A stretch of 64,000 nt of DNA from assembly GCA_021613535.1 (NCBI GenBank), contig CP075492.1, forward strand, positions 4,340,001 through 4,404,000, read 5' to 3'. A program made the translations under genes and the position numbers. Origin of the DNA: Adineta vaga. Lineage: Eukaryota; Animalia; Rotifera. Each line of letters begins with the position of its first letter. Position 1 is the first letter of the stretch. Below the pieces are notes generated by a model. That model had not been told where the DNA came from, did not search any database, and saw only the letters and a list, made by a program, of their open reading frames with translations. Positions 1 through 64,000 of the stretch are shown piece after piece.

Positions 1-384
1 TGATGTGGAATGCATATCAATAACAAAAAACAAAGGATTAATACTCAAAAATATAAAGATTAATACGAAGTGATATCTTAATTTCATCTGTAATTCAACA
101 ATCCACACCTATTAATGTAAAAAAGCGAATGTGTGATAGCATTGATCTATTTTTATTTCAAGAAATCTTAAGGTGATATGAAGAGATTAATCTTTTCATC
201 AGTCAATCAATCAATCAATAGTATCAGCAATAAAATAGAAGTAAATGATCTGTTTTTTCTTTCATACTCTGCTCAATAGTCTTTTTTTATTAGTTCGTTA
301 ACAGACAGACAAAATAAGTAAATAAATTGAGTATATATGTTCTTTTATTTGATTGAGAATTAATATTGGTCGTTGTTGAACTTA

Positions 385-693
385 TCAACGAGTACGAATA
401 AGTGCAGGAAAAGCAATTGTGTATGCTGAACGACCACCATGATGAAATTTCGCCCATTTCTTTTCTATATCTCGTTTACCATGTACAATTTCATCATCCA
501 TCATATAATCATCACTATATTGAGGATTAATCCAATAATGATTGGAACCCAAACCAGCTCGTTCAAGAGAAATTATATCCGATAATCTGTTATTGTCTGA
601 TGCAAGATCTAATGATGATAAGGGTATTCCATTGATTGTATTTAGATAGATCAATGTTGTAAACATTAAGCATAAGTAAATATAAGTTGACAT
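385..693 (-). CDS. Secreted neuropeptide/prohormone-like precursor (102 aa)
   Basis: Hydrophobic N-terminal signal peptide, acidic spacer, and GKR, KK and GGR processing/amidation sites (IVHGKR-DIEKK-WAKFHHGGR-SAYTIAFPALIRTR). Single coding exon. Confidence 0.6.
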   Translation of the reverse strand: MSTYIYLCLMFTTLIYLNTINGIPLSSLDLASDNNRLSDIISLERAGLGSNHYWINPQYSDDYMMDDEIVHGKRDIEKKWAKFHHGGRSAYTIAFPALIRTR

Positions 694-1758
694 ACTTTTT
701 CTATCTATGTGTGTATGTTATCAAGATGTGTGAAATGTGAGAAATGAACGAACAGAGAGAAAGAGAGTGAGAGAGAGAGAAGGAAAACGAAGAAAATCAT
801 GTTTCCGCTTCATGTTAAATCGGACAGAGATACAAGAGAAAAAGAGCGGGGGAAGATACTTGAATTTTAATATGATGGTTATCTAAAAAGAAGAGAATGT
901 ACCGAATAGAAATAAGTTTTTAGTTAGTATAATCGAAAGAACAACATCTGAGTACAATCATCAATCTTGTTCATTGATTCATCAACAGACAAGCATAAAA
1001 AATCAACGAATTGGAAAATTAATCATTTCAAATTTTTGTTATTTTATCGACTCAAATTTCATCAGATTTTCTTCGAAACAAATAGACAGTAAAAGATATG
1101 TATATTCCAGATAATCTGTACGATATTATTAACTATGATTTTGTCTGAATAATTATTTTCTGTTCGAGAATTTATTGGCCTAGATTAATATATTCAATGC
1201 AGGAAAACATGTTGACATATTCAAAATATTAATAGAATGCTTAATGATGAATAGACTATTAACGTATTGACAATTTCTTTCTCTCTTTTTTTTTCGTGTT
1301 TTATAGGATGAACACGTCTGTTCGAAAAATTGGATTATTTTGATTCTATTTCAACAAATCTTTTGTTAAAAAGACAAACTCTATTTTGTCAATTAGCAAA
1401 CATCACGTAAACATCACGTAGATAGACAAAAGTTTCATTCAAAATAGTTATAGACAAATTTCGTCGATCAAAACCGATTAGTATAAGTGTTTGAATAGAT
1501 GTCACTGTTGAACTAGGTTACCAATATAGAGGTATCAATTAAACAGATAAATTGATTTTGTTCATTCTTAATTGTTTGACATGATATTAAACAATCAATT
1601 TCTAATGATTTTCATAGTGTAATTGAAAACTTCTTTGTTGCTAAGTAACTTAATGTAACAAGTAAAAGCAAATGGTAATAATGTTTAACAACAGACTTTC
1701 TGTTTAAAAATATGTAATCATTTGTATTCGAATCGAGTAACGATTCATATAGAGAACT

Positions 1759-4700
1759 ATGGCTGAAATTCTAATCGATTGGCTTAATGATGATGTTCAA
1801 TTATCAAAAAAAATCGGTAGAAAACTTCTTTTAAAAAAAAAGAAACATTTTCTTTACAAGTATTTATATAGAGTCCACTCAGAGTTTAGCCGGTAACTTT
1901 GCTACAGGTTATTTGGTCGGTGAAATTCTTTCCAAATATGGTTTACAACAAGATTTCCCTCAGTTTAGTACTAGCAAGTCAGTATAATCAAACAAAATTT
2001 CTTTTTCACATAGTTTAAAATTGATTTTCTTCTATATAGCAATTCGATATCTCAGTTGAATAATTTCACTCGAATAGAACGTACACTTCATTTACTTGGA
2101 ATTCCATTTAATACGAATGATGCTCGAAAAATCATGACAATGGAAAAGGGAGCCATTCAACAACTTCTCTATCAATTGTATACATCTCTAAATCGAAAAA
2201 AGAAACGAAACTTAACGGGAACAGCAATGGAAACAATGAAAGCACCAGCAACAAAAATTTTAGGTCAAGTCGAATCACAACAATATGATAATGTTCGGTT
2301 TTAACGTTGAGAATTTTTCATTAATTCATATTTATTCTTTGTTTAGTTAATTAAAAAAAGAACAGCACGACAATGTGATCTTAGTTTACAAGAACTTATC
2401 GATAAACATGAACGATTTAAACAACGTCAAGATGAAATTATCAATAAACAGATGTAAACAATCCTATTTAATTATAAATAAATTACTTTTAACGAAAATT
2501 TTCTTTTTCTATTTAATAGAAATGATGCTGATGAAGAAAAACGACAAGAATTTGAATCAAAACGACAGTATCTTCTCAATCGTTCCAAAGAAAAACGTGC
2601 AAAAGATGCAGAAATAACAGCTAGAATCAAGTAAATAATCGAGTATTTGTTTTTTTTGCCTTTTTTTGATACGAATATTATCAATCGAACTATATTTTGA
2701 TAAAAAAAAACCCACACATTTCCCATTAGATCACAGCAACAAGATCTCGGTTATGAGCTCGAAATCGAGCCAATGCCGTAAGTTTATTCGTATACTTTCA
2801 TATATGCATGTTTCTTTCCATTGTTATTCATATTGATTATCGATATTATATTCTATTGCTTTGCATGCTACTATTTATATTTGAAGATTTGTTTGAAGTA
2901 ATAAACTATTTCATTGTCATGTTTTTAGAGCAAGTGTAGTAATGATTCCAAAGACTCCACCATTGTTTACAAAACAAGCAATGGAAAAACGACGAAGAAT
3001 GAGAAAAGAAACAGAAATGCAGGTTTGATTGAAGAAAACTTAATAGATTAAATTTGAGTAATTGTTGAAATTATGATGTTTAGGATACAATGAATGAAAT
3101 TCGTCGATTTGAAAAACGTGTTTTACAACATTCAGAATATGATGATGATGAAGGTTTTGATGAAAATACTACTGGGTAGGAATTCTTCGAAGGAAATTTC
3201 CTTTTCCAAATATTTGTTTGTAGAGATTCAATGAATATATCCGACATGGAATTATCATCACCTTATGAACAAGATACGAAAGATTCTCTTGGTAAACTAG
3301 GTACAACAGGTTCACGTGAATTAGTTCCATATATCAGACAATTACAACCCGGCCAAGTTGATCCATATATTCTTGAGATTCGACGACGCCTTCAAGAAGA
3401 TGTTCATGCTCGACGTGAACGAGAAAAACGACGTCGAAAAGTTTTAGTTGATCAACTTCGCGCACTTGAAGCTATTGAAGTAAGAATCGATCGATCTTGA
3501 AAATAATATCAAAATGTTTGTGTTTGTCTGTTTTTTTTTTCAAAACAAAAGGATTCAAAACGTGAAGAATCACTTGTTAGTCATTTACTTCGTCAATCTC
3601 AATTTGAACGACGTCTTGCAGTTGAATTACTTCAAACTCGTCATGAAAAAGATGTTTTACGTCAAAATCGTATTTCCTATGAAAAACAATTAGAAGTTCG
3701 TCGACGACAAGATTTTATTGAAGCAATGGACCGTGAAGCAGTGAGTAACTTTCTTTTCCATGAAAAATTTCGATTGAAAAAAGAATCTTTCAGGAATTAG
3801 CACGATTAACGCGACTTGAATATGCTGAACAAATACAAAGAGATAAAGAATTACATGATATTCTTCAAGCAGAAAAAGCACAAGCAATACATAAAGATAA
3901 TGTAGATTTCTGTATACATGTTACTTGGCAATTAGTTGATTTTGCATTAAAAGTCGGAGAATATCGACAATTAACCGAAAAGTAATTCGTTCATTTTTTG
4001 AAATAAATCGTTCATTTTATGTAATATTAGTTTAATACCACCCAAAGTCTGGCGTGAATGGAACGCTCTATTTATTGGTGATCGACCATTATTCGATGAT
4101 GAAGAACGTTTTACTGAAGAACAACTAGCTGAAATAAAACGACAAAATGAAAAACTTCATGCTCAAACTGTTCTACAAGAAGAAAGTTTGAAAATTTTAG
4201 ATGAAGGTGATTTTAATGAATATAGAAATATGATCGGCGAATGGGAACCACCGGCGGGTAGTCAAAGTGCAATAGTAATTACACATGTACCACCTTTTGA
4301 TAATCCTATTTTTGGTTATATTATCAATCGATTATATCAACTTATACATCCAACTCTGGTATGTTATTTTCAATAGATTTCAAATTAAATTTTTAGAAAA
4401 ATATAAATCTTTTAGGAAAAACGTTCATTACCATTATTTCCAGCATTTGGATTGAAAATTCTTGTCTTAGGAAAATCCTTTGCTGGCAAATCGACCGTAC
4501 TTAGACGATATAGTGAAGGTAACTGTTCAGCAGAAGAAAAGTTAACTGTCTAAATATATATATATATATATTTCTTCATTTATTGTAGAAACTGGTGTGA
4601 CAATCATCAATATCGAACAAGTATTTCATGAAGCAGTAGAAGCATTCAATAACAACGAAATGAATGAAGACTATGATGATGATGATGAAAATACTGAGAT

Positions 4701-7700
4701 GGATGCTTCAATTAAGATTGATCATAATGATGCACCTGTTTCGAAAGAAAACATTTCTGTTAATCAATCAGGTAATGTTGATTTACAGTATTACTCATTT
4801 AATAAATCTTGAAAATGAAGATATTTTTAATATATTCAAAAATTCAAACGATAAGACGAATTTTTCATCTTGTGTACAAACATTCACTACTAATCATCAT
4901 CATCAATTAAATACAAATAATAATGCGAGAAAAAAGAAAAAACGTCGTAAAATTAAGAAGAAAACTTCTGTCTTAGTTCATATTTTATCAAATATTTCTT
5001 TCTCAGGTCTTTCTTCAATGCTATTTTTGCTCATTTATTTATATTTTATCGTATTGTTTTTTTGTTTATCGCATTTGAATGTTTCGTTTTATTCAGATGC
5101 TACTACTAATGAACATCCATCAGCACCTCCGCCAACACTTGATGATCTTACCGATGTTACACGTACTGACCGATCAAATAATCTACGAGAAAAAACAAAC
5201 AAAGTACTAAGAAATCCATTTGTTTTGTTGAAATATAATTCTTATCAAAATCTTTAGTTAAGTGATCGTGCAAAACTTGGTTCAATTATTCTTCAATCCA
5301 TGAAATTAGGTGAAGCACTCAGCGATCGTATGGCTGTAGAATTGATTGTCGAACGTCTTCGGTATGAGAATGAAGATTTCTATGAATTGATTTTATTTTG
5401 TAAATTTTTACACAGACGAGTTCCAGAAGATGAAGGTTGGATTATTGATGGATTTCCAACAACATACGAACAAGTGAAATTACTTGAAAATGCACTATCC
5501 AATTATGAAGAAGAAAAACCGAAAGAATTCGATCCACTTTTAGCACCTAATCCACGTCCTCCACCACCATCAGAACCCTATAAATCTGCTATTGATCTCG
5601 TCGTTCTTTTCCATGTATCAAATAGTATTGTGATTCGACGTGGTGCTGGTCGTTCATGTAAAAAGACTTTCTCTGAATTCACTTTCAATCACTCATCATT
5701 TCTTATTCTAGTTGCACCATTGGCAAATCAAGAATTTCATGAACAATATAATCCACCACCAGGTGGTTCAGCAACAGGATTCAATGGACAAGAACAAGTT
5801 TTTCCTACGAAAGATGCTGCAAATGATATGGAACAATTACAACATCGTATAACACAATTTCAGGAATCATATCCTCGAATCGAAAAATTCTATTCTCAAT
5901 ATTCGAAAATTGCTGTTGTCGATGAAACAAAAGTCGATCCGCCCATCGATGAAGAACAATTATATCATGAATTTACTCGAGCAATTGAAACACATATTGA
6001 TGAAGAACAAGCGAAAATAAGAAAGGCAGAAGAAGATAGAGAACGAGCTGAACAAGAACGTCTAATCCGTGAACAAGAAGAATCAGAAGCGAAACGAAAA
6101 GCTGAAGAAGAAGATGCAATCAAAGCACAACAAGCGGCAGAAGCGGTAAATGCCATTTATTTATATTTCATATTGAATTTTGTGATCCTGCGTTTTAGGC
6201 AGCGGCAGTGGCTGCTGAACGTGCTGCCCGTGAAGCTGCCGAAGCTGGTAGGTCATCTTTCTTTATGTTTTACTCTCTTAAGAACTTCATATGTGCTTTC
6301 ATTAATCATAATACGCAATTTTAGACAGTATTAATTTGAAGAAGAAAAGGAAGAAGAGTAGAAAAAAAACGTCTATTTGTGCAAAGAAATCTTCTCGAAG
6401 TGATTAGTTATTATTTATCCATTTGCATCTTTTGCGTTATTATTTTTCTTCGTTATTTCTCTAGCGATTGATCTAATTATCTTTTTCTTTGTTAATCTTT
6501 TAGAAGCAGCAGCTAAGAAAGGTAAAAAGGGTGCCAAAAAAGATCAATCACCGGGTGCTAGTGCTGGAAAGAAGGGTGGCAAAGGCAAAAAAGGTAGATT
6601 GTATTTGTTTACTTGACATTTTATTTATTTTGATGTTATTTTAGGAGAAGAACCACCACCAGTGGTTGAAGCTCCACCAGCTGAACCGCAAGGTCCACCT
6701 CCACCAAAACCTGGTACCGAAGAATGGGTTTATGTCCAAGAACCTATCGATTCTGTAAGAACGAGACTTAGTTATTTAGTGATAATTATAGACTTATTTT
6801 TAGGAAATTGCTGCTATACTTTCGAATTATTACGGTGCCGTTGAGATTAATTATGTAGATTCATGTAAAATTGTCTTCCGTAATATTCGTTTTGAACGTT
6901 CTTATTTAATCGATCATTTCTACGATGTCAAAGTTAATTTTAAAGTATTTATCAATCGACCAGACACGAAACAAGAATATGTTGATGTTTTTGTCAAAGT
7001 AAGTCAATCTATTTGTTAAAACGAAAAAAAGAATAAACACAATATTTCTGTTATTGAATAGGAATTTAATGCTCTACCAGAAGATGCTCGGGATGATGAT
7101 GAATTTAAACAAGAACTTCATCAACGCGTAGAAGATTTAAGCGATACTCTACATGATATTGCTACACAACGAAAAGATGAAGCAGAAAAAGAACGCGATG
7201 CCATTGTGAATGATGGATGGGTTCCAGATCATCTTGGTCTTCTAACAAATCATTATATTACATTGATGCAGGTGAGTGACTCGTTTTTATTCTTCTTCCG
7301 AACGATAACAATAATTTGTTTTTATTCATATAGAGTGAAATAGATCGATATCAAGATGCTTTACGTATGCTTCGTGATTATTATAAATCAATGCAACAAC
7401 CCATTCCTGATGAAATGAAACAAGAATATGCTCGTTTACCTCTCTTTGAATTGATGGATGCCGAACAACGTCCACCTTCCGTAGCCGAAAGTCTTGTTGA
7501 TTACGATTCATCAAAAGCACCTATATCACCAGGTGGAAATGCTGATGATGCAGCATCTCAAGCTGATACACCTAAAAAAGGTAAACGTACTGCATCAGCA
7601 AGTAAAAATAGTAAGAGAACACCATCACCGCCAAAGTCACCAAAAGGTGGAAAGAAAGGAGCGAGTAAGAAAGAAAAAGAAGCACAACCATCAGTAGATA

Positions 7701-10221
7701 CAACTGCACAAGCATCTAAACAAGATCCTTCATCGAAAAGTCTTAAACCTAAGTAAGAAAAACTGAATAGTATATTGAATTCTATATGAATCTTCTGTAG
7801 ATTACCATTAGTACCTCGCCGACCTCTAACAGCATTCGAACCACCAGAGCCTAAGAAACGTCCAAATCAAGCTGCTGCAGCTAAGAAACGTTTAGAAGAA
7901 GCAAATACAGGTGAACCATCACCTGCACCACCAGAAGATATTGATGAACGATTAGTCTTTGATGCACATCGTTTGGCTAATCAATATGTAAATGAAATGG
8001 TGAGTGTTGTTTTTTTTTCTTTTATTCAATTTTATTATGATAATAATCTATTTTGTCATTATAGCAAACGAGTGAACAAGCTAGTATTGATATAGATCCA
8101 ACAGCAACAGCAGCTGCAGGTGCGACTGCTGCTCCCGGTGGCAAAGATGCTAAGGGTGGCAAGGATGCTAAAGGTGGTAAAGATGCTAAAGGTGATAAGA
8201 AAGGAGCCAGTGGAAAAGGTTCTGCAGGAAAGAGTGGTAAAAAAGGAAAGAAAACAGAAGAAGCACCTGTAGAACGTATGTATTAATAATAAGTTGCATA
8301 TATATTTATTACAATCTAATTCGTATGATGTTCTGTTTAGAAGTCGTGGTATTAACACCTGAGGAATTAGTTAAACAACAATTGAAAGCAAAGATAAAAG
8401 AAGAATATTTGGCTGCACTTGGTCATGAAGGTATATCTTTTGATTGAAAAGATTTGATTGACACGAATTTATTCTAATTAGTACGAATTTGTCAAGCTCG
8501 TTTAATACTCATACGTGATATTGCTACTCGAGCAATTGTTGGTTTGAAAAGTAAAGCTGATGAAACATATACACGTATGTATGAATGGCTTGGTGAGAAA
8601 TATAAGCAAGAAACAGAAAGTATTGAAAATATGGCTAAAATTATTCGATATGCTATTGAATCAAAAGAAAAAATTGAACAACAACTTGTTCTTGATCGAT
8701 ATTCATTCTATATTGCTGAGGTACTCCGCAAGAAAAGATTCTTTTCAATAATAAAGATCATAATGAATGATTTATTAATAGGATGTTGTTGTTGCTCCAC
8801 CACCAGTACCTCCTCCACGGCCATCACCTTTGGAAATTCCAGCAGCTGAACAATTTACTATTGATCAATTGAGAGATCTATTTAAACAAGTTAGAGCATT
8901 GAAATTGTATAAAATAAGATACATAACATGTGAAATCATATTTTTAGTTCTCTTTAACGGCACCAAGTGGCGTCCTTTCGACTCGAACATTTATTGATTT
9001 ATATGCAGATTTGATATCAGTCACGGTTGGAAAACGGCCATTACCTGAAGCATGGACTAGTTTAGATCAAGTTCAGGTACAATCCATAATAGTAATAGAA
9101 TTTCATATAATTAATTTTCAATTATTTAGATTGAATTGTTAGCAACAATGCTTTCAAATGGTGCTGAATTTATTAATTGGCGTTTATGGCTCTTATTTGC
9201 TTCTCAACCATGGCCATATCCTACTCAACAAGATTTGCTCAATCTATTCTTTACCTATGCTGATTATGATACTAATCGAACAGGTTACATTTCTCGTTCA
9301 ACTTATAATGAAGTATATTTGACTAATGATTGTCTTTTCTCTACATTTACTATAATATCTTTTATTAGATTCCACTTTGGTTTTCAATTGAACGTCCACC
9401 AACACCCGATGATCCATCGCAACCACGTCCATACGACCGTGAATATCATTTGAAACAATTCTGGTTTGATTTATTTGCAATTGATGAACGTGGAACAGCG
9501 TTACCATACGAAGATATGCTTTTTTATATGGCTGCTGTTCCTAATCCATTACATGGTTTCTGTCGAGCATTAGCGGTAGCAGAACGAACACCAATGCCAA
9601 CATTAAAAGATCAATTACCACGTGTGGAAATGCATTGTAACGTATTGAATACTCCCGAATATGAACGTTTATTAGAAAAAGAACGTGAACAAGCTCAACA
9701 AAATGAAATCGAAACATCAGATGATGCATTCATTTCCATCGATGGATTACATCAAGTAAGTTTAAGTTAATTTATATTTCATCACGCATGATTTGTTGTA
9801 ACTTATTAGATTTTGCATCACGGTGAACGAAAGTTTGGTGATACACATCGATTTGCTACAACTGAAGATCCAGAAGATTTTGCTTCTAAAGTAAAATGGA
9901 GTTTCTTATTCGTATTATTTCTTATGTATACATGAATTATTCTAGGAACGTCTGTATGCCGTTTGGGAAGAAATGGAAGTGGATCGTTCTTCGAAAATTC
10001 TTCTTTCTGCTTTACTCAATCATCCGATCATTGCAGATATGGTTGCAAATTGCTGCAAATATCGAGCACCGGTACCAACCACTTTTTTGCTTAAATTAAG
10101 ATTTTTCATTCTTTTCCTGTTTTAATAGGATTTCAAACAGGTTCTTCACATAAAACAAGCGGATGAAGTATCAGGTACAGATTCACATGGTCATCGTACA
10201 CCCGAGCAAGTACCTAGTTAA
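1759..10221 (+). CDS. SPEF2: Sperm flagellar protein 2 (ciliary central-pair protein), multi-exon
   Basis: N-terminus MAEILIDWLNDDVQLSKK..FATGYLVGEILSKY..LNNFTRIERTLHLLGIPF..LLYQLY matches the SPEF2 CH-like domain. Also coiled coil, adenylate-kinase-like segments (LGKSFAGKS, GWIIDGFPTTYEQ) and a C-terminal EF-hand-like region (DYDTNRTGYIS). Spliced by eye through GT-AG introns; stop TAA 10219-10221. Confidence 0.9.
8138..8202 (+). repeat. Coding tandem repeat (GGKDAK)x3 in SPEF2
   Basis: Three 18-nt units ggtggcaaagatgctaag / ggtggcaaggatgctaaa / ggtggtaaagatgctaaa plus a partial fourth. Confidence 0.8.
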
Positions 10222-10499
10222 TTAATGGTAAATTCTACGTTTGTCAAAATAAAAAGGACTATTTTTACTTAATGTATTATCAGTTTTAAATGAAAAATAT
10301 AATATATCTATATATGAATATTCTATTCACTCCTAAGAATAATTTCATTTCAATACTATGTTTATTCAATAAATGCATTCATAATTACCTTTTGGATTTC
10401 ATACTACAGGGAAAAAAAGATGAAACTAATAGGAAATGTTCATTCTATGAGAAAAACTATTTCGAAGAAAGTTCAGGAATAAAATACGTAAATCATTCA

Positions 10500-11693
10500 T
10501 CACATCCATGTTGCTGCCATATTTGAAAACAAAACCAAAACTGCAAAGAAGGTAATAAGCCATGTTGAAATATTCAAGATTACACCTTTTGATCCGGATC
10601 CTGAATTCGATCCTGATCCTGATCCTGATCCTGATCCTGATGAGAATAAAGTTGCATAAGATGATTTTGTATAACTTGTCGCTGGATTTGTTGTACAATT
10701 TGGTTTAAAATCAGGATACGTTCCTGGTCCAAAACAACCAGTAAGATAAGGATAGGTCGATGTTGCAAAATAACCATAGTTACCAATCGAATCATAAAAC
10801 ATACCATTACAAATATCAAAACCTGATGTTACTTGAGCACCTGATGATAAATATGGACCATAAATAACATGACCATCTTTAGCAATACCAATTACTGTTA
10901 GTGTTCGATATGATGAAAATGTTTGAACTGAATATGTTGCTATACTATTTAAACATCCGATTTGCGGTGAACAATTTGTTAAATTACCCGATGGAGGATT
11001 CACCGTACATCCGCTTCCAATATGATAGTGCAATTCACCACCACCTCCTGGATGTGATAAACATTGATCTGCTCCTTCTGCTGCATAGCTAGATGGATTT
11101 GGATAGAATGGATCAACTTGATTCGCACTATTAACATTGAAAATGCTAACACCATCAACAGCTACACCGGCTATTACACTCATCGCCATACTGCTTTGAT
11201 ACATAACAAAACTGGATGCTGTTGGAACATCTGCATGATTTGAAATGTTGCATAAAAGTTTACTGAGTTCTCCAGCATTTGCTGGTGCTTTATTAGGTGA
11301 ATTGACACTTACATCAGGATTGAAATTCACTTCAAAATCTATATTCAATTCAGTAATTGGTGCAGTCAAGGGCACAAGGGAGCAACGTCGTGGTAGACCA
11401 TTGGATTGAATTCGAATACGTACTGTTGAACCATTAATACATGTTACAGCAAGTTTTTGTTGAAAAACACATACCCCATTAATCATGGAACCAGGACATG
11501 ATATATTACTCAATTGTGGACATGTCACATTAACACCTGGTGTCATTCGAATATTAGCAACTGGTCCATTAGTTGAAGTCCGAGCAAATTTAGAAGCTAT
11601 TTGCAAACAATCTTGATATGAGTTACTTGCTGTTCCTGAAGCTATTCCAACAATAGATAATAATAATAAAATATGTATTGATTGAAGCATCAT
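10500..11693 (-). CDS. Secreted Cys-rich YHYH-domain protein, probably GPI/membrane anchored (397 aa, intronless)
   Basis: Signal peptide; YHYH-family motifs SNGLP, GVAVDGVSIF, DQCLSHP..LHYH, IGIAKDGHVIYGPY, DICNG, YFATSTYPY..GCF; GS linker; hydrophobic C-terminus. Confidence 0.75.
   Translation of the reverse strand: MMLQSIHILLLLSIVGIASGTASNSYQDCLQIASKFARTSTNGPVANIRMTPGVNVTCPQLSNISCPGSMINGVCVFQQKLAVTCINGSTVRIRIQSNGLPRRCSLVPLTAPITELNIDFEVNFNPDVSVNSPNKAPANAGELSKLLCNISNHADVPTASSFVMYQSSMAMSVIAGVAVDGVSIFNVNSANQVDPFYPNPSSYAAEGADQCLSHPGGGGELHYHIGSGCTVNPPSGNLTNCSPQIGCLNSIATYSVQTFSSYRTLTVIGIAKDGHVIYGPYLSSGAQVTSGFDICNGMFYDSIGNYGYFATSTYPYLTGCFGPGTYPDFKPNCTTNPATSYTKSSYATLFSSGSGSGSGSGSNSGSGSKGVILNISTWLITFFAVLVLFSNMAATWM
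10591..10643 (-). repeat. Hexamer microsatellite (GATCCT)n encoding an SGSGSG linker
   Basis: gatccggatcctgaattcgatcctgatcctgatcctgatcctgatcctga read directly. Confidence 0.85.
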
Positions 11694-13330
11694 TTGTTGT
11701 ACTGTTTATTTACCTGGTTCGAAGTAGATCAGTCGATTGTTTTACTATTTATACTTGGTGAATACCTATCAAAACAACAATGAAAACAAAAATGTGTGAG
11801 TGGGTAAAGCAGGTTTGCATGCCAAAATACGGGCACAATAAGATGAAAAGCGTGCTTTTTTCCACTTGTTGTGAATCTCTTTTTACTATTCTGTAGAATT
11901 ATGTCAGCGCTCATTATTATATTTGCGACATACATTTTTTTCGTATTGACATTTGGCGAATTTGTTTTCGTTCCTTCTTACAGATTACGCTTCCTTTTGC
12001 TTCATTGTTCGATCAGTGTATACTTGAAAAAATTGTAGATTGATTGTTGGCGGTGAGTTGTTGTTTTTACTTATACTTTTTGTAAAATATTAACGAAATT
12101 TCAGAGACTCGATAGTGATACACTTATTCAACTGTTTTAAGAAGAATCTCACTACGACTGTGAATTCAGTAGTATATTTATATTGTTCTTCGAGTTGAAT
12201 TCTACTACGATATATGTTGTCAAATGTAAGGTGTGAAGAGTCAAACGAAGTAATCATAGAGTACTTATGAATATATAGGAAAATACTCAAATACATGCAG
12301 ACTTCTGCTAGGGTATAAATTACTGAGTTAGTGTATTTCGTCTTTTATAAATAAAACTATATAGTGAAGAACACGATTAGTGCTCGACACAAATTGAACG
12401 CTAACATTATCTAAGTAGGAGACCGTCAGCAAATGAGGTCATTATGGCAACACTGCATAAACTTACTTTATTTTATAGTTCGATAGCTAGAGAAGGCATT
12501 CGTAGCTGGTAACGACTTTACGAGTTACACATGTATGAATACAACCATTGTTAGATTGATTATCACAAACTAGAGATCTAAATTACATGATTGTTTGATT
12601 ATACACCATGTACTCTAACATTTTCAGATTTCTATCAAAACGGTCATCATCCTTGCCAACATATATTCTTGAACATGATATTTCATCAGATGCCAGTATG
12701 TCACCAAAAAACAATGCCAACAATTGGTTTGCGAGTCACCTGACAGAAGATGACGTACATCTTTCAACATTTTCCTTAGAAAAGGATGGCAAAGATCAAA
12801 TTCAATGTTTCATATGAGTGATCTCTTCACTTCACACCCATCATTGCCGTTATTATGCAGATATCTTCTTGTATCGTGATACATTTCAACAACATTAGTC
12901 GAAAAGTATGTTTTGGAACTTAAAAGATTTGGTTTCTGAAAATCGAATTATGAATTAGATAATGAAACAACCGAAAGATCATTCGATGAAAAATTAGTTA
13001 TCAGCACATAGTTCATATCTTTCAATATCAAGAGTCTGTTTGTTTTATTTATTCTTCTCAGTTTTGTTTTCAAAGTAACATAGTAGAAAAGAAACGAAAA
13101 AACTGAAATATCTTCAGCTACTAGTTCATCTCAAATAAAGAAAGAAAACACACACACACAATCATGATAATAATAATAACATAAGCAAAGAAAAGATGAA
13201 ATCTTTCATAGAATTCAACTGTGTAGATACTTGGATGACAAGAAGAAAATCAACCAAACAATATAAAAACAAACAACAAGAACATTTTCCTTTCAAAAAC
13301 TGGATAAATATACTATTTTGTATTTTGTTT

Positions 13331-16300
13331 CTATAAATAGAATAATTTATCTGCTAAACTTTCATGTGGTTGAGTATGTAAACTTTGAGCAGCAAGAAAA
13401 GCCAATTTATGAGCATACTGACATACACCAGGTACACGGATTGTACCAGGCCAACTAAACAAATGATCATTCTTAGAAAAATCATTGATAAATCAAGAGC
13501 AACTTACTTGTAATATAAATGACATAACTTTTGTGTTAATCGTTGCATATGATCAACTTTCAATCTAGAAAAAAGAATATTTGTTTTTATCAATCAATAC
13601 AGATGATGCACGTACCCAGTTCGATCCCAAATGACATTAAAATGTGTTGGAGCAACAGTACCTTGACGAGCCATTTGTGAAATTAAATAGAAATCATACC
13701 ATTCTATTAAATCAAAATAAACCATAATGAGATAAAAAAATATGTTCAAAGATAAACATACCTTGATTAGTAATTGTATGATCGATGATTGTACCAGGTG
13801 GTGGATTGATCAATTGACGGCCACTACGTGGATCACGAGCAAAGAATCGTGCACTACCACGTTTCTTAACAACAATCATGCCTAATTTTGGACTAGAAAT
13901 AAATAAAAATAAATAAATTTAACAACCAAATCAAAACTTACTCATAACCTTCTTGTACTTTCATACAAAGTTCATTTAAAGCTGGTAATTCATTTTCAAT
14001 CACATCAAGTAATTGGAAATCATTAACACCATCACGGTAAACAATAATCTTAGCTGGTAAAGCACCATTGACTTGATGATATTTTTGAAGTGCATCTAAA
14101 TATCAGTCACTTCACATATTGAGACGAAAGAAAGATTTCTCAATTCAAACTAACCATGCATACATGATTTTAATCCTGAAATAAAATCTTTACTACTTCG
14201 TTGTTCAATAACACGTGAATAATAACGTGTACATGTTGGATTAATAGATGCAACAAAGCCAACCATTTGAGCTGAACGTGATTGAGAATCACGATAAGTA
14301 TCAATACCAACGACCATGATTGTTTTTGACTACACAGAATCAAAAGAAACAAATGAATACTAAATTAAAACATAAAGAGAAAAGAACAAACTGGAATTGA
14401 AACAGCCCATATTTCACCACCCAATTTAGCATTGATTTGAATACCAACTTTAGTTGCAACTGACATCAATTGACCTGGTTTTTGTAATGTTTTTGATAAT
14501 AACATCTAGAAAAATTCATCATTTACGAGAGATTTTCTTCGCAAATGAGAACATCTTACTTGCGATGGTATAGGACAATCAACACATAAGACCTTCTTGA
14601 TTGCATCATAACGATCTTTTCGACTATTGGTTAAAATACAACAAACTAAATCCATTTGCGGATGTGTTTTATTTTCAATAGCACGAATAAATGATTCCGA
14701 ACGATCATTTGGTAATTCAACCCTAGATAATTTCAAACAAACGATTCATTTTCAACTAACAAATAAATCCATCGACTTACATCTCAGGAAAATCAATACG
14801 CATACCTAATAGAAAGAGAGAACACAAAATGAAGATAAGAAAAACAAGCAATGAGAAATAAAATAAAAACGAACCAAATGGTGTGCAAACTTTGTAAAGA
14901 GCATCAACAAATGAATGAGCAATTTGTGAATCACGTTGTGAATAGATAACAATCCATCGATCGAGATTTTTAGCTGAAATATGTGCCAATGAACGACCAT
15001 CACGTGACCAATCAGCTTCCAATGGATTATACTTAATTGTACGCTAAAAACAAAATAATTTGTTGTTATCATCTGAAGGAAAATATATACAAAGATTTCT
15101 TACATCTTTATAAATGATCGGTTCAGCTTCCATTGTACGGCCAGTAAGTTCAACAAGTCCTTTATCAAGACTAATATGCCATTTACTTAATTCTTTACGT
15201 CCTTCATCACGTTCTTGAATATCAGTAAGAAATCCATTTAATTGTTGAAATCGTTCATTTGGTCCAACATGTGTATAAGTACTCATTTCTTTCATTAATG
15301 AAAAATCTTGTCTCATCGCATCAGAAATACCTATGAAACATAAAATACATATTGAACGAAGAATCAAATTTGAGTTTTTTTACCGGTTAGACAACATAAT
15401 TCTGGAATTAAAAAGATCATTCCTGGATCATCTTTCTTTGGACCACGTTTAGCAACTCGTTTGCTTGCTTTGACTGTGATCAATGGTTGTTGTTCATCTT
15501 TTATTTGAATATGATATTTCTAAAAATCACAAAAGAAAAATAAGTAAAGATAATAACATATTCAATATTGTACTTCTTGATAATACTGAGAAAGAGTTTG
15601 TTGTGTACCATCACGTTTGGTAAATTGATATGTTGGATCTTTATCCCAAGCAATATCAAGAATTTTGTATGTTTCATTATTGTATCTATAGAATATGAAG
15701 AATTCTACTTTAGAATCTCATAGAAAAGAAATACGAACGGCGTTAAAACAATTTGTCCAACAAGTTCTTTGATTGATGCATCTTGTGCTTGTTTAGCATC
15801 ATTTAAACGTTGAAATTTATCCATTAAAATAGAATAAACAGTTTGTTTATTCATTACTTTTGTTGATAAATCTACATTGATCATTAATTGACCTTCATAA
15901 ACATTAACAGCAGTCATAAAACCAGGAAATAATGTTAATTTATATCGATCAAGTTCAATTTTTTTATCAAATGAATAATAATTTCGACCAAGTAATTTCA
16001 AACCAGCAATTTCAAGTAATCTTAAGTAGAAAAACAAAATTCAATCATCTTCATTTTCATTCATTCTTACTTTCGAACAATTAAATTAGCTAAATGAAAA
16101 AATTCGGGTGATTCAGGTGCAGCTGTTGCTGTACGTTTTAATTTAATTGTTACTGTTTCATTAGTTACTGGATGTTTGGCAGATGCTGTTTTTTCCTAAA
16201 GGACATAAAGTAAATCAATTACAAGGCATTCATTTCGAAAAGAGAAGAAAAACATCAATTACCAATCCAAAATCTTCGAATGAATAGAGAATCATTCCAT

Positions 16301-16938
16301 CGAAGGCTACATCTTTAATACCAGCATTGGCTAATGTTTCACGACGAATTTTTCGTAATTCGATCTAAAATATATACTTTAACTTTGATTTCATAATAGA
16401 CACGAAGAAGAACTTACATCAGGTTCAAATGAACAATGATATCGATATAAATCCCCTATGGAAAAAAAGCAAAATGTATAAGAAATAAATCATGTAGAAA
16501 AACTTACATTGTGGTGCAGCCAAGATTTTGATATAATTAGAAATAAGAGCAATTTCTTGTCCACTTTCACCCTGTTTTGAATTGAGATCATTTGGCCGAG
16601 TTTTAGGAAATTTTGATGTAGTTGGATAACGATCGTTATCATCAGTTGCCATCGAAAGTGAATCCAATTGAGAAGTTACTCCTGACAGTGTCTAAATGAA
16701 GAAATACAACAAAAGATTAAATCGATGAATGAAAGTTTATTGGTGCATTTTACTGATGGCGCTGGACTTGTAACACCAGTTACAATACTACTGCCTTCAC
16801 CGGAAATCAAATCTGTAAGATGAATAATTGAAAATGATGAATAACTTTCTTTTGAAAGAAAATCTTCGTACCTTGATCACGTGATAATGTTGATCGACTA
16901 AGTCGACCACGAGATCTTGCACATCCACGTAAATACAT
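13331..16938 (-). CDS. piwi: Piwi-clade Argonaute, multi-exon
   Basis: N-terminal [12 protein letters not shown] region ([30 protein letters not shown]). MID ([30 protein letters not shown]). PIWI ([35 protein letters not shown]) ending KLFYL-stop. Start ATG 16938 inferred. Confidence 0.95.
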
Positions 16939-17454
16939 TGTTTCTAAAAGTACGACGAATGTGTGTATTTAAGATGCTTTGATGTTGTTTTTTCTTACTT
17001 TAGACGATAGTTAAAATATAATATCGATCGAAGATTAGAAGAAATACAAATAAACGATAATTTTCTCTTTGTATATAGAGAAGACGAAATAAGGTGCACT
17101 ATATTTTCTCTTTTGTCTCTCTCTCTCTCGTGTGTACACCACTCTCCACAACTGAAAAAAAAGGAAAACATATACATAGTCGCGTGTTTCTAATATATTT
17201 ACGAGAAAAAGTGAATATACTTAAAAGAGAAGAAAGATTCTTCCTTTCGATTTGTAACTCATTATAAAGTCATAAAATCACTACAGATCAATTTTTATTA
17301 ATTCTCCTTAGAAAAAAAATTATCAAAGAATCTACAATGTATTTTTGTTCGAGTATTCACATGGTGCCATTCGCAAGATTTTTATAGCTGAAGAACAAAT
17401 TATTTGACGAATATATGCTGAACAGAAAATTCATTTCATTGTTGTTTCCGTTAA

Positions 17455-19157
17455 GAGAGAGTCCGTGAGAGGAGACCCCTATTCTATGCATATCGCGTCG
17501 CTGAAAAATTTTTTTTTTCGATTTTATTTTTTAAAATGAAAGGTCTGATTGAACTATAGATAAATCCAAAATATTAGATCATTCGGACTTACCTATGAAA
17601 AATGCGAGCAAAAACACGTTTTATGGGTCATTTTTTATGCTCAAAAATGGATAAAGAATAATGTACTCAGTATTTTGACGATAACTCGCGATTCACTTAA
17701 CCGTTTTAGGTCGGGGACGTCTCGTTCGAGAGAGAATCATATAGGGTATAAGTCTAACTCATCAAAGTCTTTCATATATACAGTTTTGAAAATGCTGTAG
17801 GGCAAGAACCCTCCTAGAACTCTCAATTTGGAATACTCCAAATTATCAGTATTTTCGAGTTTTCTCGCGCTGTGATAAAGATACCACGCTGAATTTTTTA
17901 CTGGAGATACATGACATGGAGACGCATCTTTTCGTATAAGATCATCCCAGTCGGAAACACTCGGAAGTACTACTTAGTATGAGTCACACTGTAACTGACC
18001 GACAAAACTCGGATCGAAAAAACCGTCATATGATATGAAAAAATATTTCAGAGATAGAAATAGACTTCAGATTCGGAATCAGCACGCAAAACTGCATTAG
18101 AAAATATATTTTAAAATATTATTTTTCATGAAAAAATGAACTGTCTTCGAAACCATTGAAATCAATATGTGTCGATGTATTTTTTGATGCTGATTCCGAA
18201 TCTGATACTTTTGTATGTAAAAATTCAACTATTATTAGCAGTGTCAGACAAAGAACGGGTCCGATTGGTGGAGAAACCTCGGTCGTGTTCAAGAGGTTCA
18301 CCTGTTCTCTTTATTATCATACCCTTTGAAGCTTGAAGAGTACATGGTTTTAAAGCTAGGCACCTAGTCTCTCTCATGCAAAAAGGTCCAGATCAATATT
18401 TTTCTTCATTTGAGAATTGCAAGCCAGCATAAGTATAGCGAATTGATAGTTTAGTCATAGGTTGGACCCAAAATTTTCATCTCCTCAAATTCATGAAAAA
18501 TAATATTTTAAAATATATTTTCTAATGCAGTTTTGCGTGCTGATTCCGAATCTGAAGTCTATTTCTATCTCTGAAATATTTTTTCATATCATATGACGGT
18601 TTTTTCGATCCGAGTTTTGTCGGTCAGTTACAGTGTGACTCATACTAAGTAGTACTTCCGAGTGTTTCCGACTGGGATGATCTTATACGAAAAGATGCGT
18701 CTCCATGTCATGTATCTCCAGTAAAAAATTCAGCGTGGTATCTTTATCACAGCGCGAGAAAACTCGAAAATACTGATAATTTGGAGTATTCCAAATTGAG
18801 AGTTCTAGGAGGGTTCTTGCCCTACAGCATTTTCAAAACTGTATATATGAAAGACTTTGATGAGTTAGACTTATACCCTATATGATTCTCTCTCGAACGA
18901 GACGTCCCCGACCTAAAACGGTTAAGTGAATCGCGAGTTATCGTCAAAATACTGAGTACATTATTCTTTATCCATTTTTGAGCATAAAAAATGACCCATA
19001 AAACGTGTTTTTGCTCGCATTTTTCATAGGTAAGTCCGAATGATCTAATATTTTGGATTTATCTATAGTTCAATCAGACCTTTCATTTTAAAAAATAAAA
19101 TCGAAAAAAAAAAATTTTTCAGCGACGTCGTTAGGGTCCCCTGTGGCGGACTCTCTC
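17455..19157. mobile_element. Non-autonomous foldback DNA transposon with ~670-bp TIRs, Sola3-like
   Basis: Termini GAGAGAGTCCG...CGGACTCTCTC flanked by TTAA (17451-17454) and TTAT (19158-19161). Arms ~17455-18132 and ~18490-19157 are near-exact reverse complements around a ~357-bp spacer; no transposase ORF. GAG..CTC ends, TTAA target and long TIRs are the described Sola3 hallmarks. Confidence 0.8.
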
Positions 19158-19290
19158 TTATGAACTGATAAAATCGCCCATATATTGTAGTAACAAATGT
19201 CGCTATTCGCTGTTATCAACAGCAACAAGGGATGTCAGTTTTTTTAAAAATTTATATAGCTATTTAAAAAATTCTTTCGTTATCTGATTA

Positions 19291-19361
19291 CAAGGAGAGA
19301 AACGAGACTTCTGTATTTCGAAGTACGATGGAAGTATGGAAGTCTCGCCTTTCCCATCTTG
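19291..19361. repeat. Short imperfect palindrome (possible decayed MITE)
   Basis: cgagacttctgtatttc pairs imperfectly with gaagtatggaagtctcg; outer caagga...tcttg. Confidence 0.45.
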
Positions 19362-19794
19362 TTGCTGTTGCAAGAGATCGTTTGAAGACATAACTTTACA
19401 CAGATTTCGGAGTTCTTCAAACACATTTAGCAAAATATTTCATGCTTTTCTTGATTACTGTCGGTTATCAAACGTTACATCAAAATTAAATCTAACTGTT
19501 TGATCCATGAAGCATAAATGTAAACTGTCGCGACTCACTGTTTTTTGTTGGAAAAAATCTCAGTGAGAAAGAAGAAAAAAGTCATTGTTTTTCTTCCGAG
19601 ACAAAAAACAGTCATGCTTTTCTGTTTTTTCTTCCAACACATGGTGTGTCTTTCGACGAAATCAAGATACAAAAGTTCGAGTATCACATTGTTATATGTT
19701 CATTAGAGTAAAACACATAAGTATGAGAAATAAATAATCAATTCCATTTCATTTCAGATAAACATATATATTTGACATAAACTATTGACAACGA

Positions 19795-22700
19795 ATGGCA
19801 GATGAAATTCAGAAACTTAGAAAGAACATTGTTTCAAATAATGTTCTAGTATTTGTTGGTCCAGATATATCAATTTATACAACAAATGCTGAACAAAACA
19901 TTTCTCATTGGAAACACCAATTAAAACATCAACAAGTACGACGAAATGGTAAAGATTTTCGAGATGATATGAACCAATCGAACAATACCACAACAGAAGT
20001 TGTTGGTTATTCAAGTACGAGTGATCAAATCAATCATTATTCTAATGAAATAGGTGTTGAAGAAACAGCAAATTTAATGATAACTATTGGTCAATTATTT
20101 CCACAAAACCCAGAACTAATCAAGGCAATAGGCGAATTACAATGTCCAATAATAACAACAAATTATGATTTACTTCTTGAAGATTTACTTAACAAAGTAT
20201 CATTAACATGGAATGAACATTCAAGTGATGGTTCATTTAAAAATATGAAAGATTATATTCTACATCTTTACGGACATTATCAAAAACCAGATTCGCTAGT
20301 TTTCAATAATAAAGATTTTGATGAATTGTATGAAAATAAATTTTTTCAATCTCGCTTTCGAACATTTATTCAAGGTAAAACTTTGTTATTCATTGGTTAT
20401 GAAACTGATCTATCTAATTTAAATTTGTCATGTCTTTTAAAATGGATATTTCATATAACAATTGATGATAATCCACCAACAATTTATAAACTTATTCGAT
20501 CAAATATTCATCGTTCATTATTAGAAAATCTAAAAGAAATTCCATATGGAAATACTTTTGATGATTTAATTTCATTTCTTCGAAATCTTTTATCATTTTC
20601 AACATTAATTCGTGAAAATATTTTATCAATAAATCGAAGAGAAAATGTTCTTAAAAAATATTTAAATTATTTAATAAATGAATATGATCATATAACATTA
20701 TTTGGATATGAAAATGAAGATATTTTATTAAAATTAGAAAATATTTATGTTGAATTAAAATTTGATCCAACACATCCATCAATCAAAGCAATGAAAACAA
20801 TTGATATTAATGAAGAATTTAAAGAGAAAGTTTTATCATATGGATTTTTTAATGAAAATGAAAAAAAGAAATTAATTCGATCAATAATTGAACAAAATTC
20901 TTTTTATTCTGAAACAATTTATCGAGATTTAATGATTGATCAATGGTTAAATATTTTATTATCAAATACACGAATCTTTTCTAATGATGAATCAATATCA
21001 ATTCGAAATAAAATTTCTCAATTAAAACAAAATATTTTTGAAAAAAATCATTTCAAAGAAATAAAACAATATGAAATTCAAGAAGCATTTAATGAATTTA
21101 AACATTTTATTATTTTAGGTCATCCTGGATCTGGAAAAACAACAATATCTAAATGGTTAATAATTAATATGGCAAAACAATGTTTAGGAAAAGAAAATTT
21201 ATTATTTAATGAAAAAAATTCTTCAAAAAATAAAATTCCAATTTTAATTCCAATTTGGAAATATTTTGATCAAATCAAAAATAATAATTGTAAACAATTA
21301 AAATTAAGTTTACTTGAATTTCTTTATGAAAATGTAACATTAAATTCAAATTATTTTACAAAAGAAGAAAATAAAGATTTATCATTATTAATTATGGAAT
21401 CTTTATTAAATGGAAATGTTTTTATTATATTTGAAGGTTTAGATGAAGTTCCTATTTATATTGATCGAAATGATTTAATAAAAGAAATTAATTTATTATT
21501 AGAACATGGAATTGATTATGATTCTAAAAGTAAGAAATTAATTTATTCAATTTATGAAAAAAAAGAAATTAATAATACAAAAGATTTAATTAATGGAAAT
21601 CGTTTTGTTATTACAAGTCGAATTGAAGGAAATTATTTTGAAGAAATTAATTTTTTTATTCCAAGATTAACAATTGAAGATATGTCAAATGAATCTTTAA
21701 GATTATTCTGTAATTCATATACAAAATGTACTAAAAAAGAATTCATTATTGATCAATTATATAATAATATAAGTAAAAATAAAGATATTTTTCAATTAGC
21801 TATTAATCCACAATTAGCAAGTGTTATTGTTTCAATTTATAATCAAGCAAATGAAAAATTACCTGAAAAAAGAATTGATTTATATGAAATAGCAATTGAA
21901 AAAATGATTCAAAGAATAATTTCATCTTCAAATAATGAAAATCTTTATTTAAATTCAATTATTTTATGGTCAATTTTACAAGAAATTGCCGATTATCTTC
22001 ATTATAAAGTTGAAGGATTATCAGAAAATAATCTTAAAGAAATTATAGGAAAATATTATTTAATTAATTATAAAAAAGAAGATTTAAATAATATTGATGA
22101 ATTAATTTTAAAACTTGTTGATATATTTAAATATAAAGTTGGTTTATTAAATGAATTTGGTCATGATAGTTTTCGTTTTATTCATCGAACATTTCAAGAA
22201 TATCTTGCAGCAAAAAATATAATTTATTTAAATGGAATTGAAAGATCAGAAAATATAATTTATGAAAATATTCAATTAAAAATAAATATTCCAAATTGGA
22301 GAGTTCCACTTAATATGACATTTGGAATTTTAAGTAAATTTTATCAAAATAATCAATTATTTTATCGTATTCTTCGAAAATTATTAATTAATGAACAAAT
22401 TTTATCATTATCAACTCTTATTGTACCATTTGTTATTATTGATTCATTAAATGATATGTATTTTTCATCAAAAGAAACCGAACAAGAAATGATTGAGAAA
22501 TTATCTGATTTATTATTATTTGATTATAAAAATCTTTTAGGTTTTTCAAAATTAAAAGAACATCAAACTTTAATTCATTCATATTTCTTAAAATTACAAA
22601 ATAAATCTTCTCTAACAATGATAAAATGGTTTAATGAAAAATTTCATGAAACAAATGAAAATATTTCACCATGTTCAAATATAATTTATCAATTAAAATG

Positions 22701-25700
22701 GTTTTCTCCAAAATTTCATGAAATTTTTTTAAAAAATTTACATTCTGATTCACAAATTTGGAATTGGCCAATCGATTCAATATTAAGATATTATTCAACT
22801 AATATTAAAGATCAATCGATATTAACACAATTACAATTTAAAAAAATACTTTTAGATAATCCACATTTAATTATTCATATTTCGAAAAATATGAATTGGT
22901 TATGTTTAATTATTTCACTTTATGGTGGATATCAAAATTATGATACTCCAAAAACAATCTTAGAATATGCTGAATTAGCTCAATTTCTTTCGTTAAGTGA
23001 TAATGAAAGAATACCTTTTATTTTCTATTTTCGAGATACGTGGGATCGAAATGATACAGCATATAGTATGGCTGTTTATCTTAATGGATTCAAAGCAAAA
23101 GATAATTGGACTAAAATACCAATATTTGATGTTAATGAAATCTATAAAGATTCATTTTTAACAACAAGAATTATTGAATTAGTACGAGAAAATCGAGATA
23201 CACGAGAATTAATTGCAGAATTACGTGAACAAATATCAAACGAACAATTATGTATAAATATAAGAACAGAAGCATCAATTGCATTGATTGTATTAGGAGA
23301 TTTTGATTCTATTCAAAGACAAGACAAAGTATTGAGAACAAATGTTGAAAATAGAATAGAAGAATTAATTTCTGTTTTAAAAGATCCAATTGCAAGATAT
23401 TCTTCACATATTCAGAATTATCTTCTTCAACTTTATAATCATATGAAAATAAATCAATCAAAATATCATTTAAATTATTCTAATTATTGTAGAATATATT
23501 TATCTTTTATCGCAAATAGTGGTGGAATACCAGTAGATACAAAATTACTTGCTGAAACTGTAGATAATATGGATGATAAATGTGATCTTTATGCGGAATA
23601 TTTTGTATCGAAGATGACAGGTAATTCAAGCGGTGATTTGAGATACGATGTTGCTGTTCTATGTGATAAATGTATTAGAATATTGAAAAGTGATTTAATT
23701 ATAAAATCATTTCTAAAAATTAATAATACAATTCAAATTTATAAACCTATTCGATCATGTTCATGGTCTACGGATCAATTTCCATTTGAATCATTTGAAG
23801 AAGATGATATTCCAATAGCATTTCTAAATTGTTTAGAGAATATTCATACAAATATTGCATTTGTAATTGATATTATTTGCGACATCTTTATCAATGAAGA
23901 ATATTTTATTCGAAATTCTGAATTAATTCCAATATTTATTTTATTTATCTTTGGAATTATGTCAAAAGAATTAAACAAAACAGATATTTATTCGAAATTG
24001 TTACCTGAATTAAATGAAATAGTAAATGTTAAAGAATTCTTATTGAATAAAATTCAATCAATGTCTAATCCTTATTATAAATCTCGTGCATTTTATCAAT
24101 TAGCTCAATTTTATGATGAAAAAAGTGATGAACTTCTAAATGAATCAAATAATCTAACGGATAATATTGTAGATGGAAGTTTAAGATTTCAAGTTTTAGA
24201 AAAGATTTATAATGTTGCTCATTATAAAGATGTCAAAGAAAACGATTTTATTCAACACATCTTAGATAAATTAATTTCAACTTTGGATCAAATTGAAAAA
24301 ATTGATGATCAAATTATCGCATCTATTCGATTGTCATTTTATGGATGTGAAGAATTTCGTAAAAAATATCTAAGAAATGCATTAGAAATATTAAATGAAA
24401 TGGATGAAAATAATGAAAAACTGAAATTAATCATAAAATTAAAACCATTAATTTCAATTTATGATGATCTTTGTGAAAAACTTGATGAAATCGTTTTCAA
24501 TTTAGAAAATAATGAATATCGTTATTTTGTAAACTCATATTATGGTAAAATATTATGTGCTAAACAATTAAATGACATTTCAGATAATATTGAATTACAA
24601 AGTCTCTTTCGATTATTTGGACAATTAAATGATGCAAAGATAATTCTTGATAAAGATGATAATTTGAATCAACTATGGCTTAATCTTTATAAAGATATAA
24701 ATAATCAATTGAATATTGAAAAGATTTTAAAAATTGGTATAAACAATGAATTATTTTTGACATCACAAGTTGCAATAATTATTGATGAACTGATAAAACA
24801 AGGAAAAGAAGAAAGAATTTCAATTATATTTCCATATTTAATCAAACCATCGAATGAAGTTTTACCAATTGTTCAAAGATGGTTTATTGATTATCCTAAT
24901 CGACAAATTATGAAATTATCAGCACTTTTACTTGTAGAAACAAAACATATTTTCGAATTAGTAGTTGAAACATTAATCAATCTATTGAATAATGATAATG
25001 ATCAATTAAGATATCGTGCTCAACGAATCTTTCAACATCCTGAACGAGATCCTAGTGAACCGAGTAAAACAATATCTGTCATTGGAGAAAAAGCATTATT
25101 GAAAATTCTTCAAGGAATAGTAATGAAAGAACATCTTCTAAAAGTTCGAGTCTATCTTCGTACATTTTTCTTTGATGTTCTATGGGATGATCCTTTGGTA
25201 TTGAAAAATCTCTGTAGAAGCATAGCTCAATCAAATGATGTGGAAAATTTTCATTTAAATCGAATCAAATTTATAAGTAATCATACTTGGAATGCATTAA
25301 TTCAATCATTACAATCACCATCATATTCATTGTATCGTGAAAATTTCTTTGAGTCAACAATGCGTTTAGTGGAACGTTCTCAAATACAAGAACAAGATTG
25401 GATTGAGTTTCAAAGAATTTTCTCGAATATAGATACAAATTCATTTGTTGAAAAACTATATTTTATACAAACAGATATTGAAATAATTCGATCAATTATT
25501 AATGAAATTTGGAGTTTATCAAATGTAACTGATGAAACTTATTTTGATATTCTTCAATCAAAAATCATTAGTTTATCAACCATAGAAGTAAAAAATATAT
25601 TACTAGAAAATTATCTTTCAGTTCAAAATATTGGTAGATGCACTTTTTTTACTTCTACATTCAATCTGAATCAAACTGTATTGAATACATTGAATGATCT

Positions 25701-26394
25701 TTCTATAAATGTTGTTAATATAGAAAATTTAATCAAATGGTTGATACAAAACATATTACGTTCTAATAATTGGAATAGTCGAATGGTTTCATTAATGATC
25801 GCTGATTGTTTATTATCGTTAGTTTCAGCTTGTGTTCAAAAAGAAAATTATCTTTACCGAAAAATAACTAATGCGTCAAATTTTAATAAAGAACAATTTA
25901 CTAAAATTTTAATCGAAATTCTGAATCATCATCCATGTTTTGGAGCACGAGGAAATGCTTTTATTTTACTTGCCGCAATGGATTTATCTGATCATAAAAT
26001 AATTATTAATGCATTAAATACATTATTTGATGAAAATCTTGTCAAAGAATTAGCTACTATTGGAATTCCTTTGATTCATCTTTCACCAAATGAATTTATT
26101 GATGATCTACTAAATTCTTTAAATAATGATAGTGCAATTAAAGTTTATGAATTATTAAAAATTATTACACAATTTGCTTTAGATGAAAAAATTGATGCTA
26201 ATTGTAAATCAAATATAATTAATTATATTGCAAAAGAAATTGGAGAATTTAAATCGAAAAGACTAGTAAATTATTATTATACGGATATTAAAATTCCATT
26301 TACAACAACATTAGAAAATGAATTTTATAAAACATGGATTAAAATACAAGGACTATCTGGTAAAAGTCAATATTCTATGACAACAAATGAATAA
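19795..26394 (+). CDS. SIR2-like + NACHT (STAND NTPase) + helical (HEAT/ARM-like) repeat protein, 2199 aa, intronless
   Basis: SIR2_2-type motifs VLVFVG, PIITTNYDLLLE, ILHLYG, TLLFIGY. Pre-NACHT LENIYVEL; Walker A ILGHPGSGKTT; Walker B FIIFEGLDEVP; sensor FVITSR; NPQL; WHD FRFIHRTFQEYLAA; long helical C-terminus. Confidence 0.85.
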   Translation: MADEIQKLRKNIVSNNVLVFVGPDISIYTTNAEQNISHWKHQLKHQQVRRNGKDFRDDMNQSNNTTTEVVGYSSTSDQINHYSNEIGVEETANLMITIGQLFPQNPELIKAIGELQCPIITTNYDLLLEDLLNKVSLTWNEHSSDGSFKNMKDYILHLYGHYQKPDSLVFNNKDFDELYENKFFQSRFRTFIQGKTLLFIGYETDLSNLNLSCLLKWIFHITIDDNPPTIYKLIRSNIHRSLLENLKEIPYGNTFDDLISFLRNLLSFSTLIRENILSINRRENVLKKYLNYLINEYDHITLFGYENEDILLKLENIYVELKFDPTHPSIKAMKTIDINEEFKEKVLSYGFFNENEKKKLIRSIIEQNSFYSETIYRDLMIDQWLNILLSNTRIFSNDESISIRNKISQLKQNIFEKNHFKEIKQYEIQEAFNEFKHFIILGHPGSGKTTISKWLIINMAKQCLGKENLLFNEKNSSKNKIPILIPIWKYFDQIKNNNCKQLKLSLLEFLYENVTLNSNYFTKEENKDLSLLIMESLLNGNVFIIFEGLDEVPIYIDRNDLIKEINLLLEHGIDYDSKSKKLIYSIYEKKEINNTKDLINGNRFVITSRIEGNYFEEINFFIPRLTIEDMSNESLRLFCNSYTKCTKKEFIIDQLYNNISKNKDIFQLAINPQLASVIVSIYNQANEKLPEKRIDLYEIAIEKMIQRIISSSNNENLYLNSIILWSILQEIADYLHYKVEGLSENNLKEIIGKYYLINYKKEDLNNIDELILKLVDIFKYKVGLLNEFGHDSFRFIHRTFQEYLAAKNIIYLNGIERSENIIYENIQLKINIPNWRVPLNMTFGILSKFYQNNQLFYRILRKLLINEQILSLSTLIVPFVIIDSLNDMYFSSKETEQEMIEKLSDLLLFDYKNLLGFSKLKEHQTLIHSYFLKLQNKSSLTMIKWFNEKFHETNENISPCSNIIYQLKWFSPKFHEIFLKNLHSDSQIWNWPIDSILRYYSTNIKDQSILTQLQFKKILLDNPHLIIHISKNMNWLCLIISLYGGYQNYDTPKTILEYAELAQFLSLSDNERIPFIFYFRDTWDRNDTAYSMAVYLNGFKAKDNWTKIPIFDVNEIYKDSFLTTRIIELVRENRDTRELIAELREQISNEQLCINIRTEASIALIVLGDFDSIQRQDKVLRTNVENRIEELISVLKDPIARYSSHIQNYLLQLYNHMKINQSKYHLNYSNYCRIYLSFIANSGGIPVDTKLLAETVDNMDDKCDLYAEYFVSKMTGNSSGDLRYDVAVLCDKCIRILKSDLIIKSFLKINNTIQIYKPIRSCSWSTDQFPFESFEEDDIPIAFLNCLENIHTNIAFVIDIICDIFINEEYFIRNSELIPIFILFIFGIMSKELNKTDIYSKLLPELNEIVNVKEFLLNKIQSMSNPYYKSRAFYQLAQFYDEKSDELLNESNNLTDNIVDGSLRFQVLEKIYNVAHYKDVKENDFIQHILDKLISTLDQIEKIDDQIIASIRLSFYGCEEFRKKYLRNALEILNEMDENNEKLKLIIKLKPLISIYDDLCEKLDEIVFNLENNEYRYFVNSYYGKILCAKQLNDISDNIELQSLFRLFGQLNDAKIILDKDDNLNQLWLNLYKDINNQLNIEKILKIGINNELFLTSQVAIIIDELIKQGKEERISIIFPYLIKPSNEVLPIVQRWFIDYPNRQIMKLSALLLVETKHIFELVVETLINLLNNDNDQLRYRAQRIFQHPERDPSEPSKTISVIGEKALLKILQGIVMKEHLLKVRVYLRTFFFDVLWDDPLVLKNLCRSIAQSNDVENFHLNRIKFISNHTWNALIQSLQSPSYSLYRENFFESTMRLVERSQIQEQDWIEFQRIFSNIDTNSFVEKLYFIQTDIEIIRSIINEIWSLSNVTDETYFDILQSKIISLSTIEVKNILLENYLSVQNIGRCTFFTSTFNLNQTVLNTLNDLSINVVNIENLIKWLIQNILRSNNWNSRMVSLMIADCLLSLVSACVQKENYLYRKITNASNFNKEQFTKILIEILNHHPCFGARGNAFILLAAMDLSDHKIIINALNTLFDENLVKELATIGIPLIHLSPNEFIDDLLNSLNNDSAIKVYELLKIITQFALDEKIDANCKSNIINYIAKEIGEFKSKRLVNYYYTDIKIPFTTTLENEFYKTWIKIQGLSGKSQYSMTTNE

Positions 26395-27258
26395 TAAATA
26401 GAATAAACTTAAAGATATGACGAATTGTCTTTTTTTTTGTTTGTAAAATAATCAAGAATATTGAGATCGTAACGTGTCATACGATCTAACGTTTACTATT
26501 TTTTGAAAATAAAAAGGCGAGACAAAAGTGAATACAGAGTTTCTGATTTTGTAAATTTTCTCTTTTCTTTGCAATTCTGACTTGTAAACAAAATTAATGA
26601 GAATGGTGATAATCACACAAGAACAAATGTCATCGATGATTCAAAAGAAAGATTTACATCTTTAGGAATAGAAGAAAAGCGTATGAGATATATAGACCAA
26701 TTCAGTAGTGACACGAAAAACTCAGATTAGTATACTCACACCCATCATTTGATTCCCGGTTGGAGTGGACAATACTCTGCTGATAATGATTATACGAATG
26801 TTAGTATTCTATTTCCAATAGTAATGTACAGATATACAACAATAACTGTTTTTGTTCACACAAATGGTGTAAGTGAATGTCATGATCAATCTCTTTTTTC
26901 ATAAATAGACATTGTTGTTCGAAATTAAATTAATTTTGTTTAGGTACTTTATTTAGCTAACTACTCTACTGACTACAGTAGTACATCTCTTCCAACATCT
27001 TTGTATCTATTCAAGAACATCTCAAGATGTTTATTATGGCACAACAGAAACAACACCGAATTGAACGTGAGTTTTTGAATATTACATAGCTCGATTTTCA
27101 ATGCTCAGTAGTTATTATCATTTTCAAATAGTGTTTTATGAAAATTCACCGGATATCGTTTGAGTGATAATGTGACTTTTATTTCATATGAATAAAAATT
27201 AAAACAGAAAATAGATTTTAGAGAATCTTCCTAAATGAACAATCAAAGATCGATTGAA

Positions 27259-28610
27259 CTATGTCATAAGATCTTCAAGTAATTTCAATAAATGTCGTGA
27301 TGTGACCAATGAATGTCGACATGAATTGAATAGTTTTAAATCAAAATGTGATTTTGGAGGCAGTAATGTTTGTTGATTTAATTCATCTTTAAATTGATTT
27401 CTTATCGATGATATAGTATTAATACTTTCACAAATCGTTGATAAATTTGTTAAATCTAAAATGAATGTTTGTATTGAATTGAGTTTATCAATTGATGATA
27501 AAATTAATTCATAGAATGTTGAAGAAAATTTTGATTGAATGGAAGGTAATAAACGATTGAATTGTTTCAAAAGCTGAAATTATAAAATAAAAGAAATGAT
27601 TTCAATCGGGAAAATGAAACATACTGATCGAAATAAAGAATTTATCTTGTTTGTTTCTTGATTATTGGAATTATTTGTTGAAATGGATTGTTCAGTTGAT
27701 GAAGATAGATCAATTATATTGTTATTTTTGTTTTGTTCGATTCTCAAACAACGATTTCGAAGACTCGGTAAAAGTAGAGGAGAAATTCATAGAAAAGAAA
27801 TAGTTTAGAATAGAAAAATGACTTGTAGATTGTCATAAAATAGACAAAATGAATTAAAAACACTTGAAAACAATTGCAGATGACGAAAATTGTTTGTATT
27901 TTGATGAGATTGTTGTAATGGAATGATAATTCCAAAAACATAACCATAGATAACAAAAATATTTTCATATAATTGTATTAAGATTTGATTTGAATGATCT
28001 TGTGAAACTAATTGACGAATATTTGTCATAAGATCATTGATAGAATGTTCAAATGAATAATCTTCTAAGCATTAAAGAAAAGAAAATAAAGAAATCAATT
28101 CTTTTTCAGATAATTACTATTTTTTGACGGAAGATCGTTTTCTATTGTCATTATTCTTGGTAGATTGTCATTACTACCTACATTAAATTAAATAAAGAAA
28201 AAGATATTCAAAGAAAATAAGTTTGAATACTTTGATGTGTACAAAGATAAATAGAAATACTATTTCCCTGTAATACATTTCGATTGAGATATTCACGAAA
28301 TGTTTTATATTCAAATAAATTAAATTGTTGTTGTTCAAAATCATATAAAAACGTTTGATCTTGTGTATTATCTATGTGGAAGAAGAGAAAATCAAAGAAA
28401 GAATAGTGAAATGACATTACCTAATTTATAAAGTTTAAGAAGTTGTTGATGAATATCTTTGAAAGTCATTTGATTATGATACAAAAGACAAGAACGAGTT
28501 CCACCACCATTTTTAAGATCAATTGTTTTAATGATACCCTTGTTCGTCAATAGGAGACGACCACAACGATATTTCGTCTTTTTTCGATGAAGATTTGAAT
28601 ATTTAGGCAT
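27259..28610 (-). CDS. Uncharacterised multi-exon protein with an N-terminal GGGTR-motif (possibly ubiquitin-like) domain
   Basis: Successive minus-strand open segments (28392-28610, 28208-28417, 27805-28029, 27259-27570) with host-like codon usage, separated by short GT-AG introns. Confidence 0.55.
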
Positions 28611-29004
28611 TTAAACAGTTAGTTTTCTTTTCTTTCTTGAACTGATCGATGTTATCTTAATGATTGAAATGAAAACATGTGGTTTATTTTGAACAATATT
28701 CATCACATTCGAATAAGACTCGATTAATTTTTCAAGTTTTTTATTTATTACAATCAGTAAAGCAATTGTTGTTTCTTGATGTGTTATTTCATTCATTCAG
28801 TTCAAGTTATCTAAACTATGATCATTCATTTACATGTGTCCAATACGAAAAGAACGAGAAAAAAACTGGTGTAGACTCTGACTGAAACAATACGATCTAA
28901 ACAGACGAAAGAAAATTTGTCTAAATCAAATAAACAAGTGACAAATGTTGCATTGTTATTAGAAACGAGATCAATAATCTCGAATGTGTATTCTAAATAG
29001 AAAC

Positions 29005-30987
29005 ATGGTAATATTACATATCATCACTATATTCTTGTTGATAACTATTACAAAGACAAATGCAAGATCAAGTAAGATAAGATCAAAACTTTAGATGAAA
29101 TGATGAAAAAGCTTGTTTGTTTGTTTGTTATAGATTTCGTGCACATATCAATCAATGCATCTCGAGTGTCAACATCATCATGTTCAACATACTCTAGTAT
29201 TCCATTAATTGATCCTGTTACAACAAATATGCGAACATTGATCGATGATCTATCGAATTGTCGATATTCATCATGGGATCTTGTTCGTTGGTATTTGTCA
29301 CGTATTGATGATGTAAATCGACAAGGATCTCATCCACTTCATGCTGTCATTGAAATCAATCCTGATGCATTAGATATTGCTAATGCACTTGATAAAGAAC
29401 GAAAAATGAATGGAAGAAGATCATTACTTCATGGAATACCCATTCTAATCAAAGATAACATTGCAACAGATGATCAAATGAAAACAACAGCTGGTAGTTT
29501 AGCACTTGTCAATTCACGTGTACCACGAGATGCATTTGTAGTTGAACAACTAAGAAAAGCAGGTGTAATCATACTTGGTAAAACATCATTGACAGAATGG
29601 AGTAATTTTAAAACAGAAAATCTTACAAGACAAGGATGGTCACCACGAGGTGGTTTACCCAGGTAAACGAATTCTGCTGAAAAGAACAAATAGAGAATGA
29701 TATTTGATTTGTTTTAGTTCAGCTTATGTTGCTGATGGTGATCCAGGTGGAAGTAGTAGTGGTTCTGCAATTGCGACAAGTGCTGGTTTATGTGCAGCAG
29801 CATTAGGAACAGAAACTTGTGGTAGTATTATTTCACCAGCTAGTCGTGCAAATATTGTTGGTCTTAAACCAACTGTTGGATTAACATCACGTTCAGGTGT
29901 TATTCCCATCTCATATGATCATGATAGTGTTGGTCCAATGGGTAAAACAGTTGAAGATGTTGCTCTTTTACTTGGTAGATGATGAAATCAATTATTTAAA
30001 TATTGTTGTTGTTGTTGTTGTTTTTGTTGTGGTTGATATATTTAGAAGTGATAGAAAGTGTTGATAGTCGAGATAATGCAACACAACAAGCAGGAATTGT
30101 TCGTCATCAAAATTACACTCGATTTTTACAAGGAATCGAAGGACTTCGAAATCTTCGATTGGGTGTTGTTCGTCAAGGTCATTTGTATTTTCTTTATTCA
30201 GTGTTAATAATTTCAAATGAATTCTTTTATATTTTTAGCAATCAATATATCAATAGAAAAAGAAAATCAATTCCAAAAAGCTATTGATATTCTACGTTTT
30301 CATGGTGCAATTGTGATTGATCCAGTGAATGTTACTGGTTTAGACGATGAGAATTTAATAAGTTATTTGAAAGATTTGATGACATATAATTTTCGTAAAG
30401 ATCTTCGAAATTATTTATCTGAACTTGAAAATACAAATATTCGATCATTAAAAGATATTATTGAATTTAATCTTCAACATGTTGATGAAGAATTTCATCA
30501 TGAATATTCTCCTAATCAACAAATATTCGTTTTAGCTGAAGATCATATGAATATGACTGCGGATGAATATGCAATTTTATACAATAAAACTCGTGAAATA
30601 GGTGGAAAGAATGGAATTGATGCAACGTAAGTTGATATTTCTCGATTTTATTTCTGAAATCAAACTGAATTTAGATTGAATGAATATGAATTAGATGCAA
30701 TTATTGTTCCTGATCCTGAACATGAAATGACATTATTTGCATCATTTGCTGGTTATCCATTGATTGTTGTTCCATTAGGTTTTAATGAATCAAATAATGA
30801 ACCGTATGGTTTGATGTTTGTTGGAAGAGCATGGTCAGAATCGATGCTTTTACGTGTTGCACATGGATTTGAGCAAGCATTTCCATTGAGAAATCGAATT
30901 CGACCTAAATATGCTGAACAGAATAGTTCAATTGTTGAATTTCTTTTTAAAATTATCGAATATCTAAGAAAACTTTTTATAATTTGA
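29005..30987 (+). CDS. Secreted amidase-signature family enzyme (peptide-amidase-like)
   Basis: Signal-peptide exon [22 protein letters not shown] (ATG 29005) splices in frame. Motifs [55 protein letters not shown]; Lys-Ser-Ser triad present. Confidence 0.9.
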
Positions 30988-32194
30988 AATTCTTTGAATA
31001 ATAGTTGAAATAGAAATAGTATCTCTTCTTTTGTTTGTTCTCTTTGTGAAAAATATCTTTTATAGTTTTATTTTCCTTTTAGAAGAAGTAGTTAATAATA
31101 ATAATAATAATATAAAATAACGTAGAGATGAACGTTGAACATTCGTCGTAACATATACTACCTCACTCCCTACTTTCATTACTTTGATTGTCAATATTGA
31201 TTAATTATATGGAAGAAACTTGTCGTTCTATCATGAAACTTATTTCCTATGTAGTGGTTATGATTGATGATTCTATGTTAATCAACTGAGGAAGTCATAG
31301 TATCACAGAGATTGGCAAAATAATAAATGCATCTATTGTCAAGTTATTTTGATATTTTTCATCGATTTAATCAACATATGTAAAATAATAACATTTTTCT
31401 GATAATACAGGCTATAAAAACTGTTGTCAGAGATGACAATCGTAAATGTTCTTTTGTATGGAATAGAAAAATTGAACCATAAATCAACATGTATCATTAT
31501 TAAGATGATGTATTCGGTGGTTCGAATGCGATTTCATTATTTCTATCAATGTACCTAAGATCTGAGACACATCACATTGTATTAACGAGAAAAATGTTAA
31601 CCTTGAATGTCACTGTTATTTACACTAAATATTTAATGCATTGTTCGTCAATTTACTCAATCGAACTGCTTTTATATATTTCTCTAACTGCAATCAAAAA
31701 CATGTGGACTCCCAAGACGCTGTTGAATACTTTGTTTTTTTTCTCTTCAATATTAATTATAGAAAACAAGAAATGATAACAACGGTTCATCATTTGGAAT
31801 ATTTATCTAGAATTCATTGGTTTACCATTGACAATAGTTCTAAAAGTGCTTCTTTGATACCTTTCGAAGTTGATCTATATATATATATTTACATTTCAAT
31901 TATTAATTCTTTCTTCTTTCGTGTGACTATTTCATAGAAGAAAATTATACTCTAATATGAAGAAAAATGAATAATTATTTCTGATAATAATCCCACATGA
32001 GACTTTTGAATTTATAGTGACAGGCATTGCCTGATTATAAAGCTTTTCATTTTCTCTCTCAATAATATTTTCGATCAAAGACTAAATAGAAAATAAAACT
32101 TTCTAATTCGTTCTTCTTTTAATTTTATTTAACAAAACAATGGCAAAGAATGATAATGCTCTTCAATGTTCTCATCGATTGTTTTGTATAGCTT

Positions 32195-32747
32195 TTATTC
32201 ATTGTCGACATTGGTTGTAAGTAATCCTAAAGAGATAAAAGATGAATGCATATTCGAAATAGACAGTAAAAAGAAACACAAACCTTTAAACGCAGGTACT
32301 CGAACAAATGTAACCAATGTATAAAGTTTATGTAGTGAATCTTCATCTTCATTACGTTGACGAGCTAAACGTACTCGAACACGATATGGAACATGACTAG
32401 AAGAAGATATGCATAATGTTTTTAGAGAATGTATTAAAGAACTTTACTTGATTCCTTGTGACCAAATTTCCTTGTTCAATTTTGAATCGATACGAACATC
32501 GGGTGTTTTCATCATTTTTTCGGCGAATTTTTTCAATTCTTTTACTGCACGTGGTGCACGTTTTTTGAATGCTCTATTTTAAAAAAGAACAAAACAAATA
32601 TTAGAAGATCTAAGGACAATCAAATAGAACTTACACGCCATGTAATCGTTTGTGAAGATTCACGGTGTATTCACGGGTAACAACTTCATTGGTAATTTGT
32701 TTTTTGTTACCACTATTTTCGCCTTTTTTACCTTTGGTATTGGCCAT
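32195..32747 (-). CDS. RPL31: 60S ribosomal protein L31
   Basis: [70 protein letters not shown]; 4 coding exons. Confidence 0.97.
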
Positions 32748-33042
32748 TTGAAGAAGATTAGATTGGTTTTTTATCTAAAAAGAATTCGAATTTAAAGAGC
32801 GAAAAAATATTGAGTTTAAAATTCACGTTGTTCTTTTGCATTTTTTCAATTAAGACAAACGATAAATTAGAAAGATAAATAGACAAAAAAGCAAACATAA
32901 CAATAGAAAAAAGAAAAAAACTTCGATCAATCAAGCTATGAGAACAGATTTAGGCATATAAATAATATACATCGAAGTGGAAAGAAAGAAGAACCCATGG
33001 ATTATAAATAGATTTTAAAGAGAAGAAAAACACCATTTCAGT

Positions 33043-35266
33043 CTATTTATTGTTTTCATTTAAAAGATAATTACGATCATTATTCATGGAATTTGGAGGT
33101 GTATCAAGTGGTAGAAGAACATCAGTACTAAAATCCAAATTTTATTCATCATTTTATTCAACGAACTTCGATACGTACCTTGTATGACTAAATTGTTCTT
33201 GTTGTTGTCGTAAACCACCGAGTAAGACACTGTTCACTTGATAATGAACACCATCACCTCGTCTATTCGATAGAAAAGAAAGAATTTTGATAAAGAAAAT
33301 TTCAAAACTTACGTGGTTGAAATGGGTATAAATGCTCTGAGTAAATCTTGACCAAAGATTTCTTGAAAATTCTGTTTACAACCAAGATTGAATCCGTCTT
33401 TCTGAGGTCCATCTGCAAATATCGGTGCTCGGAATGATTCTAAATTACTTATCTATGCAATATACATTCCAATGAAAAAATCATCATACCAAGAGTTGTT
33501 CGATTTTTTCCGGTTAAAAATAAATGATAGAAGAATAAGGATGATACACTTATGGCAAACATCACTGATGCGAAAAAGAGGAAAAGTAAATGAAATCTTC
33601 CACTTGGTGATTTTGCACTATTTATATCCTGAAAAAGACAAACAAAACATACATATTGAAAGTTTTCTTTGATTTAATTAATTCAAGCATACTTTCTGAA
33701 CATTAGTTACACCCTACACCGATTTAAACAAAACAATTAATTAGTAAAGCAGCAAGCAAACAAAAAACAAGAAGTTGACTTCAATTACCTGCCAAAATTG
33801 AATGAAATATTCCATTGATGTAGCAGCGACATAACTACAGAATATCAAAGCCCACCCAAGAAATAAAACAAAAAATTTATAATTTGCATAAGAAATACAA
33901 CTATTTGTCCTGAAAAAAAAACAAGGAAAAGATCGAAATGAATATTTTCAGACTTTCTGCTAGAAAAAAAAGATCTCTTTACCATGGACAATGATGATCA
34001 TATTTGAGAACACATTTGCCACATACAGAACAATGATGAGCTCGATCTGGTTTTATACATTGACATGTAAAACAGTACCTCACACCTTTAAGAATTTTCA
34101 TCTTATTTTGAAATGAATTAATGAAATAACTTACTTCCATCGAAATGTCGAGTAAGTACAGGTAAATTAGCTCGACGACAAAGGCGAACTAGAGTAGCAC
34201 GTCGTTCATCTAATGTTTGTGCTGTTGCTACACGTTCGCCTTCCGCTTCTCCAACATAAAACTAAATATAGAAAATAATAGGAAATGACCAAATTTCATG
34301 ATTGATTTACTTCACTAGGTGGACCAGCTAAAGGTTTAAACATTGTTCGATAATATGACCAAAGGAAAAGGATTAACAATGGATGATAAATAATCAAATA
34401 TATAACTAGAGACAAAAAAAAGCCCGAATTGTTTATTTAATAGCCGAAGAATGGATTTGAAAGTTTTTTCTTTTTTGCTTTAGAAAAACATATATCGGAA
34501 ATCTTTTCAAATTTTCAATTTCAAAAAGATTGCTTCAAGATATAAAACTTACCTTTTTTAGGTACACTTTCAATGGTTACTAAAAGCAAAAAATTCAATA
34601 TGAAATCAATACATTTCATATCAAAACTTACAAATACACATTTGTACAACATAAGCATAATAAGACCAAGCCACAATGGCCAGAATAAACACAACTGGAA
34701 TACTTTTCAAGGTTTCAAAGCAACACACTCGTGATGATCGTAAACTCATTGTGCAATCTAATTATAAACAAAGAAAATTTTACTACTTATTCTTTTTGAG
34801 AAATTATTCAAGTGAAATGTGAAACTAAAATAATGCATAAATATACACACACACACACACGCGTTAGTTTCAATGAAGGATATTTGCAGCTATTCAAAAG
34901 GATAAGATGATGGCAAAATTGGAAATACTTACGGAATCTCTTCATTCTCGAGATGAACATAGAATAGAATGACTGGAAATCTTGTTGATGCTGTTCACGC
35001 ACCAAATATGTCGCATTCGACTAACAGGAAAATTACATAGGATATAGTTCGATATTCTCTCATCTCATGTACATGAAAAAATACAAATTTTCTTTTCGAT
35101 TACTTACTTGTTGATTGGTTAATGGGAGAAGAGGTTCTAAGTCAATATCATCATCCTTTGAAAAAATAAATACTTATTCTTAAAAAGCTTATTTAACATT
35201 TGTTCTTCTTACGTCTTGATGTGTATGCGTGAGAATATCGTTTGAAGAAGTGGAGTAATTAGTCAT
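33043..35266 (-). CDS. DHHC palmitoyltransferase (ZDHHC2/15/20 group)
   Basis: [62 protein letters not shown]. Conserved part starts at ATG 34749; three upstream exons from ATG 35266 splice in frame (less certain). Confidence 0.9.
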
Positions 35267-36343
35267 TCAATGTTTGTTCCATGTAAAAGAAATAAGTTTG
35301 TTCATTAATATAAATAATTTAATCTAAATAACAAAATAAACATTAGTTTTTGATAAATCATTGCATGAACATATGTCTGTCCATTAGTAAGAAACGATAA
35401 AAGACTACCTTTCATAAACAACATTTGTTTGGATTTTTTCTAGTATTTACCAGTTGTTAAATTCAAACTACAACTCAGTTCAAATATCGAAACAATTCAT
35501 TGATGAAATATAACGAAAAAAAATCTTGAAAAAAGAATATAGAAAAATTAAAACGAGAAAAATATTATTTCAAAAATATTTATATATAGATGTCGTTAGT
35601 ATCATTTTCTTCCGTTTTTCTATTTTTTTTATAATTATTGTAAGATGAATAAGTATACTACAACTTAGAAATGAACTACTTACTTAGAATAGAAAAAAAT
35701 TCGTTTTAAGACGCTATCACGTTGTCTGATTGCACACATCATTTCATATGTATATGTTAGATAATCTGTATGCGCATTATATTTATATAGATAGAAGAAT
35801 AGTAAGTTTATTCCAAATAGCTCATAAGTATATATAGAAAAAGAAAAACATCTCGCAAGTTTCATTACAAATGGAAGTTTAATCTTCCGATTACACATGA
35901 AAGTGCGGAAATAATGCTGATAAAACACTTATGAATTTTCAATGTGTGGAATGATCTGTAGAGGATCTATAATCTATCTTTCATCGGTTTATTTTTTATG
36001 ATAAATTCATATGTAAGAAATTGATTTCTTTCTGTAGTTCTTGAATTACTACTGAGAAGATGTTGAAATTCTTATTAGCATCATTATTATATGTTGTACT
36101 TGAAAGATCTTCTAGAGCATATTGTATTAAAAGGATGGATTTATCATATATATCAGTGAAAAAAGAATTGAAATGAAATGCTCATTACGATGTCAATTAT
36201 TGATATGCTCTGATAGTCACCGCCCTCTTTCCCAAGCAGAGGCTGAAGGTTATTTTTATTTAATATGGTGATATGTACAAGATAAAACTGTAACTGTACT
36301 AAAAGAATGAAATCGATATCGTCTTTATTCTGAATGTCTAACA

Positions 36344-38265
36344 ATGAGTAAGTTATTACAAGTAAAAATCGAATTATTAATAATGATAATTTAACAGCAA
36401 CAAAGACAAATGCTTCTCAAGCTTCGAATAGAAGTTCTCGTCGTCAATCAGTATCAAACAAAGAGAATGATGATGAAGGTTGTCCAATATGTTTTGAACC
36501 TTGGACTACTTCGGGAGCACATCGATTAGTTTCTACTTATTGTGGACATCTATTTGGAAAAATGTAAAATAATATATTCTCTCTTCATCCCATTAAAATA
36601 TTGTATTTAGATGTATTGAACGATGGCTTCGTACAACACCCAGTTGTCCTCAATGTCAATCAAGAGTAAGAAGAAGAGATCTACGTTGGATTTATTGTCG
36701 ATCAATTCAAGCTACTGACACAAGTGAAAGAGATAATGCTATAAAAGAACGTGATTTTGAAAGAAAAGAAAAGAGACAAATTGAGCATGAAAAAGCAGAA
36801 TTACAAATAGCATATGACACGCTCAAACAACATTGTCAACATCTACAAACAGAACATGATCGTCTATTAAAGTAATTTTTCTCAACAAAACTTTCTGAAT
36901 ATTTCCTATCTCTTTCAGATTAACTCAACAATTGAATACTATAAAAGAAATACCAAATGAATCTTCTCGATTATTCCTAGCAACTACAATTCCGCCAATT
37001 AACATACAATTAGAAGCAACTATCAAAATCCCCGAAGTACATACACATTTTTCTCTTCATATCAATTCATTTATTTTCCTAGGGGATGTGTCGTGTCCTT
37101 GCTTATGTTCCCTCACATGAATTCTTATTTCTAAGTAGTCAACCATCACCTAATAATCATACTTCAAATACTGATTATGGCATAAGAAAAGTATAAATTC
37201 AATATGAAAACAATTTGAATTCGATTTTTATATTAGATCAGTCTTATCGATGGAATTCGTTCATTAGAATATATTTCATTACATCATACAAAACCGATTC
37301 GTGATCTTCAAATATATGATAATCTTTTACTTTCTTGTGCATGGGATAAAACCCTTCGGATATTTAATTTCATACAAAATACAACAGTTTTTTTGTTAGT
37401 AAAATGTTTTTCTCATTAAACTTTCTATAATTATCTATTGACATAGATGTGAATGTGTATCACAAGTATGGAGTTGTGCATGGAATCTTGATGATCCAAA
37501 TCTAATCTATGCCGGATTGAATACAGGTCGTATACAAGTCTTTGATCGACGACAACTTCAACAAAACGAAACAGTTCTCTCATCAAGTATTGAAACATTA
37601 GATCTTTCCAATGCATCACCTATTCTTTGTCTTCAATATGTACAAAAACGTCATCCTTTCATGCAAGTGGATTACTTGTTGGTAGTAATAATAAAAGTGG
37701 ATTTTATGAATACATATCTAATTGTGAATATCATTTCCACGAATTACCTATTGATAGTAATCTTAGTTATTCTTCTCCGTATATTACATTTAAAAATCTT
37801 TTATTCTCTAGAAAATCTATCCAGTCTTCAGTATGATTCACAAACCAATCGTTTAATTGCATCATTTCGTCCACAATCGAATCCAACACGTCATGAATTA
37901 TATGAATTAATTACTACATCGAATCAATCCTTCAAGATATCTTTACAACTGATTCAAACATTTCCTGGTTCCAGCATCAATATAATCCTTTCACGATCGA
38001 AAATTCTTCACCAAAATTCTGAAACATACATTTTAGCATCCGATAATGGATCACATGGTGTATGTCATTATCTTTCATGACGAAAAATAAAGAAGTTTCT
38101 CTTCGAATCTTTATTCTTTAGATTGAATTATGGAATGTTCGACAAGCGGTCAAAACACCGTTGTATAAACTATCAGCTCAGTGTGATATTGTTGATTTAT
38201 GTTTAACACGTCAATATTTATGTTTATTAGCTGATAATCAGATTCGTTTGTATAAATGGACTTAA
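36344..38265 (+). CDS. RFWD3: RING finger and WD40 E3 ligase RFWD3-like
   Basis: [40 protein letters not shown], coiled coil, WD40 repeats ([16 protein letters not shown]). Start codon uncertain. Confidence 0.85.
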
Positions 38266-38722
38266 TTTATTTTCATATGTATAGCGATTTTCTTTATGTC
38301 AGATTAAAAGATTTTTTTCTATATACACAAGAAACTTGAATTCTTTCCCTATGGTTAAAGAAACGATTATGAATGAACTCTATCGAATGAAATAGTCGCA
38401 ATAGGTAAATATATACAGCCAAAAAAAGTAGAAAAGTTCTCTTTTTTTCGTGCGTCAATTTACACAATGTACAAGAGCGTTTTTTCTTTTCCTCTGTCGT
38501 GTTAGTCGCCATTGCTTTCAATTGTTAAGATAAATTTCAAAGTTCGTTGAAATAACATTTCTGTCGATGACTCATATGTTTACGTGGCTCGCCTTGTATT
38601 TTATGATATTCTCCCTTAATGATGAAATACTTTCATTCGGTTGCATTGTCGAAGATGGAAACTATTCAAACGAATTTCTCTTTTTTAGATTGAACTTCCA
38701 GAGTTAAATATATATATTCTAA

Positions 38723-39373
38723 ATGGCTGGAAATAAAATCAAATTACAATCAAATGATGGCGATACATTTGATGTCGATGTGGAAATTGCCAAACAATCT
38801 GCAACGATCAAAACTATGTTAGAAGGTAATTTCTATTTGGTTTGAATAATTATCTTTAGTATTGTAATTGTAATTAGATCTCGGTATGAGTGAAGAAGAT
38901 GATATTATTCCATTACCAAATGTTAATTCAGCGATTTTAAAAAAAGTAAAATGAATGAAATAGATGAATCTGGAATTAAATTATTTGTTTAGGTTATTCA
39001 ATGGGCAACATATCATAAAGATGATCCACCTCCACCAGAAGATGATGAAAATCGCGAAAAAAATCTTGCCGATATTTCATCTTGGGATCAAGATTTTCTT
39101 AAAGTTGATCAAGGCACACTTTTTGAATTGATTTTGGCTGCAAATTATCTAGATATCAAAGGTTTACTTGATGTTACATGTAAAACAGTTGCAAATATGA
39201 TCAAAGGTAAAACACCCGAAGAAATTCGTCGTACATTTAATATTAAAAATGATTTTACACCACAAGAGGTTCGTTTAATATCTAACTTAAATTCATTAAT
39301 TTCGAAAAATTTTTTTCTTCATTTTCAGGAAGAACAAATCAAAAAAGAAAACGAATGGTGTGAAGAAAAATAA
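38723..39373 (+). CDS. SKP1: S-phase kinase-associated protein 1
   Basis: [88 protein letters not shown]. Confidence 0.98.
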
Positions 39374-39637
39374 TTTCATAAATGTCGTATATTCTCACAT
39401 TTTTCTTTCTGTTCATACTTACATATCGATTTGTCTCTTAATTAAATAAACTGTGCTAAACTTTGTGATAATCATTCATTTGAACATATGATTTTATTAT
39501 TCTAACCTTCAACATCTTCTCGGATATAAAGGCATTTCCTAACCATCTGTATCTGACACCTGTCAACGAGAGTAGTTTCATACTGACATTTCTACAAATG
39601 TTTCAATTGATTATCTGAACAAATCTATGATTATCTA

Positions 39638-41976
39638 TTAATAATAAACAGCTTTTGTTACATACTTTTGAATCTCATTCAAAAATCGAAGATAAATAAA
39701 AAGTGTCAATGGTTGTACATGATTATCCGTCGAGAGAATTTCTGTTTTCAATGTATGAAACATCGATTCACGGTTTTGTCTACACATTGTAAACAAATCA
39801 TTTAAAAGACATCCATTCATGTCTGATATCACTGGTAATAAACAATCAAATTGATTTTCTTTTACAAAGTCATTTATATCTTTATTTGTCCATTGTTCAA
39901 GTGTCGACGGATATTCACTAAACAAACGAGAAACAAAAGTGTCTTAAAAGAAGCAACTGAATTGATACTTACAATTTCGTTCGAGACAATGGTATTTCTT
40001 TCTTTATTTGATTAAACTCACTTGTTAATGTTTTATAAGCTAAGTCAAAATCTAAAAGAACGAAATCGATATAACTTTTTCGATGAACTATATCCGTTAA
40101 CCATCTATTTGAATGAGCATTTAATGCTAAAATCAATGGAATAATTTCACATTGACGTTCCCATGCATATGTTGCTTCACATCGACAATATAAATTTTGT
40201 TTATATTCATCTGAGATACAAATCAGAGTATAATGTGATTGATCAATAGCATCAGCTTTTGTAATCATTGTTGTTCCAAATGTTTCATCACGATCGATCC
40301 ATACACGAAAATCATCTTTTATTAATTGATCATAGATTCGATAAGTTAATTCTTTATCAGAATGAGAATATGAAATCATAATATCATATTTGTAATCATT
40401 CTCCATTGATTTTCTTGTACAAAGTCGTTTTTCTTGACTTTCAAGTCTCCAAAGAAGACTATCAACTGTTCGAGAAACACTTTGATGTGATGATGATGAT
40501 GATAATGGTTTTAAATCAGTAATATGTTGTTTTAATTGTCGATGAGCATCATCATTGAAAGTTAAAGCAAGAAGAATTTCTAAAGCTGGTTGTTGTGCTT
40601 GAAGAGGCTTGAATTTTGTATCTGTTGCACAACGAAGAAGTAATAAAATACCATTTTGTTTGATTAATTCATCCTTGATTTGATCAAATTGAATTAAATC
40701 TATGAAAAAAGAAAAATTGAAAGAATTTTAATTTTCTGAGAAAATCTCTACGTTTAAGACAACGAAGTAAATTGTAAAATTTTAACATTTGATTTTGATC
40801 ATCGATAACTTTAGTAAGAAATTTAATGAAAAGATTGGCAATAGTCATTGAATTCGAAGTATTCTTTACATCTTGATCAGTAACTATTATTGAAAGTATT
40901 CGAAATGCATTTAATTGTATTTCATCATTTTCAATATCTGCTAATTTTAAAATTAATGATGTCATATGTTTACTTTTAATGTATTTTGCTAATTGATTCG
41001 ATAATGTCATTGTATAAAGATTAGGTGTTATTGTGCCCATTAATGATAGAGCTAGTTTATTATTAATTAAATTATCTGTTTGAAGAATGGATTGAAGAAT
41101 ATTAAAAAATGATTCAATTAATTGACAATAATCTTCGAATGTATCTTTTTCAAGATTAATATATCGATTTAATTGTATACTAAGTGTAAGAATAAAACAT
41201 AATTGACGTAAAATAACAGTTGTACGAAGATTCCATAGACGAAATGATGATGATTGCTGAATTAACCATTGTGAAAATGGTCGAAGAAGTGATTGACGAA
41301 TATGAAGTAAACTTTGTTTATGTTGTTGATCAGTTGGATGTGAATAGATATAATCTGTACATGTATGTAGGAGAAATTTCTGACCAGGATCATCATTATC
41401 ATGTGTTGTGGAATGAATAAACATTTCAATAAATGACGGTGAACAAATACATTTAACAATATTATCAAATAATTTTATTAAATATGTATCGGTTTTATTA
41501 TCGGATCGATGTCTTTCTAAACGTTGTATGGCGCGAAAGATATTATCAAGAGATTTTATTTGAGGATCTTGTAAATATTTTCCCGTGGAAGCGATTTCTT
41601 CTAAACAAATACTTAATTCAGTGAGTAGTGAGTTATGAAAGATTAAATCTTTTAAAGTAGAAAGATTGCTTTCCGATATATGATTTGACATTTTAATGAA
41701 TAAATTTGGTATTGTTTCGAAAATAAAAGACGATTCATCATCATTTGATTGTGTACCAAGACGCCAATGACGTAAAAGTTTTAAATACCAATCACGTAAT
41801 GAAGAAAATAAAGGATGATGAATTAAATTCGATTCGTATAGAAGTTTTTCATTTGAATGAGATATTGATTGTAGAAATTCTTTGAATGAAGAAAGATTCG
41901 AGAATGATTGATTATTTTCATCATATTGTATCATAATTGTATCAAAAGATTGTTTTAATTGTTCGAAAGATTCCAT
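39638..41976 (-). CDS. ARM-like repeat + TIR (TIR_2-type) + SAM-like domain protein, 3 exons
   Basis: Helical N-terminal region; TIR YDIMISYSHSD..RVWIDR..ADAIDQS..ICISDEY..YCRCEATYA..IIPL; C-terminal LEQWTNKDINDFV (SAM-like). Confidence 0.8.
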
Positions 41977-42540
41977 TGATATCGATATAGTCGTTATGAT
42001 TATTCGGTATTTGAAAATGGTAATGAATAGAATGAAAAATACCTCAAGTAAAAATAATACAAATGAAGAAAAAGAAAAGAAAAAGAAAACGTTGAATTTG
42101 TGGTTAGATAAACACTCGCATAGGTAAACATACGAGTTTGTTTTTGAAAGAACATAGGCAAAATCAATTGCTCGAACGAACTGATTTTCTTTCTAACAAT
42201 GAAAGTTTACATTATTTAAAACTTTAATTTGAGAGCCACATTTCCATGTTATTTTATACGACCTACGACAACAGATATCAATCGTTGTTATCTATATAAA
42301 AGTAATGATTTAATAAGAAGAAAAACACAACCAACAATAATCACAACGAAGCATGTACATAATAGAGAAAACCACTAAATACTCATTTTCATTTCGTTTT
42401 GTTACAATCGGTTGGGCACCTATGGACGGCTGATCGACAAGGCAAACACTCATTCTTCACAAAACAAAAACTTGAAATACTGTACAAAAAAAAAGTCAAA
42501 CTGTATAGAATGTATAACGAACTATACTCTCATATCAATG

Positions 42541-43750
42541 TTATTCATGACAATTCGATATTTTTCTAATTTCTTCATGAATTTTAATAATGATATCCAA
42601 TGAAAGTTTTAATTGTGTTATTAGATAACGAATAGTTGCTTGTTGAGGATTTCGTATATGCCATTCTCGTAATAATTGATAAGTACATTCATGATTTCCA
42701 TCTGAGATAAAATATTTTTGATGAATATCAAGCAAATCCACTTCAGAGAAACAAGATGCCAATTCACGGCCAATAAATTTCCATTGACAACGAAGAGGTT
42801 CCGCAAGACGATGAATAAGTTTCATATCATTTAATTGCAACTAGAAATATAAAATTCAATCAAACAAACATAAGAAAAAAGAAGAAGAAGAAATCTTACA
42901 TTGCATTGATCACTAATTATTAAACGAGATTCATCAGATGAAAGTACACAACCACAATTTTGGATGTGATCATTTTCCTAAAAAAAGTATAAATGATTTA
43001 TTTCAACTTTACTAAACAAATAGATCGAATATCTTACTCGATGAAATGAAGTTGAGATGATTTTATGTTCTTTTGATAAACTAAGATTGAGTTCAAATAT
43101 AGGTGATTCATTACTGTACGATCCATTAGATGGATCTAATGATTCAATAAATAATTTGCCAATAATACCTGGACCTATTTGATTATTCTGATAAAAAAAA
43201 TATCAAAATCAAATTAACTTTTCTTTCTTATTCTATATCAATACATACTTTTAATTTCAATGCAAATTGTTTATCAAAACTATTATTACAATATTCTTTA
43301 TTTATTGTTTCTAATTTAATCAACAATGGATCTTCATGTACATCATTGTCAGCAGTAAATAATGATGAAACTAGACGAACTCGTAGTACTCCTAAAAGGA
43401 ACAAAATCCTATAAATAGATTTTTCTATCGAATAAAAACATTCTACCTGGTTTAAGTCGTTTTCCTATTCGACTTTTAGCTAATAAAATTGATTGATTAT
43501 CATCAATAATATCATTTGTAGATTTGACAATAACATCAAGAGTACATTTAGATGTTGTTGGATATAGTTTTAAATAAACTTGACAAAAATATTCTTTGAT
43601 CAACTTTTTCTTTTGTATTATTGACCATTGTTGAAATTCATGTTCAGGATAAGTTCGTAAATGTTTTTTTTTCTTTCTTGAAGATAAATCGTCGTCGTCT
43701 TCTTCATCATCAAGATAAAATCGTTTTAAACTTTGATGATATATTGCCAT
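42541..43750 (-). CDS. C-terminal death-domain protein, multi-exon
   Basis: Last exon LAEPLRCQWKFIGREL..EVDLLDI..CTYQLLREWHIRNPQQATIRYLITQL fits the death-fold pattern. Upstream exons joined by short introns; start uncertain. Confidence 0.7.
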
Positions 43751-45139
43751 AATAATCAAGACAAACGAAGTACATACCAACAAATCTGAAATAAAAATAA
43801 AAAAATAATTCAAGTACTTTATCATGATGACAAGATGCCACTTATGTCTTATCTTTACCTATTCTTATGATTTTCTTCGAGGATATATGTTTATCTTCGT
43901 TCTTTTTCTTTTATGATGACGTGATTATAACTATTTAGAATAAAAGAATGTCTTTTTCAAATTATATCAATCTCTAATGATTTTCTGATATGTATAGTGA
44001 ATTCGAAACTCATATGTTACACATCAATCATCGACATGAAAATGCTGTTGATAGTTTGAAAGGAATGTAATGTAAGATGATGAAGTTTTTTTTTCTTCTT
44101 TTGTGTTCGATTGTTAAAGGCATAGGTAACCAGTTTATCTTTGACAACAACTATTCTCATTTATGTGCACATGTGTATGCGAATTCTTTTCTTTTTTGCT
44201 ACTTAGCAACATGTCAGAGAGAAAAAAAGCAGAAAAGAAAAGAATCAAATCTAACTTCATGAAATTGACTGAACTGAACAGTAAATCTATCGCAAATAGA
44301 ACTCGCTTACTTGAACAAATCTAACTCTCTTATTGATTTAGTGGAATGCCGTATAAATATGAATAATGATGATTTATTTCCTGTCAGACTATGAGCATAC
44401 TTTTTCTCTGATATCTTTACTATACTTCGTATTACACGTTCAAGAGAGTGGAAAGAAAATTGAATGTCTATATCTCTACTCGGTACCTTTTTCTCTCTCT
44501 TTGTATGTTTTCCATGATAATCATCATCCTCTTCAAATCTCTTTCTTCTCGTGCTTTTCTCTTGTTAATGCTAAAGGGTTCAACTTTTAACTTTTTTTCT
44601 CTCTCTTCATCTATGTTCGATGAAAAAGCGACAATGCAAAGAACAAAGAAAACCGGAATACACATAAACGTGCGCAAGTTAAAGGAAAAGAAAAATGCTA
44701 GACAATATGATGAGATAAAGACGTCATAGTTTACGCTCGAACAGTTCATTTCTTTTCTTCCGTTAGAAGAATTTTGCTTTTCATTTTCTTTGCTCTATGT
44801 CGTTCTTTCTTTTTAATATAAAAATAATTGCGCTTTACTAAGCGTTATTGAAAGAAAAAGAATAGAATAGAAAGAGAGAAAAAAAAGGAAAGTGTGACTA
44901 CATGGACAGGAAACGTAAGTGACCTTTCAATTGTGAATTCTAATAAAGTGTACATGGATGTTTGCTAAAGGAAAGTGTTTAAAAGAACTAAGCGATTGTT
45001 CACAAGTGAAACTATGTCAAAATTACTAATTGAAATTCAATAGAATTATCATGTCAATCATACTATGAAACTATTAGAGATATTTTCAGAGATTCAAAAC
45101 AGACATGAAGAATCTTTTCCTAAAATAAACAATACCTCC

Positions 45140-45745
45140 TACTCAATGCACGTTGCCGCCCTCGCTTGCGTTTTTCATGACTATTTTTTAGGCATACAGA
45201 GCATACATGTTGGCAAATTGATTTGGTTTCCTACGGAGACAGTGTCCAGTATAGCGCAGTTACCAACGTTATATTGTTTGATATTCCATCTAAACGTTTA
45301 ATGTTGAGTATAATTCGATAGCAACTGGTAGGGAAGTTGTTCAAAGTACTTTTGTAATGGTCCCGCTTTCACATCCATATGATAGAACTGAAACATATGA
45401 CGCTTTAAATATGTTGGTTTCCAGATGTTCTTCGTTTTCAAAAAAGCTTTCCAAGCTAGTTGTTTTCGCTTCTTGACATTTGCGATACTTGAGAGCATCA
45501 TTGAACCAAGGTTGCTGGTTGTCGATCTGATTGTCGTAGGTTGGTTATGAAACTGTGTTCACCTTTCTCGTTTGTATGTTTTAGTTCTACATTTTTTTTC
45601 ATAACATAGTCTATTACTACAATAAAAAGAAAAGAAGCTAATGTATCACCTTGTAAAACACCAGTTGTCACGTAGAATTCTTCCGATATATGCCCATCGA
45701 GAACAATAACGCTGCGAGAATTATAATAGATAGCTTGAATCATTT
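45140..45745 (-). mobile_element. Decayed non-LTR retrotransposon (RTE-like) reverse-transcriptase fragment
   Basis: MIQAIY..SEEFYVTTGVLQGDTLASFLFIVVIDYVM and KRKQLAWKAF..IW motifs; frameshifted and internally deleted. Confidence 0.8.
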
Positions 45746-46001
45746 TTTATCTACGGTGCCTTCTAGAAGTCTTCGCAGAACATGTATCTGGTCGAAACAG
45801 CTCCTTCTCTCATGAAAGAAATATCACATTCAATGAAGAAGTAACACTAAACATCAAATTATCTTCACATTACGGTAATGAAAAGGTGTTATAGTGTTTA
45901 GACAAGATATTCACAAATAGGAGTAGCACTTTATATTTATTTTATTAGTAAATAAGTAACTACTTTAAATAACTTAAAAGTAAAGTAAAGGTATCACCCT
46001 T

Positions 46002-46188
46002 ATTTTATGTTCTGATGATAAACTAATATTGAGTTCAAAGATCGGTGACTCATTGCTGTATAATCCATTCGATGGATCTAATGATTTAAGATATAATTTA
46101 CCAATAATACTTAGACAAATTCGATTATTCCACTAAAATACATGAATATCAGCAAATTGTTTATCTAAACTGCGTTATTAGAATATTC
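46002..46188 (-). pseudogene. Degenerate partial copy of two exons of the death-domain gene
   Basis: 46002-46130 aligns by eye to 43061-43188 (gataaactaa..ttgagttcaaa..ggtga..tcatt..ctgta..atccatt..gatggatctaatgatt); 46152-46188 aligns to 43262-43298. Confidence 0.75.
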
Positions 46189-46417
46189 TATAGTAATTTT
46201 TTTCGGTTCTATCAAAGATGAATCTTTCCAAAAAATAGAAACTTTCCTCCAATGCGTGTTGACGCACAAGGAAATGCTTTGCACTACTGATTCAAAATAT
46301 CAACAATTATATTGTATAAAAAATATCGTATAAAAAAACAAATATGAAAAACAGAAGCATTGAAATACAATTCCTGATTGCTCAAAAACAAATGCGCAAA
46401 AACATATGTGATGAATG

Positions 46418-47345
46418 TCAAAATAGATCTATAATACGTTTAAAGATACTACGTGTTTCTGTTGTTGGATAATGTACACATGTACGACGATGAAGATAAG
46501 CACCATGCCGTTTAATACCTGCGTATGAAACCAAACATTGCCAACAGAATTCATATTTACATTTAAAGCAAGTCATATGATCACAACCTTCATTTTTTTC
46601 AATATGTGCATGACATTTTGGACATGCTTTAGTATTTCCATCGATCCAACGTTCACTAGCATGTTGTTGACCACTATTACGAGGCATTTCATATTCTTCA
46701 CAAGTCATTCCATCATGCCATGGACATCGATGTTTGAAACAAGTTAATTTTTGACAATTATTACATTGAACCGAAGTATTCATTGTTGCACCTTCATTCA
46801 ATTGACCTGATCCACAACCATGAGCACACCAAAGAAATTCTGGATGTTGTTCAAGTGATCGATCAAGATTCAATTTTTCAAAACGTTCATAGAGTGTCGT
46901 GTCATCTTTGCTTACAAGTATCTGTTTGATCGTAGCATGCGGTAAAGGAGCAGAACATTCCGGACATTGAATATCTATGTCAAGATTCCAAGTATGGCGT
47001 ACATACTCATACATACAACTATCACATATTGTTCGACTTTGATGTGAACAATTCATAGTAGGATACAGCTCAAATTCTCGTATTGGTTTTGATTCCAAAC
47101 AAACAGCACATGATTGATCGGATAAAATCGTAGTTTTGTTTGACCTATGTATGAAAACGAAAGAATTAATTTATTGATAATATTAGAAAAACTTACGTCA
47201 GTGTTTCACAAGGAATGGAAAGTTCAATTGTACTTTCAATTTTTTTGAATATATTTGGTATTGATGGTAATTGTGTGAGAGACATGAGAAAATTATTGAT
47301 ATTTTCCATTAGATAGGCAGTTGTATTTAAACTATTTTGCATCAT
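46418..47345 (-). CDS. RBR (RING1-IBR-RING2) E3 ubiquitin ligase, 2 exons
   Basis: CAVCLE..CSH..CDSC..CPEC; IBR WCAHGCGSG..CNNC..CFKH..WH..TC; RING2 CPKC..IEKNEGCDHMTC..C..EFCWQC with catalytic Cys. Start approximate. Confidence 0.9.
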
Positions 47346-48154
47346 TTTTATACATGCGTCATTTTTTCTTTCCTCTCTCTTCTGCACATATTTTTCCTTT
47401 CGTTACGTCAAAAACAAAATATTCGTCAGAATGATTCAGTGTCACTCAGATTGTGCCACATCGTCGTAGAAGTGGAACAATAATTTTCAGGCAATCATAT
47501 TGATCGAATTACTCATTCGTATCATCACCATAGAAATAAAAACAGATCATATTCATTTACAAAATTCGCCTTGGAAATGGAAGATATTCTGTCATTTCAC
47601 TTGTTTTCATTGCACTCAAAGTTTTGAGTACTGAAAAATAGAAAATTCTTGATTATTTACTATAAAACCAACTCAGAAGAAATTCGTTCGTATCAAATTG
47701 TTTAAAGTTCGACAGTTTCTAATCTTATCAGTTTGACTCATCATTAATGACTAATATGAAGAAAAATCTGTTTTTTTCATCTGTTCACATTTTAAAACGA
47801 ATACATTTTTGTGTAATAGAATCGTTCTGTTCAATCAACTGAATAAAAAAATTCTGTATACGATTTCATTAATCACTTTGATCGACAATTTTTACCATGC
47901 ATTAAAAACGCAGATATATCTTTAAAAGGATGGAGCCAATCCATAAAGTTCCAATTGAAATAAGTTTCATCAAATTCGATATCGATGAAAATTACATTGA
48001 ATTATTTCTGCAAAATTATCACATTCTATGTTTATTCTCAATTATTGGAAAAGACAGTTTTTTGTTTCAAAACATGATAATACATCATTTGAAAGACAGA
48101 GAAAACAAAATGCATGATGAATGAAATTACTTGAAAGACAAAGAATTAAAACAA

Positions 48155-48505
48155 TTATTTTTTCCAAGGATGTAGTGCAATTAATACGATTAAACCAATA
48201 ACAACAAGGACAATGGTAACTGAAAATTAAACATTAACATATTCATTGTTGAAGAAGAAAAACTTACTAATAAAACACGTTAATTTACGATTTCTCCATT
48301 TCATTCGTTGTTGTACGCGTCTAGCTGAACCATGAAAATGATACGATGATGAACTTAGATCATTAGCACGTTCACTTAATGCATCTATTCGTTCGCCGCG
48401 ATCAACTAATTTATCGACAGTTACTTTCAAAACATTGGTTGTTTCTGTAACATCAGCACGTAGTGCATTTAAATCATTCATTCGATTACCTCCGGAATCA
48501 GTCAT
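48155..48505 (-). CDS. Synaptobrevin/VAMP-family R-SNARE
   Basis: VDKLVDRGERIDALSERANDL (zero-layer R), MKWRNRK, C-terminal TM ITIVLVVIGLIVLIALHPWKK. Confidence 0.88.
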
Positions 48506-48718
48506 CTCAAATGAAAAACTTCGCAAATGTATCACAAAAAAAGACCACGAATGAAGACAAAAGATAAGAATTGGCAAAGAACAAATAAGTTTATTGACGA
48601 TATCATGTGAAGCAAAATGTAAAGGAAGAAAAAAAAGGAAAGGTCTATGTAATATTATTCAGAAGAAATTATAAATATAAAAAAATATTGAGATAAATTT
48701 ACATGGACTTTTGAATAA

Positions 48719-51573
48719 CTATGCATCAATGATTATGCTTCTAGTTGGATCAGTTGGTTGTAACAAGTCTAAAAGTAAATTTTGTTCATAAAAATAACTG
48801 CATGATGTAAAGACAAATAATTCAAATACTCAAATAAACAAAAAGAAGTGAGCTTAGAAACTTTAGCCAATTACAACTTTATGTATGATCTATTGGAAAT
48901 AAACATGTCAATTCGAAATTTCGAACCGTACATATTTCGTATAACGTGAGCAGATTTGATTATCAAGAGTAGCAATTTAGCTCGAATCTTTTATTTTCAA
49001 TAGCAGAGCGACAAAAGTCAAAAAAGCTACCGTAGAAAAAACCGTGTAACTAAAGACAATTCAATGTACTATTTGTAACAAAGATCTTCTATTTACCTGG
49101 ACGAGTATACGTTTCTGGTAGAGTATTTAGCAAAGGTTCATCGCCATTCGATATTAATGGACGCGTTTCTATAAGAAATGAACATGTTCTCAAAACTTTC
49201 TTAAGGAAAATCAAATTTTCAAACCAGTAATCATTGGATCATCACCATAGAGATTATTTGCTGCCATCGCTGATGCTGATCTTAATCCATATTTCTCTTC
49301 TAATTCTCTTCGTCGATCTCGACGTTGTGTTGCTGTTGTTGTATTTGCTAATGTATCAACTCCACCGTAACTTCGACGTTCTTAATATATAAATAAATTG
49401 ATCATAAAAATTCTCGATAAAATCTTCTAATTTTACCTCTTGCCATTAAACTTTTTCCATCTTCGACATATTCAGCTGATACATCATCATCATCAAAAAA
49501 TTGTCGAAAACCACAAGCATGTAAACATCGTGAACCCAATCGAAAAAACGTTCCAATACTTAATAAACATATTAACATTGGAAAATAGAAATTAAAACCG
49601 ACTGATACAATTGGTATAGCTGTTAAATGACCCATAATCTAATCAATAAATACAGAATAGAAAACGTCAGTTCAATTTTTTTTTCTTTTTGCACTTACCG
49701 ATGTAAATTTCGTTTCTTCATGATCAATTTTGTGTGTTATTGCTTGATCTAAATGAATCATACCAAGAAAATTATAGCATAATGGTGCAGTTAAACGACA
49801 GAGAAATGTTGCAGCAAAGATTAAACTATTTTCATCAGTTAAATGATATAATGAAACATAGAAATAATCTAATATTCGTATACGAAATATTGTGTAATAT
49901 GCACATAAACATAAATATGCAATACTTAAACAACAGAATACCTAAATGAAACAGACAACATCCATTTGTATTGTAAACAAATAATTCTTAAAAAAAATCT
50001 CTTACTTCGATCGTAAAGTACGAATAATGATTGCTTGCAGCTCTAACACATTGTGCAAAAATAGACAACACTGGGTTAGTACTGAAAAATGTCATTTCAG
50101 ACCAGATTACTAATAGCGATATTATACCAAGTGTAACACCAAGAAGACGAAGTGCCCATGTACGAAGAACACAATAGGTATACCATTCTAAAAGTCATAA
50201 ATAATCATACACTAACTTATAAGACACGAAAAAAGCATTTGACATACCTAATTTTGAATGATTATCAAATAATTTTCGTCTTAACCACATTGCTGCTAAT
50301 GGATTTGTTCGAACGAATTCACGGTCGGTCTTTTCCGCATTTTTAACGATATCTTCTAAATAAAATGCTTCATTAATTTCTCGAATCCATGAAACTTGTA
50401 CACGATTATGAACATGAATATTTGTTTTTAAGCGTTCATGTAATTTAATCAATTGTTTTTCTTTTTCATTATCATCGGAAAAACGATTTGGCATTGCAAT
50501 ACGATTATTGTCATAATCATTCATTGTCAATTGTATTCTATTTGAATATTGTTCAGGAACAATTTTAATAATTTTTTCAAGACACGGTCGTAATGGATCA
50601 TTCCCTTTGATTTGCATACAAAATTTCGTTACATCATCTATAAGTGAATCGAGACGTTCTTCTACATCCATTTTTTCGTTATACAATCGAGATAATTTAA
50701 ATTGCATATGAGCAAGCATATACTTTGTTCGTGAATGATTATAAATATTCTTGGGAACTTGAACAAGACCATAACCTAACATTAGAACAAGAAGAAATAA
50801 ACCCCAAGTTGTACTAGCAGCAACTAATGTTGCCTAAATCGAACAGAATAATCTATCAAATAATGAATATATCAAGAATAATTTACCATAAAATTTGATG
50901 AAGTCATTTTAACTTTTGTTGCGACATAAATCACAAGAATTACAAAGATCAATAATAATGTTCCATAGAAAATTAGATTTGCTTTGATTGCATATCGAAT
51001 TTTTCCTTTAATTGAAAATTCTCCTAAAACTCATTTCTAACATTACGAAACAAAATTCTTTTCAATCAAACTTACCCGTTTCACGGAACGATTGCATTAA
51101 TGGTAAAATCAACCTATTAAACAATAGAAAATATCAAATAAATAGAAATTTCTAATTCTATTCTTCATACCAAGTTAATACTTGTGAAGTCCAATAAACT
51201 ACACGCCATAAATTCGCATATACTTGCGGATTAACATAAGACCATGGTAGAGGACATGAAGGCGCTAATGAATTATTATTATTATTATTATTTGGTGGTT
51301 TAACTGTAACTGGTTCAGGATGAGTCACACAATCTTGATAAATTGCCTGAAAAATTCAAGAATAGAATCGAAATTAATTGAAGAAATGAAATCATTTACA
51401 AGTGATATATCCAATGGAAGGATAAAAACAATAAGAATTGAAAAGAACCAAGCAATAAATACAGTTATAGTCGTAACTGGATGTTGTCGACGATAATTAC
51501 CACAACGATAAAGTAATATTAATGTTGTAATAAGTGAAAAAATTATATCAAAAATAAATGCAATACTGGACAT
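48719..51573 (-). CDS. LMBRD2: LMBR1-domain-containing protein 2
   Basis: FIAWFFSILIVFILPLDIS, LWRVVYWTSQVLTW, WGLFLLVLMLGYGLVQVP, LCRLTAPLCYNFL, FNFYFP, FRQFFDDD. Last exon inferred. Confidence 0.9.
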
Positions 51574-51622
51574 TTTGATTTTTATCTAAAAGCATAAGAA
51601 AAAAAAATAAACATATTTGATA

Positions 51623-51997
51623 TCATATTGAATTCAAAGAAGTTTTCGAGAGAAGAATACAAATAGATGGAATATTTTTCATTAATTTCGATTTTTTTCT
51701 TAACGAACTTTTTTCATTTGTTTTATAACCAATTTGTATATATTCGTGAAAAGTAAGTTTAGATTCACGTTTCAACATTTCAGCACATGCTATCGCTTTG
51801 GATATTCCATCACCTGATGCATTCCATGTAATCTGTTCAATAGAATTATCTATTGAAGATAATTTTCGTTGAACATATGTAACTAAATTTTTCGTTTTTG
51901 AACCAGATCTGACTTGCATATGAAGACATGATGAATGAAGAGTATAAGGTAATGATAAACATTCTTTTAATGAATGTTGCTCATTTGATATGGACAT
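51623..51997 (-). CDS. Alba-domain RNase P/MRP subunit RPP25-like (124 aa, intronless)
   Basis: HMQVRSGSKTKNLVTY..ITWNASGDGISKAIACAEMLKR..H..IGY..PSICILLSK, the RPP25/RPP25L Alba pattern. Confidence 0.8.
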   Translation of the reverse strand: MSISNEQHSLKECLSLPYTLHSSCLHMQVRSGSKTKNLVTYVQRKLSSIDNSIEQITWNASGDGISKAIACAEMLKRESKLTFHEYIQIGYKTNEKSSLRKKSKLMKNIPSICILLSKTSLNSI

Positions 51998-52425
51998 GTT
52001 TAAAAGAAATCAAAGATCTAAAACATACGTTGATTACTTCTTTTCATTTATTCTATTTGTGCATGGAATTCAACTTTTACAGTACGAAAGAAGCTGATAA
52101 GAAACAGTTGAAAAATGTGGTAGTTATCTTTATATTAACCAATTCAGAGTCATGCGTAAATGCATGTATAGATGACTCATCTCATAGAAACAACCAATCA
52201 ATGAGCTTCTCGATTTTCATTCAATAAAAATTGACAAAATTTTAACATTGAAAAAAGAAAGTTAGATGACATTGTTTGAAGACCTAGTAATTCAAATATT
52301 TCAAATCTAATAGATGGCGTTATAGAATGAGAAAGATTGTATTTCAATTTTAACTTTTATTTTGAATAAATATAACAATTAAAAAGAAAACGATACGGTT
52401 AATTTCTCTCTCTCTTAGATGTTGT

Positions 52426-52820
52426 TCATAGGTAATCAATAATAATATCTGTACTATCAAAGCCTAATGTTGAATTCAATTGATCATAACTTCCAATCCA
52501 TGAATTGAATTGTTTAAATTCCCATGGATCATAAAATTGTGTGGGATTAGGTGCACCTAGATCGAGAAACACATGTTCTTGATAATTATAATGATCAGCT
52601 GTACTTTCAAATTTTAATGGAACTGGTTTTAATGCATCAACAGCTTTTTTAAATTTTGGATCAGCTATTTGACATTGCATTAAAAATTCTGGGTCGATTG
52701 TTCCACCAACTCGTGATGCAAATGCAAGAACACTACAAGCAGAAGGACATGCACTACATAACACATATGGATCATAGTGAAATTGGGCAAACATGGTCTG
52801 TATATATGTTCCGGTTTCTA
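52426..52820 (-). CDS. Terminal exon of an uncharacterised, possibly 5'-truncated gene
   Basis: Host-like codon usage and protein-like sequence (CSACPSAC, FYDPW) after an AG acceptor near 52818; no convincing upstream exons found. Confidence 0.4.
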
Positions 52821-53704
52821 ATGCGAATATTATAGAATGATGTATCTTCGAAAAGGTGTTAGTTATAAGAAGAAAAATCAAGGTGAGAATTGATCAAATG
52901 ACAAAACGAATGGATATGTATATATATATATATATTCATGTCTGTTGATCATTACTCTTTGTACTCTTCGCTTCAATGATACTAGATATGAACAAATCAA
53001 GAACGATACGCTTCATATATCCTCGTGATATGAAATATCGATAGAAGATTTTGACTATTAACTTGTATATGATACCTTAAACGTGGTGTATATGAGTCTT
53101 TGATATATATACTAATACTTTTTTTTATTCGTTGTAAATGAGTACTGATAAATTCGATCGAAAAAAAAACTTAATCTTGATATTTATCTTTAGAGAGATG
53201 AATGATTATTTGACGATTGAACACAAGGATTATCAATTATCAGGGTTATTTAAAAAGATTTTTTCATATTGAAATCTTTCGAGTTCTTTTTTTTTCTTTT
53301 TTCATAAAACAAATTAGTCAAACATGTAAAAAGGTGTTACCTAGACATAACAATCAACATGATATAAACAATAAACAATATTACACTTTTCTGATCATTT
53401 CATAGACCTTGAGATACACAATACGTAGATATATCAGAAGACAAACTATTGCGAAGGTCAATACATCAACATCATAGAATAAACAATCTTTTTTTTTGTA
53501 CGTAAGTGACAACTACAAAATACGTATCAAGGTTGAACTAATGTTATTAGTTAATATAAAATTTTCTTTCTAGAAACATGTAGAACGTTACATTTCAGTT
53601 ATTTTCAAGGTTTGTGATTCTTCATTGAACAGACAGATGAATTCATTGAGAAATAACAAGCAAAACCCGAATGCGCATATCTTTATTTATATTTAACAAA
53701 TCGA

Positions 53705-56700
53705 TCAAGATTTGATCATTAATGTAACATTCTGATTTAACTGTCTTTGTTTTTGATATTTTTCATCGATTGAATATTGATAAACGATAAATAATGCTTC
53801 TTTACATAAATCAACAAAACGATAACAACATTCTAATTCGATATCGGTCAGAGGATTATTACCTTTCATAAATAACAATTCCCATGAACTATTTGTTTTT
53901 TTTTAGAAAAGAGAATATGTTTAATAAGTAAAAGAAAGATTTCTAACTTACTTATGTCGATTTTGACATGTTTCCCACATACATTGTCCATGATTAGCAA
54001 GTAATCGTCGTTGAATTTTTAATAAATGACGATTTAATGGTAATTGTTCGACAAGTTCATTGATCACACATAATTTTTTCATTATTTGTTGAATATTATT
54101 CCAAACCATTTCAATAACTGATTCCCGTTTACTTGCATCTAATTCAACTAACCAAAATCGACCAATATCAGATTTATATCGAGTCCAATTATCCGTAATC
54201 TAATCAATGAATTGAACAAAAATCAAAGTTTTCATTATAATAAATAGCATACCTCAGTATAGATTCGATCGGTTTCTCGATCAGATCTATTCGGATAATG
54301 AATACATAATTTCTTCATTTCATTGAATATCATTTGATTGAGACGATTCAAATCCTCATTAGTCAATTGTAATGCCTAATCAGCATAAAAATGATTAACA
54401 AAAACGAAAAGGAGAAACACGTTTTCGTTATACTTTAGTGATATCAGTGGTTGTGGTTGCGGTGGTCGTTTGATTGAGTAATTGTTGTTGTCGCGTAGCT
54501 TGAATAATAGATGAATATGTAACCATTTGAGATTTATTATTAGATCTTCTGTCCTTTGGTGATGTCGGTGTTTGTTCGGGATATTCTGATGATGATGATG
54601 AGGACGTTGGAAGTGGTGTATAATATGCTTTTTTCTCTGTTATTCGACTAGCAGAGACACCTGGTAGAGATTCGTGCGTCTGAATCAGGCCGAGTAATAT
54701 TTCCTGTTGAAACAAATGAATTTGATCGTTTTTTTGTTTTAGTTTTTTCTGTTGCTGCTGATGTTGTTCGAAGAATATCCGATGGTGTTTGTGTTGATAC
54801 TCCCTTCGAAAAAGAATCGATTGTTTCTGAAGATTTTCGACTTCGATTCAAAGGTGATGAACGATCTGGCGATCTTCTCTCATCGACATCATCACTTCTT
54901 CCAAATGTAAAACTAGTCAAAGATGATGCACGATATAATCTCGTTGAATTGTTTGATACCTTCATTTAAAAAAACAAAAAATTTCATCTATTATAAGAAG
55001 ATTTTATTTTGCAAAACAAACTTACTGATCGTTTCGTTTTTTCTAATTCTGTGATTCTTTCTAATAAATCTTCTTCACGAAAGTTTTGATAATATTTCAT
55101 ACTCCATGTTATATCATTTGGATTTGGCGATAAGATATGAAAACATTTCGTTAAAATATTCATTAATTCATTCATACGTTGTTCATTATCAGTTGGAAAT
55201 AAACGAATAAATGCACCACAATGATGACTTTCGAATATATCTCGTGTTTTTTCTCGTCGAAGAAGAAATAAATTCTCTTTCTATTATAAAAAAAGAATTG
55301 ATATGTTTAAAAAACGAAAAATGCTATTTACTAATTCTTCTAGTTGATCCATTGGAATATCTGTTCGTTTTCCTAAACTTGAATATAAACGTCGTTGTGC
55401 TTCAAGTTTTTCAATTGCAACACTTTTTTCTCGATCAGATTCTTGAAAATGAAGTAAACTAAATGTATCACATAACAATTTGATCTTTATATCAAATTCA
55501 ATCTGTCCGTTTATATCGAAACTTGGACAACGATTGACCTTTGAAGAGAACAAAATCATCTAATAAATTCTAATTGAATATTTGCACATTACTTCAATAA
55601 TCCAAGGTTTAAGATTCTTATCGATTAATACATCAAATCCAAGTAATTCAAAACAAACACTTTCACTTGTTGGTAATGCTCCTGGACGACACTGTTGATA
55701 CGCAGTAAACATATGCGGTTCAGCAAGAAAGATCGTTTTAATAACAATATTCTTAATAGATGATACAGAAAAACTGTTGAGTTTGTCTATGGAAATGTTT
55801 AGTTTTACTTTGATGTCACTCCATAATTGATCCACATTTTTATTATCTCGTTTTAAATAACTAAATAAATCTTTCAATGAACTTCTTTTGCCACTGTCAA
55901 TATCTAGATCATCTGGATTGATTTCATCTGTGGAATAATTTGTTAAATGCATAGAAAGATCCAGCTAGAAAGGTATTGAAATTTAGAAAGAAAATGCATA
56001 GAATTTCGTCTCTCTAATGAATACATACAACATTTACTGGAGTAGGTATCTGATATTTTTTCGAACTTAAACGAATCAGACCATTATTGAAAATAAATAC
56101 ACGTAATGGATCACAAGATGTTATTAATGCATAGATGCGAAGATCTTTTTAAGTGAAAATATGAGCAAAATTGAAATGAAATGAAAATCTTACCGAATTT
56201 AAATCCATCAAGTAGATATGGTTCACGTATATATTCTTGAACGATGTAATTATCTAAATTTTTAACCTGTTTATAATTACAATGAACTGCAATTCTAAAA
56301 AATAACACAAAAAATATCGATTATCGGAACGAAAAGAATTTCAGAATCATTTACCCTTGTGACATTGCTGTATTTGTTGGTTTCATAATATAAGTTGCCG
56401 AATCTTTGTGTGGTCGATTAGATGCATATGAATACCATAGATTATATTCATTCGGAAATGTCCATGTTTTTGGAGCGAAATTATATTCCTTGGGAATAAC
56501 ACTTCGTACTCTGTTCGAAAAGAAAACAACAAGTCAGATATAGAAAAGTAGATGAACAAAATCGACATATACCTATGATAGTTTTTTGCTAATAAATCTT
56601 TTCGTGAGATTTCATTCATTGTTGGGAAATGATTTACTTTTTGATAAGGTTTAAGTGCAGATACAATATCCATTGAAATTAATGTATCATTCCATAGTAG

Positions 56701-58328
56701 ATTACAAGTAAAATCAGGATCAGGACTAATGAATATACCTGAGACATCAATTGCTTGAGAAACTAAAAATGAAGGTCATTCTCGAAACATGTAGTATACA
56801 TTAGCAATCATCAAAATGAGACTAATTTCTAAAGGTCAATGAATCATTTCATATGTGAACTGTTGTTTTATTTATATATTTTATTAATTCAAGGTATATT
56901 TTCTAGCAGTTTCAATTATATAGAAATAAACAAAACAACTCATTATTTTGGTAAACTCGAATACAAAACAATCTATTTCGAGAAACAAATATTCATTATC
57001 TAGAACTAATTATATTTTCTCGTACTATTTCATATATAAATAGGTACCCTTGATTGAAACATTATTCCATTTTCAAAAATGTCAATCATTAACAAGTGTC
57101 CTCTACTCAGCGCTTTATTTGGTATGAGAAATGAAACACAGAATGAACTTTTAGATCAATCATTAGGTTCTGTATCAACGCATTTTTTGGAATATGATAT
57201 GCAAACAATTCCATTAAATCCACCTTCACGTCGATTAATGACTCGATATGTTGAATATTATATTCCAACATTAGAAGTTATTCGAACGGCACGTGAACTA
57301 TCCACACAATTTTTTTAAATGACACGAAAAGAACTTATTCTTTTCGCATTAAGTTAAAGAGAAGTCGACTTACTCAAACGAAATTTTGTTCCGGATACAT
57401 TGGCATAAAGACGTTGTTTTCTTTTTCGTTTGTACGGTAATCTTTCTTTATCAATAAATTGTTGCTCTTTTTTTTCTCGTAATCGTTTTTCACGTAGCAA
57501 TTGAATCAGATATTGAAATGTTTGAAATGATTCACGAATCGAACAAATATCAAATTCATGTCTATCTATACCTAATTTATCACCTAAACGTAATAGATCA
57601 GATTGCTTATGAGTACCTAATAAAGAGGCATGAACAACAATTTGAAGTAAATAATCGTTAGGTGAACGAATTAAATTTTCAAAAGCTTGTTTATAAGATA
57701 GTAATGGTCGAGATTCAGGAGATGGTTTTAATTGACGAGGATTTCGAATATGTTCAGATGCTTCACGCCAAATACGAACAAGTTCAGATATTGTTGCACT
57801 AGTTTTAGTTGCTTCATAAACGATTGTCATAAGATCAAATAAATGAGCACGATGCAAAGCAGAACGATCAGCACTTGTCAATTTTTCATATTGACCTAAT
57901 TTGACAATTGGCCAAGCATTGCTTGTCGAAGGAGATTTTGATCTTCTATCTTCTTTTCGATGAGATATTTCAGTTTTACTTTTCATCATATCATGACAAA
58001 TACGAACTAAATTTTCTATACCAAATGATCTTAATCGAAGTTGATCATCATCATCATCATCATTTCCACGATACTTCCAGTGTCCATCGATAACCATGGA
58101 TTTTAACGATGTTGTACTTGGCGATCGAACTCGAGAAGGATTCATTGGTTGATTAGTCATTAATTTTCGTAATGTTCGATTATTATCATCTTCATGAAAA
58201 TCATCAGTTTGTCTCGAAGACAATTGACGTGGTGTTCGACTCATTGGTGATTTCATTACTAATTCATTTAATGTTTTATGATTATCAACATTCAATGACG
58301 ATTGACGACTACTTGGTGAACGAAGCAT
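53705..58328 (-). CDS. Tubulin polyglutamylase (TTLL6/7 family; TTLL7-like C-terminus)
   Basis: [83 protein letters not shown]; long N-terminal extension in exon 57372-58328. Confidence 0.88.
57079..57318 (+). CDS. Small uncharacterised protein (79 aa) nested antisense in a TTLL intron
   Basis: AAAAATG start, host-like codon usage, TATA-like tatataaa at ~57033; lies wholly within intron ~56763-57371. Confidence 0.5.
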   Translation: MSIINKCPLLSALFGMRNETQNELLDQSLGSVSTHFLEYDMQTIPLNPPSRRLMTRYVEYYIPTLEVIRTARELSTQFF

Positions 58329-58653
58329 TATTATGATTTAGTCTAGTAGAAATCAAGATCTGTATGAAATCTACTATCTTTCAAACTACCATTTGATATG
58401 GATCAATGCTAGGTAACAAACCTCAACATATAAAGAATTTTTATTGACAATAGATGTCGCTAATTTATAAATTCATCTCTAAGAATATAGTATATATATA
58501 GATAGTCAAAGCAATAATTAATGTAACGATCAAAACTGAATTGACATGTTATGGAACGAGTAGATCTAAGTTTTATTTCTGTTATTGTTTTTTTGTGACA
58601 AAAAAATAAATGAAATATATGATAGGACACATGTTTTATTTAAGTATTACGAT

Positions 58654-61600
58654 TCAGATGTTTCTTTCTTGAATGATTTCAAGATTCTTTTGCCATTGTT
58701 TTAGTTTCGAATGATTTGATGGTAATGAACTTCTACCAACTAGAAGAGTCTGTTCAGCAAACAAAAATGCTTTTGAATATTCTCCCATTCGATAATACAT
58801 CGTTCCAATATTATTATACAATACAGCCATATTGAGTTTATCTGACGGAAGTATACTCTTACATATATGAAGTGCTCTTTCATACGACAACAGTGCTTTC
58901 GAATACTCACCCATATTATCATACATAAAACCGATATTATTGTATATAATTGCAAAACTAGGATGAGTCGTTGGAAGAGTTTTTTCAAATATTTCTCGAA
59001 CTTTTTTATACTGACAGAGTGCGCTTGGATAATCACGTAAATCATCATACACCGTACCGATATTATTGTACGCGACAGCTAAATCAAGATAATCTTCAGG
59101 AACTATTTGTTGTTGAATCTTCAATGATCGTTTATAGAATATCAACGCTTTTGAATATTGATCATTGTTTTTATACACTGTACCTATATTATTATAACAT
59201 TTAGCCAAATTCATGCTCTTATCAGGAAATTTCCGATAGATTTGAATTGCTTTTTCGTAATATAGGATTGCTTCGGGACATTTATCTACGTCAGCACATA
59301 CAACAGCCATATTATTGTAAGCAAGAGCTAAATTAATCGGATCTTCAACGAGAGTTTTCTCTTTAATTTCAAATGCTTTTTGATAAAAATCGAATGCTCG
59401 TGAATAATCGCCCATTATGAAATACATGTTACTCATGTTAGTGTAGGATATAAGCAAATCCGATTGATTGGAAAACGTGTTTGTTAGTTTAACATTGAGA
59501 GATTTTTTATAATATAAAAGTCCTTTGGAATAATTGTTCATGTTTTCATAGATTTTACCAATATTATCATAACAAGCTGACAAATCAAAATCAATTTTCG
59601 TAGGTTGTTTTTCTTTTAAATTTAAGATTATTTCATAGAACTCAAGTGCTTTGGTATATTCTTCCATTTTGAAATATGTTGTAGCAATATTATGATAGAA
59701 TACTGACAAATCATTATCAATTGGAGATGAAGTTTGTTGATAAAGTTTTAATCCTTCTTCAAACGATGATAATGCCTTTTTATTTTCACCCATGTTATCG
59801 TAAAGACTACCAATATTATTATAGATTGTTGCACATTCGAAATGATTGATAGACAAACTTTCTTTGTAATCATTTAACGTTTTCTCATAATGTGAAAATG
59901 CTTTCTCATAATCACCAGCTTTGTAATAGGATATTCCAATTCGATTGCAAATCACCAATAGATCCGGATGATTTGAGGGTAAACTTTTTTCATAATATCT
60001 CATTGCTAATGTTGAATCACCCATTTTCTCATAAATCATACCAATATTATGATATCTGGTTAAATCAAGATGATCCGTCAAAAGAAGTTTTTCTTGTAAT
60101 TCGCATGATTTATTGTAATAGAATAATGCATCTGTATAATCACCAGTTTCCTGATAAACATGACCTATATTATCATAACACATAGCTGAACTCGAATGAT
60201 CTTCGGAAAGATCTTTTAAACCTATTTTCAAGGATTTTTTATAGAACAAAATTGCATTTGAATGTTTACCCATTGTCTTATAAATGTCACCGATGTAATT
60301 ATACGTTTTCATTATATCTGTAGGAATTGAAGGCACACTTTCTTGTTTTATTTTTAATGATAGTTCATAGTATACAAGTGCTTGTGAATAATTATTTAAA
60401 TTATAACATACTCGTGCCATATTATCATAACAGACGGCGAAATCTGGATGATTTGATGGCAATGATTGTTGTAAAACATGCAAGCATTGTTGATTATAAT
60501 CCCATGCTTTTGAATATTCACCGAGTTTTTCATATATAACAGTGATATTATTCCAACACGCCATCAAATCAGAATAATTTGGAGGATCTATATTCTTCAG
60601 AATTTGTAAGACTTTTTCATAGGATGATAAGGCTTTGGAATAGTCTTTCATTTTGTCGTAGACTAGACCAATATTGCTAAGGCAAGTAGCTAAATCTAAA
60701 GGGTTAATTGATTGTAATTGTTCTCGACTTAGAAGTGATTTTTCATAGAATAAAATAGCTTTAGAAAACATATCGATATGAAAATAAACATTTGCAATAT
60801 TATCATAGGAAATAGCCATATCGAGAAGTTGTGTAAATGAATTTTCTTCATAGATTTCAATCGCTTTTTCATAATATGGATATGCTTTTAAATAATTGCC
60901 CATATTCTTATGTATAGTGCCCATGCTATTATAACACATAGCTAAATAAGAATTCTCTTTTGGAACTAATTTTTCAAATATATCAAGTGCTTTTTCACAG
61001 AATAGATACGCTTCATGAAGCTTGTTCAGTACGAAATACAATGTGCTGATATTATAATAAGTATTAGCTAGAGCAGAAGGATTAAGAGGTGATAATTGTT
61101 CTTGTAATACCAATGATTTTTCATATGTAGCTAATGCTTGCGAGTATTCTGCCATGGTGCAATATATTTCACTAAGAATGTTGTACGAAATAACTAGTTC
61201 ATGTGTATTAATAGGTACAGCTTGTTCTTGTATTTCAATGGATTTTAATTGAAAAGGAAGTGCTTGAGAATATTCATTCATATTCATGTATATTCTAGAA
61301 ATATTCGTATAGGAAATAATTAAATCTGGATGATTTTTAAGTAAAAACTGTTGTTGAATATTGAGAACTTTTTGATAATTTTCTAATGCTTTTATATAAT
61401 CACCCATACGATTGTATATTAAACCTAAGTTGTTATAACTAGTTATAAAATTCAGATGATTAGGTGAAAAATGTTTTTTGTTTACGTCTATTGCTTGTGT
61501 TTGAAATATCAGAGCCATGTCATATTCACCGATTTGAATGTATAAACAACTAATATTTTCATAGGAATGAATTAAATCTGAATGGTCAGAAGGAAGTATT

Positions 61601-63996
61601 TTTTGTTGAATATGAAGTAATTTTTCGTAGAATAAAAGTGCTTTGATATATTCGCCTGCTTGTTTGTACATTTGAGCTATATCATAGTAAGAAGAACATA
61701 GTTTTACGTCAATTGATGAATAAATTTCTTCTTTAATTTTCACCGATTGTTCATAATATGAAATTGCTTTGATATAATCATTCATCTTTGCATAGATATT
61801 ACCAATATGATCATAGGATAAAATTAAATCATGATGATTGGAAGATAGAATTTGTAATTTCATTTGAAGAGATTTTTCGAACATATTTAGTGCTTCAGAG
61901 AATTCATTCATGTTTTGATAATTCAGGCCAAGTTTGTCATACAATGTGATCAAGTCTGGATGATAAGGTGGAAGAGTTTTTTGTTTGATTTCAAGTGATT
62001 TTTGATAGTTGGTTATTGCTGTTAAATATTCATTTCTTTCCTCATAAATCGTACCGATGTTATCGTAAGAAATAGCTAAATCGAAATGATCTTTAGGAAG
62101 AAGTTTTAGATTAATATCAAGTGCTTTTCCATAGTAATAAAGTGCTTTGGAATAACAGCCAGTATTTCGATATAATCTTCCCATAGTTTGATAAGTTGAA
62201 CATAATGAAGGATGATCTGATGGAAGAATTTCTTCATTCACTTTTTGTTCTTTTTCATAGAAGGATAATGCCTTTATAGAATCATCTATTTTTTCATAGA
62301 TCAGACCAATATTATGGTAGCAAAATGTCCATTTAGAATAATTATAAGGAAGAATATGTTCAGAGATTTTCAATGCTTTTTCATATGAAGTGATCGCTTC
62401 AATATTTTGATCCATTTTGTCATATATTCGACCGAGACTGATATAACAAGCAGATAAATCAGATTCTTTTCCAACATGAGATGATTCTTGACAAGTTTTT
62501 AATAATTTTTGATAAAATAAAAGAGCATTGGGATAATCATTCATTTTGAAATATATATTACCAATCTTATTGTATGAATTTAATAGATACGAATGTTCAG
62601 ATGAAAGCGTATCTTTATAGATATGAAGTGCTTCTGTATATTGTTCTAACTTTTGAATCTCAGAAGGATGAACTTCTTCATCCAAATCATAAATTTTGGT
62701 AGTTATTTGAGAAGAGATAATGATATCTGGTGGATTCAAAGGATTCGGTTGTTGTAAGATTTCACGACTATCTTCAGGATCGATATCATCATTGTCGTTT
62801 CCTTCATCTTCACACGAATATTCGTAGTAAACCGAATTAGATTTACGATCTGTTCTTGCATATTTTCTCGACTGTTCAGGTAAATATGATTCATGTTGTC
62901 TTTTATTTTCATTTGTAGTCAATTTTGATATCATTGAATTTATCTGTTTAGCTTCATCATAGTGATCCATTTTAATTAAAAATGATCTCAATCGATACCA
63001 TTCTTTCAAGTTTGAGAATGTTTTCTCTTTCATATTCTTCATGAATGCATGATAAGCTTGATCTTTGTCATTAATTAATATCAAATTCACTTGAAATAAC
63101 CGTTGTTTATCATTCAATAATTTTATATCGACAATTCGAAAAACGGTATTGAGTGAAAACAGAATTTCATGTTCTGTTTGAGAGCAATTGGCAACGTCAA
63201 TAGAAGCAAACGGCATTGAAGAATTGCACGGATCAATTGTAATAAGGAAAAGAATACTAATTAAGTCAGAATTAAGACATAAACGATGAGCACAAATCAA
63301 AGCAACATTACGATTTTTACTCGCACAGAGAAAATTGTTAAACGACATCAGACCATTCTTGGTTTGCGTCATTTTGATGAAATCTGATTTAGGTAAACCG
63401 TGTGCATGATACACGATCAATTTTTCATCCGAAGAATAGTGGCGAAACTGTTCCGAATATAAATGTTCAATATGTCGATGCAGATCAACTATAAAAAAGC
63501 CGATTTTGATTATGAAATTGACATTCATCGATTGAATAGCACGATTGAGCATTGTATATAAGAATTTATTCGAAGTAAACCACCAACTTGACGTTTTACT
63601 ATAATAATTTTCTTGAAATTTCTTCAGCTGCATAAATTCATCTTGGTTTTTGTCGAATAGATGAGAAAAATCTTTAAGTTGTTCTGATTTAAAGTCGATA
63701 GTCAATAGAATTTCTCTTAGAATTTGCATACACATAAATATCGAATCAATTCTCTGGCCATTCAAAAAACTAATTGAAATATCGTCTTGTTTAGATGATA
63801 GAACAATCTGGTCATTCATCACATCAGTTGATGACATTTCCGATGAAATATGTTGAACTTTATTCCATTGTTGATAATCTTTATCGTCATTTGAAAGAAT
63901 AAATATTTTCTGAATTTGATCAATATCATGAATCAATGGAATGATATTTTCACAGAATATATCAGTTGATACTAAATAAACTTTTCCATCTATCAT
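58654..63996 (-). CDS. ADP-ribosyltransferase-like domain + long TPR array protein; probably continues past the window edge
   Basis: N-terminal WWFT..FLYTMLNRA, LIVYHAHG, LMSFNNFLCAS, PFASI, EHEILFS; followed by about 30 ~42-aa TPR units (HPDLAxSYNNIGxVY..YSKALxxYEKxL); no intron in 5.3 kb. Confidence 0.85.
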   Translation of the reverse strand: MIDGKVYLVSTDIFCENIIPLIHDIDQIQKIFILSNDDKDYQQWNKVQHISSEMSSTDVMNDQIVLSSKQDDISISFLNGQRIDSIFMCMQILREILLTIDFKSEQLKDFSHLFDKNQDEFMQLKKFQENYYSKTSSWWFTSNKFLYTMLNRAIQSMNVNFIIKIGFFIVDLHRHIEHLYSEQFRHYSSDEKLIVYHAHGLPKSDFIKMTQTKNGLMSFNNFLCASKNRNVALICAHRLCLNSDLISILFLITIDPCNSSMPFASIDVANCSQTEHEILFSLNTVFRIVDIKLLNDKQRLFQVNLILINDKDQAYHAFMKNMKEKTFSNLKEWYRLRSFLIKMDHYDEAKQINSMISKLTTNENKRQHESYLPEQSRKYARTDRKSNSVYYEYSCEDEGNDNDDIDPEDSREILQQPNPLNPPDIIISSQITTKIYDLDEEVHPSEIQKLEQYTEALHIYKDTLSSEHSYLLNSYNKIGNIYFKMNDYPNALLFYQKLLKTCQESSHVGKESDLSACYISLGRIYDKMDQNIEAITSYEKALKISEHILPYNYSKWTFCYHNIGLIYEKIDDSIKALSFYEKEQKVNEEILPSDHPSLCSTYQTMGRLYRNTGCYSKALYYYGKALDINLKLLPKDHFDLAISYDNIGTIYEERNEYLTAITNYQKSLEIKQKTLPPYHPDLITLYDKLGLNYQNMNEFSEALNMFEKSLQMKLQILSSNHHDLILSYDHIGNIYAKMNDYIKAISYYEQSVKIKEEIYSSIDVKLCSSYYDIAQMYKQAGEYIKALLFYEKLLHIQQKILPSDHSDLIHSYENISCLYIQIGEYDMALIFQTQAIDVNKKHFSPNHLNFITSYNNLGLIYNRMGDYIKALENYQKVLNIQQQFLLKNHPDLIISYTNISRIYMNMNEYSQALPFQLKSIEIQEQAVPINTHELVISYNILSEIYCTMAEYSQALATYEKSLVLQEQLSPLNPSALANTYYNISTLYFVLNKLHEAYLFCEKALDIFEKLVPKENSYLAMCYNSMGTIHKNMGNYLKAYPYYEKAIEIYEENSFTQLLDMAISYDNIANVYFHIDMFSKAILFYEKSLLSREQLQSINPLDLATCLSNIGLVYDKMKDYSKALSSYEKVLQILKNIDPPNYSDLMACWNNITVIYEKLGEYSKAWDYNQQCLHVLQQSLPSNHPDFAVCYDNMARVCYNLNNYSQALVYYELSLKIKQESVPSIPTDIMKTYNYIGDIYKTMGKHSNAILFYKKSLKIGLKDLSEDHSSSAMCYDNIGHVYQETGDYTDALFYYNKSCELQEKLLLTDHLDLTRYHNIGMIYEKMGDSTLAMRYYEKSLPSNHPDLLVICNRIGISYYKAGDYEKAFSHYEKTLNDYKESLSINHFECATIYNNIGSLYDNMGENKKALSSFEEGLKLYQQTSSPIDNDLSVFYHNIATTYFKMEEYTKALEFYEIILNLKEKQPTKIDFDLSACYDNIGKIYENMNNYSKGLLYYKKSLNVKLTNTFSNQSDLLISYTNMSNMYFIMGDYSRAFDFYQKAFEIKEKTLVEDPINLALAYNNMAVVCADVDKCPEAILYYEKAIQIYRKFPDKSMNLAKCYNNIGTVYKNNDQYSKALIFYKRSLKIQQQIVPEDYLDLAVAYNNIGTVYDDLRDYPSALCQYKKVREIFEKTLPTTHPSFAIIYNNIGFMYDNMGEYSKALLSYERALHICKSILPSDKLNMAVLYNNIGTMYYRMGEYSKAFLFAEQTLLVGRSSLPSNHSKLKQWQKNLEIIQERNI

Positions 63997-64000
63997 ATTT

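Follow-up and report, generated by a model that had tools for sequence, protein, structure and literature searches.

An intronless SIR2-NACHT-solenoid gene of probable bacterial origin in the bdelloid rotifer Adineta vaga: an NLR-like architecture with a degenerate SIR2 active site

The 64-kb window of the Adineta vaga genome (the whole stretch of DNA analysed) carries a single-exon gene whose product joins a SIR2 domain, a NACHT-type STAND module and a long α-helical solenoid in one chain. The explanation that we hold to be somewhat more probable than all others taken together is that a whole bacterial SIR2-NACHT-solenoid gene, encoding an NLR-like receptor, was acquired, and that the SIR2 domain of this copy is probably dead or impaired, its output being more likely assembly. 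The features are the following, in window positions.

19522-31146, no strand assigned: duplicated block, with a gap at about 27150-28285; inverted second copy at C3:4282554-4293141
19795-26394, forward: SIR2-NACHT-helical solenoid ORF, single exon, 2199 aa
19795-20598, forward: SIR2_2/SIRim domain, FAM118-like subfamily, with degenerate active site (aa 1-268; Pfam and fold)
19858-19872, forward: NAD-binding loop, G-P-D-I-S and not G-x-G-x-S (Asp24; residue alignment)
20161-20163, forward: Asn123 of TTNYD, equivalent to FAM118B N163 and ThsA N112, kept (residue alignment)
20269-20271, forward: Tyr159 at the catalytic His position (FAM118B H206, ThsA H152; residue alignment)
20395-20418, forward: second Gly loop, G-Y-E (Glu203), and Asn208 for Asp (FAM118B D255; residue alignment)
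20647-22494, forward: NACHT-type STAND module with NBD, helical domain and winged helix (aa 285-900; model)
21118-21141, forward: Walker A GHPGSGKT, intact, its Lys invariant in the family (motif, family alignment)
21433-21447, forward: Walker B EGLDE, of the D[GAS]hDE type but with Glu for the usual first Asp (motif)
22495-26391, forward: α-helical solenoid of about 1300 aa, putative sensor (model; bacterial homology)

Regarding the gene structure, the first-pass annotation had described a 6.6-kb intron-free ORF in an animal genome, and this stands: one frame is open from 19795 to 26394, and the adjoining amidase gene has introns, which are short. A long exon is not by itself unusual in the window, since an ORF for a 1780-aa TPR protein is also located there. 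The orthologues from A. steineri, Rotaria and another bdelloid-type contig are single exons sharing the start Met of the ORF, and end-to-end alignment gives 42-62% with bdelloid orthologues and 35% with P0051, a protein from a bacterial-type contig. A hidden intron is unneeded, as the orthologues align end to end within one exon. The motifs cited in support of the architecture were found at residues 121 (TTNYD), 197 (LLFIGY), 314 (LENIYVEL), 442 (Walker A), 547 (Walker B) and 795 (FIHRTFQEY). Contamination was rejected because of the chromosome-scale contig, the four copies on three chromosomes of the A. vaga genome, the orthologues in assemblies of several bdelloid species and the presence of the gene in independent DNA runs from several studies.

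The proposed SIR2-STAND-helical architecture was likewise recovered. The N-terminus matches Pfam SIR2_2 (E 1e-13, 52 bits against a cut-off of 24.5) and is predicted to adopt the sirtuin Rossmann fold, with Z scores of 16.9 to DSR2 and 16.7 to ThsA. The central module is modelled as a NACHT over about 400 residues (Z 20.8 to NOD2 and 20.7 to NLRP3); Pfam NACHT PF05729 scores below its cut-off (17.2 against 26.7 bits), NPHP3_N scores above its own, and several orthologues carry PF05729 matches. Among the rows checked, the Walker B Glu occurs only in the bdelloid family, P0053 and P0051. The C-terminal model is almost all-helical (pLDDT 79.5), and fold searches with it gave weak, generic helical-repeat (HEAT/importin-like) matches alone. 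By profile, bacterial NACHT proteins have C-termini homologous to this solenoid throughout, bacterial-type proteins scoring up to 437 bits.

The bacterial origin suggested earlier is sustained by a full-length sister on a bacterial-type contig, by nesting among bacterial NACHTs and by AU tests. None of the three outcomes that the first-pass annotation gave as refuting was seen, be it a NACHT module among ordinary metazoan ones, an N-terminus without sirtuin fold or a lack of linkage to the flanking host genes. P0051 has 2242 aa and lies on a 260-kb contig (ERZ27235513, SRR15377944) beside relaxase, NikA/MobC-like, MFS, AraC and ABC genes, its taxon being inferred from the gene families on that contig. 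Separate phylogenies of the modules were computed under LG+G4, with composition bias flagged, the SIR2 and C-terminal ones being quick trees, and with one EukProt protein as the sole non-bdelloid animal NLR or FAM118 sequence. P0051 is sister to the rotifer family in the NACHT tree (100/100, the family itself 100/99), in the C-terminal tree (100) and in the SIR2 tree (SH-aLRT 99), the last built without SIRim clade A sequences. In the NACHT tree, both are nested within bacterial-type clades (100/99 and 100/96), and in the NACHT and C-terminal trees they fall within a radiation of bacterial proteins whose effectors have been swapped. The AU test rejects a single clade of all eukaryote-derived NACHTs (p 4.6e-7) as well as the grouping required for descent from the other NACHT genes of the host (p 1e-3). 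A fusion with FAM118 within animals is disfavoured by profile scores: with one profile, bacterial-type SIR2 proteins reach at least 166 bits and FAM118B 97 bits, FAM118B being the best PDB sequence match of the domain (E 2e-36). An exon-wise search of the A. vaga genome, which can miss such genes, found no separate SIR2_2 gene.

P0051 is the only close bacterial sequence found; among the matches listed in a GTDB scan, none was closer than 24-27%. Against metagenomes, the P0053 query gave no match and a family-motif query gave one bdelloid-type locus, while the viral contigs scanned gave none; a SIR2-only word search returned four matches, FAM118 not among them. Bacterial relatives with the same NACHT and solenoid carry a CHAT effector (Phormidium, Lewinellaceae) or a caspase-like one (Anabaena), and one of them adjoins a TIR-NB-ARC-TPR gene and a T4SS coupling gene.

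An NAD-degrading effector, as the first-pass annotation proposed, is not supported for this copy, where the equivalents of His206, Asp255 and both Gly-loop positions of FAM118B are replaced. Compared with 67 outside relatives, the Asp24 position is Gly in 66 and Asp in all nine Adineta-clade copies; the Tyr159 position is His in 65, and in P0051; the Glu203 position is Gly in 65 and the Asn208 position is Asp in all. P0051 has five of five canonical SIR2 residues and the rotifer copy just the Asn. In FAM118B, His206 and Asn163 are each required, and the role of D255 is known from the same study (PMC12700824). His loss alone does not prove inactivity, because EfAvs5, which has Asn where His is expected, is an active NADase (PMC11897194). 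NADase activity is nevertheless doubtful, because residue losses recur across the family, and the SIR2 domain of this copy is, judging from its residues, probably catalytically dead or strongly impaired. Orthologues that retain the His exist (P0007 and P0024 among them), and the tandem pair P0031/P0019 consists of a His-bearing and a His-less paralogue. Its fold is maintained under purifying selection, with dN/dS of 0.36-0.55 across all modules and about 0.5 for SIR2.

That the rotifer protein is instead an active NADase-NLR with a non-canonical site, depleting NAD+ upon sensing a pathogen, seems unlikely to us. The protein retains Asn123 along with the counterparts of W65 and Y307 in FAM118B, its SIR2 fold is intact with dN/dS of about 0.5 and not 1, and Avs5 works without the His; however, four near-invariant positions are altered together, among them both residues of the His-Asp pair that is predicted and two glycines that have turned acidic, and about 15 residues are missing from the small subdomain, which is poorly modelled. 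Hardly more probable is a bacterial-derived STAND gene with a slowly decaying SIR2, its NACHT and solenoid serving outside infection, for instance in signalling upon desiccation or damage, unless this copy is simply redundant. The His was lost about ten times over 40 family members; with GC3 at 0.09 the gene is very rich in AT, and one C-to-T change turns His into Tyr; the copy on chromosome 5 has a frameshift; and the RNA signal is low and expression evidence weak. Against decay, the 6.6-kb frame is open in both duplicates with dN/dS of about 0.33, nearly all full-length members keep SIR2, and relatives carry conflict-type effectors.

Distinctly improbable is a gene assembled or long inherited in eukaryotes, with P0051 as a back-transfer to a bacterium or a mis-assembly. 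It would suit P0051 being a single sequence, the divergent eukaryote-like members beyond the sampled bdelloids (P0053, P0037/38) and the ancient presence of SIRim clade A in eukaryotes. However, in each of the three module trees P0051 lies outside the animal-type copies, and the branches that follow are again bacterial; P0051 is present with the same upstream neighbour in a second assembly, and the AU tests speak against this reading.

Under the favoured explanation, acquisition of a whole bacterial gene, the ancestor of the sampled bdelloids would have taken SIR2, NACHT and solenoid together, and the gene would have stayed intronless, duplicated repeatedly and fully adapted to the host base composition. 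By analogy with Avs/bNACHT proteins and NLRs, the solenoid may bind a foreign or danger ligand, upon which the NACHT module would exchange ADP for ATP and oligomerise, bringing the N-terminal SIR2 domains together; an immune role is suggested by the same analogy. Family members with a canonical site might then cleave NAD+, leading to cell death or signalling. For the copy at 19795-26394, assembly, as scaffold or partner subunit, is likelier than NAD+ depletion because its SIR2 is probably dead or strongly impaired, and a sensor or scaffold role is likelier than an enzymatic one since most usual catalytic residues are lost.

Among known systems, Avs5 (EfAvs5, PDB 9jap) and the SIR2-bearing bNACHT proteins (Kibby et al., 10.1101/2022.07.19.500537) also combine SIR2, a central STAND and a helical C-terminal sensor in one chain, and the bacterial SIR2-STAND group, with Avs5, is the top Foldseek match of the N-terminal model. 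The rotifer protein differs from them in its animal host and lost catalytic residues, and from Avs5 in its little sequence likeness (20 bits) and in a sensor that is much longer; none of the PADLOC and NCBIfam system models was reached. With animal NLRs (NOD2, NLRP3, NLRC4) it shares the NACHT fold (Z 19-21) but has neither death-fold effector nor LRR, identity is 13-16%, and none was recognised among the best assignable profile matches. The uniqueness first implied does not hold, as Bonhomme 2024 (10.1101/2024.09.18.613514) describes SIRim-NACHT-repeat proteins of fungi and animals; no rotifer entry was found in its text or in the supplements searched. By profile match to FAM118B, the SIR2 domain is probably of the same subfamily as the SIRim clade A of eukaryotes, which takes in FAM118B (SIRanc) and SIRim-NACHT/NB-ARC-repeat proteins of fungi and animals, and the tripartite plan is shared. 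In contrast, the rotifer SIR2 scores nearer to bacterial SIR2s than FAM118B does, it was probably gained with NACHT and sensor as one gene, and that sensor is by Pfam neither ankyrin nor TPR. The SIR2-NACHT-repeat plan in animals was previously noted, and no paper on the bdelloid family was found. A further likeness is to an unnamed bacterial family with NACHT and a 1200-aa solenoid, homologous across both at 21-25% (P0051 35%), whose effectors can be exchanged (CHAT, caspase-like, TIR-like, SIR2); the rotifer family is probably an offshoot of it in animals.

Transfer of NACHT or SIR2 modules from bacteria to eukaryotes is as a rule deduced from trees of single domains that reach far back. In this case the whole gene aligns end to end with a bacterial-contig protein (35%), so that a version of donor type can be set against an animal one; the comparison could address the sensor ligand, phage blocking by the bacterial form and how the animal retained, lost or exchanged the effector that cuts NAD. 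To our knowledge, bdelloid immunity is little studied, and the main bdelloid infection study mentions neither NACHT, NLR nor SIR2 (PMC11258130). Very tentatively, rotifers might possess a bacterial NLR system, now domesticated, whose catalytic and pseudo-catalytic SIR2-NACHT paralogues assemble with each other, the bacterial NACHT-solenoid chassis having been re-armed with an animal-type caspase (P0053) in another eukaryote; if true, this would link Avs-type defence of bacteria to the cell-death immunity of animals in a way open to direct testing.

The family is multi-copy and known from Adineta and Rotaria. The inverted duplicate lies about 66 kb away, with an intact gene and a protein 98.9% identical, and an independent DNA run shows its junction sequences as loose ends. 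[quoted passage not shown]

The gene is a single uninterrupted frame at 19795-26394 of the window (forward strand), encoding 2199 aa, and the motifs listed for it in the first-pass annotation are all present, each at its expected position. The expected domain matches were recovered in part: SIR2_2 matches residues 119-205 above the cut-off (E 1e-13), NACHT remains sub-threshold in Pfam, and NPHP3_N lies above the Pfam cut-off. In AlphaFold models, for which family alignments served as input, residues 1-270 adopt the anticipated sirtuin fold (Z 16.9 to DSR2 and 16.7 to ThsA), with the SIR2-STAND protein Avs5 as top Foldseek match of the N-terminal model, and residues 280-900 form a NACHT module (Z 20.8 to NOD2). 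The C-terminus is almost wholly helical and confidently modelled (pLDDT 79.5, pTM 0.79), giving only weak HEAT/importin-like matches in fold searches.

Relatives were sought with a profile run against 1.84 billion representatives. The homologue P0051 (2242 aa) is 35% identical in an alignment spanning residue 1 to 2190, and its gene-dense 260-kb contig, with relaxase, NikA-like, MFS, AraC, HxlR, DUF5009 and ABC-transporter genes as neighbours, is bacterial by gene content, and we infer it to be Bacteroidota-like; P0051 is also present in a second assembly, with the same gene upstream. Beyond P0051, homology over NACHT and the entire C-terminus extends to a broad group of 2000-2600-aa proteins having varied N-terminal effectors. 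Its named members come from Phormidium, Anabaena, Lewinellaceae, Saprospiraceae and Cytophagales; one member adjoins a TIR-NB-ARC-TPR gene and a T4SS coupling gene. P0224, a Death-Death-NACHT protein from a EukProt transcriptome, is distant kin of this wider bacterial family over the same regions and a separate eukaryotic member. Regarding SIR2, the best named matches outside the family are bacterial (Minicystis, Verrucomicrobiota, Isosphaeraceae), scoring far above FAM118B, a eukaryotic SIR2 reference, with one and the same profile, and the look-alike clusters in the Atlas are bacterial SIR2-NACHT ones.

The rotifer-type family is monophyletic in the NACHT tree (100/99) and P0051 is its sister (100/100), followed by giant ankyrin-type proteins, some on bacterial contigs (100/99), within a larger bacterial-type clade (100/96); in the trees many unnamed metagenomic rows were counted as bacterial on the strength of their context and type of effector, and no classical animal NLR was among the sequences. 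P0051 is again sister in the SIR2 and C-terminal trees, and these placements support the horizontal acquisition that had been suggested. A Glu in place of the first Walker B Asp is common to the family, P0051 and the homologue P0053 only, among the rows checked. The remaining long NACHT genes of the host fall in a clade of their own, and the AU test rejected uniting with the family either these genes or all eukaryote-derived rows. Transfer of the whole gene from bacteria is very likely, with a single close bacterial sequence found. GC3 is 0.09, below the 0.12-0.23 of neighbouring genes, and the donor signature is therefore gone. Elsewhere in the genome, single-ORF NACHT-type genes of 2000-2280 aa (L031:1519-8361, L032:3189-9500, L033:2474-8440 and L035:2290-8760) have helical N-termini lacking a Pfam match, and the first three form a clade apart from the SIR2 family in a tree built without L035.

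The assembly has 6 contigs (100.8 Mb), Adineta vaga having six chromosomes (PMC8494291), and carries four SIR2-NACHT copies, which are the only SIR2_2 matches of an exon-wise genome search. The second copy is an intact inverted duplicate about 66 kb away on the same chromosome, its protein 98.9% identical, within a duplicated block of about 10.6 kb that also takes in an intron-containing amidase gene. An independent DNA run contains its junction sequences, and contig depth, which gives no copy number, is higher in the block than beyond; a residual chance is left to an uncollapsed haplotype, because the divergence (1.3%) is near the species' heterozygosity (1.7%). The chromosome 1 copy is intact and 57% identical to the window copy; the chromosome 5 copy is 60% identical, lacks about 127 codons and is frame-shifted (L021:5468-5474). 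The homologue P0002 is carried by an Adineta vaga contig. Simple NG86 estimates of dN/dS are 0.33 for the pair of duplicates and 0.36-0.55 for the window copy against the others. About 40 full-length relatives (42-66% identity) occur in Adineta steineri, A. ricciae, five Rotaria species and metagenome contigs, those examined being single-exon. RNA support is weak: in a probable RNA run and in a second run of unknown type, a handful of short contigs of low depth fall within the ORF, and a further run examined has none. Upstream of the duplicate, an ORF at G000:C3:4293825-4295141 (reverse strand) weakly resembles an ADP-ribosyltransferase (Pfam ART E 8e-4, below cut-off).

Aligned to FAM118B and 67 outside relatives, SIR2 has five near-invariant positions: the first GxG Gly, the TTNYD Asn, the HxHG His, the second GxG Gly and an Asp that, in the FAM118B model, forms a pair with the His. 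All five are canonical in P0051 and 64 of the 67 outside relatives. The window copy keeps the Asn only, with Asp24, Tyr159, Glu203 and Asn208 at the others; no Adineta-clade copy has all five, and within the A. vaga genome the His survives solely in the frameshifted copy on chromosome 5. Outside this clade, 11/37 family members are canonical and 21/37 have Asn and His, with about 10 switches of the His state across the family tree. A His-bearing and a His-less family gene stand in tandem on a 3.3-Mb contig of eukaryotic type (L137:2813-14215). In FAM118, H206A alone abolishes activity (PMC12700824), and catalysis is probably impaired in the window copy, judging from these substitutions; a firm assignment as dead is withheld, because EfAvs5 has Asn at the His position and is yet active (PMC11897194), and because the window copy retains the Trp and Tyr which, in the FAM118B model, stack on NAD.

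By analogy with established STAND biology (Avs, bNACHT, NLRs), the protein may work like a bacterial SIR2-STAND receptor, although in system-model searches it is a member neither of Avs5 nor of the modelled defence systems, and it is not a canonical animal NLR. The solenoid would bind a ligand, nucleotide would be exchanged at the intact Walker A/B, and oligomerisation would cluster the SIR2 domains; assembly turns on NAD+ cleavage in FAM118 (PMC12700824) and likewise in Avs5. NAD+ depletion is the predicted outcome for canonical paralogues, while the window copy is predicted to assemble but not to catalyse, serving as scaffold or partner, and the tandem pair fits the partner model. Its immune role and ligand sensing are proposed on the same analogy. 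P0053 (JGI 3300059473 contig), probably of eukaryotic source, is 41% identical over NACHT and C-terminus, in the C-terminal tree branches outside the sampled bdelloids, and carries an animal-type caspase small subunit instead of SIR2; a caspase-domain gene is called separately 32 nt upstream. These caspase features hint that the NACHT-solenoid chassis may drive cell death.

SIR2-NACHT-repeat proteins have already been noted in animals and fungi (Bonhomme et al., 10.1101/2024.09.18.613514), as have repeated bacteria-to-eukaryote NACHT transfers (Kibby et al., 10.1101/2022.07.19.500537); the text of neither mentions rotifers, and no published description of the SIR2-NACHT-solenoid family was found in the literature. 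What is new here is a very likely transfer of the entire gene, with a bacterial sister that can be traced, and a probable loss of catalysis that recurs in the family.

Other features of the window are:
17452-19160, foldback element of 1.7 kb with 629-nt perfectly complementary arms and an apparent TA target duplication
58654-63996, reverse strand, TPR-repeat ORF of 1780 aa with a Nephrocystin-3-like TPR array
10500-11693, reverse strand, YHYH-domain ORF, of a mostly bacterial family

The foldback element, probably a non-autonomous TIR transposon, ends about 630 bp upstream of the SIR2-NACHT ORF and is absent beside the duplicate copy; its kin on chromosomes 1 and 5 are at 91-95%, and older copies lie at other sites. 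The YHYH-domain ORF is possibly a further foreign gene.
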